Program-made: the position numbers and the translations under genes
Notes under the pieces: model-generated
The model's input: the letters and a program-made list of their open reading frames with translations, nothing else
Told to the model about the DNA's origin: nothing
The model's database searches: none
Assembly (NCBI GenBank): GCA_964399375.1
Contig: CAYNQN010000006.1
Location: forward strand, 1-33,189
Length of the DNA stretch: 33,189 nt
From: an uncultured Rhabdothermincola sp.
GTDB taxonomy: Bacteria; Actinomycetota; Acidimicrobiia; Acidimicrobiales; Acidimicrobilacustridaceae
Reading direction: 5' to 3'
Shown: positions 1-33,189 of the stretch, one piece after another
How positions within the stretch are numbered: position 1 is the first letter of the stretch
How the letters are laid out: each line of letters opens with the position of its first letter

Positions 1-490
1 TGAGCTTGAGGAGGATGTTCTCGACGTCCTCGCCCACGTAGCCGGCCTCGGTGAGGGCCGTGGCATCCGCGATGGCGAACGGGACGTTGAGCATCCGGGC
101 GAGGGTCTGGGCCAGGAGGGTCTTGCCGCACCCCGTGGGGCCGATGAGCAAGATGTTCGACTTGGCCAGCTCGACGTCGTCGGTGGCGGTGGCCCCGTAC
201 TGCACGCGCTTGTAGGGGTTGTAGACGGCGACGGAGAGGATCTTCTTGGCCTGCGTCTGGCCGACGATGTAGTCGTTCAGGAACTCGTAGATCTCACGCG
301 GCTTCGGGAGCTCCTCGAAGCGGAGGTCGGAGCTCTCCGCCAGCTCCTCTTCGATGATCTCGTTGCACAGGTCTATGCACTCGTCGCAGATGTAGACGCC
401 AGGCCCGGCGATGAGCTTCTTCACCTGCTTCTGCGACTTGCCGCAGAACGAGCACTTGAGAAGCTCGCCTCCGTCCCCGAACTTGGCCAC
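1..490 (-). CDS. clpX: ATP-dependent Clp protease ATP-binding subunit ClpX, N-terminal ~163 aa; the 3' end runs off the window
   Basis: My own minus-strand translation from GTG (revcomp of 488-490) gives [50 protein letters not shown] (C4 zinc finger), then [50 protein letters not shown] (Walker A). It is absent from the ORF track because it is truncated by the window edge. It sits in the classical tig-clpP-clpX context. Confidence 0.93.
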
Positions 491-547
491 TGCGACTCCC
501 GATCTCTCGTGCCTTGCTGCGTGCCTGGGTTCGCCCGCTGGGCTCGG

Positions 548-1180
548 TCAGCTAACCGCGCTTATGGGGCCACTCACGTCCGCCAGCTGCCGGGCGGCTA
601 TGACCTCATCGATGATGCCGTATTCGCGGGCCTCAGCGGCGGACATCACGAAGTCGCGGTCGGTGTCCTTGTGCACCTTGTCGATGGACTGGCCCGTGTG
701 ACCTGCGAGGATCTCCTCCAGGAGGGTCCTGAGGCGGTTGATCTCACGGGCGGCCAGCTCGATGTCGGTGGCCTGGCCGTAGGCCTCGGAGTAGGGCTGG
801 TGCAGCAGGATGCGGGTGTGCGGCAGCGCCAGGCGCTTCCCCCTGGTTCCCGCCGCCAGGAGCACAGCTGCGGCCGAGGCGGCCTGCCCGAAGCAGATGG
901 TGGACACGTCGTTCTTGACGAACTGCATGGTGTCGTAGATGGCGAGGAGCGCCGTGATGGAGCCGCCCGGCGAGTTGATGTAGAGGTTGATGTCCTTGTC
1001 GGGGTTCTCCGACTCGAGGTGGAGCATCTGGGCACAGATGAGGTTCGCGATCGTGTCGTCGATGGGCGTACCGACGAAGATGATGTTCTCCTTGAGGAGC
1101 TTGGAGTACAGATCGAAACCCCGCTCCCCCTGCGGCGTCTTCTCGAAGACGTTGGGGACGAGATAGCTCTTGGGGTTCAT
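548..1180 (-). CDS. clpP: ATP-dependent Clp protease proteolytic subunit ClpP (210 aa)
   Basis: ORF-track protein 548..1180(-). It shows ClpP hallmarks: [10 protein letters not shown], the catalytic Ser context GQAASAAA, the His in RILLHQP, and the Asp in DTDRDF. It lies between tig and clpX. Confidence 0.95.
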
Positions 1181-2535
1181 AGATCATCCTCTCCGTCAGC
1201 CTCAGAGACCTCCGGGTCTTCTTCTACCTGGAGGCTGGCACGGTCGATCGGCTGGCCCTCCTGATCCACGAGCTCCGCATGCTCGATGAGCCACTCGAGA
1301 GCCTTTCGCTTCTTCAGATCGGAGCGTATCGCCTGGGTCTGCTCAGCGCGCTCGAAGCGCTCGCGAACCTCCTCGGCGGGTAGCTCGAGCCTGGAGGCCA
1401 CGTCCGCGTACTCCTCCTCGAGGTCCTCCTCGTCGGCCTCGATGCCCTCCTCCTCGGCGACCGCCCTCAGGGCGAGGTCCACCCGGGCGCTGATAGCCGC
1501 CGCGTCGCGGAGCTCGGCGACGAACTGAGCCTGGTCGCGGCCGGTGCCGGCCAGCCACTGGTCGATGGTGAGGCCCTGGGCCTGGAGGCGCAGGGCCAGA
1601 TCGTTGATGCGGTCCTGCAGCTCTGCCGCCACCAGGGCCTCGGGGATCTCGTCGTCGACCAGATCGGCCAGGGCGTTGGCCACCCCTTCCCGCAGCGCCA
1701 TCTGCGCCTGGGCCCTGCGGGCCTGCCCGAGCCGCTCGCGCAGGTCGGCGCGCAGCTCCTCGAGCGTCTCCATCTCCGACGCCTCGGCGGCGAAGGCGTC
1801 GTCGAGGTCGGGAAGGCGACGAGCCTGCACCTCTTTCACCAGGACCCTCAGCTCGATGGGGTCGCCTTCGGGGTCGCCCGGGTGGGGGGCGTCGAACTGC
1901 AGGATGGCTCCCGGGCGCGAGCCACGGAGCTGCTCGTCGAGCTCGGGCACCACCGCTCCGCTGCCGAGCGGGTAGAGGTAGTCGTCTGCGGTGAGGCCCT
2001 CCAGGGCTTCGCCGCCCTGGGTCCCGGCGACGTCGATGGTGACGAAGTCGTCGTCGACCGCCGGCCGGTCGACGGGTTCCAGCTCGCCGTGCTGGACCCT
2101 GAGCCTCTCCAGCTGCTCGTCCACGTCTTCGTCGGTGGCCTCCGGCGAGGGGAGCGTGACGCGCAGGCCCTCGTAGCCGGGGACGCTGACGCGCGGGCGC
2201 ACCTCCACGACGGCGTCGAACGCCACCGCTCCCGACTCGGCCCCGTCGGTGAGGTCGATCTGGGGCGAGGCGATGACATCCACCTCGTGCTCGCGGACCG
2301 CCTGGGCGTAGTAGTCGGGCACGGCGTCGGAGATGGCCTGCTGGCGAGCCGCGTCGGTGCCGATGCGTGCCTCCAGGACCCGCCGGGGCGCCTTGCCGGG
2401 CCGGAACCCGGGGATGCGAACCTCCCTTGCGATCTTCCGGAAGGCCGCGTCTATGGCGGTCTCCAACTCATCCTCGTCGACCGTGATCGAGAGCTTGACC
2501 TTGTTGCCCTCTAGGGGCTCGACGGTGGCCTTCAC
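1177..2535 (-). CDS. tig: Trigger factor (peptidyl-prolyl isomerase chaperone), ~452 aa
   Basis: Frame of ORF 1177..2667(-). The start is trimmed to GTG (revcomp of 2533-2535), giving [25 protein letters not shown], a typical trigger-factor N-terminus. It contains [15 protein letters not shown] and an acidic C-terminus. The upstream 44 codons are Arg/Pro-rich and atypical. The stop overlaps the clpP start (ATGA at 1177-1180). Confidence 0.9.
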
Positions 2536-2654
2536 AGACGGGCGAGTGTACTGGTCGGCCCGCCGCACCCCTGCACGACCCCTCAGCTCCAGCTGAGAAG
2601 GAGCCGGCGGCCTGCCAAACTGGCGCTCACCCGACACGGAGGCTGCCCAAACCC

Positions 2655-3407
2655 ATGGACGACGCATCCATCAAGATCACGCCGGACCGCTTCGACGCCG
2701 TCCTCTTCGACCTCGACGGCGTGCTCACCAAGACCGCTGCCGTGCACGCCCGGGCCTGGGAGCAGATGTTCGACGAGTTCCTGCAGGAGCGAGCCAGACG
2801 GGAGCACGAGAGGTACGAGCCCTTCAGGCAACCGGACGACTACGTGGCCTACCTCGACGGCGAGCCTCGCTACGACGGGGTGAGGCACTTCCTCGCCTCA
2901 CGCCACATCAGCCTTCCCGAGGGTTCCCCCGACGATCCACCCACCGCTTCGACGGTGTGCGGCCTGGGCAACCGCAAGGACGAGCTGGTGCAGAAGGTGC
3001 TCGCCACCAAGGGGGTGGAGGTGTACGAGGGCTCGGTGGAGCTGTTGAAGGCGGTGCGGGCAGCGGGGATCAAGACCGCCGTCGTGTCTTCGAGCAAGAA
3101 CTGCAAGAACGTGATCGAGGCAGCGGGGATAGCCGACCAGTTCGACACCCGCGTGGACGGTTACGCCGTGGAAGAGGGAGGAATGGCGGGAAAGCCCGCA
3201 CCCGACACCTACCTGGCCGCTGCGAAGGAGCTGGGAGCCGAGCCCGCCAGGGCCGTCGTGCTGGAGGACGCCCTTGCCGGTGTGGAGTCGGGGCGCAACG
3301 GCCACTTCGGCCTGGTCGTGGGGGTGGACCGGGCGAACCAGGCCGACGCCCTGCGGGCCCACGGCGCCGACATCGTCGTCACCGACCTCGCCACGCTGAT
3401 CCCATGA
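2655..3407 (+). CDS. HAD-superfamily hydrolase, beta-phosphoglucomutase-like (250 aa)
   Basis: It has the DxD nucleophile motif FDLDGVLT, further HAD motifs (VVSSSKN, LEDALAGVESG), and a GGAGG-like RBS about 12 nt upstream. It is translationally coupled (ATGA at 3404-3407) to a GH65 phosphorylase, the usual partner of beta-PGM. Confidence 0.85.
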   Translation: MDDASIKITPDRFDAVLFDLDGVLTKTAAVHARAWEQMFDEFLQERARREHERYEPFRQPDDYVAYLDGEPRYDGVRHFLASRHISLPEGSPDDPPTASTVCGLGNRKDELVQKVLATKGVEVYEGSVELLKAVRAAGIKTAVVSSSKNCKNVIEAAGIADQFDTRVDGYAVEEGGMAGKPAPDTYLAAAKELGAEPARAVVLEDALAGVESGRNGHFGLVVGVDRANQADALRAHGADIVVTDLATLIP

Positions 3408-5779
3408 CCATCTCTCCCGAGGACACCCAGCCGAGCCAGGCGACGCCACCTGGTGCGACCCCGGCCCCCGAGCCCACATACCCCATCGAGGGTTGGCACA
3501 TCCGCGAGACCGACTTCGACGCCGACAAGCTGGGCGCCAGCGAGACGCTCTTCTCGACGGCCAACGGCTACCTGGGACTGCGGGCCAACCTGGAGGAGGG
3601 AGCGCCCTCGGTCGAGCACGGCACGTACCTGAACGGCTTCTACGAGACTCGGCCCTACGTGTACCCGGAGTCGGCGTACGGCTTCGCCCGCGACGCCCAG
3701 ACCATGCTCAACGTCACCGACGGCAAGGTCATCCGCCTCGAGGTCGACGGCGAGACGCTGGACGTCACGACCGGGACCCTCGTGCAGCACGAGAGGGTGC
3801 TGGACCTTCGCCAGGGCTACTCGGGGCGCGAGGTGGTGTGGGAGTCACCCGGCGGCAAGCGCATATCGCTGCGCACCCGGCGGCTGGTGTCGCTCGCCCA
3901 CCGCCACCTGGCCTGCATCGAGTACGAGGTGACGGCCCTCGAGGAGCCGCTGACGCTGAAGGTCTGCTCGGAGCTGGTGGCCAACGAGAGCGACAGCACC
4001 CGGGGCGACGACCCGCGGGAGGTCTCCTCGTACTGGGGTCAGGTGCTCCAGCCAGTGTGGGAGCGCGTCGAGGGGACCCGGCTCGGCCTGGGCCACACGG
4101 TGGCGCGCAGCGGCCTGACCGTCTGCTGCGCCGCCGACCACCACGTCATCTCGGGCCAGGAGTGCGAGGTCACGAACGGCAAGGAAGACGGCTCCAGGGT
4201 GTGGGTGACCTTCGCCGTGAAGGCCGAAGTGGGCATCCCCTTCAGGTTCGTCAAGTACCTCGCCTACACCTACGGGCCGGACTCGGAGCGTGACCAGCTC
4301 CGTGAGAGGGCCGAGAACCTGCTGGACCACTCCCTCAACCGCAACATGCCCGAGCTCATCGGGATGCAGACGAGCATCCTCGACTCGTTCTGGCAGGACT
4401 GCCACATGACGGTGGAGGGCGACGACGCCGTGCAGCAGGCCGTGCGCTTCGGCTTGTTCCAGATCATGCAGGCCTCGTCGCGGGCCGAGCAGACCGGGAT
4501 CCCCGCCAAGGGGCTCACCGGCCAGGGCTACGGCGGGCACTACTTCTGGGACATGGAGACCTACGTGCTCCACGTGCTCACCTACCTCTCGCCCGAGCAC
4601 ACCGCCAGGGCGCTGAAGTTCCGCCACGCCACCCTCGACGCCGCCCGGGCACGGGCCACCGAGCTCTCGCTGCCGGGCGCCCTCTACCCGTGGCGCACGA
4701 TCAACGGCAACGAGGCCTCGGCCTTCTTCCCCGCCGGCACGGCCGAGTACCACATCAACGCGGACATCGCCGAGGCCATCCAGCACTACGTGGAGGTCAC
4801 GGGTGACGAGCAGTTCCTGGTGGAGCACGGCGCGGAGATGCTCATCGAGACGGCGCGCATGTGGGCCGGGTTGGGCTTCTTCGACCAGTCCCGCGACGGT
4901 GCGTTCTGCATAAACGACGTGACCGGTCCCGACGAGTACACGGCCATCGTCGACAACAACACCTTCACCAACCTCATGGCGCAGGCCAACTTGGAGCACG
5001 CCGTGGCGGCAGTGGAGCTCCTGAAGGCCGACCACGCCGACGCCTTCGCCGAGCTGGCCGAGAGCCTCTCGCTGCGCGACGAGGAGGTGGACCTGTGGCG
5101 CCGGGCGGCGGAGAAGATGTACGTGCACCGAGACGAGCAACTGGGGATCCACGGCCAGGACGACTCGTTCCTCGACAAGGAGCCGTGGGACATCTCCACC
5201 ATCCCTGCCGAGAAGCGCCCGCTGCTGCTGCACTACCACCCGCTGCACCTCTACAGGCGCCAGGTGATCAAGCAGGCCGACCTGGTGCTCGCGATGGTGC
5301 TGCAGGGACACCGCTTCACCGACGCCGACAAGCGCGCCAACTTCGACTACTACGACCCCATCACCACGGCCGACTCATCGCTATCGCTGTGCATCCAGGC
5401 GATCATGGCGGCCGAGGTGGGCCACGTGGACCTCGCCTGGGAGTACACCCGGCACACCGCTCTCACCGATCTCGACGACGAGGCCGGCAACGTGCACGAC
5501 GGCATCCACATCGCCTCCGTGGCGGGAAGCTGGATGGCGCTGGTGTGCGGCTTCGGCGGCCTGCGCCGGCGCGACGGGAAGCTCTCGTTCGCCCCGAAGC
5601 TCCCCAGTGCTCTGGATTGCCTCACCTTCCGCCTGCGCTACCACGACCGCATGATCGAGGTGGCCGTCAAGCCCGAGAGCACCACCTACTCACTGCACAG
5701 GGGCGACGACGTGGAGATAACGCACAACTCCACGCCACTGACCATCACCTCGGCTCAGCCGGTGACGGTCGAGAACTGA
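3404..5779 (+). CDS. Glycoside hydrolase family 65 disaccharide phosphorylase (trehalose/maltose/kojibiose phosphorylase type), 791 aa
   Basis: Frame of ORF 2957..5779. The start is set at ATG 3404 (MTISPEDTQ...), because the upstream 149 codons are an Arg/Gly-rich read-through overlapping the HAD gene. GH65-like signatures are ETLFSTANGYLGLRANLEEG and GLTGQGYGGHYFWDMETYVL (catalytic acid region). Confidence 0.88.
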   Translation: MTISPEDTQPSQATPPGATPAPEPTYPIEGWHIRETDFDADKLGASETLFSTANGYLGLRANLEEGAPSVEHGTYLNGFYETRPYVYPESAYGFARDAQTMLNVTDGKVIRLEVDGETLDVTTGTLVQHERVLDLRQGYSGREVVWESPGGKRISLRTRRLVSLAHRHLACIEYEVTALEEPLTLKVCSELVANESDSTRGDDPREVSSYWGQVLQPVWERVEGTRLGLGHTVARSGLTVCCAADHHVISGQECEVTNGKEDGSRVWVTFAVKAEVGIPFRFVKYLAYTYGPDSERDQLRERAENLLDHSLNRNMPELIGMQTSILDSFWQDCHMTVEGDDAVQQAVRFGLFQIMQASSRAEQTGIPAKGLTGQGYGGHYFWDMETYVLHVLTYLSPEHTARALKFRHATLDAARARATELSLPGALYPWRTINGNEASAFFPAGTAEYHINADIAEAIQHYVEVTGDEQFLVEHGAEMLIETARMWAGLGFFDQSRDGAFCINDVTGPDEYTAIVDNNTFTNLMAQANLEHAVAAVELLKADHADAFAELAESLSLRDEEVDLWRRAAEKMYVHRDEQLGIHGQDDSFLDKEPWDISTIPAEKRPLLLHYHPLHLYRRQVIKQADLVLAMVLQGHRFTDADKRANFDYYDPITTADSSLSLCIQAIMAAEVGHVDLAWEYTRHTALTDLDDEAGNVHDGIHIASVAGSWMALVCGFGGLRRRDGKLSFAPKLPSALDCLTFRLRYHDRMIEVAVKPESTTYSLHRGDDVEITHNSTPLTITSAQPVTVEN

Positions 5780-5818
5780 CCGGGAGGGGGCCACGCTCCG
5801 TGCGCGGCCCCCTCCCGG
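5780..5818. terminator. Perfect 13-bp GC-rich hairpin between convergent genes, a likely bidirectional terminator
   Basis: CCGGGAGGGGGCC (5780-5792) and GGCCCCCTCCCGG (5806-5818) are exact reverse complements, separated by a 13-nt loop. The hairpin starts 1 nt after the GH65 stop and ends 4 nt before the stop of the minus-strand DUF308 gene. Confidence 0.6.
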
Positions 5819-5821
5819 CGT

Positions 5822-6379
5822 TCAGGAGTTGGCGAAGCGCCTCGCCTGCACGGAGAGGTAGATCTCGGCGATCCCCATGATGATGAGGTCGATGCCGATG
5901 ATCACCGCCAGTGCCCACAGCGTGATGGTCGGCCAGGCGATGGCCAGGATGCCCACCACCAGCTCGACGAGCCCGGCCAGCGCCCAGAGCCCGTAGAGGC
6001 GGGGGCGGGCCGAGAGCGACCCGACGATGCGCACCAGGCCTCGCACGATGAGCGCGATACCGATGATGAGCACGAGCGCCCACAAGGTGATGCTCGGCCA
6101 CACGACGGCGACGATGCCGGCTGCGATCGAGAGCACGCCCCAGAGGATGGGGACCCACATGTTGGAGCCCCATCGGGCCGACACGATCAGGTCGCCAAGG
6201 CCGTTCACCAGGAACGAGACGGCAATGATTATCACGAGTGCGAAGATCGTGATGTGCGGCCAAACGATGGCGATGATGCCCGCCGCCAACGAGACCAGGC
6301 CCAGCAAGAGCCCCAGCCACCACATGCTGGCGGCCCTCCGGACGGCTTCTTCGTCTACGACTACAACTGCCTCGGTCAT
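5822..6379 (-). CDS. DUF308/HdeD-family integral membrane protein (185 aa) with three internal repeats
   Basis: It carries three repeats of the W-P-x-I-T-(I/L)-(F/W)-A-L-V type (IVWPHITIFALVIIIA, VVWPSITLWALVLIIG, IAWPTITLWALAVIIG) and is hydrophobic throughout. A strong RBS (AAGGAGG) sits 6 nt upstream of ATG 6379 on the minus strand. Confidence 0.75.
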   Translation of the reverse strand: MTEAVVVVDEEAVRRAASMWWLGLLLGLVSLAAGIIAIVWPHITIFALVIIIAVSFLVNGLGDLIVSARWGSNMWVPILWGVLSIAAGIVAVVWPSITLWALVLIIGIALIVRGLVRIVGSLSARPRLYGLWALAGLVELVVGILAIAWPTITLWALAVIIGIDLIIMGIAEIYLSVQARRFANS

Positions 6380-6532
6380 TCAGACCTCCTTGCCACGGGA
6401 TGTGGAGTGGTCCCCAGGCGGTTGCCCGGACAGGACCCGAGCAGAAACTAGGCCACCAGCCCTCGGCAAACGGGGATGACGGCCGTCACGGCGGGGGCAC
6501 TGGGCGGCTGTGGATCGTCGGGCGACACGGCA

Positions 6533-8188
6533 TCACGAGGATGCCGCAGCAACCGCCTGCTCGCGGGCCCAGCGGTAGTCGGCCTTGCCTGCGGGCGAGC
6601 GCACGATCTCGTCGAGGTACACGAAGGCCTTCGGCAGCTTGTAGCGGGCGATGTGGCGCTCGGCCTCGGCCAGCAGCTCGTCGTCGGTGGCGGCCTGGCC
6701 GTCACGCAGCTGCACCACGGCGACCACCTCGTTGCCCCAGCGCTCCGAGGGGCGCCCGACCACGACCACGTCGTAGACGGCCGGATGGTGGGCGACGGCC
6801 TGCTCCACCTCTTCCGCGAAGATCTTCTCGCCACCCGAGTTGATGGTGACCGAGTCGCGGCCCAGCAGCTCGAGCTCGCCGTCTTCCAGCAGGCGGGCGC
6901 GGTCGCCGGGGATGCTGAAGCGCACGCCGTCGATCACCGGGAAGGTGCGAGCGGTCTTGTCGGGGTCGCCCAGGTAGCCGACGGGAACCCGGCCCCGGCG
7001 AGCCAGCCACCCGATGCCGTCGTGGCCCGCCGGAAGGATCTTGGTCATGTCCTCGTCCACCACCACGGTGTCGGGGTCGGGCGCGAACGTGCCCGTGGTG
7101 GCCTTCGAGCCGGCAGCGGAGCCGTGGCTCATCTGGTAGCCGGTCTCGGAGGCTCCGACGGCGTCGATGACGAAGATGTTGGGGAGCGCTGCGAGGATGC
7201 GGTCCTTGAGGCCGGCGTTGAGCGGGGCACCACCGTTGGCGATCACCGCCAGGCTGGACGTGTCGTAGCTCCCCCGCTCCAGCTCGTCGATGAGGGGGCG
7301 GGCGATGGCGTCGCCGACCACCGGGATGCTGAGCAGGCGCTCCCGGGCCACGGTCTCCCACACGTCTACGGGATCGAGCTTGTGCACGTTGCTGGGCACC
7401 ACGAGGCAGCCACCGGCGGTGATGCCGATGAACGAGGCCCACTGGGCCGCTCCGTGCATGAGCGGCGCCAGCAGCAGCGTGCGGAACCCACCGCCGCCGT
7501 TGCGCGCTCCTTCTGCCACCGCCTCGTAGTCGGCCAGGTCCTCCGTGCTGCCGAAGGGCCTTCCACCCATCGCCGCTATGAAGATGTCGTCCTGGCGCCA
7601 CATCACGCCCTTAGGCATGCCGGTGGTGCCGCCCGTGTAGACGATGTAGAGGTCGTCGGGCGACGGCTCGATGGGCGGCCGCTGGGGCGAGGCGGCCGCC
7701 AGGGCCTCCTCGTAGTCGACGGCTCCGGAGAGCAGGCCGTTGCCCGACTCGTCGGCCACCTGCAACAGCAGCTCCAGCTGCGGTAGCTGGTCGCGCACCT
7801 CGGCGAGGATGGGTGCGAACTCGGCGTTGTAGATGATCGCCTTGGCCCCGGCGTCGGCGAGCAGGTAGCTGAGCTCCTCGGTGACGTAGCGGTAGTTCAC
7901 GTTGAAAGGCGCGGAGCGGGACTTGTACGCCCCGATCATCCCCTCCAGGTACTCGTTGCCGTTGCGGAGGTAGAGGGCGACGTGGTCCTGGCCGGACTCG
8001 TGGCCGGCCAACTCGGAGCGCTCGGTGCGCACGGTGATGCCGTGGTCGAGCAGCACGTTGGCAACCCGGTTGGTGCGCTCGTCGAGCTGGCGGTAGGTGA
8101 AGCGGCGGTCCCGCCACACCATCACCTCTTGGTCGGGCACCGCCTCGGCCACGGTGGTGAACACCTTGGCCAGGTTGAACTCTCCCAT
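6533..8188 (-). CDS. AMP-dependent acyl-CoA synthetase/ligase (551 aa)
   Basis: Frame of ORF 6533..8344(-). The start is trimmed to ATG 8188 (MGEFNLAKVF...), because the longer ORF runs through the tRNA-Pro gene. It has the AMP-binding P-loop YTGGTTGMPKGV and a C-terminal KLPKAF...SPAGKADYRW typical of adenylate-forming enzymes. Confidence 0.88.
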   Translation of the reverse strand: MGEFNLAKVFTTVAEAVPDQEVMVWRDRRFTYRQLDERTNRVANVLLDHGITVRTERSELAGHESGQDHVALYLRNGNEYLEGMIGAYKSRSAPFNVNYRYVTEELSYLLADAGAKAIIYNAEFAPILAEVRDQLPQLELLLQVADESGNGLLSGAVDYEEALAAASPQRPPIEPSPDDLYIVYTGGTTGMPKGVMWRQDDIFIAAMGGRPFGSTEDLADYEAVAEGARNGGGGFRTLLLAPLMHGAAQWASFIGITAGGCLVVPSNVHKLDPVDVWETVARERLLSIPVVGDAIARPLIDELERGSYDTSSLAVIANGGAPLNAGLKDRILAALPNIFVIDAVGASETGYQMSHGSAAGSKATTGTFAPDPDTVVVDEDMTKILPAGHDGIGWLARRGRVPVGYLGDPDKTARTFPVIDGVRFSIPGDRARLLEDGELELLGRDSVTINSGGEKIFAEEVEQAVAHHPAVYDVVVVGRPSERWGNEVVAVVQLRDGQAATDDELLAEAERHIARYKLPKAFVYLDEIVRSPAGKADYRWAREQAVAAASS

Positions 8189-8244
8189 CGCTTCCTGCTC
8201 CCCCGTACGGCACCGACGAAAGCTGCCATTATCATCCAGCCCGA

Positions 8245-8319
8245 CGGGGAGTGGCGCAGCTTGGTTAGCGCGCCTGCTTTGGGAGCAGGAGGCCGGGAGT
8301 TCAAATCTCCCCTCCCCGA
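8245..8319 (+). tRNA. tRNA-Pro (anticodon TGG)
   Basis: Hand-folded cloverleaf: acceptor CGGGGAG/CTCCCCG, D arm GCGC-AGCTTGGTTA-GCGC, anticodon arm CCTGC-TTTGGGA-GCAGG (TGG), T arm GGGAG-TTCAAAT-CTCCC, discriminator A. No CCA is encoded. Confidence 0.93.
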
Positions 8320-8324
8320 CGCCT

Positions 8325-8365
8325 GGGTCCGTTCGTCCTCGCAAGCCTGCTCGGACGAACGGCCC
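8325..8365 (+). terminator. Stem-loop directly after tRNA-Pro, possibly a terminator or processing hairpin
   Basis: CCGTTCGTCC (8329-8338) pairs with GGACGAACGG (8353-8362). The stem is extended by GGG/CCC across a 1-nt bulge. The loop is 14 nt and there is no U-tract. Confidence 0.35.
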
Positions 8366-8583
8366 GCAATACCTCCGCTGCGCTGAGCCCGTTCATGGCC
8401 ACGGAGGCCAAGGAGGTTCTGGCTCGGCGTGGGGCGCAGGGTCACATCCCGCAGCCTTGAGGAGGCCTCTCGAGCGGCTGCTGCAGCTTTCGGCCCCCGC
8501 AGGGAAGGCCTCCGAACAGCAAGGGATGTGGGCCCGAGAGCCCCGAAGCGCCCGAGCGCCCGAGCCGGGCAGGACCGACGGGG

Positions 8584-9093
8584 TCAGTCGGAGCGGGAGC
8601 CTCCGAGATCCACCGCTACTGGGGGCTCGTTTGCGGCAGGCGAGTCATGGGAGACCAGGTCCGCCAGCTGGGGAGATCCGTAGACGACGGGGTCGCCGAT
8701 GATCTGCTTGGAGTGGACCATGGCCACCTTGCGGGCGAGGGCCTTGGCCTGGTCGACCTTGGGACCCTCCCAGCCGAGGTCGAGAGTCTCGTGGAACAGG
8801 TCGAGCCAACGCTCGAAGTGAGCCCGCGTGAACGAGCGGCGGGAGTGCACCAGCAGGTGCGCCCGGTAAGGGTTGCCTTCGTAGCCTGGCATCGACAGCA
8901 GCGCCCGGCACCAGAAGGCGGTCAGCTTGGGCAGGTGCTCCGACCAGTCGACCTGGGCCACGTCGTTGAACATGGGGCCGAGCAGGTCGTCCTGGGCGAC
9001 GTCGGCATAGAACCGGCGGACCATCTCCGCGATCTCCGCCGGGTCGTCGAGATCTCTCCCTCGCCAGGTGGGCTGGGCGCCAGGGGTTGTCAT
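8584..9093 (-). CDS. Group III truncated haemoglobin-like globin (169 aa)
   Basis: The pattern RFYADVAQDDLLGPMF...VDWSEHLPKLTAFWCRALL...YEGNPYRAHL...FTRAHFERWLDLFHETLD matches my recollection of group III trHb (Ctb-like) proteins. There is a ~40-aa C-terminal extension. GAGGAG RBS upstream of ATG 9093 on the minus strand. Confidence 0.7.
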   Translation of the reverse strand: MTTPGAQPTWRGRDLDDPAEIAEMVRRFYADVAQDDLLGPMFNDVAQVDWSEHLPKLTAFWCRALLSMPGYEGNPYRAHLLVHSRRSFTRAHFERWLDLFHETLDLGWEGPKVDQAKALARKVAMVHSKQIIGDPVVYGSPQLADLVSHDSPAANEPPVAVDLGGSRSD

Positions 9094-9148
9094 CGAGAGC
9101 TCCTCTCGCTCCGGGGCACCCTTAATTCTAGCCGCTCCTAGAACAAAG

Positions 9149-9220
9149 AGCGGGTGACGGGAATCGAACCCGCATAACCAGCTTGGAAGGCTGGGGCTCT
9201 AGCCATTGAGCTACACCCGC
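9149..9220 (-). tRNA. tRNA-Gly (anticodon TCC)
   Basis: The reverse complement folds as: acceptor GCGGGTG/CACCCGC, D arm GCTC-AATGGCTA-GAGC, anticodon arm CCAGC-CTTCCAA-GCTGG (TCC), T arm GCGGG-TTCGATT-CCCGT, discriminator T. Confidence 0.92.
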
Positions 9221-9304
9221 GAACGCCCGGATCGTACTTGACCCGTCCCCCATCACGAACCTGCCTGCGCTCGTCGTCAACTCGATGACAGTGATCCGAC
9301 GACA

Positions 9305-9505
9305 CACAGGTAAGCGGTTGGAAGGAGAGCCGCAGACCGCTGCCCCTGGAGGGTCCGCAGAGACGGGCCGAGGTGTAGCATCGTGCCCAAGTCTCTCGGG
9401 TGGGGGAAGCCGGTCGAAGTCCGGCGCTGACCCGCAACCGTAGGCCTCCGTGGATCCTCCACGGGGGCGAGCCGGAGCACCTGCCCGAGAGCTGAAGCTC
9501 ACCAG
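9305..9505 (+). promoter_or_regulatory. Cobalamin (B12) riboswitch; the core is 9393-9491 and the outer boundaries are approximate
   Basis: The conserved core is GGGAAGCCGGTCGAAGTCCGGCGCTGACCCGCAACCGTAGG (9404-9444), including the CCGG-TCGAAGT-CCGG hairpin. A 9-bp hairpin follows at 9445-9467, then a B12-box-like GAGCCGGAGCACCTGCCC (9469-9486). CTCTCGGG (9393-9400) pairs with CCCGAGAG (9484-9491). It lies directly upstream of an ECF transporter operon. Confidence 0.8.
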
Positions 9506-9612
9506 TCCGTCGTGGTTCGCGGGAGGTGGCTCGAGTGCGAGGTGGCGATCTGCGAGATCGGCCCCCGGCCGGGCTCGCCGAGTGCGGACCCCAGATCCGG
9601 GAGGTCGCCGAG

Positions 9613-10623
9613 GTGCGCCGAGCTGGCTCGTGGCTCGTGGCAACCCTCGCTGCCCTCACGACGGCCGTCGTGCTCACGGGGCTGGCGACGATGTTCCCGA
9701 TGGCCGCGACGCCGGCGGGCGCCGCCGACACGGCCGCCACGACTCAAGGGGGCGTGGCGGTGAGCGGCCGGCCTTGCGGCCCGGGCGAGGGCGTGACGGT
9801 GATCGTCGACTTCACCACGATGCTCGACGAGATCCACGTCGCCTGCGCTCCCGGCAAGCAGCCGCACGGGTTCGCCGCCCTGCGAGCCGCTGGCTTCCGC
9901 ACCAGCTCAGAGGGCGGCGAGGGAAGGATCTGCACGATCGACGGCCGCCCCACCCAGGGCTACCCCTACTGCTGGACCACCGGCGGCTTCTGGTCGCACT
10001 GGAACGAGGGCGACTCGGGTGCCTGGGAGTTCAGCCAGGTGGGGGCGGGTCACGGGCCACTGGCTCCGGGCCACGTGAGCGGCTGGTCGTGGGCGCAGGA
10101 CTTCCGCCCGGCGGCGCCGCGGATCCCCGCAAGATGGGCCCCCCCGGCCGACGACGACGGGAACGACGGGAGCGACGACTCGCACGGCACGGACGGCGAC
10201 GGCGGAGGTGGGAGTGGCTCCGGCGAACCGGGTCCGATCGCAGCGATACCTCCAGGCGGCGCCGACGAACCAACCCCCGGGGGAGGTACGGGCGGCAGCG
10301 GGAGCACCACCTCCCCCGCCTCTCCGCAACCGGGGCAGGCCGGCGGCTCGGACGGCGACTCCCCCTCCGCTTCTCCCGACGCAGTCGACTCCACCCCGTT
10401 CGCGTCCGGGGACGGTGGCACCTCTTCGGGGTTGGGCGAGATGGAGCTGGCCAGCGGTGCCGACCCGGCAGGCGGAGCTACTGCCGGCGGAACGGTCGTC
10501 GGCGTCGCGGCCGGTGCGGGAGCGATCGCCGTCGTCGGCGCCGTAGCCGCCCTCTCGGCGCGTCGCAGGCACACCGCCCGAGGCTCGGGCCGAACCGGCG
10601 TACCTCCGTCGTCGATCCGATGA
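9613..10623 (+). CDS. Secreted, C-terminally membrane-anchored protein with a DUF4430 / transcobalamin beta-domain-like fold (putative extracellular cobalamin-binding protein)
   Basis: Frame of ORF 9526..10623. The preferred start is GTG 9613, 8 nt after GGGAGG (9599-9604), giving MRRAGSWLVATLAALTTAVVLTGLATMFPMAATPAGA-AD, which looks like a signal peptide. GTG 9526 is the alternative start. The domain segment GVTVIVDF...HGFAALRAAGF...ICTIDG...GGFWSHWNEGDSGAWEFSQVGAGHGPLAPGHVSGWSW fits my memory of the DUF4430 pattern. An ~140-aa D/G/S/P-rich linker follows, then a TM helix VVGVAAGAGAIAVVGAVAAL and RRRH. Confidence 0.6.
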   Translation: MRRAGSWLVATLAALTTAVVLTGLATMFPMAATPAGAADTAATTQGGVAVSGRPCGPGEGVTVIVDFTTMLDEIHVACAPGKQPHGFAALRAAGFRTSSEGGEGRICTIDGRPTQGYPYCWTTGGFWSHWNEGDSGAWEFSQVGAGHGPLAPGHVSGWSWAQDFRPAAPRIPARWAPPADDDGNDGSDDSHGTDGDGGGGSGSGEPGPIAAIPPGGADEPTPGGGTGGSGSTTSPASPQPGQAGGSDGDSPSASPDAVDSTPFASGDGGTSSGLGEMELASGADPAGGATAGGTVVGVAAGAGAIAVVGAVAALSARRRHTARGSGRTGVPPSSIR

Positions 10624-11831
10624 CGCACGTACGCAGGTTGGGGGATGACGGTCGGCGGAGCCCGGCGGGTCGGCTGCCCCGGGCGCTTCACCCAGGAGCC
10701 TGGTGGCTGTGGGCGCTGGGCATGGCCACGGCCGCCAGCCGCACCACCAACCCCGTGCTGCTCGGTCTCGTGGTCGCCGTGGTGGCCCTCGTGGTGGCTG
10801 CGCGCCGCACGGAGGCTCCCTGGGCCCGCGGCTTCAAGGCCTACCTCATCCTCGGGTTGGTGGTCATCGCCCTCCGTGTGGGCTTCCGGGCGCTATTGGG
10901 CAGCCAGACCGGCGAGCACGTGCTGTTCACCCTTCCCGAGATCCCCCTGCCCGACCTGGCCGCGGGGATCCGCATCGGGGGCCCGGTGGCGCTGGAGGGC
11001 TTGCTGGCCGCCCTCTACGACGGCATGCGCCTTGCCACCCTGCTCATCTGCCTCGGCGCAGCCAACGTGCTGGCCAACCCCAAGCGTCTCCTCAAGGCGC
11101 TGCCCAGCGCCCTGCACGAAGCCGGTGTGGCCGTCACCGTCGCGCTCACCATCGCTCCCCAGCTGGTCGAGAGCGCCCTGCGGGTGGGCAGGGCGAGAAA
11201 GCTCCGGGGCGAGCCCGGAAGGCGCCTGCGGTTGCTGCACGAGGTGGGGATCCCGGTGATGACCGATGCCCTCGAGAGGTCGCTGCTACTGGCGGCGGCC
11301 ATGGACTCACGCGGCTACGGCAGGGCCGGGACGCTGGCGCGCTCCACGAGGGCCGTCACGGGAGCACTGGTCGTGGGAGGGCTGGTGGGCGTGTGCGTGG
11401 GCACCTACGGGCTGCTCGACGCCAGCACCAGCCGCGCCCTCGGGCTGCCCATGTTGTTGGCGGGCGTGATCGTGGCCACGGTGGGGATGGTGATGGGCGG
11501 CCGCCGCGTGCGCACCAGCCGGTACCGCCCCGATCCGTGGAGGGCCCCCGAGTGGGCCGTGGCCGCGTCGGGCATCGCCGCCGCCGCCGTGATGATCGCC
11601 GTGGGCAACGTGGACCCGTCCAGCCTCAACCCCTCGCTGGAGCCCTTGCAGTGGCCGGCCGTCTCGGTCGCCCCTGTGGTGGGGATCCTCGTCGGGGCCC
11701 TCCCGGCATGGCTCGCACCGCCCGTGATGCTCACCGGCGCACCCCCGGCGACGCGCTCGGAGGAGTGGCTGGCCGGCGGGTCGGCGTTGCTCGAGACGAC
11801 TGATCGCCGGCAGGCGGAGCCGGCGCGGTGA
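10620..11831 (+). CDS. ecfT: ECF transporter transmembrane (T) component, CbiQ/EcfT family, with an extra C-terminal membrane extension (403 aa)
   Basis: ATG 10620 overlaps the upstream stop (ATGA). The protein is polytopic and hydrophobic. It has EcfT coupling-helix motifs (ALRVGRARKLRG and LLLAAAMDSRGYG). About 150 additional C-terminal residues carry further hydrophobic segments. Confidence 0.8.
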   Translation: MTHVRRLGDDGRRSPAGRLPRALHPGAWWLWALGMATAASRTTNPVLLGLVVAVVALVVAARRTEAPWARGFKAYLILGLVVIALRVGFRALLGSQTGEHVLFTLPEIPLPDLAAGIRIGGPVALEGLLAALYDGMRLATLLICLGAANVLANPKRLLKALPSALHEAGVAVTVALTIAPQLVESALRVGRARKLRGEPGRRLRLLHEVGIPVMTDALERSLLLAAAMDSRGYGRAGTLARSTRAVTGALVVGGLVGVCVGTYGLLDASTSRALGLPMLLAGVIVATVGMVMGGRRVRTSRYRPDPWRAPEWAVAASGIAAAAVMIAVGNVDPSSLNPSLEPLQWPAVSVAPVVGILVGALPAWLAPPVMLTGAPPATRSEEWLAGGSALLETTDRRQAEPAR

Positions 11832-13447
11832 TCACCTTCGAGTCGGTATCCATCACCTACCCCGGCGCAACGTCGCCCACCCTGCACGACGTGGACCTGG
11901 TGATCGAGGAGGGAGAGCTCTGCCTCGTCGTCGGCTCCACGGGCTCGGGCAAGTCCACGCTGCTGGGCGCCATCAACGGGCTGGTCCCCCACTTCACCGG
12001 CGGGCACCTGGGGGGGAGCGTGCGGGTGGACGGGCGCGAGACGCGCACGCACCCGCCGCGCGAGCTGGCCGACGTGGTGGGGGTGGTGGGGCAGGATCCG
12101 CTCTCGGGCTTCGTCACCGACACCGTCGAAGAGGAGCTGGCCTACTGCATGGAGCAGCTGGCCCTGCCACCCCAGGCCATGCGCAAGCGCGTGGAGGAGA
12201 TCCTCGACCTCCTCGGCATCGCCGAGCTGCGATCCAGGCCGCTGCGCACGCTCTCCGGGGGCCAGCAGCAGAGGGTTGCGATCGGTTCGGTGCTCACAGC
12301 GCACCCGCGCATCCTGGTGCTCGACGAGCCGACCTCCGCCCTCGACCCCACTGCCGCAGAGGAGGTGCTGGCCGCCATCACCCGCCTGGTCCACGACCTC
12401 GGGGTGACCGTGGTGATCGCCGAGCACCGACTGGAGCGGGTGGTCCAGTACGCCGACCGGGTCGTCGAGCTCCTGGACGGAGGCACCGTAGAGACGGGGC
12501 GACCCGCTGAGGTCTTCGCCAAAGCCACCCTCGCTCCCCCGGTGGTGCAGCTCGGGCGCCTGTGCGGTTGGGAACCCCTTCCCCTTTCGGTGCGCGAGGC
12601 ACGACGCCAGGCTCCGGAGCTGCGGGGGAGGCTTTCGACCACCTCGGTGCCGCGCCGCGAGGGTGTTGAGGGCGGCACTGTCCTACGTGCCCGCTCGGTG
12701 GTCGTGCGCTACGGAGAGCTCGTGGCGGTCCGGGAGGTCGACCTCGACCTGCACGCGGGCCAGGTGGTGGCCCTCATGGGCCGCAACGGATCTGGCAAGT
12801 CGTCGCTGCTCTGGGCGCTCCAGGGAAGCGGGCGCCGCCACGACGGCACGGTGGAGGTGAACGGCTCCGACCCCGGGGCACAGCCCGCCCGACAGGCCCG
12901 CCAGCTGGTGGGACTGGTGCCGCAGACGCCGGCCGACCTGCTCTTCCTCACGACGGTGGGCAACGAGCTCGCTCAGGCCGACAGCGACGCGGGGGCACCT
13001 CCGGGCACCGCAGCCGCCCTGCTGGAGCGCCTGGTGGGGCCGACGACCCTCGACATCCACCCCGCCGACCTGTCGGAGGGCCAGAAGCTCGCTCTGGTCC
13101 TGGCCATCCAGCTCACAGCCGCGCCCGACGTCGTGCTGCTCGACGAGCCCACGAGGGGCCTCGACTACGGGGCCAAGGCACAGCTCACCGGCATCCTCAC
13201 AACCCTGGCCGCCCAAGGCACCGCCGTGGTGGTGGCCACCCACGACGTGGAGTTCGTGGCAGGGGTGGCCCACCGCGTGGTCGTGATGGCGACCGGAGAG
13301 GTGGTGGCCGACGGGCCCGCCGCCGAGGTCGTCGGCACGTCTCCCGCCTTCGCACCCCAGGTAGCTCGAATACTGCACCCCGAGCCGTGGCTCACGGTGG
13401 AAGAGGTGGCGTCGGCATTGCGGGAGCTGGAGGGCGCGACGCCATGA
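11828..13447 (+). CDS. Fused tandem ABC ATPase (EcfA-EcfA') of an ECF transporter (539 aa)
   Basis: There are two complete nucleotide-binding domains: Walker A GSTGSGKST and GRNGSGKSS, signatures LSGGQQQRV and LSEGQKLAL, Walker B ILVLDEPTS and VVLLDEPTR. The GTG start overlaps the EcfT stop (GTGA). Confidence 0.9.
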   Translation: MITFESVSITYPGATSPTLHDVDLVIEEGELCLVVGSTGSGKSTLLGAINGLVPHFTGGHLGGSVRVDGRETRTHPPRELADVVGVVGQDPLSGFVTDTVEEELAYCMEQLALPPQAMRKRVEEILDLLGIAELRSRPLRTLSGGQQQRVAIGSVLTAHPRILVLDEPTSALDPTAAEEVLAAITRLVHDLGVTVVIAEHRLERVVQYADRVVELLDGGTVETGRPAEVFAKATLAPPVVQLGRLCGWEPLPLSVREARRQAPELRGRLSTTSVPRREGVEGGTVLRARSVVVRYGELVAVREVDLDLHAGQVVALMGRNGSGKSSLLWALQGSGRRHDGTVEVNGSDPGAQPARQARQLVGLVPQTPADLLFLTTVGNELAQADSDAGAPPGTAAALLERLVGPTTLDIHPADLSEGQKLALVLAIQLTAAPDVVLLDEPTRGLDYGAKAQLTGILTTLAAQGTAVVVATHDVEFVAGVAHRVVVMATGEVVADGPAAEVVGTSPAFAPQVARILHPEPWLTVEEVASALRELEGATP

Positions 13448-14382
13448 CATCCCAGGGGTCCGGCCCATCCGTCCTCGCTCCGGCCAACGCTGTCGGCCCG
13501 GGCCACCCGGCCGAGCCCTCGGCGGGACGCCGCCAAAGTGCCCTGCGGGTGAGGCCCAGGCCGGCGGCGGTCCTCGCGGTCGCGTCCTTGGCGGGCCTCG
13601 CCATGTTCTGCTGGCCGCTGCTGGTGAAGCCGCCCGAGGGACTGGCGCACCAGACCGACGCCCCCTTTATCTTCGTGCTGATCCTGCCGCTGGTGCTGGC
13701 CGTGATCCTGGCCGAGCTGCACGCGCCCGGCGCCCCCGCTCGCTCGGGAGGCCCGCCCGGACCCGCACGCGCAGGGGGTATGGACATCAAGGCCCTCGCC
13801 ATGTTGGGCGTGCTCGCCGCCGTGGGCGCCGCACTGCGGCCCCTCGGAGCGGGCCTCGCCGGCATCGAGCCCATGTTCTTCCTGCTCGTGCTGGGCGGCA
13901 GGGCCTACGGACCCGGCTTCGGCTTCGTGCTGGGTTCCACCACCATGTTCGCCTCCGCCCTGCTGACTGGGGGCGTGGGGCCATGGCTCCCGTTCCAGAT
14001 GCTCGCCGCATCGTGGATGGGCATGGGAGCGGGCCTGCTGCCCCGAGCGTCCGGGAAGACGGAGATAGCGATGCTGGCCGCATACGGAGCGGTCTCCTCC
14101 ATCGCCTACGGCGCCCTGCTCAACCTCTGGTTCTGGCCCTTCAGCGTGGGACTCAGCACAGACGTGTCGTACATCCCGGGGGCTCCGGTGCTCGAGAACC
14201 TGCACCGCTTCCTGACGTTCACGTTCTACACGTCGGTCCTGGGCTGGGACGTGGGCCGGGCCGTGATCACGACGGTCGCCATCGTGGTGCTGGGCTCACC
14301 CGTGCTGTTCGCCCTCCGCCGCGCCATCCGCAAGGCCGCCTTCGACGCCCCGGTCGCGTTCGGGTTGGGAGAGGGCGGCTGA
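13444..14382 (+). CDS. ECF transporter substrate-specific (S) component, unusually long (312 aa); putative cobalamin-specific
   Basis: ATG 13444 overlaps the ATPase stop (ATGA). There are about 6 hydrophobic segments (for example FIFVLILPLVLAVILAEL, ALAMLGVLAAVGAAL, MFFLLVLGGRAYGPGFGFVLGSTTMFASALL). Its position as the last gene of a T-AA'-S module behind a B12 riboswitch supports the call. The family assignment rests on context and topology, not on a motif I can name. Confidence 0.6.
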   Translation: MTSQGSGPSVLAPANAVGPGHPAEPSAGRRQSALRVRPRPAAVLAVASLAGLAMFCWPLLVKPPEGLAHQTDAPFIFVLILPLVLAVILAELHAPGAPARSGGPPGPARAGGMDIKALAMLGVLAAVGAALRPLGAGLAGIEPMFFLLVLGGRAYGPGFGFVLGSTTMFASALLTGGVGPWLPFQMLAASWMGMGAGLLPRASGKTEIAMLAAYGAVSSIAYGALLNLWFWPFSVGLSTDVSYIPGAPVLENLHRFLTFTFYTSVLGWDVGRAVITTVAIVVLGSPVLFALRRAIRKAAFDAPVAFGLGEGG

Positions 14383-14411
14383 CCGGTCCCGGCGACCAGC
14401 CGCCCCTCTCC
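14368..14411. terminator. GC-rich hairpin spanning the S-component stop codon, between convergent genes
   Basis: GGAGAGGGCGGCTG (14368-14381) pairs with CAGCCGCCCCTCTCC (14397-14411), with one bulged G. The loop is 15 nt. Confidence 0.5.
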
Positions 14412-14448
14412 TTCCCGGCCGCCGTGGGCGGCGCGGCTCAGATCTCGA

Positions 14449-15051
14449 TCACCGGTCCAGCTGGATGTCGGCCGGTGGCGTGATCAGCTCGTGGACCACC
14501 CAGCGGGCCATGAGCGACTCGAGGAGCTCGACGAGATCGGCCTCCTGCGGGGAGCCGATGGGGGCGGTGGTGCGGGCGAAGGCGACGGAGACCGCCGTGG
14601 CACGGTCGCGACGCAACCCCAGCGAGACCACCTCGGGCATGGGACCGGCTTCGTCCACCAGTCCCTCGCCCACCGAGTAGGCCACCTCGGCATCGAGCGT
14701 GACAGCGAACGTGAAGAGGTTCTCGTCGCCACGGGGAAGCCGGTAGATCCCGCCGGAAAGGGCAGCCCCGCCCGGGGGCGTCCCGATGTCTATCGACGGC
14801 TCAGCGCAGTCGGGCAAGCCCACCAGGCACAGGCCCTCGCCCTCCTGGGCGAGCCTGTGAGCCTGCGACACGGCGCAGCGGAACTGCGCAGGCGCCATGA
14901 GCAGAGCCCCGTCGGGAACGCAGCTGTGATCGTGGGGACGCACGTCGACCACGATGCGCGAACCGTCGCGAACCCTGGCCCGCATGTCGCCGAACGCGTG
15001 GACGAGCGTCGCGGCCGCCCTGAACGCCGTGAGAGCCGAGTCGGAGAGCAC
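14449..15051 (-). CDS. Hypothetical protein (200 aa) with no family recognised
   Basis: ORF-track 14449..15051(-) with a GTG start. Third-codon-position G/C is strongly enriched when the codons are read by eye, which supports real coding. It has four Cys residues and no motif I can name. Confidence 0.6.
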   Translation of the reverse strand: MLSDSALTAFRAAATLVHAFGDMRARVRDGSRIVVDVRPHDHSCVPDGALLMAPAQFRCAVSQAHRLAQEGEGLCLVGLPDCAEPSIDIGTPPGGAALSGGIYRLPRGDENLFTFAVTLDAEVAYSVGEGLVDEAGPMPEVVSLGLRRDRATAVSVAFARTTAPIGSPQEADLVELLESLMARWVVHELITPPADIQLDR

Positions 15052-15060
15052 GAGGGATAT

Positions 15061-15076
15061 GTTAGGGCACCCTAAC
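15061..15076. promoter_or_regulatory. Perfect 16-bp palindrome GTTAGGGCACCCTAAC, a candidate operator in a divergent promoter region
   Basis: GTTAGGG-CA-CCCTAAC reads identically on both strands apart from the central CA/TG. It lies 10 nt upstream of the minus-strand GTG at 15051, in the only clearly lower-GC intergenic stretch of the window (15052-15216). The core GGGCACCCT recurs at 9114-9122, upstream of the haemoglobin gene. Confidence 0.45.
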
Positions 15077-15216
15077 TATTGAGATCAAGGGCAGATACCA
15101 AGCTGCCGATGCGAGCGGCACAACGAGAGAGCGGGTTGGGTGGGTGGGAAACCGCTGGTAGGCATGCACACGTTGGGCGATGATCTTGAGTAGCGGCCAG
15201 CCAACAGGAGGCGCAC

Positions 15217-15567
15217 ATGTCGAAGGACGACAAGACCAGCTCGCTCGAAGACAGGATCGACGACCTCGAGAAGCAGCTGAAGAAGTTGCGCAAGCAGCTC
15301 GCCCAGTCCGAGATCGACCAGTGGCGCGCCCGCATCGAAGACCTGGAGGTGCAGCTCGACCTGGGGTCGAAGGAGGCACGGGATCGGCTGAGCCCGTTCG
15401 TGGAGCAGCTGCGCAACACCTGGCTCGACGCCAAGCGGCAGGCCGACAGCGCCACCTCGGCCGCTTCGGACGTGGCCGACAAGCTGCGCAGCGGCCTGGA
15501 GCAGGCCATGGACGAGATCCGCTCAGCGGTGACGTCGGCCAAGGACCGCCTGGACCGCGGCGAGTAG
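15217..15567 (+). CDS. Small coiled-coil protein (116 aa), function unknown
   Basis: A strong RBS (AGGAGG) sits 5 nt before ATG 15217. The sequence is heptad-like and rich in charged residues (LEDRIDDLEKQLKKLRKQLAQSEIDQWRARIEDLEVQL...). Codon bias is good. Confidence 0.7.
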   Translation: MSKDDKTSSLEDRIDDLEKQLKKLRKQLAQSEIDQWRARIEDLEVQLDLGSKEARDRLSPFVEQLRNTWLDAKRQADSATSAASDVADKLRSGLEQAMDEIRSAVTSAKDRLDRGE

Positions 15568-15573
15568 GCGGGG

Positions 15574-15984
15574 GTGCAGCTCGACCGCAACGGCCTGGAG
15601 GTCCTCGACCGCGACGAGTGCCTGCGCCTCCTGGGCACCACCGCTCTGTGCAGGGTGGGGGTGAACGTCGGATCGTTGCCGATGATCCTGCCGGTGAACT
15701 TCGCCGTCGACGGCGACATCCTGGTGATCAGGTCGGCCAAGGGCACGAAGCTCGACACCGCCCTTCACAACACCGTCATCGTGGTCGAAGCCGACGAGTT
15801 CGATCCCGCCGATTCCAGTGGCTGGAGCGTGATGGTGAGGGGCCGCTCGTTCGAGATCGTGGACCCTGTCCAGCTGGAGCGGGTGGCCAACCTCAACCTG
15901 CAGTCGTGGTCGGCGGAGCGCTTCCACCGCTACATGGGGGTGCACATCGAGACGATCACCGGCCGGCGGCTCGTCGACGACTGA
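15574..15984 (+). CDS. Pyridoxamine 5'-phosphate oxidase-fold (split beta-barrel flavin/deazaflavin-binding) family protein (136 aa)
   Basis: LDRDECLRLLGTTALCRVGV...LPMILPVNFAVDGDILVIRSAKGTKL...VVEADEFDP...GWSVMVRGRSFEI resembles the PNPOx-like Pyridox_ox_2 type. The GTG start is 6 nt after the upstream stop. Confidence 0.7.
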   Translation: MQLDRNGLEVLDRDECLRLLGTTALCRVGVNVGSLPMILPVNFAVDGDILVIRSAKGTKLDTALHNTVIVVEADEFDPADSSGWSVMVRGRSFEIVDPVQLERVANLNLQSWSAERFHRYMGVHIETITGRRLVDD

Positions 15985-16014
15985 CCGAGCCTGCCGGCCG
16001 CACACGCCTGGCCC

Positions 16015-16039
16015 AGTGCGCCTCGCCTAGTGCGCCTCG
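16015..16039. repeat. Tandem direct repeat AGTGCGCCTCG x2 (14-nt period) in a convergent intergenic region
   Basis: AGTGCGCCTCG at 16015-16025 and again at 16029-16039, read directly from the sequence. Confidence 0.6.
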
Positions 16040-16058
16040 GCGGGCACGCTCCGAACGC

Positions 16059-16967
16059 CTAGCTGTCGGGTGAGGGGATCACCGCGACGGCGCAGGTGGA
16101 GTGCTGGAGGCACTGCCTGCTCACCGAGCCCAGCACGGCGCTCGCAAGCGCCCGGCGACCTCTGGTGCCCACCACCAGCAGGCCCGCCTCCCTGGCCCGG
16201 TCGAGCAGCGCCGCTGCCGGCGGCTCACCCACCGAGAGGGTCTCGACCTCCGGTGGCCGCTGCGAAGCGGACGACAGCGCCGCATCCACGACCTCACGGA
16301 CCATCTCCTCGCTCACGGCCTGGAAGTCGGGGACGGCGTATGGCACGCCGGTGAAACCGAGGCTGGGATACCAGTAGGCGTTCCACCACCCGTTCACCAC
16401 GGCGAGCTTCGCCCCGCGCAGGGCGGCCTCTCGCACCGCCCAGCTCAGCGCAGCGGTCGATCGGTCGGAGCCGTCGATGCCGACCACCACATCGCCGGTG
16501 CCCGGGAGGGGTGCGCCGGCCGGCACCACGACCACGGGCTTGGACGACTCGGCGGCGCACTGCTCGCTCACCGAGCCCAGCAGGAGCGACTTGAACCCGC
16601 CCCTCCCCCGCGAGCCCAGCACGAGCATGCTGGCGCCACGGCCCAGCTCGTCGATGAGCGCCACGGGCGCCTCGGCCTGGACGGCGCAGCCCTCCACCTC
16701 CACGCCGGAGGAGCCGGCAGGCACCATCGACGCCACCACCTCGTTGGCGTGGGCCTCGTACCCGGAGATGTCCTCGTCGAGCAGGATGTTGCCGACCTCG
16801 GTGAGCAAGGGCGGGAGCCAGGCGTGCACCGCTCGCACGGCTGCTCCCCGGAGGCGAGCTTCGGCGATGGCCCACTGCAGGGCGTGCGCAGAGCCCTCCG
16901 ATCCGTCCACACCGGCGACGATCACCGGCGGGGTCGCTGGTCCTGCACCTGCCACTGACGGTTCCAT
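16059..16967 (-). CDS. Tandem-domain universal stress protein (UspA family, 302 aa)
   Basis: It has two USP domains, each ending in the ATP-binding type motif: LVLGSRGRGGFKSLLLGSVSEQC and LVVGTRGRRALASAVLGSVSRQC. Each domain begins with the (V/I)VAGVDGS type strand. Confidence 0.9.
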   Translation of the reverse strand: MEPSVAGAGPATPPVIVAGVDGSEGSAHALQWAIAEARLRGAAVRAVHAWLPPLLTEVGNILLDEDISGYEAHANEVVASMVPAGSSGVEVEGCAVQAEAPVALIDELGRGASMLVLGSRGRGGFKSLLLGSVSEQCAAESSKPVVVVPAGAPLPGTGDVVVGIDGSDRSTAALSWAVREAALRGAKLAVVNGWWNAYWYPSLGFTGVPYAVPDFQAVSEEMVREVVDAALSSASQRPPEVETLSVGEPPAAALLDRAREAGLLVVGTRGRRALASAVLGSVSRQCLQHSTCAVAVIPSPDS

Positions 16968-16993
16968 GTGGCCGCAGCGTACCTTTGGGGGCC

Positions 16994-17956
16994 ATGCAGC
17001 CGACGGCCGGACCCCACCAGCGCCCCTTCCGCTTCAGCGTGCAGTGCTCCTCGCTCCCCGGAACCGACGAGCACTCGTGGAGGGAGCTGGCCAAGCGGTG
17101 CGAGGGCCTCGGGTACTCCACGCTGACCATCTCGGACCACTTCGACGACCAGCTCGCCCCCATCCCAGCCGCGATGGCGGCCGCCGATGCCACCAGCACG
17201 CTGCGGGTGGGCACGATGGTCCTGGCCAACGACTACCGCCACCCAGTGGTGCTCGCCAAGGAGGCGGCCACCATCGACCTGCTCTCGGGCGGTCGCTTCG
17301 AGCTGGGCATCGGAGCGGGCTGGATGCCCGGCGACTACCACCGCGCGGGGATCGACTTCGACTCCCCCGGCGTGCGCATCGAGCGGCTGGAGGAGGCGAT
17401 CACGATCGTCCGGGGCCTGCTGAGCGACGACGGGCCCGTCACCTTCGAGGGCAAGCACTACCAGGTCGCCGACCTGGAGGGCACGCCCAAGCCGATCCAG
17501 CGGCCGCACCCCCCGATCCTCGTGGGGGGAGGGGCGCCGCGCATCCTGCGCATGGCTGCCCGCCAGGCCGACATCGTGGGGCTGAACCCGTCGATGGTGA
17601 AGGGCGTCATCGACGCCTCCATGGGACCCGACGCCACCGCCGAGGCCACCGACCCCAAGATCGCCCTCATCCGGGAAGCTGCAGGAGAGCGTTGGAAGGA
17701 TCTGGAGATCCAGATCCGCATCCACCTGGTGGTTGCCACCGACGACCGCGCGGGCCTGGCCGAGAGCGCTGCCACAAGCTTCGGGCTGACCCCGGAGGAG
17801 GCGCTGGGCACCCCCTACGCGCTGGTCGGGACGACCGAGGAGATCGTGGACGACCTACTGTCGCGCCGGGAGCGCTTCGGCATAAGCGCCATCGGGATCG
17901 GCGTGGAGCACATGGAGACGCTCGCCCCGGTCGTGGCCCGACTCGCCGGCACATGA
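16994..17956 (+). CDS. Luciferase-like monooxygenase family oxidoreductase, probable F420-dependent class (320 aa)
   Basis: Frame of ORF 16985..17956; ATG 16994 is preferred over TTG 16985. FRFSVQ...GYSTLTISDHF...LRVGTMVLANDYRHPVVLAKEAATIDLLSGGRFELGIGAGW...HPPILVGGGAPRILRMAARQADIVG is typical of actinobacterial F420-type LLM proteins. Confidence 0.8.
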   Translation: MQPTAGPHQRPFRFSVQCSSLPGTDEHSWRELAKRCEGLGYSTLTISDHFDDQLAPIPAAMAAADATSTLRVGTMVLANDYRHPVVLAKEAATIDLLSGGRFELGIGAGWMPGDYHRAGIDFDSPGVRIERLEEAITIVRGLLSDDGPVTFEGKHYQVADLEGTPKPIQRPHPPILVGGGAPRILRMAARQADIVGLNPSMVKGVIDASMGPDATAEATDPKIALIREAAGERWKDLEIQIRIHLVVATDDRAGLAESAATSFGLTPEEALGTPYALVGTTEEIVDDLLSRRERFGISAIGIGVEHMETLAPVVARLAGT

Positions 17957-17970
17957 GAGAAGAGGCAGCG

Positions 17971-19629
17971 ATGCAGCACATGAAGTGGTGGGGCTGGGGC
18001 GAGGAGGGAGTCACCTTCACCCACACCGACAAGCCGGCCCTCGGCCCGTTCGTGAAGGCCCACATCGACCTCGACCTCGACGCAGGTGGCGCTCCGGTGG
18101 TCGATTTCGGTGCCCTCGACGTGCCGGCACCCTCGGCTCCCACCCAGCTCCGCAAGGCCATGGAGGCCGCCGTGGGCCCCGACCACGTGGCCGACAGCGA
18201 CATGGACAGGGTGGTGCACACCTACGGCAAGAGCCTGCGCGACCTGGTGCGGGTGCGCAGGGGCGACCTGGGACGACTGCCGGACCTGGTCGTCTACCCG
18301 GCCGACGAGGCCGAGGTGGCAGCGGTGGTGGAGGCTGCCCTCGAGGCCGACGCCGTGCTCATCCCCTTCGGGGGAGGCACGAACATCTCCGGCAGCCTGG
18401 AGCCCCCACGCGGCGAGGCCCGCCCGGTGATCTCGCTGGACCTCGGCCGGCTCGACCGGGTGCTGGAGGTGGACGAGGTGTCGCAGCTGGCACGCATCGA
18501 GGCGGGCGCCCTCGGGCCCGATCTGGAGGAGCAGCTCAACACCCGCGGGTGGACGCTCGGTCACTTCCCCGACAGCTTCAGGCACTCCACCCTCGGCGGC
18601 TGGATCGCCACGCGCTCGTCGGGGATGCAGTCGGACAAGTACGGCGACATATCCGGGATCACGCGTGCGGTGAGGGTGGTCACGCCCAACGGGATCCTGG
18701 CGCTGCGGCCCGTGCCGGCCACCTCCACCGGGCCCAGCGTGCGAGAGATGATCCTGGGAAGCGAGGGGCGCCTGGGGGTGATCACCGAGGCGACCGTGCA
18801 CGTGCACCGGCTGCCGGGCGAGCGGGTGATCCTGGGCTACTTCTTCCCCGATTGGGACGCTGCCCTGGCCGCCATGCGCGACATATCGGCCAGCGACGCC
18901 AGCCCGTCGCTGACGCGGGTGTCGGACGCCCGCGAGACGCAGTTCTCCCTGGCCACCCGCAAGGCGGGATCGTTCGTCGACAAGGCCAAGTCGGCGGCTC
19001 TGAAGGCGTTCCTGCGGCATCGCAAGCACTTCGACCTCGACCAGGTGTGCCTGTCGTTCAGCGGCTACGAGGGCAGTCCGGAGCACGTGAAGGCCCAGCG
19101 CAAGCTGGTTGGCAGGATCGTGTCGCAGCACGGCGGGATCTGCGTGGGCACCAGCCCGGGTGAGCTCTACGACCAGAAGAAGTTCGACACGCCCTACATC
19201 CGCGACTTCCTCCTGGATCGGGGTGGGCTGGCAGACGTGTCGGAGACGTCTGCCCCGTGGGCGCAGCTGCGCCCCCTCTACGACGGCGTGGTGGACGCCG
19301 CCAACCTGGCCTTCGACGAGGTCGGGGTGCGGGGCTGGATCATGTGCCACCTCTCGCACTCGTACCACGCCGGTGCCTGCCTCTACTTCACGTTCGCCTT
19401 CAAGGCGGCGCCTGGGCGCGACGAGATCGACCAGTACGACACGGTGAAGAGGGCCATCCAGCAGGCTTTCATGGACAACCAGGCCACCCTCTCGCACCAC
19501 CACGCGGTCGGCCTGGAGCACGCCCAGTGGCTGGCCGACGACGTGTCGCCCGCCGGCGTGGAGATGGTGCGAGCCCTCTTCGAGGGCATCGACCCGGGCA
19601 ACAACCTCAACCCCGGCAAGATCGTCTAG
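17971..19629 (+). CDS. FAD-linked oxidase, alkyldihydroxyacetonephosphate synthase (AGPS)-like (552 aa)
   Basis: Frame of ORF 16477..19629. ATG 17971 follows GAGG by 5 nt; alternatives are ATG 17953 (ATGA overlap with the LLM stop) or ATG 17980. The N-terminal KWWGWG motif, the FAD-binding PCMH-type region VVYPADEAEVAAVVEAALEADAVLIPFGGGTNISG, and C-terminal HHHAVGLEH...DPGNNLNPGKI support the call. Confidence 0.82.
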   Translation: MQHMKWWGWGEEGVTFTHTDKPALGPFVKAHIDLDLDAGGAPVVDFGALDVPAPSAPTQLRKAMEAAVGPDHVADSDMDRVVHTYGKSLRDLVRVRRGDLGRLPDLVVYPADEAEVAAVVEAALEADAVLIPFGGGTNISGSLEPPRGEARPVISLDLGRLDRVLEVDEVSQLARIEAGALGPDLEEQLNTRGWTLGHFPDSFRHSTLGGWIATRSSGMQSDKYGDISGITRAVRVVTPNGILALRPVPATSTGPSVREMILGSEGRLGVITEATVHVHRLPGERVILGYFFPDWDAALAAMRDISASDASPSLTRVSDARETQFSLATRKAGSFVDKAKSAALKAFLRHRKHFDLDQVCLSFSGYEGSPEHVKAQRKLVGRIVSQHGGICVGTSPGELYDQKKFDTPYIRDFLLDRGGLADVSETSAPWAQLRPLYDGVVDAANLAFDEVGVRGWIMCHLSHSYHAGACLYFTFAFKAAPGRDEIDQYDTVKRAIQQAFMDNQATLSHHHAVGLEHAQWLADDVSPAGVEMVRALFEGIDPGNNLNPGKIV

Positions 19630-19718
19630 CCGCCCGGTCCTGCCGGCCGGCACCCGCCAGCTCAATGTTCTGCTTGGCCTCCGTGGCCTTGAACGGGCAC
19701 AGCGCAGCGGTGGTATCG

Positions 19719-19791
19719 CGCCTCCGGTTGGAATCGAACCAACGACCTTGGGATTAGAAGTCCCCTGCTCTATCCGCTGAGCTACGGAGGC
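19719..19791 (-). tRNA. tRNA-Arg (anticodon TCT)
   Basis: The reverse complement folds as: acceptor GCCTCCG/CGGAGGC, D arm GCTC-AGCGGATA-GAGC, anticodon arm GGGGA-CTTCTAA-TCCCA (TCT; 27:43 is a G:A mismatch), T arm GTTGG-TTCGATT-CCAAC, discriminator G. Confidence 0.9.
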
Positions 19792-19819
19792 GAGGAGGTC
19801 GAGTGTATGGCCGAACCGG

Positions 19820-19849
19820 TTGGGGACCCGGGAGGGGTCGTCCTATGAT
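19820..19849 (+). promoter_or_regulatory. Candidate sigma-70-type promoter for the tRNA-His/tRNA-Lys unit
   Basis: TTGGGG (19820-19825), an 18-nt spacer, then TATGAT (19844-19849), which ends 11 nt before G-1 of tRNA-His. This is a pattern match only. Confidence 0.3.
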
Positions 19850-19860
19850 CGTCAACTCAC

Positions 19861-19939
19861 GGTGGCCGTAGCTCAGCTCGGTTAGAGCGCCAGGTTGTGG
19901 CCCTGGAGGTCGGGGGTTCAAGTCCCCTCGGCCACCCCA
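19861..19939 (+). tRNA. tRNA-His (anticodon GTG) with encoded G-1 and encoded 3' CCA
   Basis: G-1 (19861) lies opposite discriminator C (19936). Acceptor GTGGCCG/CGGCCAC, anticodon arm CCAGG-TTGTGGC-CCTGG (GTG), T arm GGGGG-TTCAAGT-CCCCT, CCA at 19937-19939. Confidence 0.93.
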
Positions 19940-19942
19940 CGT

Positions 19943-19990
19943 GAAGCAGCCGGGTGGTCCGAACGCTTGACCTGGCCACCCGGCTGCTTC
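19943..19990 (+). terminator. Perfect 15-bp stem-loop between tRNA-His and tRNA-Lys (terminator, attenuator or processing element)
   Basis: GAAGCAGCCGGGTGG (19943-19957) and CCACCCGGCTGCTTC (19976-19990) are exact reverse complements, separated by an 18-nt loop. Confidence 0.5.
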
Positions 19991-20011
19991 GCTAAACTGC
20001 AGATTCGATTT

Positions 20012-20084
20012 GCACCTCTAGCTCAATTGGCAGAGCAACGGACTCTTAATCCGCAGGTTCTGGGTTCGAGTCCCAGGGGGTGTA
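20012..20084 (+). tRNA. tRNA-Lys (anticodon CTT)
   Basis: Acceptor GCACCTC/GGGGTGT (G1:T72 and T6:G67 wobbles), D arm GCTC-AATTGGCA-GAGC, anticodon loop CTCTTAA (CTT), T arm CTGGG-TTCGAGT-CCCAG, discriminator A. Confidence 0.88.
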
Positions 20085-20126
20085 CGGAAGTATTCGTGCC
20101 GTCGAGCACGCGACTTGAGGAGAGAG

Positions 20127-22367
20127 ATGCTCGAGCGGCTAGGCAGGTTCTGCGCACGCAGGCACTGGCAGACCATCGTGATCTGGATCGTCGTGATCGT
20201 CGCGGTGGGCTTGTTTGCCCAGGTGCACCACGGCGAGTCCGAGGATGTCTTCACGGTGCCGGGCACGCAATCGCAGGAGGCTCTCGACCTGCTGCAGACC
20301 AGCTTCCCCTCGGCGGCGGGCACCAGCATCACGGTGGTCTGGGAGGCCCAGAGCGGGACGCTCAACGATCCCGCCCAACAGGCTGCGATCAACCAGGCGG
20401 TAGCCGATCTCAAGGCGATGGACGGCGTGTCCAGCGTGTCCAGCCCCTTCGAGCCGGCACCCACGGGCATCGACGTGGTCGACGGGCAGGTTCAGGTGGA
20501 GACCACGCCGCTCAACATCAACGGCGCCGGCACCGTGGGCTTCAGCGTGGTCCAGTTCGACCACAGCCTCACCAACCTGGAACAGGCGGAGGCGATCTTC
20601 GAGGCCACCCAGCAGGCCGCCCAGCCCGCCGTGAGCGCGGGTGTGGTGGTGAACTACGGGGGCCCGGTGGTCGACACGGCCAACGCTCCCGACCCGGGCA
20701 TCTCGCAGTACTCCGAGCTGATCGGCATCATCTTCGCAATCATCATCCTGCTCATCGCGCTGGGCTCGGCCACCTCGATGGCCGTGCCGATCGTCATCGC
20801 CCTCATCTCGGTCTTCACGTCTCACAACATCGTGTCGATCCTCGAGTCGAGCTTCACCATCGGCTCCGTCGCTCCCATCCTGGGGTCGATGATCGGCCTC
20901 GGTGTGGGGATCGACTACTCGCTGTTCATCGTCAGCCGGTTCCGCCAGAACCTGAAGGACGGGATGAGCGTCGGCGACGCGGTGGGCAAGGCCATCGCCA
21001 CGTCGGGCTCGGCGGTGCTGTTCGCCGGCATCACCGTGTGCATAGCGCTCTGCGCCCTCTACTTCGTGCAGATCCCCTACGTCGCCCAGCTGGGCTACAT
21101 CGCAGCGCTGTTCGTGGCGATCACCATCTTCACCACGCTCACCCTGGTGCCGGCCGTGCTCGGTGCCCTCGGCAAGCGCATCAACTCTGGCCGGATCCAC
21201 CGCCGCGACGAGACCCAGGACATCCACAAGACCCTCTCGGCGCGGTGGGCAGCCACCACCTCGCGCCACCCCATCCGCTACGCGGTGATCAGCTTGCTGG
21301 TGCTGCTGGTGCTGGCGCTGCCGCTGCGCAGCATGCACCTGGGGTTCACCGACGCCGGCGACATGAGCCACGAGCTAACGCAGCACCAGGCGTTCGAGAC
21401 CCTCGGCGAGAACTTCGGGCCGGGTGAGAACGGACCCCTGCTGCTGGCGGTGTCGCTCCCCGAGGTGACGGCCGACAACGCAGTGGGCATCCTCGAGTCG
21501 TTCGACAAGCTCAACACGGCGGTGGCCGCCACGCCGGGCGTGGCCCGGGTGTCGCTGCCGGTCCCGAACAACTTCCCCTCCGAGGCCCATCCCGACGCCA
21601 TGCCCACGGCGGCGATCGTGCAGGTGGTGCCCACCACCGCCCCCAACGCCGACGAGACGGCCGACCTCGTGGAGCGCCTGCGCAACGACGTGATCCCCAC
21701 CGCTCTCGAGGGCGAGACCATAAGCGCCTCCCAGGTGTACGTGGGGGGTCAGACCGCCATCCTCATCGACCTCTCCGACGCCCTCAGCTCCAGGCTGTTC
21801 CTCTTCATCGGCGTGGTGGTGCTGGGTGCCTTCCTGCTGTTGATGATGGTCTTCCGGTCGGTCTTCGTTCCCTTCAAGGCAGCGTTGATGAACCTGCTGT
21901 CGATAGGCAGCGCCTACGGCGTGATCATCGCCGTGTTCCAGTGGGGCTGGCTCAAGGGCCTGGTGGACCTGGAGAACACGGTGCCCATAGTGGCGTTCGT
22001 GCCGGTGATGATGTTCGCCGTGCTCTTCGGGCTCTCGATGGACTACGAGGTGTTCCTCATCGCCCGCATCAAAGAGGAGTACAACAAGACCGGCGACAGC
22101 CGCCAGAGCGTGGTCACAGGCCTGGCTGCCACAGCCAGGGTGATAACGGCAGCTGCTCTCATCATGATCGCCGTGTTCATCTCGTTCGTGCCCAACCCCG
22201 ACCCCACCGTGAAGATGATCGGGCTGGGCCTCGCTGTGTCGGTTCTCATCGACGCCACCATCGTGCGCATGATGCTCGTGCCCTCCACGATGGAGCTCGC
22301 CGGCAAGGCGAACTGGTGGATCCCGTCCTGGCTCGATCGGATCCTCCCCCGCATCCACGTCGACTGA
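20127..22367 (+). CDS. MMPL-family (RND superfamily) membrane transporter (746 aa)
   Basis: Frame of ORF 20115..22367. ATG 20127 is preceded by GAGGAGAGAG. It has two 6-TM bundles with large extracytoplasmic loops, the motifs GVGIDYSLFIVSRFRQ and GLSMDYEVFLIARIKEEY, and a C-terminal NWWIPSWLDRILP. Confidence 0.9.
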   Translation: MLERLGRFCARRHWQTIVIWIVVIVAVGLFAQVHHGESEDVFTVPGTQSQEALDLLQTSFPSAAGTSITVVWEAQSGTLNDPAQQAAINQAVADLKAMDGVSSVSSPFEPAPTGIDVVDGQVQVETTPLNINGAGTVGFSVVQFDHSLTNLEQAEAIFEATQQAAQPAVSAGVVVNYGGPVVDTANAPDPGISQYSELIGIIFAIIILLIALGSATSMAVPIVIALISVFTSHNIVSILESSFTIGSVAPILGSMIGLGVGIDYSLFIVSRFRQNLKDGMSVGDAVGKAIATSGSAVLFAGITVCIALCALYFVQIPYVAQLGYIAALFVAITIFTTLTLVPAVLGALGKRINSGRIHRRDETQDIHKTLSARWAATTSRHPIRYAVISLLVLLVLALPLRSMHLGFTDAGDMSHELTQHQAFETLGENFGPGENGPLLLAVSLPEVTADNAVGILESFDKLNTAVAATPGVARVSLPVPNNFPSEAHPDAMPTAAIVQVVPTTAPNADETADLVERLRNDVIPTALEGETISASQVYVGGQTAILIDLSDALSSRLFLFIGVVVLGAFLLLMMVFRSVFVPFKAALMNLLSIGSAYGVIIAVFQWGWLKGLVDLENTVPIVAFVPVMMFAVLFGLSMDYEVFLIARIKEEYNKTGDSRQSVVTGLAATARVITAAALIMIAVFISFVPNPDPTVKMIGLGLAVSVLIDATIVRMMLVPSTMELAGKANWWIPSWLDRILPRIHVD

Positions 22368-22449
22368 CCGCAGGGCCGGACCGCCGCCGGGAACCCAACC
22401 CGGCCCCCGCCCACGTGGGTGGGCCAGGTAGATGTGATAGACGACGGTG

Positions 22450-23235
22450 ATGGCCAACGTCATCTCCATCCACTCGTTCCGCGGCGGTACCGGCAAGAGC
22501 AACAGCACCGCCAACATCGCCGCCCAGCTCGCCCGGGCGGGCAACCGGGTTGCGGTGGTCGACACCGACATCCAATCGCCCGGCATCCACGTGCTCTTCG
22601 GCTTCAGCGAAGACGCCCTGGGCCTCACGCTGAACGACTACCTGTACGGCAACTGCTCCATCGCCGAGGCCGCTCACGACGTGACCAGCCAGCTCGACGG
22701 GCCCGAGGGCCCACCCGCTGCGGGGGCCGCCCTGTGGTTGGTGCCGTCGAGCATCAAGGCGGGCGACATCGCCAAGGTGCTGCGAGAGGGGTACGACGCA
22801 GGGGTCCTCAACGACGGGTTCCGCGAGCTGTCGGAGTCGCTCGAGCTCGACTACCTCCTCATCGACACGCACCCCGGGCTGAACGAGGAGACGTTGCTGT
22901 CGATCACGGTGTCGGACACGCTCGTGCTGCTGATGCGACCCGACCGCCAGGACATCCAGGGCACCGCCGTCACGGTCGACGTGGCTCGTCGCCTGGGCGT
23001 GCCCGAGCTCCTGCTGCTCGTGAACATGGTGCCCTCCTCGGTCGACCGGGGGGCGCTCGGTCCCGACCTGGCCGCTGCGTACGGGGTGGAGGTGGCGGGG
23101 TTGCTGCCCCTGAGCGAGACCGTGGTGGAGAACTCGTCGTCGGCCCTCTTCTCGGTCGTGAGCCCCGATGAGGAGTGGTCGCGAGTGATCGCCGGCGTGG
23201 CGGCCCGCATCGCACAGGCGCCTTCCCAGAGCTGA
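22450..23235 (+). CDS. ParA/MinD-family P-loop ATPase with Arg in place of the signature Lys (261 aa)
   Basis: Frame of ORF 22447..23235 (GTG 22447 or ATG 22450). The deviant Walker A reads SFRGGTGKSNSTANIA (canonical is KGGxGK[ST]). Other motifs are A' VAVVDTD and Walker B YLLIDTHPG. The overall length and layout are MinD/ParA-like. Confidence 0.8.
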   Translation: MANVISIHSFRGGTGKSNSTANIAAQLARAGNRVAVVDTDIQSPGIHVLFGFSEDALGLTLNDYLYGNCSIAEAAHDVTSQLDGPEGPPAAGAALWLVPSSIKAGDIAKVLREGYDAGVLNDGFRELSESLELDYLLIDTHPGLNEETLLSITVSDTLVLLMRPDRQDIQGTAVTVDVARRLGVPELLLLVNMVPSSVDRGALGPDLAAAYGVEVAGLLPLSETVVENSSSALFSVVSPDEEWSRVIAGVAARIAQAPSQS

Positions 23236-23274
23236 CCCAGGCCCGCACGACTCCCCCGAGGGCAAGGACCGAAG

Positions 23275-23817
23275 ATGGCAGAAGACGACGAGCTGTTCAG
23301 CCGGGAGGAGGTGCTCTCGGGCCGAGCCTCGCCCGGCGACGTCCGCAGGGCCAGGGCGATCCTCTACCTCATAGAGCAGGAGGCGCAGCGCTCGTCGGAT
23401 CGCCAGGACGGCCTGAACACGGTGGCCATGGCCGCCGCATCGGGCATGACGGTGGACCTGGCACAGGTGCTCGACCCCGAGACGCTCGCAGGGGCTCTTC
23501 CGGGCGAGCGTGACGAAGCCTTCCTGGCATCCTTCCGGGCGGCGAGGCGCGGGGCGGAGACGCCCGAGCTGAAGCGCTTGGAGCGCTTCGCCGACGACTG
23601 GAAGGTGCTGGTGCCCGAGCGCCTCGACCTGAGGGTGCGGCTGTTTGCCGAGCTGGCGGGGCGCTACGAGATCGACCCCAAGCGCGCCAAGCAGGTCTGC
23701 GCTGCCTTCGGCACCGACGACCCAGCGTTCGCTGCCACCTACGAGAGGCTCTTCCGCAAGCCCCTGGAGGACGCCTTCGTGCGGCGCAAGGGCCTCTTCG
23801 GACGCAAGAAGGCCTGA
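23275..23817 (+). CDS. Hypothetical protein (180 aa); acidic N-terminus and basic C-terminal tail; possible partner of the ParA-like ATPase
   Basis: It starts 39 nt downstream of the ATPase stop on the same strand, and codon bias is good. The N-terminus is MAEDDELFSREEVL and the C-terminus is FVRRKGLFGRKKA. No family is recognised. Confidence 0.6.
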   Translation: MAEDDELFSREEVLSGRASPGDVRRARAILYLIEQEAQRSSDRQDGLNTVAMAAASGMTVDLAQVLDPETLAGALPGERDEAFLASFRAARRGAETPELKRLERFADDWKVLVPERLDLRVRLFAELAGRYEIDPKRAKQVCAAFGTDDPAFAATYERLFRKPLEDAFVRRKGLFGRKKA

Positions 23818-23908
23818 CCCACCTAGCCATCGGCCCGCTCCCCGCTCGGAGCGGCTGGTCGGCCTGCGCGCCACCGGAGCCGGTGACCGGTAGCGTCGGG
23901 CGGTCACC

Positions 23909-24679
23909 ATGGTCCGACCTGCCGCCCAGCTCCGCAGCCACCTGGAAGGAACCGTCTTCGCCGACCATCTCGACGGCGACGGCGGCCTCGTGCTGGCCCT
24001 GCACGGGTGGGGAAGGGACCGCACCGACCTGGCCACCGTGGTGGAGGGCCGGCGGGCCATCTGCGTGGACCTGCCGGGCTTCGGCTCCTCTCCCCCGCCG
24101 CCGGAGCCCTGGGGCTCGGCCGACTACGCCACCGCCATGGCACGGCTCCTGGACGAGGCCGGTGAGCGGAGCGCTCTGGTGGTGGGCCACAGCTTCGGCG
24201 GGAGGGTGGCGGTGTGCCTGGCCGCCTCCCGGCCAGACCTGGTGCGTGGGGTCGTGTTGGCGGGGGTGCCCCTGCTCCGACTGGGCCCCGTCCCCCGGCC
24301 GTCGCGCTGGTTCCGGTTCGTGCGCTGGGCCAACCGGGTGCACCTGGTTCCCGACGCCACGATGGAGCGGCTGCGCCGCAAGCGGGGCTCGGCCGACTAC
24401 AACGCAGCCACCGGCGTGATGCGCCAGGTGCTGGTGAAGGCGGTCGGCGAGACCTACGAGACCGAGCTGGCGGCGATCGCCGCAGCGACGCCCGTGGGCT
24501 TCTGCTGGGGCGAGCTCGACACGGCCTCTCCTCCCGAGGTCGCCCGCCGAGCTGCGGGGATGGTGGGCAACTGCGCCGAGCTGGACGTGGTGGCAGGTGC
24601 CGGCCACGACGTGCACCGCGACGCTCCCGAATCCTTCCGCTCGGTCCTGGACGCCACCGAGCAGGCGGTGGGCTCGTGA
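23909..24679 (+). CDS. Alpha/beta-fold hydrolase (256 aa)
   Basis: It has the oxyanion-region LALHGWG, the nucleophile elbow GHSFGG, and a C-terminal GAGHDVH (catalytic His region). The stop overlaps the next gene's GTG start (GTGA at 24676-24679). Confidence 0.85.
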   Translation: MVRPAAQLRSHLEGTVFADHLDGDGGLVLALHGWGRDRTDLATVVEGRRAICVDLPGFGSSPPPPEPWGSADYATAMARLLDEAGERSALVVGHSFGGRVAVCLAASRPDLVRGVVLAGVPLLRLGPVPRPSRWFRFVRWANRVHLVPDATMERLRRKRGSADYNAATGVMRQVLVKAVGETYETELAAIAAATPVGFCWGELDTASPPEVARRAAGMVGNCAELDVVAGAGHDVHRDAPESFRSVLDATEQAVGS

Positions 24680-26229
24680 TCGCCTTGCAGCTCCTTGCCG
24701 TGGTCGCAGGTGTGGCTGCCGCTGGAGTGGGCGTGGCGCGATGGCTTCGGGTCGCACAGCGCGAGCACTACCTGGCGGGCTCGTGCTCCACGGTCCTCTG
24801 GCGCTGGGTGCGGCGACGCCCGCCCAACATCGCCATCGACGTGGTCGCCACCCTGGGAGCTGTCGCCTCGGTCGTGCTCGCCATCGCTGGCCCACGGGCG
24901 GTGGCGGCCGTGGTCGTGCTCGCCTCGGCCCTGGTCGTGGCGACCTTTCCCTTTCCCATGCCGGTGCTGGGAAGGAGCTCGCGGCTGGTGCTCACCCGCC
25001 GGGCCCGGGTGCTCGGGCTCGTCACGCTCCTGCTGGTGGCGCTCGTGTGCCTCCTCGCGTGGATCCTGGGGGCAGGCCTGGCCGGGCCGGTGGTGGCCGC
25101 CCTGGCCATGCCGGCCCTCGTCGACACGGCGGCCGGCATCACAGCGCCCTTCGAGCGGCGTTCCATGGAGCGCCACCGGCGCAGGGCGCAAGCCCGCCTC
25201 GAGGCCGTGGGTCCCCGAGTGGTGGCAGTGACAGGAAGCTGGGGGAAGACCTCGACCAAGAACCACCTGCGTGACCTGCTGGCGGGGTCGGTGGAGGTGG
25301 TCGCCTCGCCCGCTTCGTGGAACAACACCGGCGGGCTCTCACGCACCATCAACGAGCACGTCGGTGACTCCACCGAGGTCCTGGTGGCCGAGATGGGCAT
25401 GTACGGGCCGGGAGAGATCGCCGAGCTGTGCTCGTGGATCCACCCCGAGGTGTCGGTCATCTGCGCCGTGGGGCCCATGCACCTGGAGCGGGTCGGCTCG
25501 ATGGAGGCGATCGTGGCCGCAAAGGCCGAGATCGCCGAGGGGGCCAGGGCCGTGGTGCTCTGGGTCGACCACGCCCCCCTCGCCGAGCTGGCGGCGCGCC
25601 TGCCGGGCTCACAAGAGCTGTGGAGGGTGGGGACCGCCGGCACCTCGGACGACCTGGACGTGTCGGTTCGCACCGACGAGTCGGGCACCGTGCACATCTC
25701 GCACCGGGGAGCCGAAGTGGGCTCCTACCCCGCCGGCTCGGGAGTGCACCCGGGCAACGCCGCCTGCGCGGTGGCGGCTGCCCTGGCCATGGGCCTGCCC
25801 GCGAGCGCCGTCGGCCCACGCGTCGCCCATCTCTCTAACCCCGCCCACCGCAGCGCCGCCGGTGTCTCCGAGCGGGGCGTGTGGGTGCTCGACGACACCT
25901 TCAACTCCAACCCCGTGGGGGCGAGGGCGGCAGTGGGTGCGCTGGCATCGGCCGTGCCTACCGGCAGGCGCGCCGTGGTGACCCCCGGGATGGTGGAGCT
26001 GGGGCCGATGCAGCACGAGGCAAACCGCGAGCTGGCCGCCCAGGTCTTGAGCAGCGGCGCCACGCTCGTGGTGGTGGGTTGGACCAACCGCACCGCGCTG
26101 CTGGAAGGCGCCGGGGGACACGCTGTGAAGGTCGCCACCCGGGAGGCCGCCCGCGACTGGGTGCGAGCCAACCTCGGCGAGGGCGACGGGGTGCTCTGGG
26201 AGAACGACCTCCCCGACCACTACCCCTGA
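24676..26229 (+). CDS. Mur-ligase family protein, MurF-like central and C-terminal domains fused to an N-terminal polytopic membrane domain (517 aa)
   Basis: Frame of ORF 24214..26229, with the start at GTG 24676. The first ~165 aa contain 4-5 hydrophobic helices (for example IALQLLAVVAGVAAAGVGVA, VLGLVTLLLVALVCLLAWILG). These are followed by the Mur ligase P-loop VAVTGSWGKTSTKNHL, EMGMYGPGEI, GPMHLERVGS, and the MurF-type C-domain motif LDDTFNSNP. No soluble UDP-binding N-domain is evident. Confidence 0.8.
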   Translation: MIALQLLAVVAGVAAAGVGVARWLRVAQREHYLAGSCSTVLWRWVRRRPPNIAIDVVATLGAVASVVLAIAGPRAVAAVVVLASALVVATFPFPMPVLGRSSRLVLTRRARVLGLVTLLLVALVCLLAWILGAGLAGPVVAALAMPALVDTAAGITAPFERRSMERHRRRAQARLEAVGPRVVAVTGSWGKTSTKNHLRDLLAGSVEVVASPASWNNTGGLSRTINEHVGDSTEVLVAEMGMYGPGEIAELCSWIHPEVSVICAVGPMHLERVGSMEAIVAAKAEIAEGARAVVLWVDHAPLAELAARLPGSQELWRVGTAGTSDDLDVSVRTDESGTVHISHRGAEVGSYPAGSGVHPGNAACAVAAALAMGLPASAVGPRVAHLSNPAHRSAAGVSERGVWVLDDTFNSNPVGARAAVGALASAVPTGRRAVVTPGMVELGPMQHEANRELAAQVLSSGATLVVVGWTNRTALLEGAGGHAVKVATREAARDWVRANLGEGDGVLWENDLPDHYP

Positions 26230-26314
26230 GATAGAACCAGCACCTGTGCCGGGCCCGCCCACGTCGCCGCCCGGGCGCCGGCGGCGCAGGGCCGCACAGC
26301 TAGGCTCGCCGGCC

Positions 26315-27427
26315 ATGAGCGCCGTCGCCGTGGTCTTCGGAGGGCCGTCACCCGAGCACGACATCAGCATCCTCACGGGCCTCCAGGCCGCCCGTGCCCT
26401 GGCCGACGGCGGCACCCAGGTCGCCTGCCTCTACTGGACCAAGACCGCCGAGTGGCTCCAGGTTCCCGTAGGTTCCGAGGCCTCGTCCTTCCTGGAGCCG
26501 ACGCCTCCCGGCTCTTCCCCCATCGACCTGTCGGTTCCCGGAGGCTTCCAGGAGCGCAAGCGCCTGCGAGGAGCCAGCCCACTCGACGTGGAGGTGGTGC
26601 TCAACTGCTGCCACGGAGGGCCCGGCGAGGACGGCACGCTCGCAGGCCTGCTGATGCTGGCGGGCTACAAGGTGAGCGGGCCCAACCCGGAAGCCAGCGC
26701 CCTGGCCATGGACAAGCTGGCCACCACCGCCCTGGCCGCCGACGCGGGCATCCCCGTGATCCAGACGGTGGCGCTCACCGAAGACCTGGAGAAGCTGGAG
26801 ATCCAGGCGCCGTGGGTCGTGAAGCCCCGCTTCGGAGGCTCGTCCATCGGCGTGGAGGCGGGCGTGTCCGACCTGGAGACGGCCCGGGCGCTGGGGCGCA
26901 CCGGCGCCGGCCGGGCCGGGATGATCGCGCAGCCGTTCCTGGAGGGATGGGCCGACCTCAACGTGGCCGTGCGCACATTTCCCGAGCTTTCCGTGTCTGC
27001 CATAGAGCGGCCCTTGCGGGAAGGTGCCGGCGTGTACGACTACGCGGGCAAGTACCTGCGGGGCGGCGGAGGCGCGGTGGGCATGGAGGCCGCTCCCCGG
27101 GAGCTGCCAGCGAACATCCCGGACACGATCTCAGAGCAGATCCGGCAGCACGCCTCGACGTTGGTGCGCACCGGGGGGCTCACCGGGGCCGTGCGGGTGG
27201 ACTTCCTCTGGGATGGCGACGACGCCCTGGTGCTCTGCGAGGTCAACTCCATCCCGGGTGCCTGGGGCGCTTACCTCTGGCAGGCCGTGGGCGTGCCCCG
27301 CGGCCAACTCCTGAACGACCTGGTAGCAGAGGCAGCCGCGGGTGCGACCCGCAGGCCGCAGTGGTCGGCCACAAGCGACGGAGCCGCCCTCCGGGCCGCC
27401 GGCTCCGTGGCCAGCAAGCTCGCCTGA
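26315..27427 (+). CDS. ddl: D-alanine--D-alanine ligase family ATP-grasp enzyme (370 aa)
   Basis: Frame of ORF 26246..27427, trimmed to ATG 26315 (MSAVAVVFGGPSPEHDISILTG, a canonical Ddl N-terminus). It has CHGGPGEDGTLAGLLMLAG, VVKPRFGGSSIGV, the omega-loop region VYDYAGKYL followed by an inserted RGGGGAVGMEAA, and CEVNSIPG. Confidence 0.85.
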   Translation: MSAVAVVFGGPSPEHDISILTGLQAARALADGGTQVACLYWTKTAEWLQVPVGSEASSFLEPTPPGSSPIDLSVPGGFQERKRLRGASPLDVEVVLNCCHGGPGEDGTLAGLLMLAGYKVSGPNPEASALAMDKLATTALAADAGIPVIQTVALTEDLEKLEIQAPWVVKPRFGGSSIGVEAGVSDLETARALGRTGAGRAGMIAQPFLEGWADLNVAVRTFPELSVSAIERPLREGAGVYDYAGKYLRGGGGAVGMEAAPRELPANIPDTISEQIRQHASTLVRTGGLTGAVRVDFLWDGDDALVLCEVNSIPGAWGAYLWQAVGVPRGQLLNDLVAEAAAGATRRPQWSATSDGAALRAAGSVASKLA

Positions 27428-27506
27428 CACCACCCTCGGCCGAGAGGCGCCGAGGTTTCAGAGAGCCGGGCGGGTGAGCGTCACAGGCCGGGGGCAGAAT
27501 GGGGCG

Positions 27507-30500
27507 ATGCCGTCGGTCGCCCAGCCCCCCGCCCCGCCCCTGGAGACCGGCGGCGCCTCGGGCTCGTCGTTCGATGCCCTGGCGACCTTCCACCCGGCCG
27601 TGCGGGAGTGGTTCCGGCGGCGCTTCCCCCACGGGCCGACCGAGCCGCAAGCCCAGGGCTGGCCCCTGATCGCCGAAGGCCGCGACGTGCTCATCGCCGC
27701 CCCGACGGGATCGGGCAAGACGCTCGCCGGCTTCCTGGTGGCGATCGACGCCCTCTACCACGCCCACGAACGAGGGGAGGATGTCACCACGACCACCCGC
27801 GTGGTCTACGTGTCGCCCCTGAAGGCCCTCGCAGTGGACGTGGCCGAGAACCTGCAACGACCGCTCGCCGAGATCGCGGAAGTGGCCGCCGAGCTCGGCC
27901 TCGCCGCCCCGGAGCTGCGCGTCGCCGTGCGCACCGGCGACACCACCAGCTCGCAGCGAGCCTCCATGGTGCGCAGGCCCCCCAGCTTCGTGGTGACCAC
28001 GCCGGAGTCCCTCTACCTGCTGGTCACCAGCGAGCGGGGTCGCCAGGCCCTGCGTACGACCCGCACGGTCATCGTCGACGAGGTCCACGCCACGGCGCGC
28101 GACAAGAGGGGCTCCCACCTCGCCGTCACCCTGGAGCGCCTGGAGGAGCTCTGCGACGAGCGACCTGCGCGGGTGGGCCTGTCGGCCACCCAGCGGCCCA
28201 TAGAGGCGATCGGCCGGCTCCTGGTGGGAGAGCGCCCGCTTCCCGCCATCGTCGACGCCGGCCACCAGCGCACGCTCGACCTGGCGCTCGAGCTGCCCGA
28301 CGGCGAGCTGGAAGCGGTGACCTCAGCCGAGCAGATGGCCGACGTGCTCGACCAGATCGCCGCTCTGGTCCGCGAGCACCACACCACCCTCGTCTTCGTG
28401 AACACCAGGCGGATGGCCGAGCGTCTGGCCCACCAGCTGGCAGAGCGCCTGGGCGACGACGACCGCCCGGGCCAAGAGGTGGTGGCCGCCCACCACGGGA
28501 GCCTCTCCAGGGATCGGCGCCACCGGGTGGAGGCACGCCTGCGGAACGGGCAGCTCAAGGCCCTGGTGGCCACGGCCTCCCTCGAGCTGGGCATCGACAT
28601 CGGGCCCGTCGACCTGGTGTGCCAGATCGGCTCCCCCCGCAGCATCGCCACCTTCCTGCAGCGGGTCGGCCGCTCCAACCACAGCCGCTCCGGAATCCCC
28701 AAGGGCCGCCTCTACCCGCTCACCCGCGACGAGCTGGTGGAGTGCACCGCCCTGCTCGCAGCGGTGAGGGCCGGGCGCCTGGACGCCGTGACAATGCCCA
28801 CGGCACCTCTCGACATAGCGGCACAGCAGGTCGTGGCCGAGGTGGCCGCCAGGGAGTGGCGCACCGACGACCTCTTCGCTCTCCTGCGCCGTTCGGCGCC
28901 CTACGCAGACATGAGCCGGGCCGACTTCGACGACGTGATCGACCTCGTGAGCCAGGGGATCCGGACGGGCCGGGGCGAGCGGGGCCGCTACATCCACCAC
29001 GACTCGGTGAACGGCGAGCTGAGGGCCCGTGGTCACGCCCGTATCGCCTCGGCCACCTCCGGCGGAGCCATCCCCGAGACGGGTGATTACAAGGTGGTGG
29101 CAGAGCCCGACGACACCTTCGTGGGCACCGTCAACGAGGACTGGGCCGTCGAGTCGATGGCGGGCGACATCTTCCTGCTGGGAACCCACTCGTGGCAGAT
29201 CCGCAAGGTGGAGCCTGGTGTGGTGCGCGTGCGCGACGCGGGCGACGCCGCCCCCACCATCCCCTTCTGGCTGGGAGAGGGCCCCAGCCGCACTCCCGAG
29301 CTCTCCGAGGAGGTCTCCGAGCTCCGCCGCGTGGTCTCCGAGCACCTGGAGGCGGGCGATCCCGACGGAGCGCGGGCCTGGCTGGTGGAGGTGGCCGGCG
29401 TCAGCGAGCTGGCCGCGGCCCTGGTGGTCGACTACCTCGCCGTGGGCAAGGCCGCCCTGGGAGCTCTGCCCACGCAGGAGCGCCTGATCTTCGAGCGCTT
29501 CTTCGACGAGACGGGCGGGATGCAGCTGGTGGTCCACTCGCCCAACGGGGCGCGCATCAACCGGGCTCTGGGCCTGGCCCTGCGCAAGAAGTTCTGCCGC
29601 ACTTTCAACTTCGAGCTGCAGGCCGCAGCCAGCGACGACGCCATCGTGCTCTCGCTCGGCCCGCACCACAGCTTCCCGCTCGACGAGGTGCCCGGCTACG
29701 TGCGGTCCTCCAACGCGGAGGAGACCCTGGCCCAGGCGGTTCTCGACTCGCCCATGTTCCAGTCGCGCTGGCGCTGGAACCTCAACCGCTCGCTCATGGT
29801 GCCCCGATTCCGCAACGGGCGGCGCAACCCCCCTCCCATCCAGCGGATGGAGTCCGACGACCTGATGGCGGCCGTGTTCCCGCAGGCCGCCGCCTGCCAG
29901 GAGAACATCACCGGGCCGATCGAGATCCCCGACCACGTGCTGGTGCGCCAGACCATCCACGACACCCTCCACGAGGCGCTCGACACCGATGGCCTCAAGG
30001 AGCTGCTCGGCCGCGTGGAGGATGGCGAGGTGGAGCTGGTGTTCTGCGAGACCACCGAGCCCTCGGTGCTCGCCCACGAGATCCTCACCGCCCGCCCCTA
30101 CGCCTTCCTCGACGACGAGGGCGAGGTGCAGAACAGGCGCACCAGTGCCGTGCAGCTGCGCAGGGGCCTCTCGGTGGACCTCAGCTCCATCGGGGCGCTC
30201 GACCCCGGCGCGATCGAGACCGTCCACGAGGAGATCACGCCCAACCCGCGCTCCGCCGACGACCTCCACGACCTGCTCTCGTCCCTGGTCATCACCGCGC
30301 CCCGGCCCGACTGGGCCGAGCTGTGGGGTCAGCTGGCCTCCCGCGGCCGGGTGCGGGAGATCGAGCACCTGGGTAGCCCGCTGTGGGCCACCACCGAGAG
30401 CGCCGGCCTGGCCGAGGCCGCCCTGGCCGGCGAGGACGAGGCGGTGGTGGCCGCCGTGCGCGGCCACCTGGAGATCGCCGGCATCACCACCGTGGAGCGC

Positions 30501-31823
30501 CTGGCCGCCTCCAGCGCCCTGGCCGAGGGTCGTGTCCGGTCGGGGCTCGCCGCCCTCGAGGCAGAGGGCTTCGCCCTCCAGGGCCACTACACGAGCGACG
30601 ACATCGGCGACGACACCACCCAATACATCTCGCGGCGGTTGCTGGCCAGGATGCACTCGTACTCGCGGCGGGTACGCCGCCAGCGGACCGAGCCGGTGAC
30701 GGCGCAGGACTTCATGCGCTTCCTGCTGCGCTGGCAGCACGTGGCGCCGGGCACGCAGCTGTTCGGCCCTCAGGGGGCCATGGCCGCCGTGGAGCAGCTG
30801 CAGGGCTTCGAGGCCGCCGCCGTGGCGTGGGAGCCCGAGCTGCTGGCCCGGAGGGTCCGGCGCTACGAGCCCGCCTGGCTCGACGAGCTCTGCCACGAGG
30901 GAGCGGTGGCTTGGCTCAGGCTCACTCCGAAGACCGCCGTCGCGGAGGGCGGCCCCGCGGCCTCCCCATCGAAGGCCACGCCCATCTCCGTGGTGGCCCG
31001 CGACGACCTGGGGTGGCTGCTGACCGCCGCCCGGTCGCACTCGCAGCCGGCAGAGCCAACCGTCGGCGCCACCGCCGAGGTGGTGGAGGTGCTGCGCCAG
31101 CGGGGCGCTTGCTTCGCCGGCGACCTCACTGCGGCCACGCGCCGCCTGCCCGACGACGTGACCCGGGGCCTGTGGGACGGTGTCGCACGAGGCCTGGTGA
31201 TGTGCGACGGGTTCGGCGCCATCCGCGCCCGGGTGTCGGGCCCCCAGGCACGGCCCTCCCGCAGTCGCTTCTCGCGCCTTCGGCGAGCGGGCTCGCAGCG
31301 AGGCTCGGCCGCCGGTCGCTGGTCTGCCGTGCCCGACGGGCCCATCGGGCACGGCAGGCACGACTCCTCACTCGCGGACGACCTCGACGACGAGGGTGGC
31401 GACTTCGACCCCGACGAGCTGGCCGAGGCCGTCGCCGAGCAGCTCCTCGCACGCTGGGGCGTGCTGTTCCGCGACCTCGCCGTGCACGACTCCATGGGCA
31501 TGCGCTGGCGCGACCTCCAGTGGGCACTGAGGCGCCTGGAAGACCGCGGGCTGGTGAGGGGCGGGCGCTTCGTCTCGGGCTTCGGCGGCGAGCAGTACGC
31601 GCTTGCCGAGGCCGCCGAGCAGCTGGAGCACACCCGGAAGCGACCCCGCGACGGCGAGCGCGTCACCGTGAACGCCACCGATCCACTCAACCTGGCCGGG
31701 GTGCTGCTCCCCGGGCCGCGGGTCCCCTCGGTGCGCACCAACCAGGTGACCTACCTCGACGGCGTGCCCGAGGCTCCCGAGCACCGTCGGGATGCCTCGC
31801 ACGGCCTCGCCGACACCGCCTGA
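27507..31823 (+). CDS. lhr: ATP-dependent DNA helicase Lhr (large helicase-related, 1438 aa)
   Basis: Frame of ORF 27342..31823, with the start at ATG 27507. It has FHPAVREWFRRRF, motif I APTGSGKTL, motif II VIVDEVH, the Lhr-core signature regions (SATQRP, HHGSLSRDRR, LELGIDIG) and a long C-terminal domain. The size is typical of full-length actinobacterial Lhr. Confidence 0.92.
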   Translation: MPSVAQPPAPPLETGGASGSSFDALATFHPAVREWFRRRFPHGPTEPQAQGWPLIAEGRDVLIAAPTGSGKTLAGFLVAIDALYHAHERGEDVTTTTRVVYVSPLKALAVDVAENLQRPLAEIAEVAAELGLAAPELRVAVRTGDTTSSQRASMVRRPPSFVVTTPESLYLLVTSERGRQALRTTRTVIVDEVHATARDKRGSHLAVTLERLEELCDERPARVGLSATQRPIEAIGRLLVGERPLPAIVDAGHQRTLDLALELPDGELEAVTSAEQMADVLDQIAALVREHHTTLVFVNTRRMAERLAHQLAERLGDDDRPGQEVVAAHHGSLSRDRRHRVEARLRNGQLKALVATASLELGIDIGPVDLVCQIGSPRSIATFLQRVGRSNHSRSGIPKGRLYPLTRDELVECTALLAAVRAGRLDAVTMPTAPLDIAAQQVVAEVAAREWRTDDLFALLRRSAPYADMSRADFDDVIDLVSQGIRTGRGERGRYIHHDSVNGELRARGHARIASATSGGAIPETGDYKVVAEPDDTFVGTVNEDWAVESMAGDIFLLGTHSWQIRKVEPGVVRVRDAGDAAPTIPFWLGEGPSRTPELSEEVSELRRVVSEHLEAGDPDGARAWLVEVAGVSELAAALVVDYLAVGKAALGALPTQERLIFERFFDETGGMQLVVHSPNGARINRALGLALRKKFCRTFNFELQAAASDDAIVLSLGPHHSFPLDEVPGYVRSSNAEETLAQAVLDSPMFQSRWRWNLNRSLMVPRFRNGRRNPPPIQRMESDDLMAAVFPQAAACQENITGPIEIPDHVLVRQTIHDTLHEALDTDGLKELLGRVEDGEVELVFCETTEPSVLAHEILTARPYAFLDDEGEVQNRRTSAVQLRRGLSVDLSSIGALDPGAIETVHEEITPNPRSADDLHDLLSSLVITAPRPDWAELWGQLASRGRVREIEHLGSPLWATTESAGLAEAALAGEDEAVVAAVRGHLEIAGITTVERLAASSALAEGRVRSGLAALEAEGFALQGHYTSDDIGDDTTQYISRRLLARMHSYSRRVRRQRTEPVTAQDFMRFLLRWQHVAPGTQLFGPQGAMAAVEQLQGFEAAAVAWEPELLARRVRRYEPAWLDELCHEGAVAWLRLTPKTAVAEGGPAASPSKATPISVVARDDLGWLLTAARSHSQPAEPTVGATAEVVEVLRQRGACFAGDLTAATRRLPDDVTRGLWDGVARGLVMCDGFGAIRARVSGPQARPSRSRFSRLRRAGSQRGSAAGRWSAVPDGPIGHGRHDSSLADDLDDEGGDFDPDELAEAVAEQLLARWGVLFRDLAVHDSMGMRWRDLQWALRRLEDRGLVRGGRFVSGFGGEQYALAEAAEQLEHTRKRPRDGERVTVNATDPLNLAGVLLPGPRVPSVRTNQVTYLDGVPEAPEHRRDASHGLADTA

Positions 31824-31844
31824 CGCGACCTGCTCGGCCACCGA

Positions 31845-31866
31845 GCACCGGGATGGAAACCGGTGC
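31845..31866 (+). terminator. Short hairpin after lhr
   Basis: GCACCGG (31845-31851) pairs with CCGGTGC (31860-31866), with an 8-nt loop, 22 nt after the lhr stop. There is no clear U-tract. Confidence 0.3.
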
Positions 31867-31915
31867 GTGCGGTGTTGGGATGGTGTGAGCCGACACGAGA
31901 CCACGGAGGTGGGTC

Positions 31916-32383
31916 ATGGAGGTCAAGGAGCTGGGGCACCTGGTGCTCTACGTGCGCGACATCGAGCGCTCCTCCCGCTTCTACCGCGACGTCCTCGGAT
32001 GGCGGCAGATCCTTCCCGACGGCGAGTCTCCCCTGCGCATGCCGGTTGCGGCCTTCTCGGCCCCGTCCGGGCGCACGCACCACGAGCTGCTGCTCATCGA
32101 GGTGGGCGAGGGCGCCGCATCCCAGCCCGCAGGGCGCCGGGTGGGCCTCTACCACTTCGGCCTGAAGATCGGCGACAGCGACGACGACCTGCGCGAGGCG
32201 GTCAACAGGCTCCGCGAAGCCGGTGTGCCCATAGCGGGCGCGAGCGACCACACGGTCACCCACAGCCTCTACATCGCCGACCCCGACGGGAACGAGATAG
32301 AGCTCTACGTGGACGTGCCCGGGGTCGACTGGGAGTCCGATCCCGCCCTCATAGGCGCTCCCATCAAGCCCCTGCGCCTCTGA
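31916..32383 (+). CDS. VOC-family protein (glyoxalase / bleomycin-resistance / extradiol dioxygenase fold, 155 aa)
   Basis: LGHLVLYVRDIERSSRFYRDVLGW, HHELLLIE, GLYHFGLKI and HSLYIADPDGNEIELYVD are typical VOC beta-alpha-beta-beta-beta modules carrying metal-ligand His/Glu. A GGAGG RBS precedes the start. Confidence 0.85.
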   Translation: MEVKELGHLVLYVRDIERSSRFYRDVLGWRQILPDGESPLRMPVAAFSAPSGRTHHELLLIEVGEGAASQPAGRRVGLYHFGLKIGDSDDDLREAVNRLREAGVPIAGASDHTVTHSLYIADPDGNEIELYVDVPGVDWESDPALIGAPIKPLRL

Positions 32384-32399
32384 TGCCAAGAGGTTGGCA
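32384..32399. terminator. Small hairpin between convergent genes
   Basis: TGCCAA-GAGG-TTGGCA lies immediately after the VOC stop codon. The stem is 6 bp and the loop 4 nt. Confidence 0.3.
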
Positions 32400-32419
32400 C
32401 TCGAACGGAGTCGCGCAGG

Positions 32420-33189
32420 TCAGGTGAGCTGGACCAGGTCGATCAGGTCCTCGCTGAAGTGGTCGAGCGTCGCGTCGGGCATGAGGAGAACACGATCGGG
32501 CTGGAGCCCGCGAACGAACTCCACGTCGTGGCTCACCACGATCATCGTGCCCGGCCATGCCGCGAGCGCCGTGCCCACCGCCTGGCGCGACGATGGGTCG
32601 AGGTTGTTGGTGGGCTCATCGAGGAGCAGCAGGTTGTGACGACCCGCGACCAGCTGCGCCAGCGCCAGCTTGGTCTTCTCGCCGCCCGAAAAGCTGGCGG
32701 CATCCTGGAAGCCCTTCTCGCCACCCAGCCCGAACATGCCCAGCAGCGCGCGCAGCTCGCCGTCGCCCAGGTCGGACGAGCCCCGCATGTGCTCCAGTCC
32801 GTTGCGCCCGGCCACGATGCCCTCGTGCTCCTGCGCGAAGTAGCCGGCCTGAACCTCATATCCCAGCTCCACCGTGCCCAGATCGACGGCGATGCGCCCG
32901 GCCAGGGCCTGCAACAGGGTGGTCTTGCCGGCTCCGTTGAAGCCCATCACCAGCATCCGCTCGCCGCGACCCACGTCGAAGCTCACGTCCTCGAACACGT
33001 CGAGGGCTCCATAGGACTTCCAGAGGCCCTCGGCCGTCAGGACCGTGCGGCCCGACGGCGGGGGTGCTGGGAGCCTCAGGGAGAGGCTCCGGCGATGGGT
33101 GGGGGCCTCCACCTTCTCGGCCGCCATGCGCCGAACCCGGTTGTCGAGGTTCTTGGCCACCCTCGCCCGCTTGGCGGTCTGGCCCCTCA
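32420..33189 (-). CDS. ABC-F family ATPase, C-terminal half; the 5' end lies beyond the window
   Basis: The frame of ORF 32420..33160(-) stays open to the window edge (...RGQTAKARVAKNLDNRVRRM, which is linker-like). The second NBD has Walker A GFNGAGKTT, signature FSGGEKTKLALA and Walker B LLLLDEPTNNLD. There are no TM segments. Confidence 0.85.
   Translation of the reverse strand, partial: RGQTAKRARVAKNLDNRVRRMAAEKVEAPTHRRSLSLRLPAPPPSGRTVLTAEGLWKSYGALDVFEDVSFDVGRGERMLVMGFNGAGKTTLLQALAGRIAVDLGTVELGYEVQAGYFAQEHEGIVAGRNGLEHMRGSSDLGDGELRALLGMFGLGGEKGFQDAASFSGGEKTKLALAQLVAGRHNLLLLDEPTNNLDPSSRQAVGTALAAWPGTMIVVSHDVEFVRGLQPDRVLLMPDATLDHFSEDLIDLVQLT

Follow-up and report, generated by a model that had tools for sequence, protein, structure and literature searches.

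ECF transporters are the textbook ABC importers that work without an extracytoplasmic binding protein. How Gram-positive and actinobacterial cells take up B12 is not well understood. The window analysed here, a 33,189-nt stretch of DNA from an uncultured Rhabdothermincola sp., carries an ECF operon whose first gene (gene X) encodes a surface protein behind a cobalamin riboswitch.

The RF00174 aptamer is above the gathering score of its family (31.5) and lies directly 5′ of the operon on the same strand, as the preliminary description had proposed, and an aptamer is kept upstream of ortholog L002 (28.9 bits). Downstream of the riboswitch the order is X, EcfT, fused EcfA-A′ and EcfS, four genes joined by 4-nt overlaps: ATGA at 10620-10623 between X and EcfT, GTGA at 11828-11831 between EcfT and EcfA, and ATGA at 13444-13447 between EcfA and EcfS. 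The stop codon of gene X (10621-10623) thus overlaps the EcfT ATG, a junction that the preliminary description had read correctly, and the overlap implies one operon, probably with translational coupling. Stoichiometric co-production, which had also been drawn from this junction, goes beyond what a 4-nt overlap implies. EcfT matches PF02361 over aa 20-234 (35.9 bits, cut-off 25) and the PDB EcfT 5d3m_D (E 0.0017), while DUF1129 matches it weakly at aa 245-350, and the fused ATPase matches TIGR04520 and TIGR04521 at ~296 bits. The S component is not of the CbiM/NikM type and CbiN is absent in a Pfam search; sequence comparison of the S component gave no PDB match at E ≤ 10 and no detectable similarity to CbrT. 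Together, EcfT, the two EcfA domains and the S component form a group I (dedicated) ECF transporter.

Table 1. Features of the gene X operon, with positions in the window.
Feature	Position	Strand	Basis
Cobalamin riboswitch aptamer (RF00174)	9381..9502	+	cmscan 40.1 bits, E 6.1e-7
Leader/expression platform, probably non-coding, includes SD	9503..9612	+	comparison with L002; role inferred
Gene X, SCO2322-family/transcobalamin-beta-like surface-tethered protein, 336 aa	9613..10623	+	ORF, homologs
Sec-type signal peptide (predicted)	9613..9723	+	hydropathy; n-region RR, h-region WLVATLAALTTAVVLTGLATMF, c-region PMAATPAGA↓A
Ectodomain, beta-grasp (SLBB, transcobalamin-beta-like), four conserved Cys	9724..10140	+	HMM core 9736-10128
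Low-complexity acidic Gly/Ser/Pro/Ala stalk, ~115 aa	10141..10488	+	composition
C-terminal TM anchor (GTVVGVAAGAGAIAVVGAVAALSA), RRRH, short cytoplasmic tail	10489..10623	+	hydropathy 2.0-2.2
EcfT (CbiQ family), 403 aa, extra C-terminal membrane region	10620..11831	+	PF02361
Fused EcfA-EcfA′ ATPase, two ABC_tran domains	11828..13447	+	PF00005 twice, 1e-52
ECF S component, 312 aa	13444..14382	+	PF12822 31.9 bits (cut-off 30.7)

The reading frame from 9526 to 10623 is open and carries the motifs quoted in the preliminary description, which had placed the start of the gene at 9526. A GTG at 9613 has the Shine-Dalgarno sequence GGGAGG 8 nt upstream (9599-9604), and translation from this codon gives a protein that is 100% identical over 336 aa to the public protein P0001. 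Between 9535 and 9612, ~90% of the nucleotides are identical to those of ortholog L002, and since a codon reading from 9535 counts ~1 synonymous against 10 non-synonymous differences, this segment looks like riboswitch leader and not like coding sequence. Starts at 9526 and 9535 were rejected on this substitution pattern, and gene X most likely starts at GTG 9613. A predicted hairpin in the leader pairs CCCGG (~9562) with part of the Shine-Dalgarno sequence; because the folding z is −0.41 and the two sequences compared showed no covariation, this model of the expression platform stays speculative. Gene X itself is not a chance ORF, given the GC3 of its frame (0.84-0.90), its 809 homologous clusters and an ortholog of 78% identity in a Rhabdothermincola MAG.

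The gene X product has four parts: a signal peptide, a ~135-aa ectodomain with four cysteines, a ~115-aa linker and a C-terminal TM followed by RRR. Hydropathy agrees with the signal peptide and the single C-terminal anchor that had been described, with a hydrophobic core at aa 35-57 followed by PAGA↓AD and a second hydrophobic stretch at aa 322-345 followed by RRRH (365-aa numbering, used also for the linker). The A-x-A site was read by eye and the signal peptide is probably cleaved after AGA; a hydrophobic N-terminal segment is present in 140 of 150 relatives. A Tat signal was ruled out by motif inspection, as the TATFIND pattern is not matched. The linker was described as acidic and rich in Gly, Ser and Pro, which its composition at aa 200-325 bears out (G 26%, S 13%, P 13%, A 13%, D 12%). 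Compared with the ortholog, this stalk keeps its length and composition and not its sequence, and the TM anchor is likewise kept. A C-terminal TM with basic residues behind it is present in 51 of the 67 relatives that are 231-450 aa long. No LAxTG/LPxTG sortase motif precedes the C-terminal TM of the gene X product, where MELASGADP aligns with the LAxTG sorting signals of relatives (ALARTGSDP); since the Thr-Gly is lost, we assume a plain TM anchor.

The preliminary description likened the ectodomain to DUF4430, and at the sequence level this likeness is undetectable. PF14478 (DUF4430) gave no match to the gene X product at E ≤ 1 or E ≤ 10 and none to 91 relatives at E ≤ 0.01, and in a set of 53 relatives it matched only two (best E 0.06). 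The family that does emerge from these searches is a different catalogued one, SCO2322. A word-indexed search returned no homologs of the ectodomain, while exhaustive phmmer found the 809 clusters mentioned above at E ≤ 1e-3, and the named hits are from Actinomycetota only. The family HMM matches the gene X ectodomain at 1e-52. NF040672 (SCO2322) is matched by 47 of 91 phmmer relatives at E ≤ 0.01, but the gene X product itself scores only 14.9 bits (E 0.026), far below the cut-off of 85. Precomputed PF28005 annotations, many of them flagged as 'weak', are attached to most of the close relatives. Judged by its relatives, the ectodomain probably belongs to the uncharacterised actinobacterial SCO2322 family (NF040672/PF28005), and a literature search on SCO2321-2324 returned nothing relevant. 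Profile methods did not connect this family with human transcobalamin (TC): the family profile aligned to human TC-beta in hhalign with a probability of 0.3, PDB sequence searches with the ectodomain and the family profile returned only antibody noise or nothing, and a search with human TC-beta returned only 20 near-identical mammalian fragments. The local hhalign alignment to human TC-beta puts GF...G..C/TS..G...FW in register.

The AF2 model of the ectodomain (pLDDT 94.4, pTM 0.89) was compared with 350,542 PDB chains using Foldseek, and nine of the ten best matches are to TC, either to its beta domain or to the full-length protein, at TMt 0.58-0.62 on the 105-aa target and a probability of ~0.8. 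The match to 5no0 has TMt 0.62 and an rmsd of 3.5 Å over 109 columns (probability 0.82). Ubiquitin-like domains appear lower in the list. In this check, which the preliminary description had suggested, the top matches are TC beta, but the beta-only E-values (0.3-1) are not significant alone. In the model, short strands at 61-62, 72-73 and 76 lie between the helix 50-56 and the strand 89-96, a region compatible with an SLBB-type beta-hairpin insert after the helix; in the SLBB transcobalamin-like clade this insert contacts the DMB base (PMC1796856). Four cysteines, C19, C42, C71 and C84, are conserved (alignment A2).

The relatives of gene X strengthen the fold assignment. An alpha/alpha toroid is fused to the domain in 46 of the 150 best relatives, 13 of them with the N-terminal toroid of TC and 33 in the reversed order, and matches to SQHop_cyclase/Prenyltrans and SCO2321_fam agree with the toroid assignment. 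The model of one fused relative, P0058 (pLDDT 92.6), has TC or intrinsic factor (IF) as its 11 best Foldseek matches, with E-values from 2e-9 to 6e-7 over 407-460 columns, and toroid-only terpene cyclases rank behind these at ~280-290 columns. On the strength of these models, the TC-beta-like fold claimed earlier is supported, and the ectodomain is predicted to be an SLBB transcobalamin-like beta-grasp domain. The contextual signature of that group is also present, with export or anchoring, toroid fusion on either side and CbiQ/CbiO operons. No gene for a toroid domain was found elsewhere in the 33-kb window, so the absence of the alpha domain noted in the preliminary description holds for this stretch.

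The neighbourhood survey proposed with the original observation shows that the family, as SCO2322, co-occurs with riboswitches and ECF genes across Actinomycetota. A single-sequence scan returned 10 related loci. The order beta-TM, EcfT, EcfAA′, EcfS is found at 8 of 17 loci (4 orders), with examples from Micromonospora, Amycolatopsis, Ruania and Acidimicrobiia MAGs. Every ECF-adjacent copy carries a linker (30-150 aa) together with a C-terminal TM, a combination that stand-alone paralogs lack. A cobalamin-class riboswitch lies upstream at the gathering score in 11 loci, including AdoCbl-II in Ruania, and in 5 further loci it is just below the gathering score, always at the expected position. 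The association of riboswitch and ECF genes is kept in ~16 of 17 loci. A PduO-type adenosyltransferase adjoins the Ruania operon. Secreted or lipoprotein paralogs also occur alone or with toroid proteins, behind cobalamin riboswitches of their own and with no ECF genes nearby.

Taken together, we favour a reading in which the gene X product is a cell-surface subunit of a dedicated ECF importer in an Iamiaceae-like member of the Acidimicrobiia and captures corrinoids, a role to which we give a probability of roughly 60% and in which binding is what we infer. When cobalamin is scarce, the riboswitch would permit expression of X, EcfT, EcfAA′ and EcfS from one mRNA, with the overlapping stop and start codons probably coupling translation of the operon. 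The gene X product would be exported by Sec, probably processed at the site named above, and kept anchored by its C-terminal TM helix, which resembles a decayed LAxTG sorting signal, and the ~115-residue disordered acidic stalk would hold the disulfide-stabilised TC-beta (SLBB) domain in or beyond the wall. There the ectodomain may bind cobalamin or cobinamide, as isolated human TC beta does with CNCbl and Cbi (PMC5599065), and would either raise the local corrinoid concentration at the S component or hand the ligand over, after which EcfT and EcfAA′ would topple the S component with ATP hydrolysis. A stronger version, which we consider unlikely, makes the gene X product an obligatory fifth ECF subunit, with the S component replacing the toroid and the corrinoid sandwiched between the two. 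If true, the system would be the first of the ECF class in which a genuine extracytoplasmic subunit binds the substrate. It would also amount to a bacterial 'split transcobalamin' whose paralogs (free beta, free alpha and anchored beta) relay B12 through a thick wall.

It counts against corrinoid capture that the beta-grasp fold serves many ligands, with SLBB relatives binding polysaccharide or DNA-associated partners (PMC1796856), and that in TC most of the binding energy needs the alpha domain. It is conceivable, though rather unlikely, that the gene X product is a structural or regulatory ECF accessory and not a ligand binder. It could stabilise or gate the S component or EcfT, anchor the transporter to the wall or act as a CbiN-like coupling subunit. 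Were the signal peptide not cleaved, the protein would have two TM segments joined by a large loop on the outside. Such a role would suit the membrane anchor found in every ECF-adjacent copy, the tight placement beside an EcfT with an unusual additional membrane region at its C-terminus, the absence of the alpha domain from the window and the fact that signal-peptide cleavage is only predicted. It would also suit what is described for the SLBB domains of ComEA and Wza-type proteins, which bind wall polysaccharide (PMC1796856). With that said, an A-x-A site follows the h-region, and since paralogs without nearby ECF genes sit behind their own cobalamin riboswitches, a soluble-ligand function fits better than a role in complex assembly.

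We regard it as more doubtful still that the architecture is as proposed and the ligand is a different one: another metallo-tetrapyrrole (heme), solely a precursor of corrinoids, or cobalt that feeds B12 synthesis. Importers of cobalt, too, are under the control of cobalamin riboswitches. The ECF operon of L. sakei with TC-alpha/beta-like proteins, the only ECF system with such partners that has been studied by experiment, was tied to heme uptake. The S component encoded here is not recognisably CbrT, and Burroughs et al. (PMC1796856) note that 'a distinct metabolite' may be what some SLBB proteins scavenge. Corrinoid capture is nevertheless favoured by a PF12822-type S component that is neither CbiM nor NikM and has no CbiN, by near-universal riboswitch control in the family, by the cobalamin adenosyltransferase adjoining the Ruania operon, and by two-domain TC-like relatives that most resemble a corrinoid binder. 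Least probable in our judgement is that the TC-beta resemblance is convergent, or the trivial likeness of any small beta-grasp domain, so that gene X would encode an SCO2322 surface protein whose link to B12 is a regulatory coincidence. That neither sequence nor profile comparison links the family significantly to DUF4430 or TC, that the Foldseek E-value is ~0.3 and that ubiquitin-like domains stand further down that list would all be expected in such a case, but about a third of the relatives have the toroid, in both orders, as in the TC-like SLBB clade, the fused relative matches TC/IF across both domains (E 2e-9), and the riboswitch and ECF association is found in nearly all loci.

If corrinoid capture is correct, it would give a function to the widespread 'hypothetical' SCO2322 family and its toroid partner SCO2321, and would show that the bacterial TC-like system reaches beyond Firmicutes into Actinomycetota, a point relevant to how the animal B12 carriers arose. 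It would also provide a compact ~135-aa corrinoid-binding module, a case in which the passing of substrate from a tethered protein to an S component can be tested, and better predictions of B12 auxotrophy for Actinomycetota of soil, freshwater and wastewater.

The preliminary description started from the view that ECF transporters normally do without an extracytoplasmic binding protein; a partner of this kind nonetheless has precedents. A TC-like SLBB/DUF4430 clade was described in Firmicutes, planctomycetes and archaea by Burroughs, Balaji, Iyer and Aravind in 2007 (PMC1796856), and its members resemble gene X in being secreted or surface-anchored beta-grasp domains with a toroid fused on either side, in having paralogous extracellular copies in one operon, and in their association with CbiQ-like and CbiO-like (ECF) genes; a role in scavenging B12 or its precursors was predicted for them. 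A tethered corrinoid-capture subunit is therefore conceptually not new, having been predicted for Firmicutes in that study. Gene X differs in that its family is not PF14478 but the separate SCO2322 family with four conserved cysteines, that Actinobacteria were not listed for the clade in 2007, and that it is beta-only with a TM helix as anchor instead of an LPXTG signal. The lsa1836-1840 operon of L. sakei encodes an ECF-S, EcfAA′, EcfT, the secreted TC-beta-like Lsa1839 and the TC-alpha-like Lsa1840, and the substrate put forward and tested for it was heme, not B12 (bioRxiv 10.1101/864751). Like the gene X operon, it is a dedicated ECF operon with exported TC-like proteins, which are proposed to capture substrate extracellularly and to pass it on to the S component. 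In L. sakei an alpha-like and a beta-like protein are both present and can be recognised with HHpred, and no cobalamin riboswitch was reported there, whereas the gene X system is beta-only, membrane-tethered and riboswitch-controlled. Because the 2007 prediction and the L. sakei operon precede it, the gain here is incremental unless a new hand-off mechanism is shown.

Among cobalamin importers, ECF-CbrT of Lactobacillus delbrueckii (6FNP; Santos et al. 2018, PMC5997447) is likewise an ECF importer for cobalamin and cobinamide, but in vitro it needs no extracytoplasmic partner, its module is of the shared (group II) kind, and its S component has no detectable sequence similarity to the one encoded here. 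The ECF modules of acI Actinobacteria are also preceded by Cobalamin/AdoCbl riboswitches and were proposed as B12 importers, with an accessory surface protein not discussed (PMC5301498). BtuF, the cluster A binding protein of BtuCD, is similar to the proposed subunit as an extracytoplasmic corrinoid binder that feeds a membrane transporter. The BtuG lipoproteins of Bacteroides capture B12 at the surface and offer a functional analogy; neither BtuF nor BtuG is related in fold to the gene X product, and the transporter classes differ. A structural parallel exists with mammalian transcobalamin, intrinsic factor and haptocorrin (2BB5, 5NP4, 3KQ4), which share the ectodomain fold (TM ~0.6 on the 105-aa beta domain) and whose toroid and beta architecture is reproduced by the fused SCO2322 relatives. 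Identity to mammalian TC is ~12-15% with no significant profile match, and the gene X product differs in having no alpha domain, extra N-terminal strands and two probable disulfides; being membrane-tethered, it would deliver its ligand to a transporter and not to an endocytic receptor.

The gene at 9613-10623 on the forward strand (here X) heads a run of four co-directional genes 3′ of a cobalamin riboswitch aptamer, and is followed by EcfT, a fused double ATPase (EcfAA′) and an S component, with a 4-nt overlap at all three junctions (ATGA, GTGA and ATGA). The stoichiometric co-production that the preliminary description had deduced for X and EcfT is too strong a claim. All of the motifs it quoted were found in the translated ORF 9526-10623, and hydropathy gave a hydrophobic core followed by PAGA/AD at the N-terminus and a 24-residue hydrophobic segment followed by RRRH at the C-terminus. 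The linker between folded domain and anchor is 26% G, 13% S, 13% P, 13% A and 12% D, GC3 of the frame is 0.84-0.90, and X is a genuine gene whose family is large. Long spurious ORFs run through 9450-11831 in other frames (e.g., a 793-aa ORF through X into EcfT); such overlaps are typical of high-GC DNA, and an ORF list alone is no evidence for genes here. The tRNA gene nearest the riboswitch lies only ~160 nt upstream of it, which places the operon promoter within a short intergenic space.

Features of the X operon and tRNA genes in the window
Feature	Position	Strand	Evidence
tRNA gene	8245-8319	+	
tRNA gene	9149-9220	-	
Cobalamin riboswitch aptamer	9381-9502	+	Rfam, 40.1 bits vs gathering score 31.5
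EcfT, CbiQ family, 403 aa	10620-11831	+	PF02361, 35.9 bits
Fused double ABC ATPase (EcfAA′)	11828-13447	+	ECF_ATPase models, ~296 bits
ECF S component	13444-14382	+	PF12822, 31.9 bits
tRNA gene	19719-19791	-	
tRNA gene	19862-19936	+	
tRNA gene	20012-20084	+	

EcfT is unusually long, with its CbiQ domain at aa 20-234, then an extra hydrophobic C-terminal region in which aa 245-350 weakly match DUF1129; the EcfT genes of related operons also encode 338-384 aa. This extra region might contact the transmembrane (TM) anchor of X. At its N-terminus the S component is extended by ~55 aa, and it carries an insertion rich in Pro and Gly (HAPGAPARSGGPPGPARAGG); no sequence similarity to CbrT or any PDB S component was detected.

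A public library protein (P0001) is identical to X (100%, 336 aa) and starts at GTG 9613, 8 nt downstream of a GGGAGG Shine-Dalgarno sequence (SD, 9599-9604). The leader at 9503-9612 has ~90% nucleotide identity to that of the closest ortholog locus (L002, an uncultured Rhabdothermincola MAG), yet when it is read as codons from 9535, non-synonymous differences number about ten against about one synonymous, a pattern that marks conserved RNA rather than coding DNA. On these grounds, together with the library start and the SD, we took 9613 as the start of X and 9503-9612 as the probable expression platform; the anatomy in the preliminary description was confirmed, apart from its start at 9526, which was dropped. 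The platform probably sequesters the SD. A predicted leader hairpin would cover part of the SD, with no covariation in the two sequences and a fold no better than shuffles. The leader also holds two copies of CGGGAGGT.

A word-indexed search found no homologs of X; exhaustive phmmer against 1.84 billion representatives returned 809 clusters at E ≤ 1e-3, 218 of them at E ≤ 1e-10. Named relatives come from the Actinomycetota genera Micromonospora, Amycolatopsis, Ruania, Actinosynnema, Dactylosporangium and Catellatospora, and others are in Acidimicrobiia and Microthrixaceae MAGs; every member is annotated "hypothetical protein". By its nearest relatives, the window belongs to Iamiaceae-like Acidimicrobiia. 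X had been proposed to carry a DUF4430-like domain, which fails at the sequence level: Pfam gave zero matches on X, PF14478 (DUF4430) included, and PF14478 matched none of 91 full-length relatives at E ≤ 0.01 and 2 of 53 of the relatives' domains (best E 0.06). The NCBIfam model NF040672 (SCO2322 family protein) was matched by 47 of the 91 relatives, and the new Pfam family PF28005 (SCO2322) is among the precomputed labels on X relatives. X scores only 14.9 bits on NF040672 and is therefore a divergent SCO2322 member.

An AlphaFold2 model of the X ectodomain, built on an alignment of 53 family sequences, reached pLDDT 94.4 and pTM 0.89. Its order is a pair of long strands, one helix, some short strands and a further three strands, plus two extra strands at the N-terminus, a topology compatible with beta-grasp. 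Foldseek against 350,542 PDB chains gave nothing at E ≤ 1e-3, and nine of the best ten were the transcobalamin (TC) beta domain or full-length TC (e.g., 5np4, 5no0, 7qbg, 2bb6; rmsd 3.5-4.8 Å, probability ~0.8, TM 0.58-0.62 normalised to the 105-aa target), with ubiquitin-like domains ranking after TC; taken alone this result is suggestive and not significant. Some relatives also carry an alpha/alpha toroid, on which Pfam SQHop_cyclase/Prenyltrans and NCBIfam SCO2321_fam matches agree. One TC-ordered relative (P0058) consists of a lipoprotein-type signal, the toroid and the beta domain in that order, and the 11 best PDB matches of its model (pLDDT 92.6, pTM 0.91) were TC and intrinsic factor (E 2e-9 to 6e-7, 407-460 alignment columns), with toroid-only terpene cyclases ranking below (~280-290 columns). 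On this evidence, the X family as a whole is transcobalamin-like in both domains, which lends credibility to the beta assignment of X even though the beta-only statistics are weak. The 33-kb window contains no toroid gene, and the earlier view of a beta-only locus holds here. Four nearly invariant Cys in the ectodomain alignment point to two disulfides, as would fit a domain outside the cytoplasm.

A TM followed by basic residues closes 51 of the 67 relatives of 231-450 aa, and some relatives have LAxTG sorting motifs. At 10480-10560, MELASGADP, the TM and RRR align with the LAxTG sortase signals of relatives, made up of ALARTGSDP, the TM and RR(R), and for this reason the C-terminus of X looks like a decayed sortase signal. 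The TG is lost in MELASGADP and in the ortholog's MELTSAPGA, and the sequences suggest a sorting signal turned into a permanent membrane anchor in both.

Our context survey covered 17 loci, window included. A toroid-free order of beta-TM, EcfT, EcfAA′ and EcfS was found in the window, L002, Ruania (L014) and Amycolatopsis (L015), and a toroid gene precedes beta-TM and ECF in Micromonospora (L001), Microthrixaceae (L004) and two MAGs (L012, L013), often with an additional stand-alone beta gene. In L003 and L005-L011, beta and toroid are adjacent or fused and the flanks lack ECF genes. All ECF-adjacent copies have a signal peptide, domain, low-complexity linker (30-150 aa), C-terminal TM and poly-Arg, whereas stand-alone beta copies lack the anchor. 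A cobalamin-class riboswitch lies directly upstream at gathering score in 11 loci (AdoCbl-II in Ruania) and just under it, in the expected position, in five more; Amycolatopsis was the sole locus of the 17 without one. In Ruania suaedae (L014), a PduO-type ATP:cob(I)alamin adenosyltransferase (PF01923, 7212-7766) is divergent from the riboswitch and X-ECF operon, which fits corrinoid salvage.

The "split transcobalamin" pairs of L003 and L005-L011 consist of a secreted stand-alone beta gene immediately followed by a lipoprotein-type toroid gene, or a fusion, with their own cobalamin riboswitch upstream; they are flanked by housekeeping genes, aspS upstream and rarA and alaS downstream, with no ECF genes within 8 kb. 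L001, L004, L012 and L013 have two adjoining riboswitch-controlled units, a stand-alone beta and toroid > beta-TM > EcfT > EcfAA′ > EcfS, so one organism encodes free and anchored domain paralogs.

On the best-supported reading, X would be tethered at the cell surface and capture corrinoids as a subunit of a dedicated ECF importer for B12; for this we infer corrinoid binding, hand-off and signal-peptide cleavage. Of the earlier interpretation, the tethered B12-capture domain is backed by fold and context, and the DUF4430 membership is not. X could instead bind another ligand, as the L. sakei ECF system with TC-like partners is tied to heme and cobalamin riboswitches control cobalt uptake too; the S component is vitamin-type PF12822, not CbiM/NikM, and CbiN is absent, which argues against cobalt as substrate. 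X could also be a non-binding structural or gating part of the ECF complex, given the unusual extra membrane region of EcfT and the two-TM protein that an uncleaved signal peptide would leave. However, that role, like mere fold convergence on TC beta, is disfavoured by the riboswitch-controlled stand-alone beta and toroid paralogs and by the TC-like two-domain relatives.

For corrinoid capture by X, isolated human TC beta binds CNCbl and cobinamide unaided, which makes a beta-only binder biochemically plausible, and TC alpha and beta assemble only with Cbl present (PMC5599065). Such a binder might have a faster off-rate, useful for hand-off, and the ~115-residue stalk, tens of nanometres when fully extended, could cross the actinobacterial wall.

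The basic idea of a TC-like partner for ECF B12 uptake is not new, and prior work reduces the unexpectedness first claimed for X. Burroughs, Balaji, Iyer and Aravind (2007) defined a transcobalamin-like clade of SLBB beta-grasp domains and proposed scavenging of B12 or its precursors from their signal peptides and Gram-positive anchors, the toroids fused on one side or the other, the occurrence of extracellular paralogs, and operons shared with CbiO/CbiQ-like genes; their hosts were low-GC Gram-positives, planctomycetes and some archaea, with Actinobacteria not listed (PMC1796856). Verplaetse et al. described an L. sakei ECF operon with secreted TC-beta-like and TC-alpha-like proteins (bioRxiv 10.1101/864751), and Kang et al. 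noted ECF modules in acI Actinobacteria that follow Cobalamin/AdoCbl riboswitches (PMC5301498), whereas ECF-CbrT transports B12 without any X-like partner (PMC5997447). Three points appear undescribed in the searchable literature: the link of the actinobacterial SCO2322/SCO2321 families to transcobalamin, the consistent TM tethering of the ECF-adjacent paralog, and beta-only ECF operons like that of the window.

Follow-up and report, generated by a model that had tools for sequence, protein, structure and literature searches.

The window, that is, the whole stretch of 33,189 nt analyzed here from an uncultured Rhabdothermincola sp., contained three adjacent genes encoding an alpha/beta hydrolase, a MurF-type ligase and a homologue of DdlA-type D-alanine--D-alanine ligase, respectively (Table 1). 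These assignments, made in the initial annotation from the sequence alone, were borne out by Pfam and NCBIfam matches, and the features that it had named (GHSFGG, TGSWGKTSTK, DDTFNSNP, YDYAGKY, the GTG overlap and the 85-nt gap) all lay where it had placed them. The GTG start of the ligase gene (nt 24676–24678) overlapped the TGA stop of the hydrolase gene (nt 24677–24679) as GTGA, and no terminator-like site was found on the + strand of the spacer between the ligase stop codon and the ddl ATG. The three genes had GC3 values of 0.87 to 0.92 and their homologues number in the thousands, indicating that they are real genes.

Table 1. Genes and sequence features of the hydrolase-ligase-ddl region (residue numbers refer to the respective protein)
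Feature	Position (nt)	Strand	Remarks
Alpha/beta hydrolase gene	23909-24679	+	256 aa
MurF-type ligase gene, membrane-anchored	24676-26229	+	517 aa
Ligase N-terminal membrane region, residues 1-165	24676-25170	+	4-5 helices; hydropathy, loop charges, AlphaFold2
Ligase family signature WLRVAQREHY, residues 23-32, directly after TM1	24742-24771	+	Homologue alignment
Mur ligase middle (ATPase) domain, residues 185-348	25228-25719	+	Pfam Mur_ligase_M PF08245, 5.9e-23
P-loop TGSWGKTSTK, residues 186-195	25231-25260	+	Aligns with E. coli MurF
Mur ligase C-terminal domain, residues 399-507	25870-26196	+	Pfam Mur_ligase_C PF02875, 1.9e-08
DDTFNSNP, ligase residues 406-413	25891-25914	+	
TPGMVELG in ligase C-terminal domain	25981-26004	+	E. 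coli MurF counterpart VGDMAELG
C-terminal family signature of ligase VLWENDLPDHYP	26191-26226	+	Canonical MurF has LVKGSR there
Spacer, ligase stop to ddl ATG	26230-26314		Exactly 85 nt
Ddl-family ligase gene (DdlA-type D-alanine--D-alanine ligase homologue)	26315-27427	+	370 aa
Omega-loop YDYAGKY (Ddl residues 241-247), then glycine-rich insertion LRGGGGAVGMEAAP	27035-27097	+	
Shortened loop of Ddl CEVNSIPGAWGAYLW	27236-27280	+	4 residues fewer than canonical Ddl

MurF was the closest family of the ligase by every measure. E239 (in AEMG) and H269 (in HLE) aligned with E. coli MurF and K283 with its carbamylated lysine; the NCBIfam murF model gave 180 bits versus 39 for murD; sequence comparison with solved structures gave 4.9e-21 for MurF (3zl8) versus about 1e-7 for MurD; and the ten best Foldseek matches were all MurF (4qf5 at 3e-17). 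The murF score of 180.5 was under the TIGR01143 cut-off of 288.6, and the C-terminal domain departed from canonical MurF, possessing TPGM for GDM and ENDLPDHYP for KGSR, segments expected to lie where the incoming dipeptide would bind; both points were counted against a housekeeping role. The signature VLWENDLPDHYP was invariant among the aligned homologues, while variants VL[YF]ENDLPDHYP prevailed at this position in the wider family, which comprised 777 representatives at 50% identity below 1e-30. The best 150 relatives, of about 500 aa, all aligned from residue ~155-210.

The initial annotation had proposed that the ligase retains the ATPase P-loop and the MurF-type C-domain motif and has about 165 aa with 4-5 hydrophobic helices instead of the N-domain, and each part of this was supported. 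The two Pfam domains covered residues 185-348 and 399-507, with no Pfam match for residues 1-184, and the NCBIfam murF model aligned only from model position 63, so the UDP-binding domain 1 of MurF is missing and the helices occupy its place. Residues 1-165 contained five hydrophobic 19-mers (2-20, 52-70, 75-93, 112-130, and a weaker one at 139-157), and the AlphaFold2 model (pLDDT 91.4) was all-helical to residue 178, with helices at 2-29, 36-47, 49-71, 74-90, 108-130, 134-143 and 145-178, consistent with the membrane localization that had been proposed. Loops 24-52, 93-111 and 150-185 carried strong positive charge and are probably cytoplasmic, and the protein would have five transmembrane (TM) segments with the N-terminus outside.

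Within the family signature that follows the first TM segment, W23, R25, Q28, E30, H31 and Y32 were invariant in 30 ligase homologues. W44, T107, R109, D150 and E160 were likewise invariant, and all these residues lie in loops of positive charge that are probably cytoplasmic. The full WLRVAQREHY was present in most full-length 50%-identity representatives; its core, Q-x-E-x-Y, was kept in most of the remainder, in the Competibacteraceae copy (locus L057) and in the Shapirobacteria copy, while copies from Clostridia had looser forms (QQNSY in L067 and QLSGY in L062). The Shapirobacteria ligase had a much shorter N-terminal region, in which no 19-mer exceeded the hydropathy threshold and Q-x-E-E-Y was retained.

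The hydrolase matched Pfam Abhydrolase_6 (1.3e-21) and Abhydrolase_1 and possessed HGWG (residues 32-35), the nucleophile Ser95 within GHSFGG (residues 93-98), Asp204 and His233. The triad, HGWG and a GSxDY motif were kept in 73 to 76 of the 76 hydrolases encoded next to TM-MurF genes. NCBIfam model NF058580, "EstV family lipase", matched nearly the full length of the protein with 67 bits, under its cut-off of 300, and was the top or a near-top NCBIfam match both for this hydrolase and for 10 of 10 tested hydrolases from trios elsewhere (67 to 152 bits). On these grounds, the product is predicted to be a cytoplasmic serine alpha/beta hydrolase remotely related to the EstV family. The NCBI family takes its name from the H. 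pylori esterase EstV, which we take to be HP0739.

The Ddl homologue matched Pfam Dala_Dala_lig_N and Dala_Dala_lig_C and retained all catalytic residues (E15, H63, K97, K144, S150, K215, Y216, R255, D257, E270, N272 and G276 in E. coli DdlB numbering). A tyrosine at the omega-loop position of Tyr216 is a marker of D-Ala-D-Ala ligases. The score with NCBIfam TIGR01205 was 164 bits, under the cut-off of 245.65, and was counted against a housekeeping role; trio Ddl orthologues from Clostridia and Competibacteraceae exceed the NCBI Ddl cut-off. The insertion noted earlier after YDYAGKY amounted to about 8 residues relative to P. aeruginosa DdlA, and its length differed between trio-linked Ddl proteins. 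Alignment revealed the same shortened loop, IPGxxxxYL[FW], in H. pylori Ddl (2pvp, "neinpipgslanylf"; presumably the product of HP0738), the corresponding sequence of S. aureus Ddl being "pgftafsmypklw". Tyr occupied the E. coli Ser281 position, which was Y or H in all 21 trio-linked Ddl proteins compared.

Among the loci fetched, about 70 had the hydrolase gene directly upstream of the ligase gene with ddl adjacent, and the conservation that the initial annotation had raised for Actinobacteria reached beyond that group: the trio was found in Acidimicrobiia, Nitriliruptoria, Christensenellales and other Clostridia, one Shapirobacteria genome, one Competibacteraceae genome, and an unassigned metagenome contig. 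The order was hydrolase-murF-ddl in the window and ddl-hydrolase-murF in L001 and L086, and the flanking genes varied from genome to genome. In Christensenellales the trio lay within core-gene synteny (rsfS-tsaE-tsaB-trio-murG-gyrBA); a genome from the small-celled Shapirobacteria lineage and an actinobacterial contig of 1.3 Mb carried it as well. The dcw cluster of L057 was mraZ-rsmH-ftsL-ftsI-murE-mraY-murD, with no murF and a murE/mraY gap of only 23 nt, and the trio started about 2 kb past its mraZ end. In this one genome the dcw murF is displaced, and therefore the TM ligase must provide the MurF step there. The Ddl of the trio shared its cluster with a canonical DdlB-type gene at two loci from Nitriliruptoria and is thus not the sole Ddl there.

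We consider it probable, at roughly 0.6, that the trio supplies this lineage with its housekeeping MurF and Ddl, together with a partner esterase. The genes would form a co-transcribed unit for cell-wall precursor synthesis, in which the Ddl homologue would produce D-Ala-D-Ala and the membrane-anchored ligase, located beside MraY on the inner membrane face, would join it to the MurNAc-tripeptide precursor, with the translationally coupled EstV-like serine esterase as a conserved partner. The two enzyme activities and UDP-MurNAc-tripeptide as the acceptor are inferred from these similarities, and the MurF of the trio is probably the sole copy in this genome. This role is favoured because the L057 dcw cluster lacks murF, H. 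pylori has a TM MurF and C. jejuni has a similar gene neighbourhood, and is further supported by the Christensenellales synteny, the Shapirobacteria genome and the 1.3-Mb contig. The initial annotation had instead suggested a special, non-housekeeping peptide-ligation module, which is not favoured since the evidence from L057, H. pylori and C. jejuni fits a housekeeping TM-fused MurF.

An altered order of the pathway, in which the housekeeping ligase would act after MraY and use a lipid-linked MurNAc-tripeptide (a lipid I/II analogue) as the acceptor of D-Ala-D-Ala instead of the soluble UDP precursor, is unlikely. It would accord with the missing domain 1, with the L057 dcw cluster, with the invariant loop residues (W23 to E160), which suggest that the membrane region is more than an anchor, and with the precedent of MurT, which acts on lipid II and has no N-terminal nucleotide-binding domain. 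However, the Shapirobacteria copy keeps Q-x-E-E-Y despite its short N-terminus, so the motif may bind something besides a lipid carrier. Moreover, MurF is treated as the final cytoplasmic step in the H. pylori papers.

Of similarly low probability is an accessory, paralogous module beside canonical murF and ddl, which would transfer a dipeptide to another membrane-bound acceptor or serve precursor repair or recycling, with a product that the esterase would undo or edit. The sub-cut-off MurF and Ddl scores, the diverged C-terminal motifs of the ligase, the canonical DdlB-type gene in Nitriliruptoria and the varying flanking genes, as expected of a movable module, are in its favour, but the L057 dcw cluster, the Christensenellales synteny, the trio in the Shapirobacteria genome and on the 1.3-Mb contig, the essential H. 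pylori MurF of the same architecture and the very large size of the family argue against it. A van-like resistance terminus, with Ddl producing D-Ala-D-X, a specialized ligase, and the esterase stripping the normal dipeptide or terminus, appears very improbable. The second-substrate region of Ddl is indeed altered (short loop, Tyr/His for Ser281, omega-loop insertion) and additional murF genes accompany van genes in some Actinobacteria; however, Lys215 and the marker Tyr216 of the omega-loop are retained, the short loop also occurs in the H. pylori enzyme deposited as a D-Ala-D-Ala ligase, no vanH, vanX, vanR or vanS lay beside the trio in any locus with genes listed, and van-like genes were not found in a survey of 216 Acidimicrobiales assemblies.

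Compared with canonical soluble MurF (E. coli b0086; PDB 1gg4, 4cvk, 3zl8 and 4qf5), the ligase possesses the same middle and C-terminal domains, including the P-loop, the Mg-binding Glu, HLE, the carbamylation-aligned lysine and DDxxNxNP, but has a polytopic membrane region instead of the UDP-MurNAc-peptide domain 1, and its gene lies outside a dcw cluster. Similar to MurT of the lipid II isoglutamine synthase MurT/GatD, it is a Mur-ligase fold lacking the nucleotide-binding N-domain and having a partner enzyme, whereas MurT has no membrane helices and its partner is a glutaminase rather than a serine esterase. In sequence the ligase is far nearer to MurF. MurT ranked 33rd among the Foldseek matches (E 6e-12) and gave no match in the NCBIfam search. 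The cyanophycin-synthetase logic suggested earlier, that is, the pairing of an ATP-grasp with a Mur-ligase enzyme, is shared in kind but not favoured: cyanophycin synthetase has both domains in one protein, while the trio has separate genes, its ATP-grasp member is a complete Ddl that retains all catalytic residues, and the NCBIfam search with the ligase gave no cyanophycin synthetase match at E <= 0.01.

The closest counterparts are those of Campylobacterota, whose arrangement (H. pylori Ddl, EstV and four-TM MurF; C. jejuni Cj0798c, Cj0796c and Cj0795c) would correspond to that of the trio. The MurF of H. pylori (HP0740, 1485 bp) is an essential protein with four TM segments reported at its N-terminus, and the C. 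jejuni genes are in the order ddl (Cj0798c), alpha/beta hydrolase (Cj0796c, deletion of which was unsuccessful) and murF (Cj0795c). The window likewise has a ligase with N-terminal TM segments, the same three-gene neighbourhood, a Ddl with the short loop and a hydrolase fitting the EstV model, albeit below its cut-off; it differs in the gene order, in the five hydrophobic segments predicted versus four reported, and in its host, a member of the Actinomycetota, class Acidimicrobiia. Architecture, neighbouring genes and the literature, rather than direct sequence alignment, suggest that the ligase may be an orthologue of MurF from H. pylori and C. jejuni. Thus, the find is genuine but, as the membrane-anchored form is known from Helicobacter and Campylobacter, does not amount to a novel type of system.

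The positions and domain assignments that the initial annotation gave for the three adjacent genes were confirmed, the former by open reading frames and Pfam, the latter by Pfam and NCBIfam matches. The GTG start of the ligase gene shared a GTGA overlap with the TGA stop of the hydrolase gene, and the ligase stop and the ddl start were separated by exactly 85 nt, both as first described. No terminator-like site was found on the + strand between the genes, and GC3 values of 0.87-0.92 supported all three reading frames.

Genes of the hydrolase-ligase-Ddl trio in the window
Product	Position (nt)	Strand	Domains and motifs
Alpha/beta hydrolase, 256 aa	23909-24679	+	Pfam Abhydrolase_6 and Abhydrolase_1; GHSFGG at residues 93-98
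MurF-type ligase, 517 aa	24676-26229	+	Mur_ligase_M residues 185-348; Mur_ligase_C residues 399-507
Ddl-family ligase, 370 aa	26315-27427	+	PF01820 and PF07478 (both Ddl Pfam domains)

Directly upstream of the trio, nt 20115-23817 encoded a 750-aa transporter of the MMPL family, a P-loop ATPase of 262 aa resembling ParA/MinD and a protein of 180 aa without a Pfam match; these genes were not conserved beside the trio in other genomes. A gene for a large Lhr-type helicase followed ddl (27342-31823). In its longest reading it overlapped ddl over the final 86 nt of the latter, which makes a later start likely; the reading from 27507 was used for its Pfam scan. Five tRNA genes were located at 19718-20085, 8245-8320 and 9148-9220, including a cluster of Arg-tct, His-gtg and Lys-ctt just upstream of the MMPL gene. 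The tRNA-Pro gene (8245-8320) lay inside the 5' extension of a long AMP-binding ORF (6533-8392) on the opposite strand, and the AMP-binding gene thus starts further downstream. GC content was 0.73-0.75 at 10001-14000 versus 0.65-0.69 in the first 10 kb of the window. The window, a single metagenome contig of 33 kb, was found in no RNA run.

By profile, by sequence comparison with solved structures and by fold, MurF was the closest family of the ligase. Among NCBIfam profiles, murF scored 180 bits versus 39 bits for murD; the best solved structure by sequence was the MurF 3zl8 (4.9e-21), versus about 1e-7 for MurD; and all ten of the best Foldseek matches were MurF. The middle domain (PF08245, 5.9e-23) carried the P-loop TGSWGKTSTK (residues 186-195) and the C-terminal domain (PF02875, 1.9e-08) the DDxYNANP-type motif DDTFNSNP (residues 406-413), both present as claimed at the outset. 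Alignment with E. coli MurF showed that the P-loop, the Mg-binding Glu (E239) and the HLE motif (H269) were kept and that K283 corresponded to the carbamylated lysine, whereas VGDMAELG of the E. coli enzyme was replaced by TPGMVELG, and the ligase ended with VLWENDLPDHYP where canonical MurF has LVKGSR near the C-terminus. The TIGR01143 cut-off (288.6 bits) was missed by the window ligase (180.5 bits) as well as by its orthologues from three retrieved loci, L057, L067 and L086 (217-225 bits). The alignment to this model began only at model position 63, and solved MurF chains aligned only from chain residues about 59-115; thus, MurF domain 1, which binds the UDP-MurNAc-peptide, is absent. Residues 1-184 had no Pfam match, in agreement with the missing N-domain noted originally. 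A MurT/GatD-like reading was rejected, the ligase having no MurT match and its partner being a serine esterase, not a glutaminase. The suggested resemblance to cyanophycin synthetase was not upheld either: the genes are separate, with no ATP-grasp/Mur-ligase fusion polymerising Asp and Arg, and the ligase had no CphA match at E up to 0.01.

In place of MurF domain 1, residues 1-157 contained 4-5 hydrophobic helices, detected by hydropathy as 19-mers at residues 2-20, 52-70, 75-93 and 112-130 and a weaker fifth at 139-157. The AlphaFold2 model of the ligase (pLDDT 91.4) was all-helical up to residue 178, and together these results bear out the membrane localisation proposed initially. Lys and Arg residues numbered 6 in the loop 24-52, 5 in 93-111 and 8 in 150-185; by the positive-inside rule, five spans with the N-terminus outside would be the best fit. 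Residues W23, R25, Q28, E30, H31, Y32, W44, P92, T107, R109, D150 and E160 were invariant in 30 homologues, and, judged from sequence, conservation of the region far exceeds the needs of a simple membrane anchor. A Shapirobacteria bin (L072:9096-12109) encoded a copy of only 395 aa, the N-terminal region of which, about 95 aa long, contained no strongly hydrophobic 19-mer and kept a Q-x-E-E-Y motif and the VLFENDLGDQYF end; the conserved motif is thus independent of the full set of membrane helices.

Comparison of 76 hydrolases encoded next to membrane-anchored MurF genes showed that the catalytic triad (S95, D204 and H233) and the HGWG oxyanion motif were kept in 75-76 of them; with the GSxDY motif, specific to the family, included, the figure was 73-76. 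The model NF058580, "EstV family lipase", named for the H. pylori carboxylesterase EstV, was the top or near-top match over nearly the full length of the window hydrolase and of ten trio hydrolases from other loci, which scored 67 bits and 71-152 bits, respectively, all below the cut-off of 300. These scores characterise the window protein as a remote relative of EstV, not an equivalog. The EstV gene itself is presumably HP0739, between ddl (HP0738) and murF (HP0740). Since inspection of the hydrolase start revealed no obvious hydrophobic leader, the protein is taken as probably cytoplasmic.

In the Ddl homologue, all catalytic residues were kept (E15, H63, K97, K144, S150, K215, Y216, R255, D257, E270, N272 and G276 in E. 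coli DdlB numbering). The insertion reported after the omega-loop YDYAGKY (residues 241-247) amounted to about 8 extra residues. The loop after the IPG motif was 4 residues shorter, with a Tyr aligned to Ser281; Ser281 and the usual loop holding the carboxylate of the second D-Ala were therefore not present. A Tyr or His at this position and a shortened loop occurred in all 21 trio-linked Ddl proteins compared. The same short loop is found in H. pylori Ddl (PDB 2pvp; "neinpipgslanylf" versus "cevnsipgawgaylw" in the window), and it is thus no argument against Ddl activity; the replacement of Ser281 by Tyr was discarded as evidence against this function on the same ground. The window protein missed the cut-offs of TIGR01205 (164 versus 245.65) and NF002528 (150.8 versus 262), the latter being passed by the orthologues from L067 (312 bits) and L057 (270 bits).

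Among ligase relatives, the 120 closest ones listed were about 505-570 aa long and shared 47-80% identity, nearly all over almost the full length; where an origin was named, they came from Acidimicrobiales bins. Exhaustive searching with only the ligase domains as query returned 777 representatives at 50% identity below 1e-30, and, fragments aside, the top 150 of these all aligned from about residue 155-210, which indicates that the membrane-fused architecture constitutes a large family. Most representatives start with WLRVAQREHY and finish with VL[YF]ENDLPDHYP. A genome scan with the pattern VLWENDLP, which covers the subclade of the window only, gave about 75 species; rarity of the family, as for a rare accessory gene, was dismissed as an artefact of this pattern, given the ending of most members. 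By genome scan, contig look-ups and tblastn, a hydrolase gene directly upstream of the ligase gene and an adjacent ddl were found in about 70 loci, often with a 4-nt overlap at the hydrolase-ligase junction, while the genes flanking the trio otherwise differed. These loci belonged to Acidimicrobiia, Nitriliruptoria, Clostridia (including Christensenella, Acutalibacteraceae and Oscillospiraceae), one Competibacteraceae gammaproteobacterium and one Shapirobacteria genome, the closest being a Rhabdothermincola bin (80% identity). Complete chromosomes with the trio include OY730440.1, OZ220743.1, OY970315.1, OZ243946.1, CATQHS010000001.1 and CAVSNQ010000013.1. When metagenomes were scanned with the ligase of L057, a single locus was retrieved, L086, which had the order ddl-hydrolase-ligase; no dcw genes were found in it. 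Several bins (L020, L027, L028, L047, L058, L059, L064 and L079) bear the names Streptosporangiaceae, Acidobacteria, [Ruminococcus] torques or Alistipes finegoldii. The trio genes in them resemble those of Acidimicrobiia or Christensenellales, and these bins are probably mislabelled or wrongly binned.

When all loci were searched by tblastn with E. coli proteins of the division/cell-wall (dcw) cluster, dcw genes were found only in L057, the Competibacteraceae bin (CAZQXD010000002.1), apart from murG in three Clostridia loci. The L057 cluster (680-6776) had the order mraZ-rsmH-ftsL-ftsI-murE-mraY-murD, with murE (1786-3282), encoding a plain 498-aa protein, and mraY (680-1762) separated by 23 nt; no murF was found in it. 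The trio was situated at 8744-12433, about 2 kb past mraZ and flanked by rsmI and a dolP-like gene, and GC content was even over the locus. This looks like a displacement of the dcw murF in one gammaproteobacterium. Three Christensenellales genomes (37-46% GC) shared the order rsfS-tsaE-tsaB-hydrolase-ligase-ddl-murG-gyrB-gyrA, which is core-gene synteny. Two Nitriliruptoria-type loci (L032:8252-12597 and L083:8720-13240) carried a four-gene cluster of the long trio Ddl, a canonical DdlB-type Ddl (305-309 aa) passing NCBI's cut-off, the hydrolase and the membrane-anchored MurF; thus, the trio Ddl is not the sole Ddl in these two loci. E. coli also has two, DdlA and DdlB. A homologue search with the L032 DdlB-type protein gave Nitriliruptoria relatives only, none being on an Acidimicrobiia chromosome known to bear the trio. 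One Iamiaceae locus encoded a MurL-like epimerase and MurD 7 kb from the trio; in another Acidimicrobiia genome a MurL-MurD pair stood alone, away from dcw genes, and by homologue search the MurD of L011 belonged to a MurL-MurD2 pair outside the dcw cluster. The epimerase gene adjoined that of the MurD-type ligase at L011:61-2779 and L085:8659-11329, with no dcw genes near. The MurD-type ligase of the Acidimicrobiia pair is named L-glutamate ligase by JGI, and the pair suggests for this class a Xanthomonas-type route, with addition of L-Glu followed by its epimerisation.

The reading preferred, with a probability of about 0.6, is that the trio is the housekeeping unit of the lineage and acts on a UDP-linked substrate. 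Ddl would supply D-Ala-D-Ala, the membrane-anchored MurF would join this dipeptide to the MurNAc-tripeptide precursor near MraY, on the cytoplasmic side of the membrane, and the EstV-like esterase would be a conserved, possibly essential partner. The special peptide-ligation module envisaged in the initial annotation is not favoured, because the same arrangement occurs in H. pylori and C. jejuni and the dcw cluster of L057 lacks murF. An accessory paralogue beside a canonical murF appears unlikely, and a van-like alternative terminus was rejected as highly improbable.

That the same housekeeping unit acts on a lipid-linked tripeptide is compatible with the loss of MurF domain 1 in the window ligase and with the invariant loop motif in its membrane region, and is held to be improbable. 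Similarly doubtful is a broader proposal, that the membrane domain with its invariant WLRVAQREHY loop and an obligatory EstV-like esterase represent a different final step in precursor synthesis, carried out at the membrane, with either a lipid-linked tripeptide as acceptor or MraY as partner in a fixed complex. Textbook MurF is a soluble enzyme, and MurF and Ddl are antibiotic targets. If the proposal were true, the textbook order of MurF then MraY would be reversed or channelled in Acidimicrobiia, many uncultured Actinomycetota, Christensenellales, some small-celled candidate lineages and Campylobacterota, and the esterase would be a new, possibly essential pathway component. For the window, the practical outcome of the preferred housekeeping reading is annotation as a housekeeping-type ddl/murF unit.

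Architecture, neighbours and published descriptions liken the window MurF to that of Campylobacterota. H. pylori MurF (HP0740, 1485 bp) has been described as an essential, inner-membrane protein, and four N-terminal transmembrane domains in it are credited to Blair et al. 2018; the window ligase likewise has several (4-5 hydrophobic helices) preceding its ligase domains. The C. jejuni MurF is Cj0795c; Cj0796c has an alpha/beta hydrolase fold and could not be deleted, and Ddl (Cj0798c) is encoded just upstream, the same neighbourhood as in the window and about 70 loci; the shortened loop of H. pylori Ddl (2pvp) is also common to the window Ddl. A published survey of Mur fusion proteins makes no mention of membrane-fused MurF. 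The window trio is the Acidimicrobiia case of an arrangement known previously from H. pylori and C. jejuni, and what is new is how broad the family is and that the trio is conserved: the membrane-anchored MurF of H. pylori is probably not an isolated case but part of a large family, carried by many uncultured Actinomycetota among others, that accompanies one loop type of Ddl and an EstV-like esterase in at least five bacterial lineages.
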